A stretch of DNA of 60,035 nt from contig JAUCBJ010002294.1 of assembly GCA_032718475.1 (NCBI GenBank), positions 1 to 60,035 of the forward strand. Direction: 5' to 3'. Below, piece after piece: positions 1 through 60,035 of the stretch (within the stretch, counting starts at the first letter, position 1; each line of letters starts with the position of its first letter). This DNA comes from Nemertoderma westbladi (taxonomy: Eukaryota > Animalia > Xenacoelomorpha). The notes under the pieces were generated by a model. It did no database searches. It worked only from the letters and a program-made list of their open reading frames with translations, and had not been told where the DNA came from. The position numbers and the translations under genes were made by a program.

Positions 1-653
1 ATTGCATAATTATACAATAATTAGATGTGTTATTTATAATTATAGTAGGATACTGTATAAAAAATAATGTATTTGTATAAAACATAATATATATACGTAT
101 ATGTATGTATGTATTTTAATTATAATGGGATACTAACAGTATATAAAACATAATATGTGAATATTTAAATTACAATATGTGTTGTGTAACTGGTCACTGA
201 AATAATGTGACCACCCGTCCAGTGGCCATCTCCACATAGACACTACTTACATTTTGTTATAATTTGTGTAATTGTTCAATTTTGCTGTCTATGTGTGAGA
301 AATTGTCAATATATCTTATCTTATCTTATCTGTTGGAGACCCTCACCTCACCATCGTGTGGGTGCAGGTTATCTTCAAATTCCGCCACACAGACGCCACC
401 CACGCAATGTTTTGTTCGGCTATTACAACTAACCATCTCAGCCACTCCAGCTGGCCTTCTACCTCCAGAATGTATAATGATTTCCGCCTCTCAACTACAA
501 ATTATTATAACTTCGTTAATCTTTTCATATTAAATTTATCATTTTTTAAAAGTTTCACGTTTTAAACGTTTTTACAATACTGATCCGTTGGATAATAAAT
601 AGCTTTATATTATTCAATTAATTCAATTATATTATTCATATATATATATTATT

Positions 654-2345
654 CAATTCAATTAAACAAAGGCAATTCCGACACGAACAATTCCGACAAG
701 AACAATTCCGACAAGGACAATTAATTTCAACAAGGCAATTCCGACACGAACAATTCCGACACAAACAATTCCGACAAGGACAATTCCGACAAGAACAATT
801 CCGACAAGAACAATTCCGACAAGGACAATTAATTTCAACAAGGCAATTCCGACACGAACAATTCCGACAAGAACAATTCCGACAAGGACAATTAATTTCA
901 ACAAGGCAATTCCGACACGAACAATTCCGACACAAACAATTCCGACAAGGACAATTCCGACAAGAACAATTAATTTCAACAAGGCAATTCCGACACGAAC
1001 AATTCCGACAAGAACAATTCCGACAAGGACAATTAATTTCAACAAGGCAATTCCGACACGAACAATTCCGACACAAACAATTCCGACAAGGACAATTCCG
1101 ACAAGAACAATTCCGACAAGAACAATTCCGACAAGGACAATTAATTTCAACAAGGCAATTCCGACACGAACAATTCCGACAAGAACAATTCCGACAAGGA
1201 CAATTAATTTCAACAAGGCAATTCCGACACGAACAATTCCGACACATACAATTCCGACAAGGACAATTCCGACAAGAACAATTCCGACAAGAACAATTCC
1301 GACAAGGACAATTAATTTCAACAAGGCAATTCCGACACGAACAATTCCGACAAGAACAATTCCGACAAGGACAATTAATTTCAACAAGGCAATTCCGACA
1401 CGAACAATTCCGACACAAACAATTCCGACAAGGACAATTCCGACAAGAACAATTCCGACAAGAACAATTCCGACAAGGACAATTAATTTCAACAAGGCAA
1501 TTCCGACACGAACAATTCCGACAAGAACAATTCCGACAAGGACAATTAATTTCAACAAGGCAATTCCGACACGAACAATTCCGACACAAACAATTCCGAC
1601 AAGGACAATTCCGACAAGAACAATTCCGACAAGAACAATTCCGACACGAACAATTCCGACACGAACAATTCCGACACGAACAATTCCGACAAGGACAATT
1701 CCGAGGACGAACAATTCCGACAAGAACAATTCCGACACGAACAATTCCGACAAGGACAATTCCGACACGAACAATTCCGACAAGAACAATTCCGACAAGG
1801 ACAATTAATTTCAACAAGGCAATTCCGACACGAACAATTCCGACACAAACAATTCCGACAAGGACAATTCCGACAAGAACAATTCCGACAAGAACAATTC
1901 CGACACGAACAATTCCGACACGAACAATTCCGACAAGGACAATTCCGAGGACGAACAATTCCGACGAGAACAATTCCGACACGAACAATTCCGACAAGGA
2001 CAATTCCGACACGAACAATTCCGACAAGAACAATTCCGACAAGGACAATTAATTTCAACAAGGCAATTCCGACACGAACAATTCCGACAAGGACAATTCC
2101 GACACGAACAATTTCGACAAGAACAATTCCGACAAGAACAATTCCGACACGAACAATTCCGACACGAACAATTCCGACACGAACAATTCCGACAAGGACA
2201 ATTCCGAGGACGAACAATTCCGACAAGAACAATTCCGACACGAACAATTCCGACAAGGACAATTCCGACACGAACAATTCCGACAAGAACAATTCCGACA
2301 CGAACAATTCCGACAAGGACAATCCCGACACGAATAATTCTGACT
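654..2345. repeat. Minisatellite of 15-bp CAATTCCGACA(C/A)(G/A)(A/G)A units with interspersed 18-bp CAATTAATTTCAACAAGG units; 171-bp higher-order repeat in the left part
   Basis: Direct reading: 15-mers begin at 673; the 18-mer recurs at 718, 826, 889, 967, 1030, 1138, 1201, 1309, 1372, 1480 and 1543. Confidence 0.97.
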
Positions 2346-2599
2346 CATTATTCTACAGTGAGTCTAACCAAAAGATTAAACGAATGTAAATGTTACTGTT
2401 CTATTTTTCAGAGTAATTTTTTGTTATTTTCGTTGATTTTCCCCTGTAGAACCGAGGGAATGAGGGATTAATTAATTTTGATTGCGTCGAAAGCTCCATC
2501 TATCTGCAAATATCAGCTGATTAAGGCCAAATATGAAACTCATCGCTGATAGTGAGTTGCTCACTACAGTATAATAACCCTGGTTTATCCAAAGCTTTC

Positions 2600-2897
2600 A
2601 ATTATTGTAGTGGTGTGGCAGCGCCGCAATAACCATTGGATGGCTGAAACCTTTCAGTAATTATTCTGAACAACTTCCATGTGTACCGGTATACACGGAA
2701 TTCCCTTCACCTACGTGTTTAGCAGCAATCTCAACGCAATTTTAGGTGTAAACTTTTTCGATGTTGACGATCCATTAATTGGTAATTTTATTTTAAATTT
2801 GGTGAAATTACACAACGAAAATGTCATATACCGTTTTCCATCAGCTGTTATTTCCCAATATTACAATTTTTGGAATAAAATTGCAAACTTGGATTAG
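2600..2897 (+). mobile_element. Possible degenerate 3' end of an L1/Tx1-like non-LTR retrotransposon ORF2
   Basis: Translation NAILGVNFF...GNFILNLVKLH..IYR resembles the ILG...N.IIL..K..IY tail of L1/Tx1 ORF2; the upstream Cys-containing part is broken by stops. Confidence 0.3.
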
Positions 2898-3341
2898 CCC
2901 AGCACACTGTAAACTGTATACATTACGGATAGACTCTGTCACTCGGGATGTGTCAAATAACCCCTTATTGGAAATCGAAATCGCTTTAGGGTTAATCCTA
3001 TGATATGTGTAGCTGTAGGATGGAGCAAATATTAGTGATGGTAGAAATATTATATTGTTAAAAATATCATGTTTCCATCCTATAGTAAAAGCTCAAGTAG
3101 GCATAAAATACAATTGTTATCATACAACGATGGGAAGGATCTCAATTCCACTGTCGGAGCTCGCTTGGCCTATAGTAGTATTTGTACTTTTTACATTGTT
3201 TAACATTTTTTAACACAGCATAAAAGCTAAGATTTCAATTCAGACTGGTTTTAATCGCAACACCGATATAGGATGAGATGAGTTGAGTTTGACATATTGA
3301 CACTGAAGCAATAGTTAATACTGTTACGGCTCCACCTAAAA

Positions 3342-3531
3342 GGGTACACAGCAAACTTCGCCCGCGTCCAATCTTCGCCCGGGGCAATCTTCGCCCTCAA
3401 AATGCTTGTTAACAACATCGTTTATTGATTTGGTTAGAAAAAACCGACTCTGTAACCTGCCGTCTCTCTAACCTGCTCCTTTCCGTCAATCGGGAGAAGG
3501 TTGGACGCAGGCGAAGATTGCACCCAACCCC
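3342..3531. mobile_element. Small MITE-like element with imperfect terminal inverted repeats of about 40 bp
   Basis: Left GGGTACACAGCAAACTTCGCCCGCGTCCAATCTTCGCCC matches the reverse complement of the right end (GGGGTTGGGTGCAATCTTCGCCTGCGTCCAACCTTCTCCC); TAAAA lies on both flanks. Confidence 0.55.
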
Positions 3532-5127
3532 TAAAAGATAATTAAGCTGATCATCTGTATAAAATTTGTTTAGAATTTGCGAGAAGAATTGAAAAACGTC
3601 TGGTCCTCGAACAACTATTGAGACGGTGGGCGCCACAACTACAAATTAACCTTGTTCCTGGGGGCGCCTTCAACTGCCACCAATGGCGGTCTCCGTGATG
3701 GGACAACAATGGCCAGTCACACCGTCGCTCCTACAGGCCCGCTACCCCCTTCATCTAATAGCCAACCCGATAGAGACACTGCCAACCGCGCCTCGGGGCC
3801 CCAGTCTAATTAACTACCCCATTCATTATCCCCCCCATCAAAGGCCCTTGAGTTGATGGCCCTATCAATAGAACCCATTGCCCTCGAGAGGAATGGATAA
3901 ATTCCTTGTGCTGCACTCTATCCCCACTAATTACTCGCAACCATCTCCAATCCCCAACGACCGATAACCTATTCCACCGCGGCCTAACTAACTCCGCGCC
4001 GAGCAATCTTCCACTTTACATCAGGTCAAGTAAACCGCGTTTATAGCCTTCCTCGTAAAACGTTTAAAACTCCGTCCTTGAAGTGGCTTAATGTGTTCGT
4101 AACATTTCCACTGACACCTTTGACTGAGCAATGCATTAAGCACTTAGCGTGAATCTATGGAAATCGTTACATAATATGGCATGTGCGAATCCATATCATG
4201 TATTGGTTTTACGGTGACTTAATTACTGTCAGAGCGTTTGGGTTTGTGAATGGCAAATTTTCAGCAATGAAAATGTTATCTTTAAATCCTTATGTTACAG
4301 TACAATCAGATAGGGTGGGATTTGAAATCCCTAAATTATATTGACGCCTTGCGTTCATAATATAACGGTATGCGAACCGAAAAATCTTGACCATTCATTA
4401 ACGAAATGTGTAATTTGAAACTTCCATAGCAAATTACTTTTTGTTTGAAAGAAGATTACACAACCTACATAGGCCTACAGCACGGTGTGCATTTCAAGTT
4501 ACAGTACAATTTGAAGTCGGAGATTACTGTGTTGTTACATGAGAGTTAGTTAACCTGGAATTAACATGCTCTTGCAGATAATAGCTTATTTACGAGTGGG
4601 AGGGAACGGATCTCCAACTGATTTTATGGAGATTATTCATCCCGTGTCGGTTTTCCTTGTTGTTTCCCTTTGTTGATATGGTAATTTGTCGCTTCGCTTT
4701 GCATTTTGAGTTAATGAATCCGGAATTTTAAACATAATATCATCATAACATCAATTCTCTAGGGATACAAATTAAAACTTGAAAACTGTAAGAATTTTTC
4801 AATTGCTTAGCAATTGGGAATTTTGTAGGACTTTTTAAAAAAAAGGCCCCTGGACCATTTCATAAAGCAACAACTCCAGAAATAAAAAAATAAATAATTA
4901 AAATATTTGTCAACGTTGCGTTGAAAATTCGCTAACATTAGTGTGAATGCGATTAGAGACACAGATGTTCTAGACTGTAACTGTCGAACTTACCAAAGGA
5001 ACCAAACGAATGGATTTAGTTGTAAATATGAACGAATTAATTATTATGTCAATAGTTGTAATTAATAATTATTATATAATTTATGATTATTTTGTATTTA
5101 TATTAAATTTATTCGGATATCAAAAAG

Positions 5128-5345
5128 CAAACAGTCGGCCGAAGCCGGAGGCGACCCGAAGGCTCCTCTTTCGATAGCTGCTACCCGAAACCCGAGGGTA
5201 GGGGTGGTCGCTACTCCTATCCCAAGATTTGCTCCCAGTTATTTAACTGGTACTCATTTTATCGACCCCAGTGGATGAAAGGCTGAGTGGACCCTGGTGG
5301 GGCTGAGCTGAACCTACAACCAATAGATTGCAGGCCCGGCGCTCA
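5128..5345 (-). mobile_element. tRNA-derived SINE
   Basis: The minus strand has a B-box-like GGTTCAGCT followed by CACTCAGCCTTTCATCC...GGGGTCGATAAAATGAGTACCAG, a central block I recognise from widespread animal SINEs; it forms a GC-rich island in AT-rich DNA. Confidence 0.65.
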
Positions 5346-7999
5346 CAAGACAAATCGGCAAATCACAGACACTTTTCATGTGCTCCTTCAGTAATTTTTT
5401 TCTACAAATTAATATAAAAATTCTTACAAAATTAATTTAATTTAAGACATTAAGGGAAATGATCAGGTTAAAGTGGCGGTGTATTTAACCAAAACAATAA
5501 ACTGAACTTTTTCGCCTTCCCTTGAATTAAATTGTAGGAGCGCTAAAATTCACCAAGTTACCTTGGCAACAACATTATAAAAATAAAACAACACACTTTA
5601 TAATATATTTCTATGAATATTTAGCCATCATTTGCAACCAACCAAAATAGCATAAACAATAACAGTTATGACGATAATATTAATTAGATAATGTAATACT
5701 GTAAACAGCTCATAGCGGCACCTCCATTATCTATATCCTGTATTTATAGATTTAGGTATCTACTTGATTTGTGATTGAAAACTTGTTTTATTAATTGTGT
5801 AGTACAGGGTCTATTTACTTTATTGTTTTGGTTAGGATTAGTTAGTAATAATGGCCTTAACCCTATAGAAAACCTTGATGTAACTCTAACCCCAAGTCAA
5901 GTCATAATCTGAGAAATTTTGCGGAATTTCGGTCAAATATTGGAACAAAGTATTCAACTCTCCTTAAAAAGATACTTAACTTTATACACGGATTGTCGCA
6001 AAACTATATAATCCCATATGGCGCAAATTTACCATACATTTCCCACTCGGTTTGAAAACATATTAACATATTTTCTGACATATTTAGGTGATTTATACGG
6101 ATATAAAAAACAAATGCAGCATAAAAGGAGTCAGAAATCCTACCACCACCACCATAGTCTGCCGTACAAAATAATTCATGAAAAATACTTAAGAAAGGAT
6201 TAGATGTCCATTTTGTTTATTAGATTTGCTGCCATTCACGCCGAGACCTTCGGGTCTAGCGGACGGTGGTCGAGCCACAATGATGGCGCCAGCTGTGTGC
6301 TGGGTGGTAATTTAATAAACCCCTGGTCCGGGTCTCACTGGAGGTAACAGTATATCAATAAGTAACTGTTAATCTTTTTTCCAAACTCCATTATCCTATG
6401 TTTAACGGTCTGTCATTCTAGTTCTAAGGATTTTGTATGCGGAACGAGTGTTATAGGCTACTCAACTTAGCTATAGACGCATAGAGAGTATGTATATAAT
6501 ATATTATAACGGTTTTAGCAAGAACTACAACAATATAATTTATTGCTGTATTTTTATGATACACTTTGAGTTCCTGAGGTTTGTTTTCACACTTTGCCCC
6601 CAAATAATTTCTTGGCATAAGTTCACAGAATTCTATTGTTTAGTGTACAACAGGGTAATTACTAACTATTTCCGGTTTATTATTTCCTTATTTTGTGCCG
6701 TTTGTCAACTTGTATGACTGGCCAACATATTTCGTATTTTGTTTACTTATGTTTTTTAAATAAATATATTAATAATTTATTTATAATTTATAAACTAGAC
6801 AAACAGTCACACTGCAGCACAAAAAATCAATTATTGCACTACATGGCTCGCCCCATAACTTATTTAAGCGGGAATGCAATTAAGCAATCTATGCGAATGC
6901 AATTACCACGACTACAATACACTCAGCTGCGCACGACCAGTGGTTACTCACACTCAGAGCAGCAAAGGGTTCAAGAGAATTAAATAATTTCCATCGAAAA
7001 TTAGGCCCGACATCGTTACTCTTTAAAGCTTTAAATTCTTCATACAGGAATAGTCAGAAATTAAGGTAAGTAATAAAGCCCAGCCCATCCCATTGCAGCA
7101 TTGGGTTCGCTGAACCAACCAACTTAGAACAACGCGGACACAGATTAAATTCCCCAATTTCCCACAGTTGACTTCCCATGAAATTAGCATCCCGTCCGGT
7201 CCATTAGCAATAGGCTCATCACACGTTAACCCACATACCCACCCAGTTACATTACATATTATAATATAATAGCCTTAATTAAATCTTTTAATACAAAAAT
7301 CCTTGGCAGGAAATAGGTGTCAGAAAGACCATTAATTGCACTCCGCAATCTCTCTATCTCTCTCTTACTCTAACACAGAGTTCTCATGAATGGCACGCAT
7401 CGCCCTTTATCGTGCGTACAAACCGCAAGTGTAGCTATGGCAACCTCCTATTGCGATGCAAGATTGGAAATTAGGCAACGCGCAAGGGGGGAGGTATAAT
7501 AATATGCAAAGAACCTTTTCATCTAAACAGTTTGATGTTCCAATACCCGTTATAACGGAATGATATAATATTTCATTACAGTCACAAATTTATTTTGTTA
7601 TTTTTATTATTATTTAATTATTTATAATGTTATATTATTATTGATCATAACAAATATATATTTCTCAATAATTTACATTTTCAATTAATTTTAATACAAC
7701 TGAGATCATTAAACACAAAAAAGAATATTTTATGTGAATCGAATTCGAAGCTAAAAAATGCTGCGTGTATAAATTCAAAAACTGCAGAAAAAATTAAGTA
7801 CCGTATGGTTTAAACATAATATATATTTTTATGTTATTAATATAGTATTTTCTAAAAATCCAAAACTTTTTAATTCCTAAGTAGGCCCTGAAACAACTTA
7901 AAACATTTGATTTAAATAAGTATTTCTTTGGCTATTTGTTATTATTATTTTGAGGTAATATTTATATATCATAACATAAAACTACAAACTAACCGAATA

Positions 8000-10900
8000 A
8001 TGTATACGAAAGAAACTATGTTTACTGTTATTACCTTGGTTACATGCAGCCTTATTATTACTGCCACGGTGGCTGCTACGCAACCTGTGTTGGTCCCCTG
8101 CCCCATGGGCTGTCGGTGCGATTCCAGCACGCTGAAATGCTCAAAAGCGAAACTCCAAACGATCCCATCCAACATAGAACGCCATATACGCAAACTCGAC
8201 CTGCAAAGAAACAATATTACCAAATTAGAAGCGCACAATTTATCAGGGATGTCACGTTTAAAAATATTGCGCTTGCAGAAAAACAATCTGCGACTTATTG
8301 CGGCTGGGGCGTTCACCGATCTGATTAATCTGAGACGTTTACGTCTCAACCGCAACCAAATAAGCATCATTGCGGATGGTCTGCTCAACAACTTAGCAAA
8401 CCTCGAGCGCGTTGACATTAGTCACAACATGCTCACAGTTGTGGAGGTTCGAATGTTTCGCGGTCTATCACAACTCAAACATCTCATTCTGAGTCATAAC
8501 TATATCCGCTGCATTCAGACCGATTCGTTTCGCATGTTGAGGAATTTACAATCCTTAGATCTGAGTCATAATAATCTAATCTCTCTGGATCAATCCAATG
8601 TCCAGTCCCTAACACTGAAGTCGTTCGCCATCACGAATAACCAATTGGAATGCGATTGTCGGTTGGCTTGGATGGTTGATTGGTTGAAGGATCACCCGAC
8701 TCTGGGGCTGTACACCGAATGTGCTGGACCTCGGGAGCACAGAGGTAAGAAAGCTGTCGAGATGAGAGAAAGCGATTTCCTTTGTTCTTCATTTGGTCAC
8801 TTGGAAAACTACGGAACCTGTGAATGGCATGGAGATTGCCCAGAGACATGTCATTGCGAAGGAACAGATGTCTACTGCAACTCACGGGATCTGTCGCAGG
8901 TCCCCTACGTTTCAGCAGCTACTACGACGCTCACATTGGACAACAACATCATCGAAGAGATCCTTCCTTGGTCCTTTAAAAATCTTGTAAATCTGAAAAG
9001 TCTGTATCTAGGCAACAATCGAATACGGACTTTGCATGCAAACGCGTTTGCTGGCCTGGAGAACCTAATAACGTTAGTCTTGTACTCCAATGCTATAAAC
9101 GTTATACCAAAACAGGCGTTCCAGGGCCTCAATTCCTTACAGGTCCTTCTTCTCAATGCTAATGTTATCGAGTGTGTACAAGAAGATGCTTTCAGCTCGT
9201 TGAATAATTTACAACTTCTAACGCTTTACGATAACAAGCTTCGATCCATATCTAGAAAAACTTTCTCAACCATAGGTCTATCTCTGGAAATTGTACACTT
9301 GGATAAAAATCCCTTGATATGCGACTGTAATTTACGTTGGCTGAGCGAACAAGCTTACAATAACCGAAAGAAGTTCAGCGCCACCTGCTACTCGCCACCG
9401 CGAATGGAGAGCCGTTCCCTCCAGGAGACGAAACCAAAGAAATTCACTTGCCAGGATATGGAGGAATTCATAACAATCGATGCAGGCTTGTGTTTCATAG
9501 ACCAGGAATGTCCATCGCAGTGCCGCTGCAATGCGGCTTCCATTAATTGCACCAATCTGGTTGAACCATTCGATCCCAACACTATACCCAAATACACCAA
9601 ACAATTGCATGTTAGCCAGAATCACATACCTCATATGAGAGAAACATACTTTGATCTCCCTCAGGTAAAGACAATGTACTTTGGAAACAATGCCGTAGAA
9701 TATATTGAGGGCGGTGCTTTCAATTGCCCTGAATTGATAAATTTATCACTAGTTGATAACTTTTTGCAGGAAATAAATGAAGAAACATTCTCGGGTTTAC
9801 CTAATTTGAAAGAACTAAGTTTAAGAAACAATCGAATTACCTGCATTCATAACAACACCTTCAGTAACCTACCTGAATTGTATAAGCTGGATATATCCAA
9901 GAACCTCATAGGAACCATAGAACCTGGCGCATTCTATGGTCAAAATAAACTTGGTATTATTAACCTACAATTGAATCCGTTTATATGTAACTGTCACATG
10001 TTATGGTTGAAAGAATGGTTGGTATCTCGACAGCTGGATCCTATATCATTGCCAAAATGCGGTTCTTTCGATATTCTAGAATTAAATGGCACACAATTCA
10101 ACTGCGACAGAGATCAAAGGAACACTTGTTTCTTGGAGGTAGCGAATTGTCCCGATAATTGTATTTGTAAAGATGGAAAGGTTGGCTGCTCAGGGATGGG
10201 CTTAATGAAAATTCCGGATATCTCGACCCTAACCACAGAGTTGTATTTCGATAATAATATGATACAATCAGTGCCACAAGCTATAAATAACTTGAAACAG
10301 CTCAAAGTTATCGATTTAAGTCAAAATTATATTCAAGTGATTAAGGAAGGCGCAATATCGTACCTGCCGGAATTGACCACATTGATATTAACAGACAATC
10401 AGTTGCGTTGCATAGAACCTGGAGCGTTTGTTGAATTAAAATCTCTCAAGATTTTATCACTAAACGGGAATGATTTGTCAATGCTACCGTCGATAGTATT
10501 TCTGGGTCTGAGATCTTTAGCACACTTAAACTTGGATAGTAACCCGTTGCATTGTGACTGTGAAATTCAATGGCTCAATAGACTCATCACGAGAACGTAC
10601 ATCGACCAGGGAGCTGCAAAATGCCAGAGCCCAGCTTCAATGAAAGATAAATCCATATTTGGTTCCGATCCTGAAGAATTCATTTGCTCTGCAAATAAAT
10701 CTGACTCGGACAACATCGCAGCTTTATCCAAATGCAATCCTTGCTTGAGTTCACCTTGTCAGAATGATGCGGAGTGCACAAATGACGAATTCATTCATTT
10801 CTCTTGTAATTGCAGACCGGGATTCCGCGGCAGATATTGCGAACATCTCGTCAATCGATGCATTTTGCATCCCTGCAACAATGGAGCAACCTGCCACAGC

Positions 10901-12418
10901 ACAACAGAATATAGTTCAAATTCCCGGGCACTAGTTGCTGCACACGATGAATATGACTATTTCTGCGCATGCGCCCAAGGATTTGAAGGCACTCACTGCG
11001 AGATCAACATTGACGATTGTACAAATGAATCCTGTTTAAATAACGGTACATGCATTGATGAAATTAACGGAATTTCATGCTCTTGTGCTCCCGGATTTAA
11101 AGGTGAAACATGCGCAGATCCTGTGGATTTCTGCAGTTTCGAAAACAATAGATGCATGCATAATGCAAAATGCGTAGATCATATCAGTCATTATAAATGT
11201 ATTTGTGAGCCTGGATACACCGGTACTGACTGTGAATTCGACATCGATGATTGTCTGGAACATGATTGTGATAATGAAGCAATATGTATCGATGAAGTCA
11301 ACAATTACCACTGCGACTGTCCCGATGGGTTAAAGGGAAAATATTGCGAGATTGGACCAATGCAATACTCGGCAGTGAGCCCGTGTTTCTATCACAACTG
11401 TAAGAATGGTGGCCTCTGTTACCATAAAGACGAATCATACGCCTGTTTATGTCCAAGTGGATTCACTGGGACTCGGTGTGAATTCCAACAGAGCATTGGA
11501 TTCCTTAACCGCAACTCATACATACAGATGCCCGCGATCTCATTTCCGAACAACTTCCAACTCAAAATCCATCTCGAGACAATACAAAGCAATGGAATCA
11601 TTCTCTATTACGGATCTGGTTTAATTCCTGAACACCTTTCGATTGAGATGCACAATGGTCGTGTGCGAATCAGCTACGATATTGGTAACTACCCTGCAAA
11701 GAGGAATGAAACATCCACTGTAATCAACGATGGTAAATCACATGTTGTCGATGTAACTGTAAATGGGAAATTCGTCTTACTGGAAATCGACGGTGATGTA
11801 AGTGCATCCGTGATGGCCAACAGCGGACTAAAGAAGGAACTTGGTATTCACGCCCCATTATACTTTGGTGGGATAGACAGGGATATTTCCGAGACAGTAA
11901 CACGAAGATGGGACGTTTTAAACGAGACTTCATTGCTAGGATGTATAAGCAAAGCGTATCAGGGAACCCAGTTGATCGATTTTAGTAAGAATGTAGTTGA
12001 TATGGGGACTGAAGCCGGGTGCGGGAGCCGAGCCGACGAAGCCGCAAATTTGGACCCCTGCGACGTTCACTTGTGTGGCATTCACGGAAAGTGTATGCGC
12101 TTGACGGACGTCAATTACGAGTGTGAATGCGAGGAAGGATGGGGAGGCCCGATGTGCGACAATGAGGTAACGTGCGAACCTCAGGAGGTGAGAAAGTACA
12201 TCGAAATAGAGAACTGTTTGAGTCACAGGAGGATAACAATGTACCAATGCGATTATCGGTGCAATGACATGTGCTGCACAACGGTAAAAACTCGAGCGAG
12301 AGATGTTAGACTATACTGCGAGGATGGCACCAGTTATAAACACACGATAGACATTGTGAAAGAGTGTGTTTGCAAGCCATGCACCCCCGGTGAACATGAC
12401 CCACCGAACAAAGAATAG
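8000..12418 (+). CDS. slit: Slit axon-guidance ligand (Robo ligand), single coding exon, about 1472 aa
   Basis: Signal peptide after ATG 8000 (alternative ATG 8018; the ORF-track start 7928 is TTG), four Cys-capped LRR domains, six EGF repeats, a laminin-G domain, one further EGF and a C-terminal cystine knot. This is the 7-EGF invertebrate Slit layout. Confidence 0.97.
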   Translation: MYTKETMFTVITLVTCSLIITATVAATQPVLVPCPMGCRCDSSTLKCSKAKLQTIPSNIERHIRKLDLQRNNITKLEAHNLSGMSRLKILRLQKNNLRLIAAGAFTDLINLRRLRLNRNQISIIADGLLNNLANLERVDISHNMLTVVEVRMFRGLSQLKHLILSHNYIRCIQTDSFRMLRNLQSLDLSHNNLISLDQSNVQSLTLKSFAITNNQLECDCRLAWMVDWLKDHPTLGLYTECAGPREHRGKKAVEMRESDFLCSSFGHLENYGTCEWHGDCPETCHCEGTDVYCNSRDLSQVPYVSAATTTLTLDNNIIEEILPWSFKNLVNLKSLYLGNNRIRTLHANAFAGLENLITLVLYSNAINVIPKQAFQGLNSLQVLLLNANVIECVQEDAFSSLNNLQLLTLYDNKLRSISRKTFSTIGLSLEIVHLDKNPLICDCNLRWLSEQAYNNRKKFSATCYSPPRMESRSLQETKPKKFTCQDMEEFITIDAGLCFIDQECPSQCRCNAASINCTNLVEPFDPNTIPKYTKQLHVSQNHIPHMRETYFDLPQVKTMYFGNNAVEYIEGGAFNCPELINLSLVDNFLQEINEETFSGLPNLKELSLRNNRITCIHNNTFSNLPELYKLDISKNLIGTIEPGAFYGQNKLGIINLQLNPFICNCHMLWLKEWLVSRQLDPISLPKCGSFDILELNGTQFNCDRDQRNTCFLEVANCPDNCICKDGKVGCSGMGLMKIPDISTLTTELYFDNNMIQSVPQAINNLKQLKVIDLSQNYIQVIKEGAISYLPELTTLILTDNQLRCIEPGAFVELKSLKILSLNGNDLSMLPSIVFLGLRSLAHLNLDSNPLHCDCEIQWLNRLITRTYIDQGAAKCQSPASMKDKSIFGSDPEEFICSANKSDSDNIAALSKCNPCLSSPCQNDAECTNDEFIHFSCNCRPGFRGRYCEHLVNRCILHPCNNGATCHSTTEYSSNSRALVAAHDEYDYFCACAQGFEGTHCEINIDDCTNESCLNNGTCIDEINGISCSCAPGFKGETCADPVDFCSFENNRCMHNAKCVDHISHYKCICEPGYTGTDCEFDIDDCLEHDCDNEAICIDEVNNYHCDCPDGLKGKYCEIGPMQYSAVSPCFYHNCKNGGLCYHKDESYACLCPSGFTGTRCEFQQSIGFLNRNSYIQMPAISFPNNFQLKIHLETIQSNGIILYYGSGLIPEHLSIEMHNGRVRISYDIGNYPAKRNETSTVINDGKSHVVDVTVNGKFVLLEIDGDVSASVMANSGLKKELGIHAPLYFGGIDRDISETVTRRWDVLNETSLLGCISKAYQGTQLIDFSKNVVDMGTEAGCGSRADEAANLDPCDVHLCGIHGKCMRLTDVNYECECEEGWGGPMCDNEVTCEPQEVRKYIEIENCLSHRRITMYQCDYRCNDMCCTTVKTRARDVRLYCEDGTSYKHTIDIVKECVCKPCTPGEHDPPNKE

Positions 12419-12533
12419 ACCAGGTCTAGCTCGTAAAATAATACTATGGGCGATGGCAGGCCAAGAACGGTGCATCAATTATTATAAACAGTGTACATGT
12501 GTTTTAATATTATGTTTACTTAAATACTTAACT

Positions 12534-12539
12534 AATAAA
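12534..12539 (+). terminator. Candidate polyadenylation signal of slit
   Basis: AATAAA about 115 bp after the stop codon; the AT-rich context makes a chance match possible. Confidence 0.35.
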
Positions 12540-14154
12540 TTTATATCATGTACATTGTACGTAGAGTTAATTGTAGAAATATTTTATCAAATTACGTATA
12601 TATTTACAAATGAAACAATATTATTACTACTTACTTAATATTGTTATAATACCAACAGAAAGCACAGTTTAGTAGGGCCTAGTGACCCTATTTCAATGTT
12701 CACTATCTTGATATTAGTACAAAGCCTCACAGATTATTATTAATATTATTTTAACTATAACTAAAGCGGTCGGCGGAATAAAACCTTAATAAATAACAGT
12801 TTCATAAAATCTTGTTGGTACTTGAATGTTTTAGACAGTTTGCTGCACAGGATTTGGGTGATAGGCTATTCGGCCCACCCAATATATTTTCGAATATATT
12901 TAGCCCAATAAATTAGAGAAATTCTCAAAAAAAAAATTTGCATTGTGTGCGTTTCTTAAATAACAGCAATTCATAATTAATTCAGAATAACTACCCCAAT
13001 GCTAATAGGGTTAAACAAAACTCATAAGTACAAGTAGACCTAACCGAAACCTTAACCTCACTGCAAAGTAACACCAGTGATGACTTCTGAGTCGTCTTAG
13101 GTAATTAGTGTAACCTGTCAACTTTGTTGCGTGACTTAATTAGAGGATTGCGTAAAGTGTGGGTATACGGAGTGTGTTCGCTTGATAGAAAAATTAATCC
13201 CGCAATTAAATATGAAATAAATTAACAACTGCATTGAGTATAATCTAATATGACAGCAAATAAAATTACTATTTATAAAATTTTAGGCACAACTATAATT
13301 TAAACAGAAGATATATGGTAATTAAGAAATGGTTGGAAGTAAGTTTTGGCCAACAAAAATGTGCAATAGCACATTCATAGGGTCTGCGACCAGGGCGAGG
13401 TGAGTGAGTTTATTATACGGGTAGCAATAGTTCAACGGTTGGTTAGACGCCTCTAGCGGGACACTTCCAAGACCCCCAATGGATATCCCAGACAACCAAG
13501 CTACATGTGTACCAAGTTATTAGCCTCCAAACATTTGTCGACGGTTGAGACATCGGTACCCGAATAATAAACTCGCTTAGTTCATCGACTCGGCCACTCT
13601 GGCAAATGTTTAGAAATTTTCCAAGCTGAATTTGCCTGGGGCCTGCCAGAAGTGCCTAGTTAAAGTGATTTCTCTAAAAAAAACGGAATTTTCAGAATGT
13701 CCTTTCATAGAAATTAATGATTGTTATAGATTATAATGGAAATTAAAAATGTTACACCTGGATTCCCCATACCCCATTCCATTATAGTTTTTAATTAGTT
13801 CAAGTGATTTTCTTTAACAAATTTTTTTTTGTTTTTTAGTTTTTTAAAGTTTTTTATTGATCTAAAAGCGTTATCAAAATGCCCCGTCCAGCTCCCTCAT
13901 TCCATGCTTCCTATTGCTTAGCTGTGAACCTATCTCATCTAAAATATGTAACTGGGAGGGGGGGGGGGGGGGGGGGGGTATATCATCTGTTATTGCACAG
14001 GCAGCGAAAGGAGCCATTATAATAAGACAGCTTGCATCTAAAAAAAGGAGGAACGTTCCCCTCTTCTTTGATTTATTGGCGGTTTGGTGAAATTTCTTAA
14101 ATACCGATTAAATATTGTGATAGAATATCTCAATTAAAATTTGTTTCTCAGAAC

Positions 14155-14495
14155 TGAGACTCGTGCTGCGCGAAGGCCCCACGAACGTGTAATAACCAAT
14201 GACAAATGTATTGTTACAAATTTTGCATATTAAAAAATAAAGTTCAATTTTCGGACAAACGAAACCTAGAAACATGAAATATACAAATGTGAAATAATTT
14301 CGAAAGTATTTACAACAGACCCGATCTGTAAAATTTCTAAACTTTGATAGACTACATGTGTACTAAGTTTGGTTCCATTTCATCAAAGATTGACTGACAT
14401 ATTAGCGTTCAAACATTTCCTACAACGACGGACGGGTTCACTAATTATACATCTACGCTAAGGCTCACCTGGACTTAACGTGGCTCGCCCCAGAC
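14155..14495. mobile_element. Copy of a dispersed repeat family (Helentron/HINE-like)
   Basis: CTCGTGCTGCGCGAAGGCCCCACGAACGTG recurs near 16727, 24375 (reverse complement), 30765 (reverse complement) and 59915; TACGCTAAGGCTCACC...CGTGGCTCG recurs near 24268 and 24408. Confidence 0.5.
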
Positions 14496-16913
14496 AATCC
14501 ATTCTTTGACATGTGTCCCTAACAGTGCTAGGCCTCAACTGTAGTACTCCTTTCTGTGTAAGCGGATGTTGGGTACTTTTATGAAGGAATGTCGCGGAGA
14601 ATTGGGTTGTGGGTTGGTTCCGAGTATCGAGTTGCTACGAGTTGGTCCTCTTACGAACGGAGCTCATCATCTCGTTCCTAAAGCAAGAAGGAAAGGTCAG
14701 GATACTCGCAAGGAAATAAATAATAAAAAAGCCTATCAAAATAGTTTACATTATTGCTTTCATTTACAATAACTTTGCCATTGTAATGGGATGGGGATAT
14801 CAACAAAAAAACAGAAACATTGCTACAGTGGATACAAATCTTTGTATTCGGGTTGAATGTAATGTACAATTATTATTTTCAACCTTAAATTTTATAAATC
14901 GAAATAAATTTGTGAATATCATTTATACAGTACAAATTTATACATGTGCCTATGAGAACTGTCCAATCAAAAAAGCACAACTTGTCATGAGTTTTTGTAC
15001 ATTCCAGAATATTCAACTGCATTTAAAAATACCAAATTTTCAAAATCTCTGTTTCAAATTAGACGATATCATTAAGATTTATAGAGCAATAATTGTAAAA
15101 ATCATTGTAGTTCAAACTATAATAATGCATAATGTAATTACCAAATCAAAAAGCATCGGTGTTCCACAAGGTGCGGTGCATAAAATCATATTATAACCAG
15201 ACGACAGCTTCTTAGATATAACAGACCGCGGCGAGCCAAGTACGCAGTGGCGCGAGTTTTTCACATTTTGAAGTTCATTGCATGAAACCTCTTTGTGGCC
15301 TGTTTAGAAAATCTCGAAATGTATAACCCCAACAGGCCTGGCCATCATCAACAAGCAGAAATGTCATTTGTGAAAGATCGTCACAGGAATCCATTTTTCA
15401 ACCTTAGGATAAAATCACTCCATGTTCTTCTTTCCTAATTCGACATGAGACACCTGTTGCATCTTCATTGCAATCAATTGCCATTAAAAAAATGCTAAAC
15501 TCAAGCTTTCGAGATAAATTGTCGGTCAACATTTTTATCTAAGACGCAATAATATCTGATAATATCTGATCACCAAAGTTGGTGATAAATTAAGGAAATT
15601 AAAATATAAACCGCAAATCGGCCACTCTAGGACGCATCGTCCACCTGCCCCAACACCCCCACAATTCGCGATCAATCATCCCCAATTCATATGCATCTAC
15701 TAAGACATGTTGTCTTTTAGTAAAGGTTTCATCAGGTCGTAGTGCAGTAGTAGTGGTTGCCAATGGTTGATCACAACCCTTCCTCTCACCAGCTATCTGC
15801 AATAGAACAAGATTGGCAGAGGCTGATGAATTCTACGACGGCAGTGGCAGTCCAGTCACTGGACGCCCAGTCTCACCCGTAGTGCCTGCATGGTGATGCT
15901 GGGCTTTGGAAATAAGTTGTTGTGCCGAAGTTTTGCAATGCCTCAGACAAATTAGTATTGCAACATATATATGCATGCAATGTACCATGTGCAGCATCCT
16001 GCGTATATATTCAACGAATGGGTGCTACAAAGAGACAGTCGTGAACTGCCATATATCAACAGACTCTGCTACTGTCTGGCATAAACCGACCACCAGAAGA
16101 GTGATTATGGGTGATTCCCATACGCTTTAATATTTATTTAATATATGCAGGCCATGCTATCCTATATGGAGGTATTCAGCAGATCTATTCGAAAGTTTCT
16201 ACATGATCACCAAAATCACCAACAACTGAACAAACTGAAGGTCGATCACCTGCTGGGAGGAATCCAAGTTTACTCTCAACATCTCAACATAAAAAACACA
16301 CAAAACAACACAAAACTCTCAACATAACTCCCACGTAAGTTGGATAAAATCTAAGGTATTAATCTCAATATAAGGGGGGAGTAGCCCCCCCCCCCCCCCT
16401 GAACGCTTTTTTTAAATGTCTACAATTTCTACAGAAATTAAAATATTTTGATACAAACTTTTGTTTTTCGAAAAATTTTCAAAATTCCAGTCGCACTCTA
16501 GCGGCCATTGAATGAAACAAGATTTGCAGTTAAAATGTTATTGTACTACAATCTGTACCTAGTCATTCAATCTGAGGTGAAATTGTCTGAAACCAATTTT
16601 TTTCGAATTACGGAGGTGAGCTCCACAAAAGTTATCGGTTAAAATTTTTAGTTTAGCTTTTTTATGTAAATTTTATTGTAAATACAAACCAGTATTCGGA
16701 TTTCAGCTTCAGGGATTATCTGAGTCTCGTGCTGCGATAAGGCTGCACGAACACGAACGTGTAACAAACCATTCTCAACAGCAAATTGAAAAGTGCCGCT
16801 TTATACACATTAATTTTTTGAACTATTAAGCATTATCTTCTCTTTACAAATAAAATGTTTCTATTAGTAATCATTAAATAATTGAAAATCTTTGTATATT
16901 TTACATTGGTAAC

Positions 16914-16983
16914 AATCGAAAATTATCGATAATCGATCGAAAATTATCGATAATCGATCGAAAATTTCAGAAAATCGATCGAA
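16914..16983. repeat. Short tandem repeat of about 20 bp (ATCGAAAATTATCGATAATCG), built from palindromic ATCGAT/CGATCG cores
   Basis: About three copies read directly. Confidence 0.85.
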
Positions 16984-18066
16984 TTATTCTGTATAGCCTT
17001 ATTTCCATAGCAACACTAACTTTTTCATATAATAATTACCCGCAAAAGCCTCAAGATTCACCTACGAATGTAGAATATGTGGCTTTTAAATTCAATTGGC
17101 CGCATCTTGTTTCCATGACAACGTTATGACCCCAAACAAAGACCAAAATCTAGGTTAGATTATTGGCTTTAATTGAGATAAAAAACTTAGATTTTAACCC
17201 AAATACGTAAGAGTTATATAAATTCTAAGTAGTAATAAATTTAACGGGACACAATGTATTTAGTAAAGTAGAATAGTTTGCAGATTCGGTAGGTTTTAAT
17301 TCGTTTTGGTTACGAATTTAGTAATATAAATATACGGGGTTTAGCAAACTGAAAGTACTTTGCAACAAGTAGTTTAGTTTCGTTACTTTATATCAACTTA
17401 TTCGCGCACTAGTGAAGCTGCAAAGTAAACAATAAACTTCTCGAACACTCCCATAAGCATTACAACAATGTTATAAAACTACGAATCGGTACACAATTAG
17501 TGTCTCAATATTTTATTTTAAAGGCGCTATTCATGCAAATTAAGTATTTACTTACGTTCTAAAAAAAAATTTGGTGGAATTTCTTCTGGAATAAACGGGA
17601 ACGATATGTAAATAACAAATGGATCATGATCAAGGTAACATTATTGTAATTTTCTGAAGAGAACCGATTTATAATTTTATAACAATAAATATTGTTAGCT
17701 CTAATGTTGCATGTGGTCGTTCTGGAACGCAGGTTAGTCGAACCAGAGCGCGTTGTAATAAAGTAGTGTCAATAACTAATTGTGTGTCCTGGGCGGGGTG
17801 TCGTATTGGCCGCCGAGCAACTTACCAACTTTAGTTATTACGGTCAGGACATATAACTATAACAGCTTAAAACCGCGGGTTTGAGACATTTAGTATGGTA
17901 AAGTAATGAAGTGATTACATTTCGGTCGGAATAAAATAATATAGATTTCAACTCGTAATCCTGCACTTTATAAGTAATATTTTATTGACTTGAAGAAAAG
18001 TTATTCTTATTATGAAGGCGATCGCCTAACTAATTACCCGTAATTAATTATTGCAGTTTTATTTCT

Positions 18067-20586
18067 TCATAAGAAATAATTGGCCAGACAACGTAAAAAT
18101 TTCGCCTTACGTTGTTCGATCAAAGCCTCCAAGACCTCGGGTCTATTATTTGTGTTTAACTGGGGTTGGGAGATCGCCTTGGTCGCCTTCATCTGGAGGT
18201 CGACTTCGTTCTTCCTAAAGTGGGTATTAACGAGATATTCTAGAATGGCGACATCCCATATATACTGGTAGTATCCGTCCATAGCGGAGTGGCCGGAACG
18301 CTCCTGGATCGCCTTGAAGGCGGTAGTGTAATCCACGGGGTCAACCAGTTGGCACAGGACGACGCTGTGGACAAAGTTGGACAAACCGTTGGAACACTTA
18401 ACGAGCCGATGGTGGACCTCGTCGTTCCACACCGTCTGGGGAACGGGGCGGGTGAGGAACGAGGAGGAACACAGCGCAGCCAGCAAGTAGGAACGCATAG
18501 CGTACTGGTAGTGACCCTCGGAGAAATAGAACTCGGCCAGCGACTTGTGGAAGTTCGAGTGGCCGCTGTGGGAGGTAACCGCGTGTCGCAGTAGCAGCTT
18601 TAGGGTCCTATAAAGTTCGTCTTTATGTAACGTCGACGATGTCAGCGAGGCGCAGGAACTCCAGTAGTTTCCCGCCTCCACCGTCAGCGATTTACTCGCG
18701 TCATCGATAATAAAATTATAAATTCTCGACAACAGCGATATTAAAACAGTTAGTGAAGAAATCTCTCGGATTTCAAGGATTAAATCCTGGAAGGCTTTCC
18801 TGGAGGGATTCCCAATCTGGGATTCTCGTTTCCCTCCCGGCGGGGTCTGCAAAAACATTGAGACGACGTGCTCCCACAGCTCGCGCGCCTGGCCCCTAAC
18901 GTCGCGCCCCCTAGCGGCGCCGGCGACCAACAACCGCCCGAGCAGACCGCAGACTGCCACCGGATACTCCCGCAGGAAACCCGCCGCTTTACCGGCCAAC
19001 TCGCCCAGGATGGGCCACTGCTCGCGGTCCACCAGGAAGACGAGACAGTCCTCGATGACGTCACGACGCACCGAGCGGCCCCACGGCTCCGTGTCCATGG
19101 CGACGAGGAACCGGTAAACCTGCTGGGCCGTCGACTCGCCCCGCGCGCCCATCCGCGCGACGCTCATCTGCCGGACGTTGGTCCAAATCAACTCGGATTT
19201 GACCAGCTCCCCGATCTGGTACGGCGGGTTCAACTGGAGCATCAGGTTGAGGAACGTTTGGGCGGAGTGGAACAGTTCCGCGTTCCCGAGTTGGAACGAC
19301 TTACCGAGAAGCAGCGAGAGAACCGCCCGCTGGGAGGCGTCCTTAACCGAGTCGAACGAACAATAAGACTCCGGGAGCGCCAGTCTGTTGAGTAACAGAT
19401 GGACGCGACTGCGACGTTGCGAGTGCAGCGACCCGGGTTGCAGGAGACCCAAGTAGGAGTTGAACGCTCGCATACAGCTGGGCCCGTCCTCGCAGCTAAT
19501 AATCTCAGTCTCCAAGGCGACCAGTCGCTGGATCGTCTGCGCGGGAGCGTCGCAGTACAGAGCCACGGTGGACACGCTAGGGGGCGCTAATAAAGAGGTA
19601 GTAACGCCGCTAGAGGGCGTCTCTCTGGTGGTCCTCATATCGGTGTCCGTGGCTGGCAAGGAGAATCGTTGGAATGGTTTCTGTTGCAGGAAGGGGTTGG
19701 GAGGCAGTGAAACCTCTCTAGGGGATTCCAACAAGTTTATAACTTTCTTAAAATGTTGGACTTTAGATAAATTAATTCTAGAATATTTAGCGTTTGTTAA
19801 ACAATCGATAGCGGCGCAGAGTTTATTCACAGACGATTTCGCAAGTTTCATTTTGTTTGTCGATAGATAATAAGAGGATAGATCGTAAGATACTTGGGCT
19901 AGAAGTTCGTTGGTAGGAATTACAATAAGATCGTCGCAAACATCGCTACCCGTCTCAGAGAAGGTGAGTTTACCTGAACTTAGTTTGTCCAACAACGGAC
20001 TGGATGGCATTAGGAAGCTCCCATGGGAGTCCTCGCTAGTTAACCGTTCTAGGAAGTCCACACTCTCCTGAATACTATCCAGCTGACTGGTAGATATACG
20101 TTCTAGAACATCCGCGGGAGTGACTGTTTTGGATGGGTCTAGAATCCCGGGGGGCATGGCTACATTAGGTGCTAGCGCTTGTTTCCGCGGTAACTGGGCT
20201 ACGGTGACGCGTCTGACGCACCATCTGTGGTACAACGCCAAGGACATGGAGTGTAAACCTTCTTTATAGAGATGGAGTTGGATCACATTGATATTGTTTG
20301 TGGTTTGTATGAGTTCCGTCAGCAGGTTGTCCAACATGTGGACTGCCAAAGTATCTTCCAACACATTTAGGTTCCAGTAGAAAGATGCTGCTATTCTCAG
20401 AATTAACACTTTCAGTCTGATAATTCGACCAGCCCTGGATTCCCCCTCGAAGTTACCAGTTACCAAGTCCGGTTTCTCGCATTTTTCAACCTGAAGAAAC
20501 AGATCGACCATCAATTGGGATTCAACTTTTGTGGAATCGATAAGGTTTGGGTTAAGTAACAACTCCATCCAACTAGAAGACCCCAT
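18067..20586 (-). CDS. INTS8: Integrator complex subunit 8, single coding exon, 839 aa
   Basis: C-terminus DYTTAFKAIQERSGHSAMDGYYQYIWDVAILEYL...AISQPQLNTNNRPEVL...RKAKFL matches the INTS8 C-terminus; N-terminal SWMELLL and internal LYHRWCVR also correspond to INTS8 motifs. Confidence 0.93.
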   Translation of the reverse strand: MGSSSWMELLLNPNLIDSTKVESQLMVDLFLQVEKCEKPDLVTGNFEGESRAGRIIRLKVLILRIAASFYWNLNVLEDTLAVHMLDNLLTELIQTTNNINVIQLHLYKEGLHSMSLALYHRWCVRRVTVAQLPRKQALAPNVAMPPGILDPSKTVTPADVLERISTSQLDSIQESVDFLERLTSEDSHGSFLMPSSPLLDKLSSGKLTFSETGSDVCDDLIVIPTNELLAQVSYDLSSYYLSTNKMKLAKSSVNKLCAAIDCLTNAKYSRINLSKVQHFKKVINLLESPREVSLPPNPFLQQKPFQRFSLPATDTDMRTTRETPSSGVTTSLLAPPSVSTVALYCDAPAQTIQRLVALETEIISCEDGPSCMRAFNSYLGLLQPGSLHSQRRSRVHLLLNRLALPESYCSFDSVKDASQRAVLSLLLGKSFQLGNAELFHSAQTFLNLMLQLNPPYQIGELVKSELIWTNVRQMSVARMGARGESTAQQVYRFLVAMDTEPWGRSVRRDVIEDCLVFLVDREQWPILGELAGKAAGFLREYPVAVCGLLGRLLVAGAARGRDVRGQARELWEHVVSMFLQTPPGGKRESQIGNPSRKAFQDLILEIREISSLTVLISLLSRIYNFIIDDASKSLTVEAGNYWSSCASLTSSTLHKDELYRTLKLLLRHAVTSHSGHSNFHKSLAEFYFSEGHYQYAMRSYLLAALCSSSFLTRPVPQTVWNDEVHHRLVKCSNGLSNFVHSVVLCQLVDPVDYTTAFKAIQERSGHSAMDGYYQYIWDVAILEYLVNTHFRKNEVDLQMKATKAISQPQLNTNNRPEVLEALIEQRKAKFLRCLANYFL

Positions 20587-20846
20587 TTTTCAATATTAAT
20601 GAAAGTACCGGTACGGTACTTCACTGCACACTGCTTTAGGTTACCACCAGTCCAGGGCTGGAAAAGTAGGTTTTTGTCGATTATTGTCAAAAACCTAAAA
20701 ATTTGAAAAAGCCTAAAACTATATATAGGTCTTTCTTTAGGTTTTTGATCACAAAAACAGCCAAACTAGGCCTACTTATTTTTTTAAAAATTTTTGATGA
20801 CCAAAAAATTTTTTTATTAGGCTACGTACGGCTACGGTAAACCTAG

Positions 20847-21044
20847 GCCGGTGTACAAGGCTGAGATAACTCCCCTTGAAATGACTCCTCAGTCGTCTCA
20901 GCCTACTACCGTAGGCTGAGAACACTCCCCAGTTATCTCAGCCTAGGCTGCTAGGCTGAGAACACTCCCCAGTTATCTCAGCCTAAGCTGAGAACACTCA
21001 GCCTGTTATATCCTGTAATACATATCTCAGCCTGTTACACCGGC
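20847..21044. mobile_element. MITE in the INTS8/EPHX divergent intergenic region
   Basis: Termini GCCGGTGTACAAGGCTGAGATA and TATCTCAGCCTGTTACACCGGC are near-perfect inverted repeats; there are many internal GGCTGAGA/TCTCAGCC copies. Confidence 0.75.
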
Positions 21045-21472
21045 AAGGCCTACAGAATCAGAATTATTTTAAACCTTTTTTATTTTTTGGTTAAACGCAT
21101 ACCGGTACCTGCATACTGGCATACGCATAAGACACAATCTAAATTAATAGGCTTACTGCTGTACTGCTGTACTGTACGGTCTGAACTGAAGGTACCCACC
21201 AAAATTGATCCATCGAAATTTCAAACCATTCAGTTAAACCAATTCATTTGAAGAGGTACTTTAGGTACCGGTACTTCATAGTGAATTAGACAGGTCCCTA
21301 ATACAGCAATAGGCTGAAAGGAAAGGTGCCACCCTGCTCTGTCAGTCTGTATGCCCGTACTGTAGAGATTTGAGGTCTTCGTTTACTGGTTTAGGAAAGC
21401 CTTATACCAGTCAGCCACTCACACAGCCAGTATACCGGAACAAAATATTTCATAAAAACATAATTTATTAGA

Positions 21473-22519
21473 ATGACACTAAAACTCGCTATTATTGGCT
21501 CTATTCTAAGAGCAGTAAACGTTGTCCCTCCGGTTCGCATAGCCTTCTTCTTGTTTGTTACATACTTCTACGGTCTCCTCTCCTTCTCCAAATTGGTTTC
21601 CCGTATCGCCTACACATGGGGCGGCTGTCTTCGCAAACGAACCCACCGTAAACCGCGCTGTCTCGAGCAATACTTCGAGACCCGGTGGCAACACAAGTTC
21701 GTACAACTAACCTCCGGAATCCGCCTTCATTACGTCGTCGATGGCGACGAAAGTAAACCTCTATTGTTGTTCCTCCACGGATTCCCGGAGTTCTGGTATT
21801 CGTGGCGGCACCAACTCGTCGAGTTCCGGAAAGACTTCCGGGTGGTGGCACTGGACCAACGGGGTTACTCAGAGAGCGATAAACCGCCGGGAATAGAAGC
21901 TTATGAAGTCAACAAACTTGTGGAAGATGTTTTTGAGTTTGTGGATAAACTCGGCTACGAGAAGCTCCATGTTGTAGCCCACGACTGGGGTGGTATAGTG
22001 GCCTACTACTTGGCATTCAAACACCAAAATTTGCTTAGCTCGCTCGCCATCATCAATGCTCCGCACCCGAAAATATTTTCACAAATGATGCGATCGGATC
22101 CTAGACAATTCCTCTTGTCCTGGTATATCTTAATGTTTCAAATCCCTCGTCTTGCGGAATCATTGATCAGTCTCGATGATTATAAGGCTTTAGAGAAGAT
22201 TTTCAAAACCAAAGCCATGCCATTAGATGATGACGAAGTCGAGGCGTTTAAATGGAATTTTTCTCAGCCGGGGTTTGCCGGGGTGAACTGGTACCGGGCT
22301 ATAGGGCGGCAGTTCCAGGGGTCGTCGGTTGTCCGTTGCCCGCACCTAGTAGTCTGGGGTGTCGACGACGTCGCCCTCAGTGAGGGGTTGTTAGACGACC
22401 TGCCCAGACACGCGCCCAAGCTGCGGGTGGTGAAGATACCGCGGTGCGGCCATTTCGCGCAGCAAGAACAACCTGATGTCGTCAACGACGCCATTCGCTC
22501 GTTTCTAAATGAAGTATGA
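21473..22519 (+). CDS. Epoxide hydrolase 3/4-like alpha/beta hydrolase, single coding exon, 348 aa
   Basis: N-terminal hydrophobic anchor, HGFPEFWYSWRHQ oxyanion motif, nucleophile HDWGG, lid SWYILMFQ and catalytic His in GHF. Confidence 0.92.
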   Translation: MTLKLAIIGSILRAVNVVPPVRIAFFLFVTYFYGLLSFSKLVSRIAYTWGGCLRKRTHRKPRCLEQYFETRWQHKFVQLTSGIRLHYVVDGDESKPLLLFLHGFPEFWYSWRHQLVEFRKDFRVVALDQRGYSESDKPPGIEAYEVNKLVEDVFEFVDKLGYEKLHVVAHDWGGIVAYYLAFKHQNLLSSLAIINAPHPKIFSQMMRSDPRQFLLSWYILMFQIPRLAESLISLDDYKALEKIFKTKAMPLDDDEVEAFKWNFSQPGFAGVNWYRAIGRQFQGSSVVRCPHLVVWGVDDVALSEGLLDDLPRHAPKLRVVKIPRCGHFAQQEQPDVVNDAIRSFLNEV

Positions 22520-23026
22520 AAGATTACATTCCATAATATATAATGCTTAGCAATTTGTAGTGAAATTGACTAATTGAATATTTAAGTTATAAAATCAATT
22601 GAAAATTGAATATGATTTATCTGTTTACAGTTTAGTTTCCGGTTAGTAGTATAGTAAGTAAGGAGATGTTAATAACTTCATTTTAATTTGTTGACCTAAC
22701 TGAGACACGGCCATGGAGTGTCTTACCCTATTTACTCCCTAATCTCTGCTACTTGAATTATCATGTAATTCGCTTTAATTATTATTGTTTAGAAGTTCCG
22801 GGTAAATTATAACATAATTTATTTTATATTCCGACGATTCCGGCGTTCTTATTTTAGTCTAAATTAATAGATCATATATTTTGTAATATAATCAATAATT
22901 ATATAAATAATAGAGATAAACAATAATTTTTATTTGAAATTCATTGATTTTATTGAAGAAGGGAGTGGGGTCCATCTCGGCGAATTAATATATCGTCTCA
23001 ATGTTAACTTATAGATTTATGGAAAG

Positions 23027-23101
23027 GGGCAGGTTACAGTGGCACGTTATTCTAACCAAAACAATAAACCAAAGTTAAGAGAACAAGTTACAGTTTTATT
23101 T
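23027..23101. repeat. Dispersed repeat block (three copies in the window)
   Basis: CAGGTTACAGTGGCACGTTATTxTAACCAAAxCAATAAAC is also at about 30540 and, more diverged, at about 5464. Confidence 0.7.
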
Positions 23102-23489
23102 TTTGGGAGTAATCAGATGTTTATTCGCGCAGCACATTACCACCTAATGTAGCGGTAGAATGTCAAGGAATTCTATATATTTTCATATATATTTTTGCAT
23201 ATATTTGTCCACCAATCCATTTATTTTCAATTTAATTGGATGATTATTTTTATTTATTCCACAAAAAGGAATAGGGAAAACTCAGGGAATTTGATATAAG
23301 ACACAAACGAAATATTAGATAATATTTTCTGCTCGCTTCGCTCGCTGTTCCATTTCCTCACATCACTAACTACAGTATATGGGTGCACTGTAATCGCTTA
23401 ACTCATAACGTTGTTTGGAATATAATAAAGCGGCCAATATAACTATATTCTATAAAAATTTAGTGTAGGCCTACCTACCTGGTATGTTT

Positions 23490-24135
23490 TCATTTCAGCC
23501 CACTAGCGGTAACCTGGAAAACTGACCAGGGTTACCGTCCCAACAGAGACGCGGCCTATTTAGTATTTATGGTCTAATAGTCTAGCATGTATATATCCGC
23601 CAAGTTTCAGCTTAAACGGAAATCAAATAACGAAATGAAAAAGGTTTTCACTTCCAGATATTTCGGCCACTAGCGGTAAACTGTAGATGATAACGTCCCA
23701 CAAAGAAACAACCAGATTTCTATATAGGGGGCCTATGCCTTCCAAGTTTCATCTTAAACGCGGATGTAAAATCAAGGAAACGGTGGAAATTTTTCACTTT
23801 CATAGATTTCACCCTTTAGCCGGGGACTAGAGAACTGCAGACCGACTACCAACCCCCACAACGAATAGGATGTGTTCTGGTACATATATGACTAGTTTCA
23901 GCTTGAAAGGATCATAAATAACGTAATGGGTCGAGGATTTCACTGCAGACATTTCGCCCTCTAGCGGCAGTAGAGAACTGCAGAGGAATTTGCCTCCTTT
24001 GAATGACGCAGCTGATAGTCTATTATAAATCTGCCGAGTTTCAGCTTGAACGGATAAAAAGCAAACTTTTAATGTTTTAAAACTTTAACTTTTAAAACAT
24101 TTAATGTTTAGACATTTAGCCCTCTAGCGGGAGGC
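23490..24135. repeat. Degenerate tandem array of about 145-165-bp units inside a dispersed element
   Basis: AGTTTCAGCTT(A/G)AACGG-like motif near 23602, 23745, 23894 and 24037; CC(A/T)CTAGCGG-like motif near 23500, 23666, 23812, 23958 and 24121. Confidence 0.7.
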
Positions 24136-24784
24136 TGCTAAACCGATGATGTCTGAAAGTCTCTAAAAAAATATCATCTTTTTGTCTTATTGATGCTTAC
24201 AAATTTATTTTGCGTTCAAGACGACGACGACGATTTGCCATTATTGACCTACACCCTAACAATGTATGTTCGCTAAGGATCCTCCAACTTCGTGGCTCGA
24301 CCCACATTAGTCTGAATGATGAATAAATAAAATATAGACCCTTATTAGAGGGCCTTTGAAACAATTTATTATTCTTCGCGCAGCACGAGACTGAAAAATA
24401 GTACCCGTACGCTAAGGCTCACCGGGGTATACAATGTGGAGGCTTTTATACACAGTTTAATTAAGATGTTACTGTAAGCCAGCAGTACATCAGTTAAATT
24501 TACGTAAAACTATATTAGTGATGCTAAAATTGATACTAATACTAGATTATGTATAATAATTAGACTTTTCGTTAGTTAGTAAAAAAAGTGGTTTGTTGAA
24601 TTTTCAGAGATATTTCCTGTTTATCATATACCTATATAAGCATATTTATATGGCTCAGAGTATTGGCCATTTCGTACATGATTTTATCATTCGATAAACA
24701 ATTTATTATTATATTACACAACTACGGTGGCCCGGAGTGGCCACAATAATGCACACAATCACTTTAATGTTATTTCTATGGTAA

Positions 24785-24953
24785 GTATTTGTCGCGGTTA
24801 TTTCAAATCTATTTGCCGTGGCTAATTGCCGTGACTTTCTGCGGCAAATGTATTTACCGTTCTATTTGCAGTGCAATTCCACGGCAAATGTACTTGCCGT
24901 GGTTATTTGCCGTGCAATTCGAAGGCAAATTCCTATTGGTTGTTTTCTGGTAG
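24785..24953. repeat. Cluster of TTGCCGTG/CGGCAAAT motifs, resembling DNA-transposon subterminal repeats
   Basis: The motif occurs repeatedly in both orientations; the matching opposite end was not found. Confidence 0.4.
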
Positions 24954-25099
24954 AATTTCGTTCTACTGTACAGTATACATTAATCTATATATTATTAGCT
25001 GTCTATAATCATGGGATCACAGTTAGTTCTACTGAGTTTCAACCACAATATAAGTCGAGACCAGCCATCTAGATCCACACTGGGCTGTTGCAACAGAGA

Positions 25100-25770
25100 A
25101 GACGATTCATGCCGTGGCAAAGCAGATTTCATTGTTCTCTGATAGCGCGCAGACTAAGTCTTAACTTAGAAACAATAAGGCGGTGATCACTGGAGAAGGG
25201 TCGAAGTGTAAAAGCATTACAGTCTTGTATAGAGCTCCTGTATTTCCTACGAAACAGAATGTGGTCTAACTGGGACTTGTGACCACTGGGTCCACTATAA
25301 GTCCATAGCATTCCAGTTCGCTTCTTGAACTGGGTTCTAGCCGAAAACAATCCATTTCCAGAGATAAAATCCTGAAGATGGACGGAATTTCGGTTAACAC
25401 TATTGCTATAGACTCGGGGCGAAGTAGGTGATTGATGCAGACTTGCATTAAAGTCTCCCAGGAATGTTAAGAATGCATGCTGTGCTGATCCACTCTATTA
25501 GTAGCTGCTTGTAGATTGTGGTAGAAATTTTCCACCTCCTCTACTAGGGCACACTATTTGGAGAATAGCACACAATCAGACCTACCTTAGGAAACTTCTT
25601 AGCCAGTCTTCCAGAACATGAGAAGTGGCAACGGATGATACGGTTAGAGATTTTGTCTATTTTGTCCAATGCTGCATGTGCATTTGGATTCATCAATAGG
25701 CCAATTCTACCATTGTCACTATCATCTGCTGACGCGAGGGCGAGTCGCCAACCGCCCCCCATACCCTTAT
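25100..25770 (-). mobile_element. Non-LTR retrotransposon apurinic-endonuclease domain remnant (frameshifted)
   Basis: Minus-strand fragments GIGLL-like/IVCYSP, FLGDFNA (near 25445-25467) and SQLDHIL...SDHRLIV lie in different frames. Confidence 0.85.
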
Positions 25771-26128
25771 CAGAACCTCATTAGTCATTAGTCTGTCATT
25801 AGTCCTACGCATTTTGTCGATAAGACGGCACAGCATTCTTAAAAATGCAGCTGCAATGCAGCATGCCGATCCTAGTATAGTGTGTATGGCACTTGCCTAC
25901 GCAAAGTCATTCATATATTTAATTAAGGGGTGATAGACCCTTCAAAATCACATTATAGATATTTGAGATAAACTGTGTAGGAGAGGACATTGCTAAACGC
26001 AACCATATCAATAAGGCGTTCCATTAATCATTTAAAAATTAAATTATTGCTTTCCAATTACCTCACGCTCACAAAAACAAGAATGTAGGCTCGTTCAAAC
26101 CGCAATACCGCAAACCGCAAACCGCGCC

Positions 26129-26197
26129 GTGAGTAGAAACCATATCGATTAAGTGTGAGTAGAAACCATATCGATTAAGTGTGAGTAGAAACCATAT
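26129..26197. repeat. 26-bp tandem repeat (GTGAGTAGAAACCATATCGATTAAGT), about 2.6 copies, upstream of IFT52
   Basis: Read directly. Confidence 0.9.
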
Positions 26198-26264
26198 AAA
26201 TGAAATCATAGTATTTGTTGAAACATCACACTAATTTGTTTAACGCGGGAATTTTGATTTTACC

Positions 26265-26278
26265 GTTGCCATGGTTGT
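26265..26278. promoter_or_regulatory. Candidate RFX X-box upstream of IFT52
   Basis: GTTGCCATGGTTGT has one perfect X-box half-site and lies 108 bp before the ATG; IFT genes are established RFX targets. Confidence 0.5.
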
Positions 26279-26372
26279 GTGCGTAAACAATGAATTCATT
26301 TTCGTTTGTGTGGCGAACCTAGCAGCAATTGCAGTTCCCTAACTGACGCAAATATTATTGTGACGAATTCCG

Positions 26373-27659
26373 ATGGCACCTACTAGCGACCTAAACAAAG
26401 ATGAACAGTCACTTCGGGATTCAGTCGTATTCAACTCCAGTAAAAATGAAATATTCAACAACAGCAAGGGCTTGAAAGGTCTCGCCAAAAAGATAAGATC
26501 AAAATGGAAATTAGTTACAAACAAAGACGAAATAACACCGGAAAAATTGAACGCGGTTCAACTGTTCGTATCCGTTGGTCCCCGAGATAAGTTCTCATCG
26601 CAGGAGATAAAATCTTTGACTGCGTATTTAGAGTCAGGGGGTAGTGTCATGATAATGTTAGGCGAAGGAGGGGATGTTAAATTCGATACAAACGTAAATA
26701 CGTTTCTACGCGAATACGGTATCAATATAAAATCGGACAGCGTCGTAAGAACGGTTTACTTTAAATATTTCCACCCTAAAGAAGCTTTAATAGCTAATGG
26801 GGTTTTAAATAGGGCCATTAACGTTGCCGCTGGGTTTACTTTCTCTGAGGAGACCTCATCATACCTAGGGAGTTCGCTTCAGTATTTATACCCATACGGC
26901 GCCACTCTGACGGCCGATAAGCCGGCTACAGCTGTTCTCTCCACGGGCAGCGTCGCCTTACCGCTCAACCGACCAACCCTCGCAATCTACTCGCATCCCA
27001 CGAGCGGCGGCAAACTGGTCGCATTAGGCTCGCCCCATATGTTCAGCGACGGGTACTTAGAGAAGGAACACAACGGGCGATTAGTCGACCTACTTCTGGG
27101 ATGGCTGACCAACGAGAATCCGCTGGAACTTAACCCGATCGACGCAGAAGACCCCGAAGTAACCGACTACTATTTAGTGCCTAGCACCGATAAACTGGCC
27201 TGCGAACTAAAAGTTAGTCTACACGAGAGCGAAGAAGTCTCGCAGGACTTCACTTCCCTCTTTAAAGACGTTCTTTACAACGTTGATACGAACCTCCTAC
27301 CGGAGGTTTACAAGGCGTACGACGATCTCCAAGTTAAACGCGAACCAATCTCGTTGATCTCCCCTTCGTTCGAAGCCCCGTTCCCTCGACTCCAACCCGT
27401 AGTTATTCCTCCCCGGTTCCTCGAACTTCCGCCCCCCGGGTTGGAGTTGTTCGATCTCGACGAACACTTCTCTGCCGAAGCCTCGAGACTCGCTCAGATA
27501 ACCAACCGGTGCACCGAGGATGATCTCGAGTTCTACGTTCGGCAGTGCGGCGGGGTTCTCGGCATCTCGCACAACCTGCCGGAATCTCGGCGCGACGCTA
27601 AACATATAATCGAGTACGTGTTCAACAAGATAGTCGAGTTTAAAAAGCTCAATCAATAA
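26373..27659 (+). CDS. IFT52: Intraflagellar transport protein 52 (OSM-6 homolog), single coding exon, 428 aa
   Basis: GIFT domain with DSVVRTVYFKYFHPKEALIANGVLNRAI and YPYGATL, followed by PPPGLELFDLDEHFS and LAQITNRC at the C-terminus. Confidence 0.97.
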   Translation: MAPTSDLNKDEQSLRDSVVFNSSKNEIFNNSKGLKGLAKKIRSKWKLVTNKDEITPEKLNAVQLFVSVGPRDKFSSQEIKSLTAYLESGGSVMIMLGEGGDVKFDTNVNTFLREYGINIKSDSVVRTVYFKYFHPKEALIANGVLNRAINVAAGFTFSEETSSYLGSSLQYLYPYGATLTADKPATAVLSTGSVALPLNRPTLAIYSHPTSGGKLVALGSPHMFSDGYLEKEHNGRLVDLLLGWLTNENPLELNPIDAEDPEVTDYYLVPSTDKLACELKVSLHESEEVSQDFTSLFKDVLYNVDTNLLPEVYKAYDDLQVKREPISLISPSFEAPFPRLQPVVIPPRFLELPPPGLELFDLDEHFSAEASRLAQITNRCTEDDLEFYVRQCGGVLGISHNLPESRRDAKHIIEYVFNKIVEFKKLNQ

Positions 27660-28396
27660 GGTAAACCGATTTGGAAACAAATATCTGACAGAAAACAATA
27701 TTTTTGTCAAGCAGACGAAATTTTTTACAGGTATTTTCCACAAATGAGACGGGGATGAGGTATTTGTCAAAGAATGCAAGGATAAGGTAACTTTTATATT
27801 TCTATACCCTAATCGTGGCTAAAACAAAAAGAAAAAGTTCAAAAACTAAGTTGATTTTACTCGGCTCAATTTCTAGGTAGATGATTTGCAGTTTTGTGCA
27901 GTAGTTAATTTATATTGTGTATACCGGTAAGTTATCTTATAAGAAATATTAAATATTCAATGAACATTTTCACTTTTAACTTACAATTTACTTAATTATT
28001 CGTGAGAATTCACAATTTGTTTTGGCCAATAACTAACATTTAATTCATATAAAATATCTATTAAATATCAGTCCAGAATGTTAGACATCATGATCGTAAT
28101 TAAACCGCAAAAATTAGTTATATTATAATAGTTAATTACGTAAAGCATCTTTTCTCATTTGTAAAATGTTTTATTGTTTTTATTTTTATTAATAAATGTT
28201 ATTTATTTTCACAGTTTTTTTGTGCAATTTTTCGCGATGTTTCTAGTGTTCCTCTTAATGTATCTCCATATTGATCAAATTTGTGTGCAATTTATTGAAA
28301 AAATTACTGAACGGAAATGCCAATAAGTTAATGATGCTCTTCTTATAAATATTTATTTAATATCATTTATTTGGTCATGATTTATTTATTATTGTA

Positions 28397-28483
28397 CCAT
28401 GGAATACTTAACTAAATATATATATTTATTGATTGATTCTATATATTTGATTATTGATTGATTCTATATTTAGTATTCCATGG
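28397..28483. repeat. Small inverted repeat, probably an internally deleted MITE
   Basis: CCATGGAATACT...AAATATA pairs with TATATTTAGTATTCCATGG. Confidence 0.55.
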
Positions 28484-29084
28484 TTGTACTGGTTGTAGCC
28501 TACTATTATAATTTGCAAAATCAGTATAAAAGTGTGCATTAATTACGTTTATTAGTAATTGTCTGTTTGTTAGTACAATTAATTACAGACCTAATAATTA
28601 TTAGTATATAATATAAGTGATAAATTATTCTCAAATTTACTGTCAGTGGTTTCATAGAGCAATTCAATACGATCAATTCGATTCAATAGATATTATTGAG
28701 CACAGTGCAGGAGCAAGATATTTTAGTTTTAAACATTCTATAAAAATTATAAAACTAAATTTATTTCATTGTTAAGTTTCTGGATAACTTAAAATAATAA
28801 TAAAACAACTTATTAACTCCTAATTTATTGTTCACAATAAAATAAATCGTTACTTTTTTTTCTTAAAAGCGTATAGCTTCGTATATTATCGGAATTTCAG
28901 AATTGTATCTCGAATTTTAGCAAAACAGAACAACATTTGGATTCAGTATGCCAGCCAAATATTTGTACACATATTATGAAACAGCATTAAAGTAAAGTTT
29001 TCCTCAGCCGTTAGGCCAGGGATTTGGCACAGAGTCTGTTGACTTATTTCCAGTGCGACCCCACACCCCACACCCCCCCCCCCC

Positions 29085-29280
29085 CCACCCAGAACTATAC
29101 TCCCCAGAGGAGACTTCATTACTCATTTAGCCTCCATTTAAGGATGCAAGGCATATATGCGCCCAAGCTATGTAATTTAATGCATTTATACCGAAACGAA
29201 AACTGCCCTGGCACCTATGCGAGGGTTGAACCCACGACCTTCGTAGATTCGGTGAATTCAATGCAACCACAACACCGAGG
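29085..29280 (-). mobile_element. Probable degenerate tRNA-derived SINE
   Basis: The minus strand shows a tRNA-like head with GGTCGTGGGTTCAACCC (B box). Confidence 0.4.
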
Positions 29281-29659
29281 TGGAACCTTACTATTACTTA
29301 GTATCGATAATATTTCGTATCGTAACATAGATTTTACACAGCACTTTTAGTACGTTTAGGTAGTACGTAAGTTTTTCATTTGCATTATACTCACGGACGA
29401 TATAAGATATGCCATACCAGAGACGAAGTAATGACTTCTATTTGTAGTTTATATCTATAAAGATAATAATATAATACTGCATAAATGTCATATCACTCTC
29501 TGTCAAAGTGTATTATTAATATTAAATGACTGCATATTTATTTAAATAAAAAATAACTGTTTAGTTTTCAAATGCGTGTAAAAAGTAATTAGTAACTGTA
29601 AACAAGTGAATTTAATTAGTTAATCAATTAATCATTTACCGGTACCGTATCGAACTAAA

Positions 29660-30286
29660 TTACGACTTCGATATCGATTCAATAATTTTCTCCGCGTTCG
29701 CGTTGCACCGCCCGATCTGTAGGTTCATCGCGTCGATGAATCGATCGAGCTCGAGACGTTCGGAACCCTCGTAGCGAACCAGTAAGGAATCCACGTCGCT
29801 GTGTGGTGTAGCACGGAACGGAAGTAGCGGAACGCCGGCGGAAACGCCGGAGGGAACGCCGGCCACCGGTTGGGATGGAACGCCAGTCGGTGTTGGTTTA
29901 TAACCCGTCTGGACTGGTCTGCGTTCAATCGAATAGTTTTGAGGCATTTGGTTCTCTTTATCTTCTGATACGTCGTTTTCTCCCGATCGCTTACGACGAG
30001 TCTTCGAGTCCCACGTGACCCCTCTCGAGGTTGCTTTACATTTGGCAGAGTTTAAGGAAGACCTCAATTTATGTATTTCCTTGTCTTTTAATTCAATACT
30101 GCTTAAATGCGCGGTTAATTGTTTGTTGGAATGCCGAATTTTCTCTTCCAATTGGTGTCTTTCTCGCGTCCATTGTAATTTCTGTTTGTTTATATGTTTG
30201 TCGACTTCATCAAAAAGTTGATGTAATTCCCGATCTACTGATGTCGTTCCTAATAAATCCTTGAATTTTTCTCCTAGGCTTTCCAT
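29660..30286 (-). CDS. Short CEP63/Deup1-family centriolar coiled-coil protein, 208 aa
   Basis: ATG at 30286. ELHQLFDEVDKHINKQKLQW...LEEKI...KDKEIHKLR follows the CEP63/Deup1 N-terminal pattern (ELQELM.QID.MV..KK.EW); the C-terminal ERLELDRFIDAMNLQI...AEKIIESI resembles the CEP63 C-terminal helix. Confidence 0.65.
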   Translation of the reverse strand: MESLGEKFKDLLGTTSVDRELHQLFDEVDKHINKQKLQWTRERHQLEEKIRHSNKQLTAHLSSIELKDKEIHKLRSSLNSAKCKATSRGVTWDSKTRRKRSGENDVSEDKENQMPQNYSIERRPVQTGYKPTPTGVPSQPVAGVPSGVSAGVPLLPFRATPHSDVDSLLVRYEGSERLELDRFIDAMNLQIGRCNANAEKIIESISKS

Positions 30287-31262
30287 TACACCAGCAACAA
30301 CATACAAAATATACAGCAGATAAGTACAAACAATTAAACCTCAAGTCACCACCTTATGGGACCCCACCCCACCTACCACTTATTATCGGTTCGTGTCGTG
30401 TACAGCATTACAACTGATGTGGCTACAGCGTAATTTGGTGATACTGATGGGAAGCTGGTCATGCAAGGAATGTGAGACAGGGGGGTAACCTCGACGCAAA
30501 TCCCGCCTCAATGTTAAATTGTAAATTTAGTGAAAGGAGCAGGTTACAGTGGCACGTTATTTTAACCAAAGCAATAAACTAAACACAATAGAACAGGTTA
30601 TAGTTTTATTATTGAGAGTGATTAGCTGTTATTTGCGTCGAATTACCCCTGGAGAGGAATGAATTTTTATTGCGTCCAGTTGCTGAAATATTAGAGTTCG
30701 AATGTTGCATGGCATTGCCTATAAAATCATACTAGTAAGTAAAGTAGCTATTCATAAATAATCACGTTCGTGGGGACTTCGCGCAGCACGTAAGTCAAGA
30801 TGAGCCTTTGTGTAGAGGTACACTCAGTAGACCTAGTCATTCACCACCTAGCGGCAGACCGAGGACTGTGATACTGAAAGTCTGTCTGTGAGAAGAATTT
30901 ATTTCAATTACTTATTCAACAGTATCATATTTTCGTAACTAGTGATACTAAAGCGGTTAAATAGATTGATCTAAGACTATTCTAGAACTGATATCTTAAC
31001 TACAGTACTTCACTGAAAAACTCGAGATAATGTTGCAGCTATACACGGTTTCCAAATATGAATTGAATTTCGTTGCCAAATAGCTGATATATGGGCACTC
31101 GAAAGTTAAATGGTTTGGCACCTGCGCGAAGCTACAGTATTTCATATATTTGATAATTTCACTACTTCTAGAACATACAGTAATAATAATAATTATTATA
31201 TTTATACAACACTTTTCTACGCTCGGCATTCTTAAAGTGCTTTTACTGTATTATTATTTACC

Positions 31263-31412
31263 CAACAGAGCCCGGTTCCCATTATACCTCTGGCGTAGGC
31301 GCTAACGTCTAAAGTGTCTTTCCTAGGGACTCAACGGTGCGAAATATATATTGCCTTTAGTCGGATTCGAACCTGCTCCGCCAATCACTATTGTGTAAGC
31401 GGTTCAGACGCT
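31263..31412 (-). mobile_element. tRNA-derived SINE fragment
   Basis: Minus strand: B box GGTTCGAATCC followed by GTCCCTAGGAAAGACACTTTA, a SINE core-like block. Confidence 0.55.
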
Positions 31413-32115
31413 GTATGAACATAATGTTTGTTAATCTGTTACCTAGCTGTTCAACTAATTACTATATAATAATACTCCTACTGTATAGTATACACCATGA
31501 CCCGACTCCAAACATAATATGGAGAGGTTGTGATTATGCATTGTGGGGTTCTAATGCTATGGGGTCGGAAAACCACAGCAGCAATATGTTGGGTAATTCA
31601 GTAAGGAGCTTCGCGAAATTGTCGCCGGAGGCAGTTATGAAACTGAGGTATTGGTTATGGCTCCGGGTTTGGCCGCATGGTTATACATAGAATTCCAGAT
31701 CACATCGGCATCAACCAATCACCGCAGCCTCTCAAGTTGATCAACAAAAATTGTTAATTATACTTGTTGTGTTGGGATTATTCCTACGATTGGGCCAATA
31801 AAATAGCTAATTTAATTCAGTTAAAATTAACCATGACATTCTAAAGATAGATACTTTTAGTATAGGTCATGAATAAATTGTATTATTGGTCTGTCCTGCC
31901 TAAATTTGTAGTTAGAGTGTATAATTAATCATAGAGGTTGAGATGGCTTATGGTTAATATACACTACCCTTTCACTGAAGCGAGTGGTTAAAGTCCTAGG
32001 ACTGTAGGGTTGAGTAGTGGAAGGAGATGATGGTATTGACAGATGAGAGGCCATGAGGACGTAAATTGCGGACATACAAGGTATCTGGTAGTATTTCCAG
32101 GTTTATCTTTTACCT

Positions 32116-32190
32116 GAGCCGCTAACTGAATGGTAAGAGCGTCAGACTTCCAACCCGGAGGTCACCAGTTCGATCCCTCCTGGACGTCTT
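32116..32190 (+). mobile_element. tRNA-like SINE head or tRNA pseudogene
   Basis: A box TAACTGAATGG and B box AGTTCGATCC at tRNA spacing, but the acceptor and anticodon stems do not pair cleanly. Confidence 0.55.
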
Positions 32191-32699
32191 TGCCGACTTT
32201 GCAAAGCTGTTCCCAACGAAAGGTATAATTGATAAACTTATCATGCGATGTTAAGAACCCTAGATCAGTTATAATAAATGTATAATAACAAATTTTTGGT
32301 TGGCTCGGAGGTAGTCCGTTACATGCTTACATGCAGACGTTGGGCAGTAAGAAAAGTAAGAAACTTCCACTCAAAACGACGAGTTTAACTGTTCGACATT
32401 TATGTGGGTTTTATTGGTGGACACTAGTCAGGCCAGTCTGGCCCAAATGCACCCCGTGAGTTGTTGTCTGAATGATGCTGACTTTTATGGCATACATTTT
32501 GTATTAATATTCAATGTTTTTATTTCAATGTTTTCGTCTTGAAGTCTGAGTTTGATTTGTCTTAACATTATAAGCCTATCACAAATGAACCACCTAATAA
32601 TACCAGTATAGTGCATTGCCCAGACTTCATGTGCACTTCCAAAATACTGAAATTTAGTATTTGAAATTGTAATATTAAATAATACTATGCAGAGTATTG

Positions 32700-33230
32700 T
32701 GACCAAAATGAGCTCGTTGTTAACCTGCTTAAGACAAAAGCTATAAAATTCCCCAGTGGAGGCCGTCTCTCCCAGTATGATAAACACTTCTACAAGGGTC
32801 AGCCGGTAAAATTTGTTGGAATAAGTTTAACTACCTGGGAATCGTCTTCACAACAAAGAATGTCGACTCGGGTCAAAACATGCACTTATACAGTCCGAGG
32901 TATGGCATCAGTATTGCGACTATCAACTAATATGAGTGCTATGTCGCTCGTCTCGGCACACAAACTGTGGAATCTCGTAGTTTTCCCCGCGGTCACGTAC
33001 GGATGTTCTGTATTCAAGTTCAACAACAACAATTTAACACGGGAGCAAATTTTGCAACTTTCACATGTCATACAAGTCCGGGGCCTATTCTACAAAGTCT
33101 GGTGTGGAGTTGCGAAATATCCATCAACAACAAACATACTTGATGCAGTAGGCAACCCCGGCCACTCTAATTTAGACTTAAGGTACCTCGAGGCGAGGGA
33201 ATACGCTGTAAAATGGCAGCCCAGTTCTTA
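32700..33230 (+). mobile_element. Possible degenerate non-LTR reverse-transcriptase C-terminal remnant
   Basis: KLWNLVVFPAVTYGCSVF resembles the post-RT 'l....v.P.l.YG...w' motif of LINE ORF2. Confidence 0.4.
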
Positions 33231-33339
33231 TCAAACGGCTTCAACCGCAAGGTTTGTTCGGCAAAGTGCTGACGGCCGTCTGAATCCTGTTTGTGCCGTC
33301 TCAGTGGCGACAAGGCTTGACCTGCTCTCAATTAAATTG

Positions 33340-33466
33340 CATTGAGAAAATAAACATTGAGAAAAAACATTCAGAAAAAAACATTCAGAAAAAAAACATT
33401 GAGAAAAAAACATTCAGAAAAAAAAACATTGATAAAAAAACATGGAAAAAAAACATTGAGAAAAAG
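33340..33466. repeat. A-rich tandem repeat (AAAAAAACATT(G/C)AG), about 9 copies
   Basis: Read directly. Confidence 0.9.
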
Positions 33467-34923
33467 TTTATCAATGTTTTAGAGGAGAAATAAAACAAAT
33501 ACATTGAGATACAAAATGTATGCCATATACTTTTGCCTCTCCAAGAAACAATGCCCAGAATTTCGGTCGAGACAAATAGCAGGTGAACAGGATGGCTGGC
33601 ACTTCTTAGCATTTTCGGGTAAAATTCACACCAGTAACACATTTGATGAGTTTTGGCCGGGATTTCTCTGACTCAATTTGTTATTCAAGTTTGTTCCAGT
33701 CTGGGCTGTACTTGATTTCGTCAGTTTGAGGATTACGTTGGTAACGACAGAGTACTGCCTTGTGGTTTTCCACAAGGTGTCAACCCAGTTCGTAATCCTT
33801 TCGAGGTTGTGAAAGTCTTCCTTGGCGAGTTGAAGTTAGATGTTGATGGCTGTGGGCGAAACATCTCTTTAAAGAGGCAGCACTGGTGGCTGTTGGCTGT
33901 TACTAAGCATTGCCTGTGTTTCTTCAGGGCGTTGTAATGGGTGATTCAGGGATAGTGATTCAAACCAGGGGGACATTTCACCTACCTACCGTGTGATAGC
34001 TCTCTATGGCCAAACTGCAGGTGGTAGGTATATTATCAGCGGTTTCAAATACTTACTTACTGTATGTTTCTAGTTTATACTAGTTTGTTTATAAATATAT
34101 TTATTACATGTATGCTATTACTATTCATTGTGGTGGATCATCAACTTTTGAAATATTGTTAAGACAACCATCTAACTGTAAATGTAAAGAAAACAAAGGT
34201 GATGAAATTTCGTCGTGTGGGGCGTCTTGCCTGCAACGAGAAACTATAAAATAATATTATGATGGAAAGAAAGCCGGTAACTTTTGATAATTCTTTTAAT
34301 AACCTGGGGATTGTTGAACTAAGAATACTTCATTATGTCACTATAACCATATTTTCTACAGGTTTAATCCGTAAACGCCTGCTCAATTTTTACAGAATCT
34401 ATGCCAGAGCAGTTACTTCATTTGGAAGACGTACGACAAGGCAGAAGCTTTTACTAGAAGCTCAGGTGCGGAGTTAGTAAATTTTCCTCCAGAGCACTAA
34501 ATCTTTGCAAGGCCTAACGCACAAACGGCGCCATGGTACCGCACAATATATTAGTGTCTGTATCGCCGCTGTGGTAATGTAGCCACTGCCATTTTACGTC
34601 ACGCACGACTATTAATTCACCAATGTCTCCTCAACCTTGACCCTGGTAGTGAAATGGTAGAATGCCCCATAATCTCATATCCCGATTATATTACTGTACT
34701 ATTTATTCATCTATTACTATATCATAATAGGAACATGTATTGTATTTTCCTTTTTAGTGAATTAATTTTTAAAATGCAACCACGTTATGGATACTAAAGT
34801 AATACGATATCAATATTGGAATGATACTTGATACACTGACAACTATTGAACCCTCGTTTTATTACTGTTATGGGAAACACCATACTGTTCTCGTATTTAT
34901 CAATATTTGTTTACTTACAATAA

Positions 34924-35895
34924 TTAAACGTTCACTTTTATTTTCATTTCAACCCAATTTAGATTCCATATCCCGATCGATCCCTTGATGTATTCCCAAT
35001 AATATGCATCGTCATCAATTTTTTCATAAAAATATCCGCTTGGTTCGTCCCAATTATACCACCATATTGGTGCTTGTCTCACATCGTCCCACTTATTATA
35101 ATAAGTGTCTGTAAAGCGTTCTGAATTACAGTTATTATAGTACCACCAGGCGCCTAATTTTTTGGCGCAAAAACAAGGTTCTGTGTAAATGGTCTCGTTT
35201 ACATTTCTATACATCTCACAATATTCAGGATCAACATCGCGATCGTATGTTGAGAAAGATAGATCTTTTTTCCCATCTAATGCTCCTCTGTATTGAAATT
35301 CCAACCTAGATCTACCTGCTGTCGGTATTCTTTCCCCCTCATGAAAATTTCCAATATATTTTATCGCGTATTGAGAACGAAGTGATGATCCACGAGAGTA
35401 TGCATCATTACCTCCCAACTTCCAAATGTAGTCGGAAAAACGGGTCGACCCGGTGCTGGTTTTCATATCGAATCGTAATGAAGAAAACCCATTATTCTGA
35501 GCTGCAACAAGTTGATGTATCGTTTCTAGACCCAGAAATAATTCTCCATTCGCACTACCAAACCCCCGTTCGTAATCCTCCCAGCCGCGATTAAAATTAA
35601 CATGAGTTTTCTCAATGTCCCTTCGCAGGATCACCACCCAATACGAATTAACTCCAGCCTGATCGCAACTTAGTAAATATTTCTTTAATTCTAACCAGGG
35701 GTATTTCCATAAAACTTTCCTACAAGAACGCATTTTGTTTAAACTCGGTAAAAGCATTTGTAACATCATAGAAGAATTGTTTTGTATCATGTTGGTTAGA
35801 TTTTCCACCGCCTGGTTCACCGTTATTACAGCTAATTCCTCGGCCTTTCTTGTTAATTTATCATTGCTCTCACATAACTTCTTTGTAATTGGATC
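34924..35895 (-). CDS. Terminal exon: coiled-coil linker plus fibrinogen C-terminal (FBG/FReD) domain
   Basis: WVVILRR, FNRGWEDYERGFG, FLGLETIHQL, FSTYDRD, GAWWY and VEMKIK motifs; preceded by the splice acceptor TTTTCATTTTTCAG|GAT in phase 0. Confidence 0.9.
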   Translation of the reverse strand, partial: DPITKKLCESNDKLTRKAEELAVITVNQAVENLTNMIQNNSSMMLQMLLPSLNKMRSCRKVLWKYPWLELKKYLLSCDQAGVNSYWVVILRRDIEKTHVNFNRGWEDYERGFGSANGELFLGLETIHQLVAAQNNGFSSLRFDMKTSTGSTRFSDYIWKLGGNDAYSRGSSLRSQYAIKYIGNFHEGERIPTAGRSRLEFQYRGALDGKKDLSFSTYDRDVDPEYCEMYRNVNETIYTEPCFCAKKLGAWWYYNNCNSERFTDTYYNKWDDVRQAPIWWYNWDEPSGYFYEKIDDDAYYWEYIKGSIGIWNLNWVEMKIKVNV

Positions 35896-36022
35896 CTGAA
35901 AAATGAAAATCAATCAAAATGTTATCACACAGGTAATAATTATTTTATTGCTAAACATTATATCGGTAACTATTAAACATAAACATATGTTAGAATACAT
36001 TATATATTAATCCTTTGCTTAA

Positions 36023-36410
36023 GGCCTGTTTACACGTGGCAACTTTTAGAGCAACTTTCTCGGCAACTAGCAACTTTTTTTTAGCAACTTAATTTAATCG
36101 CTGTTTACACGTGGCAACTTTACCAGCAACTTTACCAGCCACTTCGCCGACAACTTTTAGAGCAACTTGGCTAGTTTAATTGTAAAATAGTGGGTCATTT
36201 TATCTACTAGCTAGTTTTTGATAAGTTAATTTGATTATCCCGCAATAATTCGCCAACGCAAATTCCTTCAAGTTGCCGTAAAAGTTGAGCAACTTTTACT
36301 TTTACGGCAACTTTTTTACGTGTTTACACGGAGCAACTTGATCGGCAACCTGGGTTGCTCTACAAGTTGCCGAGAAAGTTGCTCTAAAAGTTGCCACGTG
36401 TAAACAGGCC
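36023..36410. mobile_element. PIF/Harbinger (Tourist-type) MITE, 388 bp
   Basis: Perfect 46-bp TIR GGCCTGTTTACACGTGGCAACTTTTAGAGCAACTTTCTCGGCAACT, TAA on both flanks, and many internal GCAACT motifs. Confidence 0.95.
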
Positions 36411-36489
36411 TAAACGGAACCAACGATAAATTATGTTGATTTTTCCTCTCAAGGACCAATATAAATAAATTTGATTGGAACAAAGATTA

Positions 36490-36929
36490 TTGGGACTCTT
36501 ACACTTTGCCGTGCCATTATAGCTATTTTTTGATATAATAAAATGATCTTAAAATATTTGTTCTAGAACAAAATAATTTCTATATTAAATGAATAGATAA
36601 TATGTTGTAGAAGATTTAAAAAAGGTAACAAAAACTATCCAGTATAAAAAATTTATACAAAGATAACATACAATAAAAAATTAAAAAAATTAATAAATAA
36701 ATTAGCTAGTGCTTTTTTTTTTCTAGAACAAAAAATATTTGTTCTAGAACAAAATTTGTATATTAAATGAATAGATAATATGTTCTAGAACATTTAAACA
36801 AAAAAGAAACAAAAACTAGCTAGTATAAAAAATGTATACAAAGATTGAATAAGAAATTAAAAAAATTAACAAATTAGCAAGTGATAGTAAGAATATATAG
36901 GTGGCACGGCAAACTGTAAGAGAGCCTAT
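36490..36929. mobile_element. MITE with 21-bp core TIR and an internal tandem duplication (period about 180 bp)
   Basis: CTCTTACACTTTGCCGTGCCA versus the reverse complement of TGGCACGGCAAACTGTAAGAG (1 mismatch); duplicated block at about 36551 and 36732. Confidence 0.8.
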
Positions 36930-37460
36930 TTTCTTATCGTACTTCAGAGATTTATATAACTATCTTACTATTTCTCCTACACCCCCTAAGGCGGCGCACT
37001 GCCGCCGTTAACCGTTTTCGAAATTTGTAAATCTTTCACGTTTGAACCTCATGGGCGGCACACTGCATGCAGCCTTTATCATTTATAACATAATTATTGG
37101 CTAAATTGAATTTAAATTGAATTTTGAGTTTAACTAATACAAACAATGTAAACTTAAGATGTAAATAAAAATAAAATGTAATATCGGACATATAATGGAT
37201 GTAAATCATTGGATGTTTGAAAACCCCCAATTCCTGTACCTGTACAGTATAACAATATAATACAATAATTATTATTAACTAATCAATAGATTTGGAGTTG
37301 AGCTGAGAATACAATTGTAATTAATGGTATGTTAATGTGAGTTTGTTCAGAAATTAAAAAAAATTAGGTATCACCTCACTGTGGTTTTTTTTTACCAGGA
37401 TTCATCAGTATCGCCAAGCAGTTAAGCCACTCTCCAACACATCCTTGATCAATCATTTAA

Positions 37461-38374
37461 GGTGGGGGGGGGGGGGGGGGGGGGGGGGGGGTGTAGCATC
37501 CCCAAATTGAACCTTACATTTTTGTGTCTCTGGACCATAAAATTGGGTGAAAATTATATTACTTTTTGTGCTACTAAACATCGTCTGGACTGTGTGAGAA
37601 TAACTAAACCAAATTGGCTCCAAAATGGCTCCGTAATGGCCAAAAGTGCCTTTTTGCGCCAAGGGCTATTTCTCCACCAATATTTTGTTGAAATTTGTCG
37701 AAATTTGGAATATAAGTTCAGAAGAACCCTGCATCCAATTCTTCTGAACAAATTTTGCCTCAAATATTACTTTTTATAACAAAAAGGACCCAAAAAAGGG
37801 CCTTTTTTGGGCCTTTTTGATATAAAAAGGCTCCAGGGCATTTCAACCAAATTCGTTAAGAAGAAGTATGCAGAAGGGTAATTTTAACAAGTGCACCAAA
37901 ATTCAACTCATTTCAGTTAAAATTGGCGGAGAAATAGCATTTTTCATGAAAAAACGTCATTCTGAGATATGGGTGTTTAAAGTTTAAGGAACAATTCAAA
38001 CCTTCCCGCTAATGTAGATACAATTTTTCTATTGTCAACAATAACTTTGTCAAAAATGAATGAAATTCAACGAAATTTTTCATTCTTGCTAAACAGATAA
38101 CTAGTAAAACAACTTTCTACCAATTTCATTCATATCTATAGCGTGAGAGCCTTTTTTATGAAATGGGCCACGTACAATTGTAAAATATAGTGCTGCTTAA
38201 AGGCTTTTCTAAAATCAGACTATCTCTTACGTTTTGGGTAATAACTTGAGTTTGAGGAAAGATAAGAGAAAACTGCTTGCAGATTTGAAATTTCCATTAA
38301 ATTCGGCACGTGATAAAATAAAAGAACTTTATTGCCAATTTCCAAAATAGCAGGTGCTACCCCCCCTCCCCCCC
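37461..38374. mobile_element. Non-autonomous TTAA-targeting DNA transposon (Kolobok-like)
   Basis: TTAA|GGTG(n)TGTAGCA at the left end and TGCTACC(n)|TTAA at the right end. Confidence 0.6.
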
Positions 38375-38842
38375 TTAAAAGTTTAATAAATTTGAGGTTT
38401 TAATCACTTTAAGGGTTCCTGTTCTTGTTTTAAATGCATATGTTCTAATTTTAAGAATACAGTACGTTTTATTATTTCAATAGTATACACGTTTTCTTAT
38501 TATAAGTGCCCATGTTCTTATTTCAAGTATTTCACGTTTAATTATTTCAATCCTACGTGTTCTTATTTTAAGGCACCTGTTCTGATTAGATGGGAGAGCA
38601 CGTGTCAGGGGGATAAAGTGGCTGATCTTCTGATCAACTGATCAGTTGCTGATGAGGCATGATAGGTGGCGGTTAGATCAGACAATCTTCAACAATTTCC
38701 GGAAATTCCATGTGCTCAACCCATATACCACCACATTTCCTCCCGCATACTATATTTTGTTATTACCGTATAACATCCGTTATCACTGCTTCATGCATTT
38801 TGTCCGAAGCATTGATAATACAATGTAGTCTCTGGCACTTAC

Positions 38843-39970
38843 GTGGTGAACTTGAAGGTAGAAAATCGGACTTATATATGATGCAATATTCCTGTTTCCT
38901 GGTAGACAATAAAGTTCATACCAATAAACTCCACTGTCAAAACTTTCTACCGTGAAATTAATAGACATTTCATTATTCTTATTAATGACTTCATTATTCT
39001 TCATGGATGTATTTCTGTACCAATTTAGTGAGTTAGTTGGAGAACATTGCCGAAATTTAGCATTCAAATTTAGCTTATCTCCATTTAATAACATAAGTTT
39101 ATCGACTGCTTCTCCATTGCTGTTAGTTATAGTAAGATTGCTTTTCACGAAATCTATTTGAACGAACACGGTGCAAATACTATACATGATAAAATTGTTA
39201 CCAGAGCAGTGAAAACTGTAAAATAAATGTTCATCAGTTAGAGGTATAGTAAGATTGTTGGTAAGGGTTTCTGTTTGAATTGGGCCGACATAATTTTTAC
39301 TTTTTACACTGTTAGGCAATTCATCATCATGATCGTCAAGCCATTTGAAATTCTTAGCGTTAGGTACCCAATTGTGAGCCTTGCATTCAATATAAGGTGT
39401 AATTTGTTCAGTATCGTTTTGGAATTGATTCGTAAAAGGATTGAATGTTAGTTGACAAGAAGCACTTCGGGTGTCTGTCTTCCCATTACATCCGCATTGT
39501 AGTAGAGAACCGTAACAACGATCAACAAGTCTAGTGATTAATGGAACACGCTGATTGGGAACAATCCAACCAGTTTTATCACTAAGATGTTTCCCAAAAA
39601 AACAATGATATAGTCTAATCCCGTCGTATTCCCAAATATTTTCGAGTCTATTTATAGTAAATGTAGCAGTGTGACGATCTCGGTCTAGTACAACTGTTCC
39701 TCTAGAAAGGTCGGTTTTATCTTCGGGGTAAACCTGATCGAGACGCAATAGAGTCCTTTTATCATAAAAAGCTCTCATGTACAACCCTATGTCAATGTGT
39801 TCTCCCCATTTTATATCAGTATGATAACACACTAACTGAAGTGTATCTCCTCTAATAACGCAATTTCTCCCAGTTGGCAGATTCATCTTCATAGTGCGGT
39901 TCCAAGTCTGTGAAACCACAGGCCCAACCAAACTCAGAAAGAACAACGAATAAACCAAACTACTATTCAT
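38843..39970 (-). CDS. First coding exon: signal peptide plus about three divergent Ig-like domains; probably spliced to the FBG exon at 35895
   Basis: Signal peptide MNSSLVYSLFFLSLVGPVVS; Ig-like patterns LQLVC..W...ATFTINRL...YHC, IECKA...FKW...NLTI...FHC and LNWYRN...DSGVYW; consensus donor CAC|GTAAGT after codon 376 (phase 0). Confidence 0.75.
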
Positions 39971-40404
39971 TATTGAAATTGCTAGTCAATATATTTTCTG
40001 TTAAAGAAATGTATGTGACGTTTAATATAGAGAGGGGTCAATTGATAAAAAAAATGATTTTTAAGTTTTGTTGGTTTCATATCTAGATAATTTAACAGAG
40101 GATTTCACATTGATTACCACTTTTCTTTTGTGAATTATTGTCGATTTAGTAAGACAAGGTCCGAAGATGATATCCTAGCAAAATTCTCAGAAAATTCGAT
40201 TTAAAGTTTTCAAACACTACCGCTATTTTTAGGAGCCCGCTCAAAGAGCAGGGATAGTTACTGTCAGAAAAAATTGTCAGTGAGGGATATATAATAATAG
40301 CTATCCACATGCTACTGTCTTTATCCATATACCGGAATTGCAGTTTCGTCCTAGCTTTTTTGATTAAATTTTGCAAGTACATTGTTTTTGTGGTTCATAA
40401 TCGC

Positions 40405-40800
40405 ATTACAAAATCACCTTGCCTGTGGAATAAGATACCGACGTTGATACGGGAAATTCAGTCAACCACAGTTTATAAATCAAAATTAAAAACACATTAT
40501 GTTCTCTCATCTATAACTTTTTTAGTCATTTACATAACATGACATTTTCACCAAACTTTTTGTTTTAATCTACTCCCTTTTAAGTAGATAGGCCTACGTC
40601 GTAACAATTGGTTTTATATACAGTTATTTTATTTTAACAGATCTTTTTTTAACGCACTAACTTTTGAGTAGGTCTGTGCTCCGCAGAGATTGCTTAGTGC
40701 TTAGCGCCACAGAACAGAGATTGCTTAGTGCTTAGCGCCACAGAATACTATACCGTAACGTTTGCTCTAGAAAACTGCTTATTTTATTATATATTATTTT
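40405..40800 (+). mobile_element. 3' end of a CR1/L2-group LINE; includes a 31-bp tandem duplication at about 40684-40745
   Basis: PCLWNKIPTLIREIQSTTVYKSKLKTHY is the typical ORF2 C-terminus (LWN.LP..IR......FK..LK). Confidence 0.6.
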
Positions 40801-41440
40801 TATACTTTATTTAATTGATTGATAAATAACAGATTAAAAATTAATTTAAAATTACATACTATTATTTAAGTAAAATATTTATACTTGTACAAAGAGATTG
40901 AAAAGGATTGAAAATATTTCATCACGACCGAGATTTTAACTCAAAAATTTCTGTTCTGAAATACAACGCCTTACACATTAGGCTATCTGTGACATATTGG
41001 AACGTTTGTTTCTCGCACCACGTAGTCAGCGAGCCTTGGCAAACGGTTCATATTTATAAACGTAAATTCTCACATCAAGCAGAGAGAACATTTATAAAAT
41101 TTCTAAAAGTGTGTAATTAACTTGCCCGTAATTAATTTGTCAAATTTATATTCCCCGATAATCACCTGTTTACATACAGGTAATTATCGGGTAATAATAA
41201 TTTTACAAATTAATTGATTCGAATTAAAAATCTGATTTATCTGGAACTTTAATACTAATATTTCCAAATGTATTTCTTTATATTATAGAAGAAAAGAGTT
41301 GAACCGATTGAGTGCGCCGAAGACACATCATCATCTCTTAATATCAGCTCTACGTCCTTCACCCATGATTGTTCCCTTGACGACGATTTGGAGCCGTAAT
41401 GGAAGCGTCGCCTACAAAGACCCGAAAAACCCTCTAACTC

Positions 41441-42651
41441 TGTTCGCGCTTTCAGACCTTTGGCAGTTTAACCCGCCAAATTATGATGTCTTCTAGATAT
41501 TAAATCGCTTTTTAGCCTACGACAAGTATTTGATTCACTACACTAGTCGAAACCAATCCGTGCGCGATCATTCACCCGCTGGTTATACCCGGGAGATTGG
41601 GTTCGACGGTTTAATCTTATTGCTATGTAAGCCTAATGTATTATTCGACTGACAGTATTATATAATCTCTGACAATATTATTCACCTTCGGGGAATATTA
41701 ACAGTTCCTTTAGGACGTGGCGCTCTATCTATATAAACAGAGTTATGACTTAAACTACTCACAACGATATGGTTTAGTTATAATTAACATATATGGCGCA
41801 TTCTTTAGGAAATGCTTCTTTAACAGACTCACTCATACACAATGCTGCACAATACTGCACACTAATCTGCCGATCTTCACTGATTTTAGTCACATATAAA
41901 AGGAACACAGACTGACTCATGTAGGGTCTATCAAATAACATTCGATTCACTTCAAACCACTTTAACATAAGTCACAATCGTTTATCTGTAACCTTTCTCT
42001 CTTACCTTCGGTATATCAAGAATATTGGGTTTCGGGGTTATTTATCGTTATTCCAAATATAATAATTCATCCACAAATATAATGAATAACCGACAGTAAA
42101 TAGCAGTATAAAACAACAACTGAACACTAATTGTTATGAGTTTGCAATGTTTCAGCAGTCAGTAGTATGCCGTGCGTCAGGCAGTTTGATGAGTTTGGTC
42201 GATATGCAGTTAAAGGATATATGTCCTTATAATTAAACCTACTAGTGTTGAGCTAAAAAGCAGAAAAGCACAAAACACTATAAAGCCGTTCTTTCGTGGC
42301 TTTGAAAAACTCGTGACTACGAGAATACCAACTACACTTATTCCACGAAGCTCCCGTTCAACACAGAGGATGAGCAGTGAGATAGGAAAATTTCAGTTCA
42401 GTAGCTCAGGATAGGTTAAAATCCAGGATAACTCAAATTCTATTGGGAGATACAAAAACAGGGCTATGACGCAACCCTCTTAGGCTGGTTGGCCGATTAA
42501 ACAGAGCCCAGATACCTGCGTACCGCAAATCAGCCAATAAGCTGGTAGCTTGCACTATTTTAACTATAGATCCCTTTTTGAGTATTCTAGCGACCGGGGG
42601 GGAACTGGCCAGCAAAGCAAACGAACCAGTTATCCCACAAAAGCTTTTACA
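41441..42651 (-). repeat. 3' LTR
   Basis: Direct repeat of 57627-58837 with about 11 substitutions seen by eye. Confidence 0.97.
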
Positions 42652-42660
42652 CCGCTCCCA
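42652..42660 (-). other. Short polypurine-tract-like sequence (TGGGAGCGG) abutting the 3' LTR
   Basis: Lies immediately 5' of the LTR TGT on the element strand; short and imperfect. Confidence 0.55.
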
Positions 42661-42729
42661 GAAAATGGGATTTAAGTCTATAAAATATACAAAATCACAG
42701 TTTCTAAAATATAAAAATACTCTAAACAG

Positions 42730-45700
42730 TTAGTCTTTCTTGCGCGGACGGCGTTTACGCAGTTTCTTGAGGCTAGCAAGAGTCCTTTTCTCTTTGGGGC
42801 GAGCCACTTTATGAGGAGGGCTGTAGCTCCTAGGCGAAGGGTGCAATACGATTGCATCAGAAGGTGTAGGATTACGATCGGTATACCCGCCGGTCGAAGT
42901 ACCTGGTTGATTAATATCAACCTCAGTGGAGCGAGGTCTAACGGCCTTTAGAGCGCGTCTCAGGACAGCAGCTCCCACGGGTCCTTGACGGGTCGTCTGG
43001 ACACTAGCGGTGGGTGGACCGTGAGTGGTGAGGAACTTTCTCGGTTTAATGGTTCTCTCCAGCTCGCGTTCTCGGGTTCGATATTCATATGGTCGCCGAG
43101 ATATTTCCTGTAGTTCAGGATGCGAGTTTACAAAGATGTCGCCATACTCAGGGTCCTGACGTATAAAATTGATCAGGTGATAGGTGGTTATATCATTAGG
43201 GTTGACGTTTCTAAGGTATTTTCTGACAAACTTGGTGGAAATACACTCACCAACACGCTTCATTAACTCGTAACTTGGTACGCGTGTTTTCTGTTCAATC
43301 GACGCGAATAGGTAAGGATGGAACGCGTAAACTCCCTCGTAAGCTCGTCCAGGGTAGTAGCGATGTCGGGATTCGCAATGTAAATCCGCATTCGCTTCCC
43401 AAGCTCGGATGTATCGCAGGGTGATCATCTCGTCTACGCTCTCTAAATCGCGATTAAAGGGACAATTATAACTTTCATGTCCTTTAAGTTGACAGTAGTG
43501 ACACTGAGTCATAAATTGTGGGCAGACAGCAAAAATATGAGAGTTATTAAGTCTGCAATAAGCACAATATATTTCCATCATCGGTTGTTCGAGGAAATAG
43601 GAGCAAGGTGCGTTGGAGTCGAGAGGGGTGAAGTGGTCTCTCGATGCGCATAATCGACAACGTTTTCGGGAAACGTAGTTGGCGTGTCGATAATCGTACG
43701 CTGTGAGACGTTGTGGACCTTGATACCACTCTATAACATAATCATTGTCACTGCTCCGGGAAGCTGTAGGCTGAATCGCTTCTGATTCCAAGCATACTGG
43801 CTCATCCTCCAACTGCATAGACGAAGTGGGTGCGTCTGTTTCCGTAAGTGGACCCACTGTTTGTATTTCCACGACAGAATATCCCGTAGGTATTCGAGGT
43901 CTTTGTATAACAGATGAATGTAAGTTCTGTATACAAACGTCTTGAAAAACGGCAAATCCAGCGCTACTCAGTTTCTCCGCAGCTGAGTCTCTCAGACTGA
44001 GTTTGGTCAGCGCGCGGTCCTTGAACTGACTATCGACGTTACGGAACGGAGTCAGAAAGCGCCGGAAACATTCGAAACGTATAAACTTATTGTGTTCGTC
44101 TAACTTGGCGAGTTTAGTTCCAAGTATTAATGGGTGAGCGCGTATGGTACGACTGCACACATCGGCTAGCCAACCGGCAAGTGCTGCGTTTTCAAAGATC
44201 GTGTATATAGCTAAGGAAGGACGAAGTGGAACACTCATAAAGCTATATACGGCACCAGGCGCAGTTAACGGTCCATCAAAATATAAACGAGAGTAATGAT
44301 CTCCATATACTTGCTGGTAATTGATAGGATTTCCAACTTTGAAATTCCAACCATATTCTTGAAAGGCAAGATGTCCGATGGATGTCCGTTGTACTTTAGT
44401 AATGCCGCTGGGTGTATTAGCATACATAGTGCGAAAGAAACCTCGGCCTTCGGCCCAAGGAGCAATCAGCTGAGTATCAACGAAAGGGTATGGAATGTTC
44501 TCCATATTCCGGAAGTCGTTTTGGAGATCTCCATAAACAGCTGAGCCGATTTTTAGAATTCTTTCGTTAAACAACATTTCGAGTACAGGTTGGGGTAACA
44601 TTGATCCATCGATACCCATGGCCGGTTTGCGCTCGGTGTCGGTGACGTAACGCTGCGCAAGCTCGAATTGTCCATGTCGAAGTTTCTTTTGTATCTCTGT
44701 AAGAGCTTCAAAAGAATAATCAATTACGTCGGAACACGCTCGAGTGAATACGTGGGTAGAACCAGCGAGTCCTCGTATATGTATCATTCGCGTAGTTCCT
44801 AGTTCTCCCACCGGAACGCTACCTTCGTTGTCATAAGTAACAACGCCATACATCTCGATAACGTTAAGAGTCTCGTTCCATTCTTTAGTGGCGTTTTCGA
44901 GAGTCATTCCCACTGGATGCCACAAAGTAGCGCACTCGTTAGCATTGGGTAAATCTCTATACTTTAAGCATTGTGTAGTATAGGTTTCCACATCTCCATA
45001 TCGTTTTATTCTTTCTTCCTCGAATAACACGTCAAGATTCCAGTGCACTAATCGAGTTTTAATGAATCCATCAAGATTGTACGGAGGTGATATTTCTTTC
45101 TCTATTCTAGAAATATTATACGGTTTTCGAAATGAGTTTAGTTTAACTAGCTGATCTAGATGTTTTTGTAGTTGTTCGAGTTCGACAAGATCGAGAGGAT
45201 TGATTAATGGTAGGAACCTCAGACTATGCGTAGGATCTTCCGGTTTCACCATGTAATATTGCTTCAAATTGACGTAATAAGGGTGATCCTTAATTCCATA
45301 AAATGAGTCCGGCAAAGGTCTAGCGCGTATGTTAACATCGTGCACCATGCGACGGACAAGATCCGCTCTATTGTCCGGAGGCTCAACAAGTACGCCATCG
45401 ACACGAGCAGCCTCGACGGGTGGACGTTGTAGCATGGGAGCGTCAGCAACGAGCTCGTGAGATCTGAGATCAGTATTAACCGGTTGAGGTTGTACCGTAG
45501 CAAAGAGCTTGTCTTTGAAATGAGGAACCATCGAGGGGTGGAGGATCGTTTTGGAATAGAGATCCGTCACGAGAATTTGAGCTTCTGGTTGAGCTAAAGC
45601 TGCTTCTTCCCTCTCAGTCAGCTCTATATGTCTTTCCTCGAGCTGATTTTCCTCCGCTTGTTGTTGCAAGCGCTCGTCCAGGAATTCCTGTAAAGAGTAG

Positions 45701-46983
45701 GTTCGTCCACGTTCGATGTCCTCCTCTAGATTTTGTATTTCTCTATCGAACTGGGGTAAAGCTAGTTCTTTCACCGCTTGGACTTGTTGTTGCAATTTAC
45801 GTTTCTCCAAGCAATCGTAAGTTCCTTTTCCGATTTTCTGCCGAATAGCGTCCAATGCATTTCGTATCACGCTCTCTTCGACTTCTGTAACAGGTTGGAT
45901 CGGAGGAAGGCCAGGACGGTTGTAGGGGTTAAACGGTGATATTAGATGACCGCGTCCTAGTCCAGCGAGGTAAGGTTGGCGAATATCCAACGAACCCACT
46001 ACCGGAGTGCCACCAATCAACTGTTCAGGTAACACTAGATCTTTGAACAGTGAGTACAGTTCGGGAGGATCCGTAATACTATTAGGGTCTAGAGTTTGAG
46101 GTATCACTTGTGAATGGGGAGGTCTGACCGAGTATTCCGGAACTCTGATCATGGGTTTATTCAATGATCGCTTAAGGCGCGCGACCGTAGGTGATACGTC
46201 GAAAAGGTTACGCTCGAAACTCCCATAAGTATATCGCGTAAAACTGTGTTTAGCGCAACGTCTCCGAGGATGTTTATGCCTTTCGATTTGCTGGTTAGGT
46301 CTAGGGCATTCGTCACAGTAATACCAAAGACGCACGTCTTGAAGGGGAAACGCGGGTGATCGCTCTCCAGTTTTACAATATTCCTCCATCTGTTCGAAGC
46401 TATCTGGAACGACAGGTAGCGGTCGATCGGCGGTAAGATACATCATCGTAAAATAGAGCCGTTTGAGTTCCATTATAGGATCTGGATGTATACCTTGAGG
46501 ATATCGAGTTTCGAGATTTTGTTGACTGGCAACATTGAGATAGGTCTCTCGTAAGAATTCTAGATAATCGTTGAAACCGTTACGTTTATCAGGTTCTTCA
46601 ACGTCTTCTCTTTCGAGTTTGTTTCGAATAGAGTTCTCGTGTTCTATTCTCGATTTATCGTTTCGACTCCGCTGGGTATGATATTTAAATAAAACCATTT
46701 CCCTTTCGGTGTCTACATCGTCCGTATCGTGTAAATCGATAGGGTGACCAGTAGTCAAGAAGTCCATATACGTACCATTACGATGCGTATAGCGAGCCGT
46801 GAACTTTCTATAATCCAATTCACGCGTAAGTTGCTCCTGGGACATTGGCGGTTCGATATAACGACCATCGTCCTCCGTAGTAGTTGGATCAGCGTCGCCG
46901 CGTATCAAGCTATCGACAAACGCTTGTAAAGGTAGAGTATATCTCTCCCTGATACCAAGATCATCTTCTATTAATTCAGTCAT
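42730..46983 (-). CDS. Accessory ORF3 of the retrotransposon, 1417 aa: coiled coil, DEDDy-like (RNase D/WRN-type) 3'-5' exonuclease, CCHC knuckles and basic tail
   Basis: Long intact ATG-initiated ORF between integrase and the 3' LTR. ExoI-like VVTYDNEG, ExoII-like ILKIGSAVYGDL, FVDTQLIA, ExoIII-like PLRPSLAIYTIFEN; CAYC..H..C and CHYC..GH..C; no signal peptide or membrane anchor is visible. Confidence 0.8.
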   Translation of the reverse strand: MTELIEDDLGIRERYTLPLQAFVDSLIRGDADPTTTEDDGRYIEPPMSQEQLTRELDYRKFTARYTHRNGTYMDFLTTGHPIDLHDTDDVDTEREMVLFKYHTQRSRNDKSRIEHENSIRNKLEREDVEEPDKRNGFNDYLEFLRETYLNVASQQNLETRYPQGIHPDPIMELKRLYFTMMYLTADRPLPVVPDSFEQMEEYCKTGERSPAFPLQDVRLWYYCDECPRPNQQIERHKHPRRRCAKHSFTRYTYGSFERNLFDVSPTVARLKRSLNKPMIRVPEYSVRPPHSQVIPQTLDPNSITDPPELYSLFKDLVLPEQLIGGTPVVGSLDIRQPYLAGLGRGHLISPFNPYNRPGLPPIQPVTEVEESVIRNALDAIRQKIGKGTYDCLEKRKLQQQVQAVKELALPQFDREIQNLEEDIERGRTYSLQEFLDERLQQQAEENQLEERHIELTEREEAALAQPEAQILVTDLYSKTILHPSMVPHFKDKLFATVQPQPVNTDLRSHELVADAPMLQRPPVEAARVDGVLVEPPDNRADLVRRMVHDVNIRARPLPDSFYGIKDHPYYVNLKQYYMVKPEDPTHSLRFLPLINPLDLVELEQLQKHLDQLVKLNSFRKPYNISRIEKEISPPYNLDGFIKTRLVHWNLDVLFEEERIKRYGDVETYTTQCLKYRDLPNANECATLWHPVGMTLENATKEWNETLNVIEMYGVVTYDNEGSVPVGELGTTRMIHIRGLAGSTHVFTRACSDVIDYSFEALTEIQKKLRHGQFELAQRYVTDTERKPAMGIDGSMLPQPVLEMLFNERILKIGSAVYGDLQNDFRNMENIPYPFVDTQLIAPWAEGRGFFRTMYANTPSGITKVQRTSIGHLAFQEYGWNFKVGNPINYQQVYGDHYSRLYFDGPLTAPGAVYSFMSVPLRPSLAIYTIFENAALAGWLADVCSRTIRAHPLILGTKLAKLDEHNKFIRFECFRRFLTPFRNVDSQFKDRALTKLSLRDSAAEKLSSAGFAVFQDVCIQNLHSSVIQRPRIPTGYSVVEIQTVGPLTETDAPTSSMQLEDEPVCLESEAIQPTASRSSDNDYVIEWYQGPQRLTAYDYRHANYVSRKRCRLCASRDHFTPLDSNAPCSYFLEQPMMEIYCAYCRLNNSHIFAVCPQFMTQCHYCQLKGHESYNCPFNRDLESVDEMITLRYIRAWEANADLHCESRHRYYPGRAYEGVYAFHPYLFASIEQKTRVPSYELMKRVGECISTKFVRKYLRNVNPNDITTYHLINFIRQDPEYGDIFVNSHPELQEISRRPYEYRTRERELERTIKPRKFLTTHGPPTASVQTTRQGPVGAAVLRRALKAVRPRSTEVDINQPGTSTGGYTDRNPTPSDAIVLHPSPRSYSPPHKVARPKEKRTLASLKKLRKRRPRKKD

Positions 46984-48633
46984 ATCTGCTATACGAGTTC
47001 ACCAATATTATAATGAGTTTATATATCGTTAGGCGAGCGGGCGTCGCTGCCTATTTCTCCCTTGCCCCCGGACAGTAAGAGATTCTCAGCGCCGATGTAC
47101 CGCTGTAGCTGTACTTTCGCCAACGACGTAGCTGTACAACGACAACGATAACCGGCACAAGTCACTCCACTGTCCGTCCCAAAGGCTTAGATGTACTTCA
47201 GGTTTTCCTTGGAGAGTTAGGTTACTTTTACGATTGCGACTAGCTACTGTAAACACACTTTAGCAGTAACATTCACCTATAAACTCACAAATACCACACA
47301 ACTTGTCACAACTACACACATTCGGGCCATTTGTCCGTTAGTCAATGCCTTCCAGAATGTCACTGTATTGTTATGTATCCTTGGATACTAGCAGTGCGCT
47401 ATTTATTCCCTATGCTATTCAATGGGACAAGCTTTCTATTGTTCTTTTTACTCAATTCTAATTCTAGCGTGGTTGTTGCTATGGTGACATTATGCAAAGC
47501 TAGCGGTAGAATTAGGGTAATTCCAATGCATACAGATCTGGGATGTTATTTAATAGTAATTCTTTAATAGTCAATGTCCTGTTTTATACATGACTTTATG
47601 AATTTTATCGGCTATTGACTATGTTTGGGAGACTTTCGTACACGCATACGCATAATAATATAAATCTCCGCTCCCTTGATCTATTAATTAATGGAATTTT
47701 GGGAATGTTATAAATTGCGTAAAATGGCAATTTATTAAATTCATTAAAAGACATGAATTTAAATTTATTCCCTGAAATTTTATTATTTGATAATTAAATG
47801 GACATATTTTGATTCTAGAACATGTCTAGGGACACAAGATCCTTAATTCTAAGAAAATTGTCTCTTTAAGAATATCGGTAAATGCTACGATATCTTAATT
47901 GACTAGAATTGTTGAAGGATCTGAATTTTACAGATTTTGACTTATTTGATTTGTAAATATTAACTAATTAATATTTGAGATGGGCACCGATTTATTCCAG
48001 AACTTGTCTGGGGACGTTAACCACTGATTCTATAATTTGTCTTTCAAGTATATCGGTGGGTGCCACGATATCTTAATCGACTAGAATTACAGATGGTCAA
48101 AGGGTTTAACAGATTTATTTTGCGTTATACGCTACTGTTAAAGGGACATCACGCTACTATATGTATTATTTAATATACGGTATGAGAGCAATATCGCACG
48201 AAGCAATGTCAGTGTGAAGAGGCAAGTCGTTTCCAAGGTCTACCCAGAGCTTGGTTTAGCCGAGACACGAGGATCTGAACTTTGCATTCCTAATACTCTG
48301 CCTACCAATAATACTTGAATATAGTAGTGGCTTTATTGTACTTTAATAAGTACGGACATTTCATCTTACTGTAGTTACGTATTTATAATATAATACGGAC
48401 AGTAAGGAAAGAGAAAAATAATTATTTCTTCGCCGTCGCACTAAATATAATATAAGTAATTACGTACGTAATAAACACGAATATATTGCACTATTCTACT
48501 AAATAATCGCTAAATAATATTCTACTAAATTAAATAAAACGATTATAATAAAATTACATAGTAATACATACATAAATATAAAAATAATAAAATAATATAA
48601 AATAATAGAGTCACACGCCCACTCCGAACGATA

Positions 48634-50433
48634 TTAAGTTGGGGAGTCCCTAGATGTCGGTTGGATTAGGGAAGTGGTCGTGGGAAGAGTTTCTTGCCTT
48701 CCATAGTTTCCGGAGAGCTCTCTGTCTCTTTCCAGTAAACATAAACGACCCACTGGGCGATTGAGCTGTTGAGTCTCAAAGACTATCCCTGGTTTCTTAA
48801 AGTTCCGCCGCATGACGACGAGCTCTACTGATCGCACCAAACCATCGCTCGAGATATAAGTCTCGATGATACGTCCTGTTTGCCATCGCTTACGTGGGAG
48901 ATCGGGGTCCACAATAAGCACCATGTCTCCAGCGCTGACGTTTTCTTGCTGCGCAAACCACTTAGTTCGAAGTTGTAGAGTGGGCAGGTAATGTTTCTCG
49001 AAATGGTCAGCGAAACGACGGGATAGCAACTGCATAAGTTGCCAGGTTCGACGGCAGTACTCGTCTCCGTCTGTGATCTCCGATCGTGGGAGCATGGCTA
49101 CGGGCTTCTTCAGTAGAAAGTGCGCGGGTGTTAGCGCTTCCAGGGAATCAGGATTTGAAGAGACTGGCATAAGCGGTCTTTCGTTGAGATAGGCGGCGAT
49201 TTCCTCCATTAACGTCCGCAATAGTTCGTCGGTGAGATAAGCGCGACAAGGCACAATAAAGTGGAACGCAGTCTTCACGCTCCTAATCAATCTCTCCCAA
49301 CTTCCTCCCCACCAAGGGGCGTCGGCGGCGTTGAAGGTCCAGCTAGACGCTGTTATCCTTAGCTGATCGTCCACCTGTCTTTTGTTCCAGTCCTTTACGT
49401 AAGCTTGAATTTCGTTGTTGGCGCCAATGAAGTTCGTTCCCTTATCCGATCTCATCGTGTTACTGGTTCCGAAGCGAGCGATCTGTCGTCGTAAACTCAA
49501 CACGAAGCTGTTGGTGGATAGATCGTTTACCATATCGAGATGGATAGCTCTACAAGTCATACAAACGAAGATGACACACCATCTCTTGACTATAGTCCGG
49601 GCACGATATACTTCAATAGGGCCAAATAAATCCACACCGGTATTAGTAAAGGGTGGTTCATAGAAGCTTACTCTTTCCCTAGGTAATTCTGCCTCTCGCT
49701 GTGTTAAAGGCCTACTGAATGCTTTCCTACAGGGTATGCAGTTCCTAAGAACTTGGTTCAGAGCCCTACGAGGTTTATAAAAATAGTAGCGAGTTCGAAT
49801 TTCGCTCAGAACTCGTTCTCTACCAGCATGATACAGTTTGCTATGAACATCTACAATTATCTTGATTTGTATGTCAAGATTTCTAATAAGTATGGGAAAC
49901 TTAGTGTCAAAGGATAATGGGGCGTTTGTTAGCCGACCTCCAACACGTATTAACCCATCTATCATGGTACTAGAGAAGCGATCCCTTAAGCGCATCTGTG
50001 GATTTCTTAACAACAGGAAATACTTATCGGAATCCTCATAGCATTGTAGGAGTCTCAGCATCTGTTTGTTGGTTTCATCATGCTCATGGTAACTGATCTT
50101 TTCCTTTAGAAACCTGTCGGGTATCTTGTACTTAGGAAGATCTTTAACAACATGGACTCGTGCAGATGTTGATGGAGCCTCATCACTATTGGTCTTTGTC
50201 CCGGAGTAACGATGATGAAAACATCGTTTCAAATAAGTGACAGCTTTACAGAGCCGATTCCAGGAACTGTAGTGACGTATCGCTCTCTGCAAGAGAGGTG
50301 AGAGTCCTTGCGCGATATCTGGTATTCCAGATTTCCAATCCTTGTCACGGATTTCCAAGACTTCTTTGGTCGTGGCGGTGGGTTTCTGATCTAAAGCATC
50401 CTGCTCCGGAAGTAAATAATACAGATAGATCAA
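48634..50433 (-). CDS. BEL/Pao integrase (in a different frame from gag-pol)
   Basis: HHCC motif (HSKLYH...CIPC), catalytic GVDLFGP / SDKGTNF / WERLIRSVK, LTPAHFL and the BEL C-terminal DGLVRSVEL...RPVGRLCLL. Confidence 0.93.
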   Translation of the reverse strand: MIYLYYLLPEQDALDQKPTATTKEVLEIRDKDWKSGIPDIAQGLSPLLQRAIRHYSSWNRLCKAVTYLKRCFHHRYSGTKTNSDEAPSTSARVHVVKDLPKYKIPDRFLKEKISYHEHDETNKQMLRLLQCYEDSDKYFLLLRNPQMRLRDRFSSTMIDGLIRVGGRLTNAPLSFDTKFPILIRNLDIQIKIIVDVHSKLYHAGRERVLSEIRTRYYFYKPRRALNQVLRNCIPCRKAFSRPLTQREAELPRERVSFYEPPFTNTGVDLFGPIEVYRARTIVKRWCVIFVCMTCRAIHLDMVNDLSTNSFVLSLRRQIARFGTSNTMRSDKGTNFIGANNEIQAYVKDWNKRQVDDQLRITASSWTFNAADAPWWGGSWERLIRSVKTAFHFIVPCRAYLTDELLRTLMEEIAAYLNERPLMPVSSNPDSLEALTPAHFLLKKPVAMLPRSEITDGDEYCRRTWQLMQLLSRRFADHFEKHYLPTLQLRTKWFAQQENVSAGDMVLIVDPDLPRKRWQTGRIIETYISSDGLVRSVELVVMRRNFKKPGIVFETQQLNRPVGRLCLLERDRELSGNYGRQETLPTTTSLIQPTSRDSPT

Positions 50434-53400
50434 CCGCAGGTTTAAACAACTTCGATTTACTCGCTCGAGTTTTGGGTTTAACTTTCTCCGCTCCCTTGGC
50501 CTGTCTGATCTCTGCTGTTGTGAGGTGGGGAGGCCATTCTTCTTCTTCTTGGTAGAGAAAGTCGGGTCCTCCTAACCATTCGGGAGTATTTACCAATTCC
50601 TTTGGAGTCGCTCCTCGGGAAGCGATGTCTGCTGGATTAATCGTTCCGGGGCAATGTCTCCATTGGTCCATCGTCGTGCGACTAAGTATGATGGCTACCC
50701 TGTTGGTAACGAAGACGCTGAACTGACAGACTTCATTGGTTATATACTCTAACACGAGTAAAGCGTCGGTCCAATAGACAGTTTTCTCTAATGGATAGTC
50801 AATCTGTTCTGTTACATTCCGGCCGATGGCTGTAGCGTATAGAGCCGCCTTTAACTCCGCTCGAGGAACTTTCAACTTGTTGTTGATTAATGCCTTAGAA
50901 GTAACCAAGGCGACTTTGATTCCATCCGGAGTTTCCACTCTTAGGTAGGCTACTATACCTATTCCCATATCGCTGGCGTCTCCAAACACATGGAGTTGAT
51001 AGGAATACGTAGGGAGAACATGACCAAAATATGAACGGGAAATTATAAAATCCTCGATCGCCGGTAGAGAATCTTCCCATTTCATCCACTTCTTTAATAA
51101 TTCTCCCTTAAGTGGATCGTCCCATGAGTGGTTTTCAAGCCACATTTGTTGCACCAAACTACGAGCAATCAATATAACTGGGCTAATAAATCCCAATGGA
51201 TCGAAATAAGTGCTCAGTATACTTAAGCAAATCCGTTTGGTTCGAACTGGATTATCTCGCTGTTTTAGTTGGAAAAACAGGATATCTCTCTCTGTGTCCC
51301 ATTTCAAGCCGAGTGTCTTGGTTTCTGGCAGATCATCTTTGATCAAATCGAGATCTTTCGCTCCTCGATCCTCCGCAGGGATCGACTCCAGAAACTCACG
51401 GGAGTTGCTGGTGAATTTCGTTAATCGAAACCCACCTCTTTTTAAGCACTCTACCGTTCCTTTAGCGACCTCAATGGCTTCCTCAACTGATGGAAGGGAC
51501 TTCAGATTGTCGTCCATGTATATGTCTCGCTTGATGTTGTCGATCACTTCCTTAGAGAAGGCCTCTCGGTTGTCCTCTGCAGTGGTACGCACTACCGAAC
51601 AGGCGTTGGAAGGGCTTGAGATTATCCCAAAGGCCTGGATGGTCATCCAGTACTCCACCGGTTTCTGGTTGAGGTCTCCTTCGGGCCACCATAGAAATCG
51701 TAAGCTATCTCGATCCCTATCCAACACTTTGACTTGCAAGAACATGCCTTCTATATCGGAGGCGAAAGCAATCGAATATTGTCTCAATCTTAAAAGAATT
51801 CCCAACAAAGATTGAAGTAAGTTGGGTCCGGGTAACAATTCAGAGTTAAGGGATTGACCCATGTAAAGAGCGGAGCCATCAAACACTACTCTCACTTCAT
51901 TGGGTTTACCGGGTTTAGGAACGTAATGGTGAGTTAAATAATACGTTCTTTCAGTCACAGGTGTTTCTTCCGGTACCCTCTCCGCGTATCCCTTATTAAT
52001 AAATTTTTCCAGCTGTGTTTGATACATTGCTTTAGCTGAAGAATTAGCCGTAAGGCGTCGATGGAGTTGCGCGATTCTTTTTTCCGCCAAAGGTCTGTTA
52101 TTGATGAACTTCGGTTCTTTCTTGCGAAAAGGTAAACCGACTTCATACCTACCTTGATCTTTGATGAAACGTGTAGTTGTCTCTTGGATCTGCTTGGCCC
52201 TTTCCTCTTCCACTGATAAGGCCTTATCGTAGGAATTGGGCTCTACTGCCTCTTGCGTAAAGAATCGTACAGCATGTTCATCTCGAGTCTTGGCATTACA
52301 ACGCTCAATGGCGTCATTTAACTCGTCGTTATAAGCTTCTCGTTCAGATGGATAAAGAAGTTGACATAAGTTAACTTGGTTTTGCCAAGCCTCGTTTTCC
52401 TTAAGGAGATCGATAGTATTCTCCTCATCAAAGAGCTGGTGAATGTCGTCGTTATCTGAGGAGTATGGAGTTCCCTCAGTTAAATCGTCTCCTTCACTAG
52501 TATCATCTTCCCATTCACTCACCTGGCAAACTCGCTCTTGCGGTAGTCTTTCTCTGAGTGTTCTACGGGAAGGTCCAGTAAAGTACCAACCTACTCTAGT
52601 TCTTACCGCATAGGTCTGTAGTGGCTGCGGTTGAGCAGGCCGTTTCTCTAATGTCTCCAGCGCCTCATGCGCGTTTTGGCCGATGAGTATTTGCACTCCA
52701 GGATAATCAGTCTGAAATCGAGGTATGTTAAGATGTTGGATGCTCTCATCCTCGTCCCAATTATAAAGGTCTGCTTGGGTAGTAGCGAAGTTCTTTATAG
52801 CTACCATTTTCACTGACCTGATGCTATGTTCTCCTAGTTCGTCCTGGGGGGTGGACAACGCTCCTACATAATAATCCGCTGTTATTGTGGATTTCCAGAC
52901 TTGCATAATGCCTGACATGTTTAGCGTAGTTCGGAACTTGGGTTGTCCAGCAAATATGTCTTCGGCTAGCTCTTGGTCGATGAATGTTCCTGTACTACCG
53001 GAGTCAAGGAGGGCGTTCACTACGTAACTCCGTTTAGGTCCGTGAACCCTTACCTGTACCACAGGAAACTCTCGGATCCCTACATTGGAAGATGGCTCTT
53101 TCCCAGATGGTTGTCGCTCAGAAGTAGTTAGAGTGAGGTCGCTGTCTGTATCTTTTTCATATGTGAGTGCTCGATACACTGCGGTATTTATCAGGTAACA
53201 GGATTCGTTTTCGTCGGAGAACTCATCCGTATAGAATCCTTCCATCTCAGATTGGTCAGTGTCGTTCACATCACTGAATTGGACATGTAGTTCGGAATCA
53301 CTTACCTGATTCGGAGTATTTCGCTCGAATTCAGCGTGCAACAAGATATGATGTTTCGCACCACACTTAGCACACCTTATGTCAGAGAAACAGGTTCGCC

Positions 53401-55420
53401 GTTGGTGTCCTTGTCTGAGGCAATTATAACATAACCGCTTATCCCACATGACTTCGCGTCTCTCAGTTAATGATTTCTTCAGGAATTCATCACACATGTT
53501 CAAACGGTGGGTCCCGTCACACAGCGCACATTTCGGTTTGATGTTACTCACCTTATTCTGAGTCACATTGTGTACACTTGCTTTTTCTTCGGGCTTTCTC
53601 ACCTGAATTCTCTTGGGAGACGTAGGAGGAGTTTTTCTTACCTGTTCTCTCCTGTCATTTGTTCGAGACTTGAATTTACTCACCTGATCTTTAGGCATTT
53701 TATTCACGTAATAAGATCTATCAGTGTCCTTCCCGCTATCTTCTCCTTGAGAAGTCTGGCTTTCGCCGTCGTCTGTGTAACACACTGGTGTTACCCTTCT
53801 CCTAGAGACGGGTTTTTCACTTACCTTGTTTTCCGGTGTCTTCTCTCTGGATTGCTTGAGGAGTTGCAATTTCACTTCTCCATCCAGGAATGACATGAGA
53901 TCTGCCATGGTAGGGTCTCGTCGTTGTTGTTCCATCATATATAGTACTTTCTTATCCCAGCGTGTGCCTACCCCACCTTTCGGTAAAGTAGAAGCCACAG
54001 CTCCAATGACCATAGAACTTTGGTATTCATGAGACTTACCTAACCAATCTAATTGTCTACAGATCTCTTGAATCTCATCGGAAAACTCTATTATCCCACT
54101 GCTGATGAACTTTCTGGGCGCTACTAATTTTGCATATAAATACTTAGCGATATTATTCCTATTACCATACCTGATGTTTAGTGTATCCCAAACTTGTCTT
54201 AATCCGTCTGGATGTCCAATAAACTTTAACGCCATTAACTTGGGAGATCTTTCCAAGCACTCGATGAGGAACCTAAGTTTCTCTCCATTAGACAGTACAG
54301 AGTTCTGTATGTTATCTTTGTAATATTCATTAAAAGGTAACCATTTCATCTCATCTCCATTGAACTTGACGATCTCTCCCACCTTTACCGCTTGCCGGGC
54401 TTCGGTTCTAGCCATTTGACGCGTAAAACTTTCTTGGGCCATCGTGTTATTTAATATCGAGTTATCGGTATATAAATTTCTCGGATTATGATCCGATCTA
54501 TAGGGAATATCATTATCAACAGGTCTATAATTACCCTTAATAGGGTTCACTATAGGAGTTTCTACTTCGCTAGCAGTATAGATGCGTGTAGGCTCCACAC
54601 CTTGCGCATGAGATACTTCAGACCTAACGGGTTGACACATTGTTACAGGGGGTGGTGGTATACCCCTTTGCGTATTTACTAATTTATCGCGCTCTAGCGC
54701 GATACTTTGCTGCACTTCTTGCAACTCTAGTCTACTTTCCCTTACCGTGCCCTTAAATTGCTGGACAGTCTCCTGCATCTGCCCGAGCAGGATATCCATC
54801 CCCCGTCGTCTCTCGTCCACCCATTCGACCGCCGAAGCGGGAGTCGCCAACGATGTAGCGGGCGGACGAGGGACAACGGGCGACAAATTATGAATATTTC
54901 GCTCGGGGTCCAGGACCTGAACTGTCTCCTGGGCAGTTCTACGGGGCACAGGTAGCTTAGTGCTATGCAGAGGGAATTTAGCGGTTACTTCAGGGAGCAC
55001 AGGTGTGTCTATCACAGTAGGGGTGATTTCAAGAACAGGCCTAATTATTTCAGGCTCATCTACTATAGTAGGGAGTCTTTCGATTTTAATTATTTGGTCT
55101 GTGGGTTCTGTACTACCTAAATTGGTGCTATTTAGTTGCCTTCTAACAGCTGGAGGCAGATCAGGCAATTTCTGACGGTGGAATGTTCTTTTACGTCTAC
55201 TTAGACGAGATCTATTTCCCTTGCCTTCATTGTCGGTGGTATCGCCTTCCTCAGATGATGTATATCCCTGTCTTTTGGGAGTAGATCGATTCATCATCTG
55301 CATATTACTAGCTGTTAACTGTTTGTTTATGCAGTCTTGATTCTCTTGAATGTTTTCCAATTCTAATTGGTTGGTTTCTTCAGCCGCTCTCCGTTCTGCT
55401 TCTACCACTGCCACCGCCAC
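50345..55420 (-). CDS. BEL/Pao Gag-protease-RT-RNase H polyprotein (first ATG at 55303)
   Basis: Gag FNGD..KW..F...EKLRFL, three BEL knuckles (CALC..H..C, CYNC..GH..C, CAKC..HH..LH), protease ALLDSGS, RT YMDD, RNase H LHVFGDAS...PRAEL...NPADIASRG. Confidence 0.95.
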   Translation of the reverse strand: MAVAVVEAERRAAEETNQLELENIQENQDCINKQLTASNMQMMNRSTPKRQGYTSSEEGDTTDNEGKGNRSRLSRRKRTFHRQKLPDLPPAVRRQLNSTNLGSTEPTDQIIKIERLPTIVDEPEIIRPVLEITPTVIDTPVLPEVTAKFPLHSTKLPVPRRTAQETVQVLDPERNIHNLSPVVPRPPATSLATPASAVEWVDERRRGMDILLGQMQETVQQFKGTVRESRLELQEVQQSIALERDKLVNTQRGIPPPPVTMCQPVRSEVSHAQGVEPTRIYTASEVETPIVNPIKGNYRPVDNDIPYRSDHNPRNLYTDNSILNNTMAQESFTRQMARTEARQAVKVGEIVKFNGDEMKWLPFNEYYKDNIQNSVLSNGEKLRFLIECLERSPKLMALKFIGHPDGLRQVWDTLNIRYGNRNNIAKYLYAKLVAPRKFISSGIIEFSDEIQEICRQLDWLGKSHEYQSSMVIGAVASTLPKGGVGTRWDKKVLYMMEQQRRDPTMADLMSFLDGEVKLQLLKQSREKTPENKVSEKPVSRRRVTPVCYTDDGESQTSQGEDSGKDTDRSYYVNKMPKDQVSKFKSRTNDRREQVRKTPPTSPKRIQVRKPEEKASVHNVTQNKVSNIKPKCALCDGTHRLNMCDEFLKKSLTERREVMWDKRLCYNCLRQGHQRRTCFSDIRCAKCGAKHHILLHAEFERNTPNQVSDSELHVQFSDVNDTDQSEMEGFYTDEFSDENESCYLINTAVYRALTYEKDTDSDLTLTTSERQPSGKEPSSNVGIREFPVVQVRVHGPKRSYVVNALLDSGSTGTFIDQELAEDIFAGQPKFRTTLNMSGIMQVWKSTITADYYVGALSTPQDELGEHSIRSVKMVAIKNFATTQADLYNWDEDESIQHLNIPRFQTDYPGVQILIGQNAHEALETLEKRPAQPQPLQTYAVRTRVGWYFTGPSRRTLRERLPQERVCQVSEWEDDTSEGDDLTEGTPYSSDNDDIHQLFDEENTIDLLKENEAWQNQVNLCQLLYPSEREAYNDELNDAIERCNAKTRDEHAVRFFTQEAVEPNSYDKALSVEEERAKQIQETTTRFIKDQGRYEVGLPFRKKEPKFINNRPLAEKRIAQLHRRLTANSSAKAMYQTQLEKFINKGYAERVPEETPVTERTYYLTHHYVPKPGKPNEVRVVFDGSALYMGQSLNSELLPGPNLLQSLLGILLRLRQYSIAFASDIEGMFLQVKVLDRDRDSLRFLWWPEGDLNQKPVEYWMTIQAFGIISSPSNACSVVRTTAEDNREAFSKEVIDNIKRDIYMDDNLKSLPSVEEAIEVAKGTVECLKRGGFRLTKFTSNSREFLESIPAEDRGAKDLDLIKDDLPETKTLGLKWDTERDILFFQLKQRDNPVRTKRICLSILSTYFDPLGFISPVILIARSLVQQMWLENHSWDDPLKGELLKKWMKWEDSLPAIEDFIISRSYFGHVLPTYSYQLHVFGDASDMGIGIVAYLRVETPDGIKVALVTSKALINNKLKVPRAELKAALYATAIGRNVTEQIDYPLEKTVYWTDALLVLEYITNEVCQFSVFVTNRVAIILSRTTMDQWRHCPGTINPADIASRGATPKELVNTPEWLGGPDFLYQEEEEWPPHLTTAEIRQAKGAEKVKPKTRASKSKLFKPAVDLSVLFTSGAGCFRSETHRHDQRSLGNP

Positions 55421-56781
55421 TGCCGCCGTTGAATACCTACTGCTATATTACAGTCTAAGCAAGTCTAGTAATTCAGTATTAACTGCTAGCCTAGTAATTA
55501 ATTACCGATATTGCTACTCAATGTAGAGTGATATATATAATATATTAGAATACCGGTATGCTTATATTATATATAAGTATTATCACAGACTAGGTTTATC
55601 TCAGAATACCGGTATAATTTTAGCACAAATATATATAAATATATAATAGGCCTATCGGGAATACCGGTATACAGCTTACAGTTTGTAGTATATATAATTC
55701 TGGACTAGAATTAATTATAAGTACCGGTATAATTTCAGCCTAAATTTACAGAAATAAAGATAATAGGCCTATCGTAAATACCGGTATATCAATTATTTTA
55801 AATAATTGAATTTCTGTACTTTAGGGTTACTTGGTTACTCTACTTACTTTATTACCGTTATTTGAGCAGTAGTCCAACTGATATTGAGACCTAATGGTTG
55901 TATGGTAGGCCTACTATTTATAAATCGTTAGATTTGATTTATAATATATATATACCCGTTTAATGGGTTTTGTCAATGTTTGAAATAAATGTTATTATTT
56001 CTGGGGGGTAATCACTGCACAAAGCGGTACGCTTTCAGTGAAGTGTTACTTATAAGACACTAAAACAAATAATGCTAATTGACCTAAGTTACTTATACTA
56101 CAAATTACGTACGATTCGGGTTGAGATTACAATCTCTAAATAAACACAAAAATTTACAAAAACACAAATACGAATTTTTAGGGTAATTTTACAAGAAGTC
56201 TACAAACCAGCCTAACAAAGGGTTAGAAAATCTGGTTATTACAATGGACAGGGTACTACGGTATTTGAAAATAATAAGTAGTAGTAAATACACTGCGTTG
56301 TCTAGATAGGAAAATACCACCGCCTGACGACCTATAGCCGTATCGCTATAGGTTCTACGTTATGTATCACGGAGTGTTCCTACCTAGAAGCTAATAGAGC
56401 TAATCGAAGGTGCCTATCAACCACTTTACAACACAAATATAATGCCTACAATAATTACTTTCGGAAAGCACTGTACACTAAACCCTAAATTAGGTACGAG
56501 TACTTGTACAACAGATAATCAGTAGTTAAATATACTTGAACAGCTAAAAGAACCACGGCATCTGCTGGAGTAACCGGTGCACAAAATCACCAGTCTTTAC
56601 CTACGCCTAGCAGCCCGTGTAGTACTGGGGTTAATTTAACTATAACGGTATGTATAACAAACACAATTACTGTAGGAACAAACTTGGGGAATGAATGTTG
56701 CGGATAATCGCATAAACTCTGAATAATAAATATTACGCAACGCGTACAAACTACTTAAACAAAATGCAGACCAAATACCGA

Positions 56782-57293
56782 CAGACTACTATCAAGCCTA
56801 AACAAACTACGGTATATGCAGACTCTGAAATAATTAGGTAGTATGCGTTCTAACCCAGTAGTACGACTTATTCTTTAATTGGGGGTTTACCTTACAGCAT
56901 TCGCTGCCCCTACTTCCTAACCGTTCTTTATCGGACAAGTGATCTACACACGCTGCAATCCGTTCAGACCCAACAACAGCCAGACAACTATCCAGCCTAC
57001 AAATTATCTAAATAAAATTATACGCTACCTGTACAGACTTACACAAACAAAGTACAGACTAAACGATGGCAGACTACTCTCAAGCCTAAATAAACCACAG
57101 GACATGCAGACTCCGAAATGATTAGGGAGTATGCGTTCTAACCCAGTAGTACGACTTATTCTTTAATTGGGGGTTTACCTTACAGCATTCGCTGCCCCTA
57201 CTTCCTAACCGTACTTAATCGGACAGGTGCTCTACACACACTGTAATCCGTTCAGACTTAACAGCAATCAGACAACAGCTCGGCCTACAAATT
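56782..57293. repeat. Direct duplication (period 288 bp) in the retrotransposon 5' leader
   Basis: 56782-57005 is similar to 57070-57293, with a long identical core AGTATGCGTTCTAACCCAG...CTTCCTAACCGT. Confidence 0.9.
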
Positions 57294-57614
57294 GTCTGTA
57301 CAATCAGATCAGGCTTACACGTCTTCTGTTCAATACTGGCCTACAAACAAATAAAACTTGACAGAAATAAGTAAAATCTCAATAAAAACCAGGGCGGCCG
57401 TTCCCTGATTAAGTACTAAGACCTACAGGTATACAACAATCAAATCGAATAATACTAATGTACTTATACGGGAAGTACCGGTTAGGACAGTTAGGCCTAT
57501 GGACCTACAGAAGTACCGGTTCTTGCAATTGGGCCTACTGACCTACAGATATACCGTTCAGGTTTACCGGTTGACCGGTATTTTCAACCTTATTGCTTAC
57601 TGCAATAAAGAAGC

Positions 57615-57626
57615 TATATCCTTTAA
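57615..57626 (-). other. Non-tRNA primer-binding-site position, complementary to an LTR-internal 12-mer
   Basis: The element strand reads ...GAACA|TTAAAGGATATA; the LTR element strand contains TATATCCTTTAA (58407-58396 and 42221-42210). Confidence 0.7.
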
Positions 57627-58837
57627 TGTTCGCGCTTTCAGACCTTTGGCAGTTTAACCCGCCAAATTATGATGTCTTCTAGATATTAAATCGCTTTTTA
57701 GCCTACGACAAGTATTTGATTCACTACACTAGTCGAAACCAATCCGTGCGCGATCATTCACCCGCTGGTTATACCCGGGAGATTGGGTTCGACGGTTTAA
57801 TCTTATTGCTATGTAAGCCTAATGTATTATTCGACTGACAGTATTATATAATCTCTGACAATATTATTCACCTTTGGGGAATATTAACAGTTCCTTTAGG
57901 ACGTGGCGCTCTATCTATATAAACAGAGTTATGACTTAAACTACTCACAACGATATGGCTTAATTATAATTAACATATATGGCGCATTCTTTAGGAAATG
58001 CTTCTTTAACAGACTCACTCATACACAATGCTGCACAATACTGCACACTAATCTGCCGATCTTCACTGATTTTAGTCACATATAAAAGGAACACAGACTG
58101 ACTCATGTAGGGTCTATCAAATAACATTCGATTCACTTCAAACCACTTTAACATAAGTCACAATCGTTTATCTGTAACCTTTCTCTCTTACCTTCGGTAT
58201 ATCAAGAATATTGGGTTTCGGGGTTGTTTCTCGTTATTCCAAATATAATAATTCATCCACAAATATAATGAATAACCGACAGTAAATAGCAGTATAAAAC
58301 AACAACTGAACATTAATTATTATGAGTTTGCAATGTTTCAGCAGTCAGTAGTATGCCGTGCGTCAGGCAGTTTGATGAGTTTGGTCGATATGCAGTTAAA
58401 GGATATATGTCCTTATAATTAAACCTACTAGTGTTGAGCTAAAAAGCAGAAAAGCACAAAACACTATAAAGCCGTTCTTTCGTGGCTTTGAAAAACTCGT
58501 GACTACGAGAATACCAACTACACTTATTCCACGAAGCTCCCGTTCAACACAGAGGATGAGCAGTGAGATAGGAAAATTTCAGTTCAGTAGCTCAGGATAG
58601 GTTAAAATCCAGGATAACTCAAATTCTATTGGGAGATACAAAAACAGGGCTATGACGCAACCCTCTTAGGCTGGTTGGCCGATTAAACAGAGCCCAGATA
58701 ACTGCGTACCGCAAATCAGCCAATGAGCTGATAGCTTGCACTATTTTAACTATAGATCCCTTTTTGAGTATTCCAGCGACCGGGGGGGAACTGGCCAGCA
58801 AAGCAAACGAACCAGTTATCCCACAAAAGCTTTTACA
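57627..58837 (-). repeat. 5' LTR
   Basis: Direct repeat of 41441-42651; located upstream of gag on the minus strand. Confidence 0.97.
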
Positions 58838-59654
58838 AACTCTGACGAAACACGGCCTTCAAAAAGGCCAAAATTACGGAAATTGTTTTCAATAAAAAGA
58901 CGAGGTTCATTTAACTATGAAAAATTTAATTAAATGATTATTGATAATTATAATATTGCTTAATTGATGATTATAATGATTATAATAATTAATTATTAAA
59001 TAAATGGAAAAATTAATAGTAAATAATTTTTTGTAATATTGTAATATTAGGTAGGATGCTCTTTAATGTAGCTAAATTTTACCGATGTTCCATCAATGTG
59101 ATCGGCAAAATTCAACATCCAATTTCATCTTTATGTGCCTTCTACCACGTTACATACGTTTTACCGAACAAGGTCGGGTATATATTAATATTTTTCGATA
59201 ACAATATAACTATTCGGAAAGCAGCGCTTTTTTCAATGTTATTTTTAGTTTAGTAATATTCGACTATTATTATCAGAGTGGTTGAGTTTTGCACGAGTTT
59301 ATATCTTTCTAATACGAGCGAAACGAGTGCCCATATGCCAAAAAGCGTAAAACTCAACACACGAGAACAGAATATCATAATTTTGCTAAAAATTGATTGA
59401 GAGAGTGTTTTCCGTTACGTTTTTATATCGAATATATTATTTTGTTTGAAAAACAATTAAAGTAGGCCTACATGGCCTACGTTACAGACTGCCTTTTCAT
59501 CAGTGTCAAAGTTTGGCTAAATTTTCCGTTTCGAGTAATGGACAGAAAAGTTAATGTTTTGTCAAACTGAATGGCCATGCGTATAAATAACCCAATAACA
59601 AAAGTTAGATGGAACTATGGGAAACATCGTACGTTATATTAAATTAATATACTG

Positions 59655-59945
59655 TAGAACGAGCCACGATTAGTGAGCGAAGCTACTAGCGCACAATTTC
59701 AATTAGTATTAGGGCCTAATATCATGTCCGTCCGTCTGTCTGTCCGTCTGTCTGTCTGTAATGGAAAATTCTATAGTTTTGAAGCCTTTATTCAATTTCA
59801 ACCGAATTTGGATAGACCTCCTAGAGGAAAAGTTCCAATATTTTGAAAATTTTCGTGGGGCATCCGTGCTGCACGAGTCAAGTACTCGGGTTACCCGTTC
59901 TGGAGTAAGCAGCCGCTCGTGCTGCGCGATGCTACACGTACGTGT
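59655..59945. mobile_element. Helentron-associated (HINE/DINE-1-like) element copy
   Basis: (GTCY)n microsatellite at about 59726-59759, with family motifs CGAGCCACG and CTCGTGCTGCGCGA shared with the copies near 14160-14490. Confidence 0.5.
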
Positions 59946-60035
59946 ATTTATATACTACGAGACGTTCGAATAGGCTGGAGTTCTATAGTGGAACCACAAA
60001 CATATCCACACACATACATAGTACATACTAATAAA

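Follow-up and report, generated by a model that had tools for sequence, protein, structure and literature searches.

A BEL/Pao retrotransposon of Nemertoderma westbladi with a primer-binding site complementary to its own LTR and a putative exonuclease gene

Organisation of the element

The analysed window, i.e. a 60,035-nt stretch of contig JAUCBJ010002294.1 of Nemertoderma westbladi, contains on its minus strand a BEL/Pao retrotransposon of 17.4 kb in total (58837-41441). Alignment of its two LTRs (5' LTR, 57627..58837; 3' LTR, 41441..42651; 1211 bp each) shows that they are 99.1% identical, with 11 mismatches, and end in TG...CA; a 5-bp target duplication flanks the element on both sides, and the insertion is a young one. 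The original prediction had placed the system at 42210..57626, a span that is too small, as the LTRs run from 58837 to 57627 and from 42651 to 41441.

Between the LTRs follow, all on the minus strand, a primer-binding site (PBS, 57615..57626), a 5' leader of 2.2 kb that includes a 288-bp duplication (55448..57614; duplication at 56752-57297, 86%), and a gag-protease-RT-RNase H frame of 1700 codons from stop to stop (50345..55447; PF05380 at E 8e-36, and PF03564). This frame contains YMDD and the four acidic residues of RNase H, and its gag carries Cys/His knuckles of its own. In this copy the integrase frame (48634..50571; PF17921, PF18701) is not in phase with the ORF that precedes it; it is followed by ORF3 (42730..46983; an open reading frame of 1417 aa) and by a short stretch rich in purines next to the 3' LTR (42652..42660). 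The LTR also contains, downstream of the presumed primer, a candidate donor site for splicing (58185..58191, a consensus match only), from which a subgenomic RNA for gag or ORF3 might be made.

The pol domains occur in the Pao-type order PR-RT-RH-IN (PF05380, PF03564, PF17921, PF18701), PF05380 is present in all of the best 120 pol homologues, and pol is thus of the BEL/Pao and not of the Ty3/gypsy chromovirus type. Domain order, Pao-specific Pfam families, LTR ends and the 5-bp target duplication all agree with BEL/Pao elements as described in the consulted part of a survey (PMC3118150), which gives their usual size as 4.2-10 kb; the present element differs in its 17.4 kb and in having ORF3 rather than env. 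Contigs of one sequencing run (the library type being a guess) cover 30 of 30 bins of the element. A search of viral contigs found relatives of neither pol nor ORF3. The one match in an Rfam search was below threshold and outside the element.

A primer-binding site complementary to the LTR

The PBS (57626-57615 on the minus strand) starts directly after the end of the 5' LTR with zero gap and lacks TGG. As originally predicted, it is complementary to the element's own LTR: over 12 nt it pairs without mismatch with LTR positions 431-442, that is, with 58407-58396 in the 5' LTR, and a window-wide search confirmed the second copy, at 42221-42210 in the 3' LTR, while finding no further occurrence in the window. 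The end of the LTR is fixed independently of the PBS, by the LTR pair and the target duplication, and the chance of an exact 12-nt match at offset 0 is about 3e-4 given the composition of the LTR. Complementarity of 12 nt to the LTR occurs at 2 of 14,945 internal positions, one of which is the PBS itself; when the search was loosened to offsets of 0-4, G-U pairs and spliced forms, the score of the PBS was equalled by 1 of 60 internal 30-mers drawn at random. The match is contiguous in this element and does not run across an intron, and no spliced form of its LTR yields a longer one. There are no tRNA genes in the window.

ORF3, a putative exonuclease gene

The original prediction of an RNA-binding 3'-5' exonuclease in the element finds support in motifs and zinc knuckles, its assignment to a family being moderately supported. 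A Pfam search with ORF3 gave no match, and its first 640 aa have matches of no kind. Two remote homologues (E 5.8e-8 and 1.5e-4), alike in architecture, nevertheless have all motif positions in common with it, and a profile built from these two alone recovers ORF3 at E 5e-14 (leave-one-out). The predicted DEDDy-like domain spans approximately aa 705-945 (44149..44871), with D718, E720, D819, Y927 and E931 as its candidate catalytic residues. D718 and E720 (ExoI, D-x-E) and D819 (ExoII) are invariant across three families; ExoIII, Y927-x3-E931, has in register an E in P0002 and a D in P0003 by manual reading, whereas MAFFT aligned at this point the preceding 14-aa block, which has Ser.

The language-model look-alikes of ORF3 are PF01612 3'-5' exonucleases (0.93, the family resting on 50% of members); a second look-alike score of 0.89 is a lead only. 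Structure models were unusable (pLDDT 31-33) and Foldseek, although it repeatedly returned EXD2, did so at E 0.33 or worse. A PDB sequence search with the single domain returned nothing, and profile searches gave EXD2 at E 1.4 only. No homologues near its full length were found, the alignment search yielding P0002 only. Further downstream, a Cys/His cluster of nucleocapsid-like zinc knuckles (aa 1109-1175; 43459..43659) matches retroviral nucleocapsid in a profile comparison (E 6e-4 to 8e-4). Within the family, 11 of 12 variants among those listed are synonymous, and ORF3 is under purifying selection.

Conservation among relatives

We collected 94 relative loci, of which 23 could be tabulated for the PBS and 13 have an LTR end fixed by an LTR pair; in the other 71 the LTR/PBS junction is absent or cannot be placed, and rows with a 'purine tract within 400 nt' were circular and hence left uncounted. 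Loci L011, L025 and L028 were included after reading by eye. An exact self-complementary PBS of 10-13 nt is present in 10 of the 13 pair-fixed relatives (the misses being L003, L047 and L082), and in all ten the match spans a GT(A/G)AG...YAG intron inside the LTR. In controls for nine of these positives, the score was equalled by 0 of 60 random 30-mers for seven of them, and by 1 and 3 of 60 for the other two. A blind scan of LTR ends at 13 loci produced seven spliced matches, two contiguous ones and four blanks, with 4 of 104 shuffles reaching 10 nt. In none of the 23 tabulated relatives do the 6 nt adjoining the LTR include TGG. The letters of the PBS vary between families, and the LTR matches each of them, 0-4 nt from its end.

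The contiguous form is seen only in the present element and in a probable relative, L011, the LTR end of which is an inferred one. The two contiguous 12-mers of the blind scan were false: that of L033 sits inside gag, and that of L085 inside a 1.64-kb LTR, where the real match is a spliced 11-mer. A quick tree places the element on a long branch (1.59), at no more than 44% identity to the relatives, so that these are distant and details may not be common to the element; the 18 spliced and 3 contiguous labels placed on it, one of the latter (L085) being wrong, cluster no more than in shuffles.

In none of the tabulated relatives is there room for ORF3, since the distance from the RT-RNase H match to the 3' repeat is 0.5-2.6 kb in 23 of 23, against 8.05 kb here. 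Over the 94 loci the exonuclease profile gave nothing better than E 0.13-0.21, as opposed to 5e-14 for ORF3 in the leave-one-out search, and ORF3 is found in 0 of 10 pair-fixed and 0 of 10 inferred-end positives. L011, which shares the contiguous form, likewise lacks it. The original prediction had coupled the exonuclease to the priming and had named beforehand, as a refuting outcome, self-complementary relatives without ORF3; as 10 of the 13 pair-fixed relatives are of precisely this kind, exonuclease and self-complementary PBS probably do not form a single system, although the exonuclease may act in trans in relatives that lack the gene.

RNA folding and transcription start

With the RNA 5' end placed 0-2 nt upstream of the 12-mer (58396..58407), its helix with the PBS has a predicted probability of 0.77, which drops to 0.35-0.6 at 4-12 nt and to 0.01 or less from 15 nt upstream; the folding spans about 800 nt, a distance at which long-range prediction is unreliable. 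A local 5-bp hairpin (58399..58414) is predicted to overlap the 12-mer once upstream LTR sequence is present on the RNA. The same hairpin is predicted for the 3' LTR (42213-42228), where bases 5-9 of the 12-mer have unpaired probabilities of 0.01-0.19 and bases 10-12 of 0.31-0.45, and where the 12-mer would thus be partly locked. The primer-PBS duplex is AT-rich (-11.6 kcal/mol), and the loop of approximately 770-780 nt that it would close exceeds those of the tabulated relatives, even the ones with long LTRs.

This LTR has no TATA box at -30 of the 12-mer, and TATA near -30 occurs in only two positive relatives (L078 and L089). It does have TATAA at -10 which, if used, would put the RNA start downstream of the 12-mer and argues against a primer at the 5' end. 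Across families there is an initiator-like bias. In 13 of 18 families an A stands two positions upstream of the pairing stretch (p 4e-5, uncorrected for the 48 positions), and 12 of 18 have a pyrimidine-A within -2..+1 (p 0.007); both counts rise by one after correction of one site (L085), the p values being those of the counts before this correction. Predicted folding and this bias favour the 12-mer as the transcript start, and the TATAA at -10 speaks against it. The nearest poly(A)-like signal lies 595 nt downstream of it.

Interpretation

The sequence evidence supports tRNA-independent self-priming that extends to the relatives. We consider it most probable (roughly 60%) that priming is Tf1-like, by the 5' end of the RNA and throughout the lineage, and that the element acquired ORF3 separately, as an accessory gene. 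Transcription would likely start at or just upstream of the 12-mer, the 5' end would fold onto the PBS as predicted, and the RNase H encoded by the element would release the 12-mer as primer; in most relatives the primer would be assembled by splicing out the LTR intron, the present element having the contiguous form. ORF3, a selected gene most likely encoding an RNA-binding 3'-5' exonuclease, might trim small RNAs of the element or the host at the particle stage, the substrate being a guess, and priming in the lineage would be independent of it.

Self-primed reverse transcription is described for Tf1/Tf2 and the Tf1/sushi group of Ty3/gypsy (PMC7175516) and predicted for the plant Tcn1 and TAR lineages (PMC6317226), in the portions of these papers that we consulted. 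As in Tf1/sushi, there is no tRNA site, the PBS complements 10-13 nt of the own LTR and RNase H is intact; unlike them, this is a BEL/Pao element with a 1.2-kb LTR and a primer that lies some 770 nt from the PBS, and most of its relatives need splicing. The likeness to Tf1 is one of working and not of membership, and includes a start site and a primer cut that are predictions. For ORF3 the nearest parallels are the DEDDy exonuclease ORF3s of the bdelloid LTR elements Juno and Vesta and of Athena/Terminon, for which the consulted parts of two papers already propose 3'-end processing of element RNA (PMC5408684, PMC6431247). By description, these too are post-pol ORFs; they have RNase D-like motifs in which Glu stands in place of one Asp and, in some, Cys/His motifs; in the present ORF3 it is the last Asp that is replaced by Glu, while the rotifer paper writes DEED. 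The host element, the 1417 aa and the orphan N-terminus of 640 aa set it apart.

A closer role for ORF3 is conceivable in two forms, both unlikely. It may be a family-specific helper of 5'-end priming, its knuckles annealing the primer across the loop or its nuclease polishing an imprecise cut; the nucleocapsid resemblance, the unusually long loop and the purifying selection agree with this, but gag already has knuckles. Alternatively, a broad aquatic-animal BEL/Pao lineage may self-prime mostly via a host-spliced primer, this family having lost the LTR intron and gained very long LTRs as well as a DEDE-type zinc-knuckle exonuclease that matures the primer instead of, or after, the RNase H cut.

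Just as doubtful is a primer supplied in trans. It would be a short transcript of the LTR alone, which most relatives would splice and which host nucleases or RT would process, throughout the lineage and with no part for ORF3. First exons of 3-10 nt, which 5'-end priming implies, are unusual, and in L085, L087 and L089 the 3' end of the primer adjoins AATAAA or lies within 10 nt of it. The distance from primer to poly(A) signal is inconsistent across elements, however (1 to 595 nt), and folding in cis is the simpler route kinetically, with Tf1 as a precedent. Even less probable is a chance match, or a role of the match in RNA folding or packaging, with a host RNA such as an internal tRNA fragment as primer: some Copia elements use half-tRNA primers that lack TGG, according to the part consulted of PMC6317226, but a fixed host RNA does not explain why the PBS letters change by family and the LTR follows each time.

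The least probable reading, largely refuted as a general system, is the one originally predicted, in which the PBS pairs with the 12-mer of the 3' LTR, or with a short transcript of the LTR, and the tail is cut back by ORF3, replacing both the tRNA and the RNase H cut. Both components are real in one element, the helix stops precisely where the LTR ends, candidate catalytic residues and knuckles are present in ORF3, and the family, sharing the contiguous form with L011 only, may differ from the rest. The tRNA-free part of the proposal is supported; as the RNase H motifs are intact, nothing there needs replacing. In the 3' LTR the predicted hairpin occludes part of the 12-mer, about 600 structured nt up to the poly(A)-like signal would need removal, and this trimming would delete sequence needed by minus-strand transfer. 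Penelope-like elements are not known to have an LTR-type PBS. DEDDy ORFs occur in them as well, as stated in the consulted part of PMC5408684, which also counts against the coupling. A single coupled exonuclease-priming system is, in sum, not supported.

Priming in BEL/Pao elements has so far barely been documented: the main text of four surveys (PMC554778, PMC3118150, PMC6238403, PMC8556966) contains neither 'PBS' nor 'tRNA', and in the literature searched we found neither a self-complementary PBS nor an exonuclease gene described for BEL/Pao, in line with the novelty originally suggested. The exonuclease ORF3s that this literature describes for rotifer elements now have a putative counterpart in BEL/Pao. 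Self-complementary PBSs in many families would add a third LTR superfamily to those with tRNA-free priming, and the spliced forms would link priming to host splicing, with the present element as their intron-less counterpart and a simple substrate for studying the primer cut.

Anatomy and classification of the element

Both features belong to one complete LTR retrotransposon, which runs on the minus strand from 58837 to 41441: the primer-binding site (PBS, 57626-57615) and ORF3, a frame of 1417 aa (42730-46983, minus strand) that lies downstream of pol after a 1.6-kb spacer. Its LTRs (58837-57627 and 42651-41441) are 1211 bp long, and because the two copies differ by only 11 mismatches and are accompanied by a 5-bp target duplication, the insertion is young. 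By Pfam the pol is of the BEL/Pao type, and PF05380 (Pao family) was present in all of the best 120 of 1917 pol homologues (identity 39-45%). In the window's copy the integrase frame is shifted relative to the gag-RT-RNase H frame (50345-50571), through either a lesion or a programmed shift; many relatives have one frame for both. Short duplications, at spacings of 288, 115-117 and 178 bp, occur in the leader and the pol-ORF3 spacer (55588-57297; 47865-48088).

ORF3 as a putative nuclease

No Pfam match was obtained for ORF3, and its predicted structure models were unusable; a full HMMER scan yielded two remote homologues, P0002 and P0003, both with an exonuclease-like domain and with zinc knuckles in the same order as in ORF3. 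D718, E720 and D819 are invariant in the three proteins. On a manual reading the last motif, Y927-x3-E931, is in register with a Glu in P0002 and an Asp in P0003; MAFFT instead aligned 14 residues that precede this motif and carry Ser. A profile of P0002 and P0003 alone recovers ORF3 among 3318 frames (E 5e-14), the Atlas neighbours of ORF3 point to PF01612 exonucleases, to which P0002 has a weak match (E 0.2), and EXD2 was weakly matched in PDB searches. Contigs from one public run, 80-100% alike, span the whole element. Of their 1892 differences 40 are listed, with a bias toward well-supported ones; ORF3 contains 12 of those 40, and 11 of the 12 are synonymous. As a gene ORF3 is real and under selection, and its product is probably a DEDDy-type nuclease. 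The original prediction of an exonuclease in the same element as a self-complementary PBS is confirmed as to co-presence, the nuclease assignment being probable. The N-terminal 640 aa (45067-46983) gave no Pfam match; a helical, acidic stretch lies in this part, as does a small cluster of Cys and His residues around aa 224-246.

A primer-binding site complementary to the LTR

The first 12 bases past the 5' LTR pair without a mismatch to LTR positions 431-442 (58407-58396 and, in the 3' LTR, 42221-42210), as had been claimed, and TGG was not found in these 12 bases. Comparison of the two LTRs defines where the LTR ends, so the complementarity is not a blind match. Its chance, from composition, is ~3e-4; a 12-nt complement to the LTR occurs at 2 of 14,945 internal positions, one being the PBS, and in a looser search one of 60 controls was as good. 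The proposal of tRNA-independent priming is likewise supported: self-priming by the element is likely, and relatives share the self-complementarity. None of the four acidic residues of RNase H is missing, in keeping with what the Tf1 mechanism requires (PMC7175516). In the open-access literature searched (among others PMC5408684, PMC6317226, PMC3601003, PMC554778, PMC3118150, PMC7175516, PMC6431247, PMC8220671, PMC6238403 and PMC8556966) neither self-priming nor an exonuclease ORF3 was found to be described for BEL/Pao elements; an earlier description of either may exist.

Self-complementarity without ORF3 among relatives

Among 94 fetched loci with a related pol (79 metagenome and 15 genome-bin contigs) no exonuclease was detected, the best E-values being 0.13 in one search and 0.21 in another. 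The LTR 3' end was fixed by two LTR copies in 13 loci, none of which has TGG after the LTR or room for ORF3, and ten of which have an exact 10-13-nt PBS complement inside their own LTR, in every case spanning a GT(A/G)AG...YAG intron of 67-451 nt. Three loci missed: in L003, which shares 99.6% identity with the positive L005, the start of the LTR was misplaced; in L047 the LTR end is doubtful; and L082 is a decayed copy, in which 9 of 10 bases match across an intron by eye. Ten further loci with an inferred LTR end were positive, the same criterion having been used to pick them. One of these ten, L011 (682-1002), has a contiguous 10-nt complement and no ORF3, and is a probable second intron-less form.

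The PBS letters vary from family to family while the pairing persists. Complements split by a canonical intron, with 3-10 nt ahead of the donor and 4-8 nt past the acceptor, were found in the LTRs of L004, L014, L028, L040, L045, L049, L078, L087, L088 and L089, and further in L005, L016, L019, L025, L042, L046, L057, L076 and L085, which makes a splicing-dependent primer a candidate across many BEL/Pao families. Two blind contiguous 12-mer matches proved false, which advises caution on unanchored matches; a perfect 12-nt inverted match at L085:1861-2056, within a 1.64-kb LTR and with one arm over a TATATAA box, is not a PBS. L021 and L022 are tandem BEL/Pao copies with shared LTRs on a single contig, and L080-L094 are BEL/Pao contigs within bacterial metagenome-assembled genomes, most likely through animal host contamination.

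Because positives occur without ORF3 or room for it, the self-complementary PBS is a lineage trait independent of ORF3. The proposed coupling of self-priming to the exonuclease is not supported by the co-occurrence check: the two do not go together in the 13 pair-fixed relatives, 10 of which are self-complementary without ORF3. That ORF3 is a family-specific primer-maturation factor within the self-priming lineage is given roughly one chance in eight. Rotifer LTR elements and Penelope-like elements both carry DEDDy ORFs according to PMC5408684, a spread to be expected of an accessory gene that is mobile.

Which copy of the 12-mer primes

The 3' LTR copy of the 12-mer, originally put forward as a possible source of the primer, is disfavoured relative to the 5'-end copy by three indirect lines, namely the predicted helix, an initiator-like context and intron retention. 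For an RNA starting 0-2 nt upstream of the 12-mer, long-range folding, a weak predictor, gives the 12-bp helix a probability of 0.77, which becomes 0.35-0.6 for starts 4-12 nt upstream and is gone from 15 nt, since the upstream bases and the 12-mer make a predicted hairpin; in the 3' LTR context the core of the 12-mer is predicted to be paired. Across 18 families, the paired segments tend to begin in an initiator-like context. Cutting of the primer 3' of the splice junction, at the RNA 5' end, would explain why relatives retain the intron in their LTRs. Points against a 5'-end start are that a TATA was not found at -30 of the element's 12-mer, one being present at -10 instead, and that the element is on a long branch.

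Remainder of the window and the host

Units of 15 bp are repeated in a long array at 580-2400 that also shows periods of higher order, and MITE-like sequences, in which inverted repeats of 34-72 nt flank short repeats, lie at 35997-36436 and 36483-36935. A weak Rfam match to mir-39 at 41135-41210 (31 bits versus a threshold of 62, E 0.02) is probably due to chance. Single long host frames at 7916-12418, 18067-20589, 21464-22519, 26364-27659, 34924-35913 and 38783-39985 are presumably Slit-like (1500 aa), INTS8-like, epoxide hydrolase-like, IFT52-like, fibrinogen-like and Ig-domain, respectively; Pfam gave a weak match on them, to the Ig domain only. The host, Nemertoderma westbladi, looks intron-poor, and this may be linked to the intron-less primer of the element.

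Follow-up and report, generated by a model that had tools for sequence, protein, structure and literature searches.

A BEL/Pao-type retrotransposon of Nemertoderma westbladi carries a third gene under purifying selection, with a predicted RNase D-like exonuclease domain and zinc knuckles

ORF3, the third large open reading frame of a young BEL/Pao-type retrotransposon in an animal genome, was found to be an integral accessory gene of that element that is under purifying selection. The element lies in a window of 60,035 bp (the whole stretch of contig JAUCBJ010002294.1 of Nemertoderma westbladi that was analysed). ORF3 is almost certainly a working gene, and its residues ~700–950 very probably adopt an RNase D/EXD2-like fold of the DEDDy class. 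Our preferred reading, to which we give a probability of roughly 40%, is that its product would be a nuclear RNase D-like 3′–5′ exoribonuclease (with D-E-D-E acids) that carries zinc knuckles and shortens the RNAs that silence the element. The features on which this reading builds are the following:

58838–58842, minus strand: target-site duplication GAGTT, upstream copy (LTR flank comparison)
57627–58837, minus strand: 5′ LTR, 1211 bp, TG...CA (LTR–LTR comparison)
58396–58407, minus strand: candidate self-primer, LTR nt 431–442, with the same letters at 42210–42221 in the 3′ LTR; pairs with the primer-binding site (PBS) in the centroid fold
57615–57626, minus strand: primer-binding position; its 12 nt can pair with the LTR of the element itself, and no TGG was seen in the 60 nt examined
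50345–55447, minus strand: ORF1, with gag (DUF1759, three knuckles), protease, RT and RNase H region (Peptidase_A17) (domain search)
48634–50571, minus strand: ORF2, integrase (H2C2, DUF5641), in a frame different from ORF1 (ORF and domain search)
47018–47025, minus strand: candidate internal promoter by position, a TATA-box consensus that precedes the ATG of ORF3 by 42 nt
42730–46983, minus strand: ORF3, 1417 aa, non-env accessory gene (ORF list)
46246–46317, minus strand: Cys/His cluster CDEC..HKH..CAKH, residues 223–246 (motif scan)
44101–44928, minus strand: RNase D/EXD2-like (DEDDy-class) domain, residues 686–961 (profile, HHalign and motif evidence)
within 44101–44928, minus strand: insertion of ~30 aa in this domain, near residues 748–777
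43462–43659, minus strand: three CCHC-type knuckles, residues 1109–1174 (motif scan)
43315–43401, minus strand: post-knuckle block, residues 1195–1223, resembling the F/W-E..AD...G-F/Y-F block of remote relatives
42736–42768, minus strand: basic tail KKLRKRRPRKK, 9 K/R in 11 residues (composition; putative role)
42652–42659, minus strand: polypurine tract preceding the 3′ LTR
41441–42651, minus strand: 3′ LTR, 1211 bp (LTR–LTR comparison)
41436–41440, minus strand: target-site duplication GAGTT, downstream copy (LTR flank comparison)

The element measures 17.4 kb and is bounded by two LTRs of 99.1% identity (11 mismatches over 1211 positions and no gaps, with TG...CA ends) and by a 5-bp target-site duplication. 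It shares with BEL/Pao elements (Belpaoviridae) these termini, a DUF1759 gag with three knuckles, Peptidase_A17, DUF5641 and the PR-RT-RH-IN order, with Pfam E-values on gag-pol of 8e-36 for Peptidase_A17, 1e-9 for DUF1759, 1.5e-19 for DUF5641 and 1.7e-7 for Integrase_H2C2. In contrast to the usual length of 4.2–10 kb given in the available part of PMC3118150, however, this element is far longer, has a non-env third gene and lacks a tRNA-type PBS. No tRNA gene or Rfam family was detected inside the element, and no relatives of its RT region were found in viral contigs.

ORF3 is located downstream of pol and ahead of the polypurine tract, i.e., in the env position. As the preliminary description had claimed, its frame is intact (stop-to-stop from 42730 to 46998, with an ATG at 46983), and an open frame of this size has a chance expectation of ~3e-34. 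Since the Kyte-Doolittle hydropathy (19-residue mean) reached only 1.19 at its maximum and 0.46 near the N-terminus, ORF3 contains no membrane segment or signal peptide, again as described. An env identity was rejected on the basis of this hydropathy together with the lack of Pfam and PDB matches, the Pfam search having covered the whole of ORF3. The N-terminal Cys/His cluster and the basic tail were likewise recovered (46317–46246 and 42768–42736, respectively); no known family could be assigned to the cluster, and the tail is likely a nuclear localisation signal, judging from its composition. Residues 401–500 contain 21 D/E and 12 Q, making this region a candidate coiled coil by composition only. 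The TATA-box consensus suggests that ORF3 is likely expressed from its own transcript. An AG directly precedes the ORF3 ATG and could be a splice acceptor, as an alternative to an internal promoter.

The exonuclease-like motifs noted earlier in ORF3 mapped to YDNEG (44835–44821), LPQPVL (44598–44581), KIGSAVYGDLQ (44553–44521), FVDTQ (44484–44470), SIGHLA (44382–44365), GWNFK (44352–44338) and PLRPSLAIYTIFE (44229–44191), and the proposed DEDDy/RNase D-like nature of the domain gained support from NCBIfam, profile, HHalign and ESM Atlas searches, in which kinship to PF01612 emerged from matches that were each weak singly and all under curated cut-offs. More specifically, only two of 18,950 NCBIfam models matched ORF3, both of them RNase D (E 0.021 and 0.15). 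The family profile A3 retrieved nine proteins from 301 bacterial genomes, i.e., RNase D (seven) and PolA exonuclease domains (two), and its best match among PDB sequences was human EXD2 (E 0.27). Conversely, with a bacterial RNase D/PolA profile, ORF3 (P0001) and its relative P0002 outscored all 1004 shuffled or reversed decoys, while a second relative, P0003, failed to do so. HHalign yielded 90% (E 1.7e-6), with 60 decoys reaching at most 5.7%, and placed ExoI in register in global mode; ESM Atlas features gave 0.92 to PF01612. A phmmer search of P0001 and P0003 against PDB returned no match, and no HRDC domain was detected in ORF3. With RNase D, EXD2, WRN exonuclease, Nibbler/Mut-7 and Rrp6 (the PF01612 group), ORF3 shares the order and spacing of ExoI, ExoII, DTQ and ExoIII as well as an alignable ExoII region, but it differs from them in its sub-threshold scores, the ~30-aa insertion after the third strand and 14 extra residues near ExoIII. 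Its matches single out no one subfamily of this group.

Structure prediction was less informative. With known nucleases left out of the alignment, AlphaFold produced a model with a pLDDT of 33 that revealed no DEDD fold; its quality was insufficient for judging the fold, and neither Foldseek nor VIA-align found a clear match for it. A second model matched DEDD nucleases only (best Z 8.4, rmsd 5.8, 120 aligned residues, tied with three others), but it is circular because RNase D was present in its alignment, and its ExoIII region had a pLDDT of 32–45. EXD1 and Egalitarian were among the fold matches of this circular model, and EXD2, WRN and PolA domains were among the ORF3 matches by sequence, HHalign and the same model.

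Remote matches to ORF3 comprised three proteins (P0002, P0003 and P0004), two of which have the full exonuclease-plus-three-knuckle layout, and ORF3 defines an unannotated protein group of that layout. The corresponding acids are D62/E64/D130/E233 in P0002 and D72/E74/D150/D241 in P0003, at 21–30% identity, and basic clusters are present in P0002 (C-terminal) and P0003 as well. P0004 retains two knuckle modules although its ExoI Glu is lost, so catalysis is not required for the family to persist; the 3.7-kb locus of P0004 shows a single-ORF gene without gag-pol or repeat. Word-based protein searches for ORF3 relatives revealed nothing beyond P0002. Searches for a locus of P0003 found none in metagenome or viral contigs, and those for loci of P0002 and P0004 found none in viral contigs.

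Within ORF3, the acids D718 and E720 of the ExoI D-x-E and D819 of ExoII were clear and could be aligned to RNase D as well as to the two relatives of full layout. At ExoIII there is no Asp in either of two registers (Y927-x3-E931 or Y913-x3-S917), and the assignment is not unique because a second PL-x6-Y-x3 motif, located 14 residues upstream, ends in S917. Ungapped scores over 34 residues favoured the E931 over the S917 register against both P0002 (25 vs. −11) and P0003 (15 vs. −6), and a long helix begins at ~residue 920 in both structure models. MAFFT and HHalign, however, placed S917 at ExoIII, and RNase D sequences were split (14/27) and offered no choice. A DNA-level duplication of the two motifs was not found (15/42 nt). 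The earlier claim that Glu replaces the ExoIII Asp thus holds as the better, though not proven, of two registers, but not as a unique assignment. Because E931 fits better than S917, catalysis by ORF3 is predicted to be somewhat more probable than its loss, and the Glu at the fourth acid may weaken metal binding.

Single-stranded RNA is the usual ligand of zinc knuckles like those of ORF3. The three that had been described are present (43659–43462), at residues 1109, 1140 and 1161, but their spacings are CX2CX4HX9C, CX2CX5HX4C and CX2CX4HX4C, of which only the third is canonical. They match knuckles of nucleocapsid, Lin28 and Air2, and they were not copied from the Gag knuckles of the same element (BLASTP E 5.6). 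An ESM Atlas search with the knuckle region returned leads below 0.9 only, and the resemblance of the post-knuckle block to the blocks of relatives was significant for one of four in shuffles.

Selection was assessed among copies of ORF3, i.e., contigs aligned to the window, as the preliminary description had suggested. In the exonuclease domain, 36 of the 40 listed differences were synonymous, against a neutral expectation of 23–30%, corresponding to a pN/pS of 0.03–0.05; the domain is therefore a working part of the element. The four non-synonymous differences all fell in the insertion (residues 760–774), and no indel among the copies reached 25%. The element family is high copy and young. 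Summed contig depth was lower over ORF3 than over pol, although depth cannot rank genes. It is highly improbable that ORF3 is an unrelated nested insertion, which had been raised as a possible refutation, or that its nuclease likeness is due to chance. Such explanations could draw on the weakness of each sequence match (E 0.02–0.3 in library searches) and on the lack of a pol-ORF3 bridging contig among those listed. Nevertheless, the GC content of ORF3 (45.5%) resembles that of pol (44.8% and 46.6%), the element contains no internal LTR pair, long inverted repeats or bounding repeat pair, contigs that are 15–20% diverged cover ORF3 as well as pol, the synonymous bias is strong, and several differently built tests converge on one nuclease family.

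The precedent cited for capture of a DEDDy exonuclease by invertebrate retroelements proved real, as Juno1/2 and Vesta2/5 LTR retrotransposons and Athena/Terminon elements of bdelloid rotifers carry a DEDDy ORF3 (PMC5408684). Like these genes, ORF3 is a predicted RNase D-like 3′–5′ exonuclease gene in the env position without membrane features and with one catalytic Asp probably replaced by Glu, the function being a prediction in both cases. Set side by side by description, they differ in host (BEL/Pao here vs. gypsy-like there) and in acids (predicted DEDE, at the fourth acid, vs. DEED, ExoII here being D, not E). Moreover, ORF3 has 1417 aa, three knuckles, an N-terminal Cys/His cluster and a basic tail, whereas the rotifer DEDDy ORFs are without coiled-coil and TM domains and only a Cys-His-Cys motif is mentioned for them (PMC5408684). 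The rotifer ORF3s that were tested for selection (env and GDSL types) varied neutrally (PMC5408684), in contrast to the high-copy element under purifying selection here. In the texts covered by our literature search, DEDDy ORF3s were found in rotifer elements only and none in BEL/Pao; Repbase and supplements (e.g., of PMC3118150) may contain similar elements. ORF3 extends this cargo to BEL/Pao and adds the domain-level selection among copies that is missing from the rotifer study. The role of retrotransposon-borne DEDDy exonucleases has been a standing question since the rotifer description, and a high-copy young family makes it testable via a soluble domain, small-RNA profiles and a concrete self-primer.

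A further parallel is the Trypanosoma brucei RND, which, according to the available part of its description, combines an RNase D exonuclease with four CCHC knuckles that hold RNA, and trims guide RNAs (PMC7797062; PDB 7C42). As far as that text goes, both proteins have a DEDDy domain, then a linker, then a CCHC knuckle array, offering a working model for RNA trimming by ORF3, but the trypanosome protein belongs to the cell, works in mitochondria and has the canonical DEDD. The two match in sequence over the knuckles only (E 0.0013) and the fold match (Z 7.0) is circular; this is likely a parallel architecture.

The primer-binding position of the element is also unusual. No tRNA-type PBS was seen, TGG being absent from the 60 nt examined, and the 12 nt that directly follow the 5′ LTR can pair without a mismatch with LTR nt 431–442 (12/12, offset 0, in one copy). 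An equal LTR match occurred at 2 of 14,963 positions inside the element and at 10 of 82,776 in flanking sequence, 9 of 400 control 20-mers paired equally well by energy, and the 12-bp PBS-LTR duplex was present in the centroid fold. The element thus appears to bear a Tf1-like self-priming signature. In Tf1, RNase H has a role in the self-priming cut. A PBS complementary to the own LTR instead of a tRNA is known from Tf1/sushi, Tj1, Tcn1 and TAR, and the portions of PMC4600332 and PMC6317226 available to us name no BEL/Pao case; those elements belong to gypsy or copia lineages, whereas here the signature is seen in one copy of a BEL/Pao element.

In our preferred reading, ORF3 protein would be translated from a separate transcript and imported into the nucleus. 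Its knuckles would there hold on to single-stranded RNA, and its nuclease would trim back the 3′ ends of the antisense or small guide RNAs by which the element is silenced. An RNA rather than DNA substrate is suggested by analogy with Trypanosoma RND, and the nuclear site and counter-silencing target, both among the proposals of the preliminary description, are tentative, the latter falling short of even odds. The benefit of a trans-acting suppressor would also be shared among copies, so that strong selection at the level of the copy would be easier to reconcile with a cis function. If true, disabling of small-RNA silencing by such a nuclease would be a rare case of counter-defence by an animal transposon. 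Rather unlikely is a pseudo-nuclease, in which RNase D fold and knuckles bind element RNA and the acidic helical region links it to transport or protection machinery, as in EXD1 and Egalitarian. Egalitarian lacks catalysis. So does EXD1 (PMC5408684), and both were among the circular fold matches; the S917 register preferred by MAFFT and HHalign, the E for D even in the better register and the loss of the ExoI Glu in P0004 also speak for this. The conservation of D718, E720 and D819 across three such divergent proteins, the ungapped scores and the helix from ~residue 920 argue against it.

A role of ORF3 in maturing the element's own primer is also unlikely. Here, a 5′ piece of element RNA would prime and the exonuclease would trim a longer 5′ fragment to the 12-bp duplex, which is consistent with the PBS findings, with a cis role under copy-level selection and with the ability of RNase D-type enzymes to shorten the single-stranded 3′ tails that structured RNAs carry (PMC5408684). 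However, the LTR match was found after the fact, with control 20-mers equalling it by energy, the basic tail suggests a nuclear protein whereas priming takes place in particles, and Tf1 releases its self-primer by an endonucleolytic cut (PMC4600332, available part) with no accessory exonuclease. The fuller proposal that a BEL/Pao lineage abandoned tRNA priming and has its own exonuclease-knuckle protein trim a folded 5′ RNA piece to 12 bases is improbable; if true, it would mean that a retroelement encodes a nuclease dedicated to primer processing, which would be the first defined job for DEDDy ORF3s. Very unlikely, compared to the counter-silencing nuclease that we prefer, is an action on DNA, in which ORF3 would proofread or trim cDNA 3′ ends like WRN, EXD2 or PolA domains and so aid copying of a 17-kb genome. 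Those domains are among its matches and the element far exceeds the usual BEL/Pao length (4.2–10 kb in the accessible text of PMC3118150), but ORF3 is not fused to pol, its knuckles are of a kind that mostly binds single-stranded RNA, as in the available account of T. brucei RND, and seven of the nine best profile matches were RNase D.

The LTR element that contains ORF3 is organized as follows:

41441-58837, minus strand: LTR element of 17,397 bp, containing ORF3
50345-55447, minus strand: ORF1, with DUF1759, protease, RT and Peptidase_A17
48634-50571, minus strand: ORF2, integrase with DUF5641
42730-46983, minus strand: ORF3, in the env position

Judged by the domain content of ORF1 and ORF2, the element is assigned to BEL/Pao. 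Its LTRs (1211 bp each, with TG..CA ends) differ at 11 positions and a GAGTT duplication lies on both flanks, and the insertion is therefore young. ORF1 and ORF2 differ in frame: within pol, the RNase H part is read in one frame and the integrase part in another (50345-50571), while in BEL/Pao elements the two usually share one frame. One aligned contig carries a gap at this junction, and the frame difference may be programmed, damage peculiar to this copy, or an error of the assembly. Two non-coding stretches are unusually long, i.e., the ~2.2-kb leader (55448-57614; 288-bp direct repeat pair at 56752-57297, plus shorter repeats) and the 1.65-kb spacer ahead of ORF3 (46984-48633; 178-bp spaced repeat inside).

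Contigs from four public sequencing runs covered the element in every one of its 30 bins (run X1 alone contributed 140,012 aligned contigs), and pieces diverged by 15-20% were present over pol and over ORF3 alike. The BEL/Pao family is large and old, yet recently active. Deleted derivatives having lost the integrase region (48763-50481, seen in each of the four runs) or the central part of ORF3 (42874-45626, 43733-46609) also occurred among the contigs, pointing to non-autonomous copies.

ORF3 starts 1.65 kb past the integrase stop and runs to 78 bases short of the 3′ LTR. A polypurine tract lies in that gap, and the GC content of ORF3 equals that of pol. A TATA consensus 42 nt upstream of its ATG suggests that it has its own transcript. 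The preliminary description of a 1417-aa ORF in the env position without membrane features was borne out by the ORF coordinates and by the lack of any hydrophobic segment in ORF3 (maximum 1.19).

Contigs aligned to 44160-44860 yielded 131 differences at a 25% share, the best-supported 40 of which were analyzed. Each taken singly, 36 of these 40 were synonymous vs. 23-30% expected (pN/pS 0.03-0.05, p<1e-14), such well-supported differences being biased towards old subfamily differences, and the 91 others may show another balance. The remaining four fell at residues 760-774, within an insertion which relatives lack, while no indel occurred among these best-supported 40 of 131 and the four acidic codons were untouched by them. 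Among the ORF3 differences listed from the whole-element contig alignment, 9/12 were synonymous. ORF3 is a real, selected, non-env accessory gene.

Pfam and PDB searches with the whole ORF3 protein (P0001) gave no match, nor did word-based protein searches. When residues 560-1300 were scanned with HMMER against 1.84 billion representatives, three matches came back (E 1.2e-7, 2.2e-4 and 2.2e-4), i.e., P0002, P0003 and P0004, none with an annotated name; for residues 1-600, no relative or family was found. ORF3, P0002 and P0003 have in common a nuclease-like domain, a linker, three knuckles and a short post-knuckle block, and the ORF3 block scored above shuffles against only one of four relative blocks. 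The third match differs in layout, on a contig with no gag-pol:

L001, 124-2022: P0004, encoded by one ORF on a contig of 3.7 kb, with two tandem three-knuckle modules and a degenerate nuclease-like domain

P0003 forms a cluster with P0005-P0008. The five members, found on nine contigs, are nearly identical, and one stops short at 424 aa; such a set would be consistent with a multi-copy mobile gene.

Five tests, each either controlled or free of any assumption about the outcome, converge on a predicted DEDDy domain in ORF3, upholding the earlier DEDDy-like assignment. Only two NCBIfam models, both RNase D (E 0.021 and 0.15), matched the protein, and in the ESM Atlas a PF01612 cluster ranked third (0.92), behind two unnamed clusters. 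A three-sequence profile found EXD2 best in the PDB (E 0.27; one of two matches), and in 301 bacterial genomes (E<=0.01 per genome) it matched nine proteins, all nine with RNase D or PolA exonuclease domains. In the reverse test with a profile of 36 bacterial domains, P0002 and P0001 scored above all 1004 decoys, P0003 and P0004 not being distinct from them. The proposed HHpred-type check, run as HHalign with 31 of these domains (five being dropped for wrong frame or cut), gave 90% vs. at most 5.7% for 60 decoys. The proposed structure prediction was less decisive: the model built without known nucleases in the alignment was too poor to judge the fold (pLDDT 33), whereas the RNase D-informed model (core pLDDT 60-84) returned DEDD-family folds in 50/50 VIA-align rows (best row: Z 8.4, rmsd 5.8, 120 aligned) and is compatible with a DEDD fold, nothing more.

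D718 and E720 (ExoI) and D819 (ExoII) align with RNase D, P0002 and P0003. ExoIII could be either of two PL-x6-Y-x3 motifs offset by 14 residues, one closing on S917 and the other on E931. The first was chosen by MAFFT and HHalign, and the second by BLASTP against P0002; ungapped over 34 residues, the second scores better (25 vs. -11 and 15 vs. -6 for the two relatives). RNase D sequences are divided between the registers (14/27), a long helix begins near residue 920 in both structure models, and the E931 position is Glu in P0002 and Asp in P0003. The earlier proposal of E in place of the ExoIII D thus stands in the likelier register, with E931 probably the ExoIII acid, but not in the register taken by MAFFT and HHalign. 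With slightly less assurance, the nuclease is predicted to be active.

DEDDy ORF3s are on record for the rotifer elements Juno and Vesta and for Terminons (accessible text of PMC5408684, PMC6431247, PMC6338049). The accessible part of a BEL/Pao survey names env as the only extra gene and lacks the word 'exonuclease' (PMC3118150), that of PMC13269885 holds nothing further on this comparison, and no BEL/Pao exonuclease gene was found in the searched literature (exclusive of most subscription papers, Repbase and supplements). ORF3 is a non-env accessory gene of an already known sort with a predicted DEDDy domain, here in BEL/Pao.

Trypanosoma RND offers the closest working model: its RNase D domain trims the RNA 3′ end while its CCHC knuckles grip the RNA (PMC7797062, accessible part). 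On our best reading (probability about 0.4), ORF3 would be a nuclear protein, given its basic tail and likely separate transcript, and would trim the antisense or guide RNAs by which the element is silenced; the steps of this account that were established are position and selection, along with a predicted fold. It is possible, if less probable, that ORF3 acts as a pseudo-nuclease RNA adaptor, and somewhat less so that it matures the primer. Trimming on the DNA side is improbable, and an artefact of likeness or placement very improbable.

As to the primer, no TGG lies within 60 nt after the 5′ LTR. The first 12 nt past this LTR (57615-57626) are complementary at every base to LTR nt 431-442 (58396-58407), in one copy and noticed post hoc. 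Such 12-nt self-complements arise at 2/14,963 internal and 10/82,776 flanking positions, and the centroid fold contains the duplex plus four further pairs past a small loop; by energy the case is weaker, 9/400 control 20-mers pairing equally well. Complementarity of the primer site to the element's own RNA is the signature of Tf1-type self-priming (accessible text of PMC4600332, PMC6317226), and in this one copy, post hoc, the putative primer site carries it. Alternatively, the primer may be a tRNA fragment instead of the element's own LTR. No BEL/Pao self-priming was found in the searched literature (exclusive of most subscription papers, Repbase and supplements), including the accessible parts of PMC3601003, PMC6317226 and PMC5443660.

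The window is DNA of an animal, and outside the element it contains long genes of one exon each:

7916-12418: Slit-like, 1500 aa, one uninterrupted ORF
18067-20589: INTS8, one uninterrupted ORF
21464-22519: alpha/beta hydrolase, one uninterrupted ORF
26364-27659: IFT52, one uninterrupted ORF

These are either very intron-poor animal genes or retrocopies. The window also holds a tandem array (654-2344) of 15-bp units within a 171-bp higher-order repeat, with several frames open, a weak CEP63-like coiled-coil ORF (29663-30340; E 1e-6, under the cut-off) and a MITE-like inverted repeat (35997-36436) of 72 nt (85%) flanking 296 nt.

Follow-up and report, generated by a model that had tools for sequence, protein, structure and literature searches.

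The primer of the retrotransposon Tf1 is the 5′ segment of its own mRNA, 11 nt in length. Among BEL/Pao elements, Cer7 of Caenorhabditis elegans reportedly encodes its own primer RNA, CerP1, which is said to be a separate tRNA-like RNA. The passages on Tf1 and Tf2 of Schizosaccharomyces pombe, Tj1 and the Tf1/sushi chromoviruses in PMC4600332 and PMC5341516 place the primer-binding site (PBS) just past the LTR, where it is complementary to the R region of the same element; in Tf1 and Tf2 the self-primer is cleaved off by the reverse transcriptase (RT). The part of PMC6317226 on which we draw calls elements including Tcn1 and TAR self-primed when a complement of at least 10 nt starts 0–5 nt past the LTR. 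In the ICTV description of the Belpaoviridae (PMC8742986) the PBS is 18 nt long and matches host tRNA-Arg or tRNA-Gly, and the genome measures 4.2–10 kb; the family is described as tRNA-primed and its replication as poorly understood. No report of self-priming or of splice-built primers in BEL/Pao was found in searches of the open-access literature, and a term search of the main texts of PMC554778, PMC3118150, PMC6238403, PMC8220671, PMC3601003, PMC5443660 and PMC3286476 returned no such passage; in several of them, on BEL/Pao or annelids, the terms led to nothing on how BEL/Pao elements are primed.

The window analysed here, a stretch of 60,035 nt from Nemertoderma westbladi, contains a full-length LTR element of 17,397 bp on the minus strand, running from 58837 to 41441 (Table 1). 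As in Tf1-type elements its PBS adjoins the LTR and complements a segment of that LTR, but those elements are Ty3/gypsy chromoviruses whereas this one belongs to the BEL/Pao superfamily. The Tf1 primer is the 5′ segment of the mRNA, while that of the window element probably lies within the leader, ∼770 nt away from the LTR end; in most relatives of the element, unlike Tf1-type elements, the primer is interrupted by an intron. Unlike the Cer7 and CerP1 pair, no tRNA-like gene was found in the window. The pairing falls within the limits for self-priming used in PMC6317226, having at least 10 nt of complement to the element's own LTR within 0–5 nt of the LTR end; the plant elements treated there are of other superfamilies, and the part of that paper drawn on mentions no primer intron. 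The domain set and its order, the LTRs, the polypurine tract and the optional third gene are those of the ICTV description of BEL/Pao (Semotivirus), from which the element differs in the absence of a tRNA-type PBS and in its length, 17.4 kb against 4.2–10 kb (PMC8742986).

We consider that this BEL/Pao element, with no tRNA-type PBS and a PBS that is the exact 12-base complement of its own LTR, is likely to prime with a folded-back piece of its own RNA (probability about 0.68). Self-priming by element RNA, be it in cis or in trans, is highly probable.

Architecture of the element and its primer-binding site

The two LTRs are 99.1% identical, with TG...CA ends, and the same 5-bp target duplication is present on both flanks, as befits a BEL/Pao element. 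The element is young. Pfam identifies DUF1759, Peptidase_A17, Integrase_H2C2 and DUF5641 (E-values 8e-36, 1e-9, 1.5e-19 and 1.7e-7), in the order PR-RT-RH-IN that places the element in BEL/Pao, and the nearest proteins bear the same Pfam families. These domains are BEL/Pao-specific, and the pol is not of the Ty3/gypsy type that membership of the Tf1/sushi chromoviruses would require. The 18-nt tRNA-type PBS of the ICTV description is absent, which leaves the protein-based placement unaffected. The integrase frame overlaps the upstream gag-pol frame by 227 nt in a different frame, either by a programmed shift or by a break. The third ORF gave no Pfam or PDB match and no likeness to known env in these searches, and its residues 700–1260 have no database homologue. 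The leader between the PBS and the first frame is unusually long, ∼2.2 kb (55447–57614), and contains a 288-nt spaced duplication (56718–57297).

Table 1. Coordinates of the element and its candidate priming signals in the window
Feature	Position	Strand	Remarks
5′ LTR	57627..58837	-	TG...CA; 1,211 bp
Acceptor-like pyrimidine tract ending TAG	58439..58460	-	31 nt upstream of the 12-mer
LTR island conserved across host copies	58390..58437	-	ends few bases past the 12-mer
Putative self-primer 12-mer	58396..58407	-	LTR positions 431-442; exact PBS complement; repeated at 42210-42221 in the 3′ LTR
Putative primer-binding site	57615..57626	-	adjoins 5′ LTR end; without TGG
gag-protease-RT-RNase H frame	50345..55447	-	DUF1759, Peptidase_A17; YMDD motif in translation
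Integrase frame	48634..50571	-	Integrase_H2C2, DUF5641
Third ORF	42730..46998	-	1,422 codons stop to stop; three Cys/His knuckle-like motifs
Short G-rich tract before 3′ LTR	42652..42659	-	resembles polypurine tracts of relatives
Best donor-like site upstream of acceptor	42510..42518	-	LTR position 137; 7/9 consensus positions
3′ LTR	41441..42651	-	1,211 bp; 11 mismatches against 5′ LTR; 5-bp target duplication on flanks

Reading along the element strand, the first 12 bases past the 5′ LTR (57626–57615) are the exact reverse complement of LTR positions 431–442. The match begins at the LTR end itself (offset 0) and ends at 12 nt, and TGG is absent from the first 8 bases. A PBS without TGG and an exact 12-mer complement in both LTRs had been described in the first-pass annotation, and are confirmed by these coordinates and offset. 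Its estimate that chance would give such a match less than once in 1000 also holds, since 7 of 20,000 dinucleotide shuffles of the LTR reproduce it at offset 0, and 18 of 20,000 at any offset from 0 to 5. Just two of the 14,964 internal 12-mers have a complement in the LTR, one of them being the PBS itself, and the PBS matches 34 foreign LTRs over at most 9 nt. A single match of this kind is too weak to survive a genome-wide scan; it is the relatives on which the case rests.

Own-LTR complementarity and putative split primers among relatives

Relatives were collected by an alignment-based scan, in which the best 80 among 505 metagenome hits yielded 79 loci and genome contigs supplied a further 7. 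Grouping at 80% amino-acid identity, with the window included, gave 52 families, of which 35 could be scored, the other 17 having no usable LTR or PBS. The scored relatives share ∼34–45% RT identity with the window element. Even the nearest proteins reach only ∼44% identity; those with a named source are mostly of cnidarians, echinoderms and molluscs. No relatives were found in viral contigs, and the exact LTR/PBS junction of the window is absent from the metagenome contigs. Seven of the loci (L080–L086) are BEL/Pao elements in prokaryotic MAG contigs, most likely through contamination with animal host DNA.

The PBS is complementary to the LTR of the same element over 10–15 nt, starting 0–5 nt from the LTR end, in 34 of the 35 families, window included. 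The PBS 10-mers of the 35 families comprise 33 distinct sequences, and TGG is absent from the first 8 bases past the LTR in every family. Where the LTR end is fixed by a direct repeat, all families (12/12) match their own LTR, over 10–14 nt; for L068 the end was fixed through the family members L069 and L073. For the other 23 of 35, the LTR end was placed by eye, close to the match, and is thus less independent. A blind search of 18 such by-eye loci placed the best hit at the expected position in 16, L051 and L031 scoring higher elsewhere. The LTR of L051 also contains a 19-nt perfect inverted repeat (6404–6620), in addition to its 12-nt primer match. The apparent LTR ends of L075 and L080 proved to be contig overlaps and these loci were rescored with the ends reset, whereupon the match of L075 went from 7 to 11 nt. 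The one miss, L038, whose LTR and PBS come from two loci, reaches 9 nt only, and L069 matches over just 6 nt in its 3′ LTR copy.

Control pairings reach 10 nt far less often. Cross-paired LTRs and PBSs do so in 12 of 182 pairs and, in a larger set, in 32 of 400, and windows taken downstream do so in 13 of 280. When only contiguous hits and hits with GTRAG or GTATG donors are counted, the families' own pairs give 33/35 against 3/400 for cross pairs. Each of duplex positions 3–10 is occupied by three or four Watson–Crick pair types across 27 rows (that of L014 being set one base off, its corrected core measuring 13 nt), so that complementarity is kept while the sequence changes. The 3′ end of the primer is mostly AC, and ends in C in 22 of 27 rows, but is AA in the window. 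In 19 of the 27 an AATAAA or ATTAAA signal stands in the LTR after the primer.

The match is contiguous in nine families, including that of the window. In the remaining 25 of the 34 matching families (35 scored) it appears only after removal of a GT-AG intron from the LTR. These introns are 66–1,022 nt long, and the split primers take 3–8 nt from the first exon and 4–10 nt from the second. Although the search required only GT..AG, own spliced hits fall on GTRAG or GTATG donors in 10 of 11 cases, against 7/113 and 5/165 in the nulls. An exactly intron-less junction was found in one of 20 families checked, that of L065, whose 5′ copy is joined while the 3′ copy retains a 117-nt intron (the library type is not stated). 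The window 12-mer, by comparison, lies uninterrupted in the LTR and spans no splice junction. The window element is one contiguous-primer form of the lineage; the usual, intron-split form is the more surprising of the two.

A quick tree was built from 29 rows; being unrooted and lacking any tRNA-primed outgroup, it gives no direction of change. Contiguous and spliced types are interspersed upon it, with six changes, of which strongly supported branches force four. The window element sits on a long branch within five spliced and two contiguous rows, a placement that is unsure.

The check for covariation proposed in the first-pass annotation is thus passed, 34 of 35 families matching their own LTR with differing sequences. 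Of its reading as self-priming, the geometry is strongly supported; invention of the trait by this element is not, for a putative self-primer is common to a broad set of marine-animal BEL/Pao families. The trait is lineage-wide, and self-priming, likely on these comparisons, would be inherited rather than invented by the window element. Independence from the self-priming of Tf1 is plausible at the level of the superfamily.

Proposed route of priming and its alternatives

Transcription would begin within the 5′ LTR at a point upstream of the 12-mer, with probable removal of the LTR intron ending at 58439. The 12-mer is then predicted to fold back onto the PBS that it complements. By analogy with Tf1 and Tf2, RT/RNase H would cut just 3′ of the duplex to free a 3′-OH, from which minus-strand DNA would start at the LTR end, copy U5 and the part of R downstream of the cut, and jump to the 3′ LTR. 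The AATAAA or ATTAAA signal after the primer, seen in 19/27 rows, would leave R homology for this jump. In most relatives the LTR intron visibly splits the primer, so that splicing would build it. Strong-stop DNA would end at the cut; the splice joint would therefore never be copied, and the intron could be inherited from the unspliced 3′ LTR. Splicing of the 3′ copy would yield contiguous primers. In each retroviral cycle the primer serves as template for a new PBS, and the same here would explain why each PBS tracks a spliced sequence. We lean towards a broader reading in which a widespread animal BEL/Pao lineage has wholly dispensed with tRNA priming and relies on the host spliceosome to join two LTR exons into its primer. 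Replication would thereby be coupled to 5′ LTR splicing, with the intron handed down by the 3′ LTR, and the window element would be a derived member whose primer, no longer across the junction, lies 31 nt past it.

The covariation is equally well accounted for if the primer acts in trans, as a short RNA transcribed from a solo or 3′ LTR, and spliced in most relatives, that is packaged alongside the genome and anneals to the PBS, making a fold-back of the genomic RNA unnecessary. Such a primer fits the data almost as well as one in cis. It gives a simple account of intron retention and escapes the folding penalty of longer leaders, and the AATAAA or ATTAAA signals of the 19 rows make short LTR-contained transcripts possible. 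A precise 3′ end at the primer is still required, and the joined form of L065 lies in a 5′ copy that runs directly on into the PBS and the internal region, which fits priming in cis unless the assembly is chimeric. On balance we regard a trans primer as unlikely. It is distinctly improbable that this pairing, though genuine and under selection, has its role in RNA folding, in packaging or in masking the PBS while a host RNA fragment acts as primer. Belpaoviridae are indeed given by ICTV as host-tRNA-primed (PMC8742986), and half-tRNA primers without TGG are noted for Ty1/copia in the relevant part of PMC6317226. Yet the 33 PBS 10-mers of the 35 families would each require a different host RNA, no tRNA or Rfam family reaches gathering score within the element, and the duplex always starts 0–5 nt past the LTR, the point at which a primer has to finish, with an AC-biased 3′ end. 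Over the whole window there is no tRNA gene, and Rfam gave two hits, both below gathering score.

The 12-mer could alternatively lie in U3, right after a TATA box, so that the RNA lacks it at its 5′ end and draws its primer from the 3′ LTR copy. A TATA-like hexamer does stand 10 nt upstream; if real, it would place the start of transcription beyond the primer. In some host contigs it is nearer to consensus through an additional base at 58412. A start ∼30 nt past the hexamer would, however, fall where the host copies diverge, and among relatives the distance from a TATA-like motif to the primer varies from 10 to 234 nt where one is found, so that we give this arrangement very little weight. A chance match in an AT-rich LTR is the hardest to credit. 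Many elements were scanned and, with splicing allowed, the 1.2-kb window LTR reaches at least 10 nt against 4 of 34 foreign PBSs; against this, the window match is contiguous, at offset 0, conserved in host copies and repeated across the lineage, its PBS stops at 9 nt or fewer with the 34 foreign LTRs, and the cross-pair and downstream-window nulls largely refute the chance reading.

If self-priming operates in a large part of the Belpaoviridae, a mechanism shown only in Tf1-type elements reaches a third LTR superfamily. A splice-built primer, if true, would connect RNA processing with reverse transcription in a new way: host splicing could gate transposition, and the survival of an intron in an LTR would be explained. 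The reading predicts that PBS-based annotation misses such elements, and for each family it makes a sharp prediction, naming both the splice junction and the cut site.

The LTR island, the leader and the surrounding sequence

Copies in the host were surveyed as assembled contigs of the runs X1, X3 and X5 aligned to the LTR, with depths that are summed and do not give copy number. Contigs of all three pile up on an island at ∼58390–58437. In X1 the summed depth peaks over 58402–58431, with a maximum of 530,048 at 58414–58419, and is only 13,663–32,963 at 58456–58480; there is none at 58330–58383, which is partly an edge effect, as a longer stretch gave depth in the 58298–58358 bin. Between 58390 and 58434 no substitution of at least 1% is listed, and the only difference is the extra base at 58412. 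Divergent host copies depart from the alignment at 58389–58397, and four joints in host contigs skip 90–110 nt directly past the 12-mer. The 12-mer is the downstream edge of this conserved block. None of the host-contig differences listed (40 of 194 rows) falls in either 12-mer.

At its upstream end the island starts right after the TAG-ending pyrimidine tract at 58439, and similar tracts are seen by eye in the loose ends of divergent host contigs. The donor-like site at LTR position 137 is present in the 3′ LTR and altered in the 5′ LTR; the 3′ form agrees with nearly all the host contig depth there. A 263-nt LTR intron upstream of the window primer is therefore possible, judged from these signals. 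A Tf1-like start site at ∼58407, as first proposed, is probably wrong, because the island begins ∼30 nt further upstream and the primer of relatives is usually within the leader. The window 12-mer probably lies inside the leader too, 31 nt past the acceptor-like site, and self-priming does not need a start at 58407.

Energy predictions for the leader are equivocal. The primer:PBS helix has a predicted probability of 0.945 when the RNA starts at the 12-mer, dominates for starts within ∼10 nt of it, and falls to 0 for starts at 58438 or further upstream. Forcing the helix costs 3–5 kcal/mol for starts at 58423–58438 or further upstream, folds of 800 nt being unreliable. The upstream part of the island is predicted to lengthen the duplex beyond the PBS, an effect that is marginal (3.7% of shuffles are as stable) and not general in relatives, where z<-2 in 4 of 27 rows, one being the L014 row set one base off. 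The local hairpin predicted across the 12-mer has little stability (-3.4 kcal/mol) and carries no weight in long folds.

Several further signals lie nearby. An identical 11-nt stretch that includes the TATA-like hexamer stands just upstream of the primer in the window (58408–58418) and in L065 (∼7003–7013); the two are far apart on the tree, and the common stretch is either chance or a shared signal. A strong donor-like site lies in the LTR downstream of the primer at 58191 (-) and, by eye, an acceptor-like tract directly past the PBS at 57599 (-), between which splicing would remove the PBS from the mRNA; more acceptor-like sites lie at 56670, 56212 and 56001. Trans-splicing is unsupported, no clear acceptor-like pattern being seen by eye before host start codons.

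Outside the element, a complex tandem array at 580–2470 has a 15-nt unit with a 171-nt higher-order spacing and is open in several frames. Imperfect palindromes or inverted repeats at 41130–41215, 35997–36436 and 37665–37938 are possibly remnants of small DNA transposons, and the first of these gave a sub-threshold hit to a miRNA family. The host genes at 7916–35913 are closely spaced and mostly single long ORFs, encoding a Slit-like protein (1,500 aa), INTS8 (840 aa), IFT52 (431 aa) and an alpha/beta hydrolase. The layout is that of an intron-poor, divergent animal genome, with IFT52 at most 57% identical among the matches listed.
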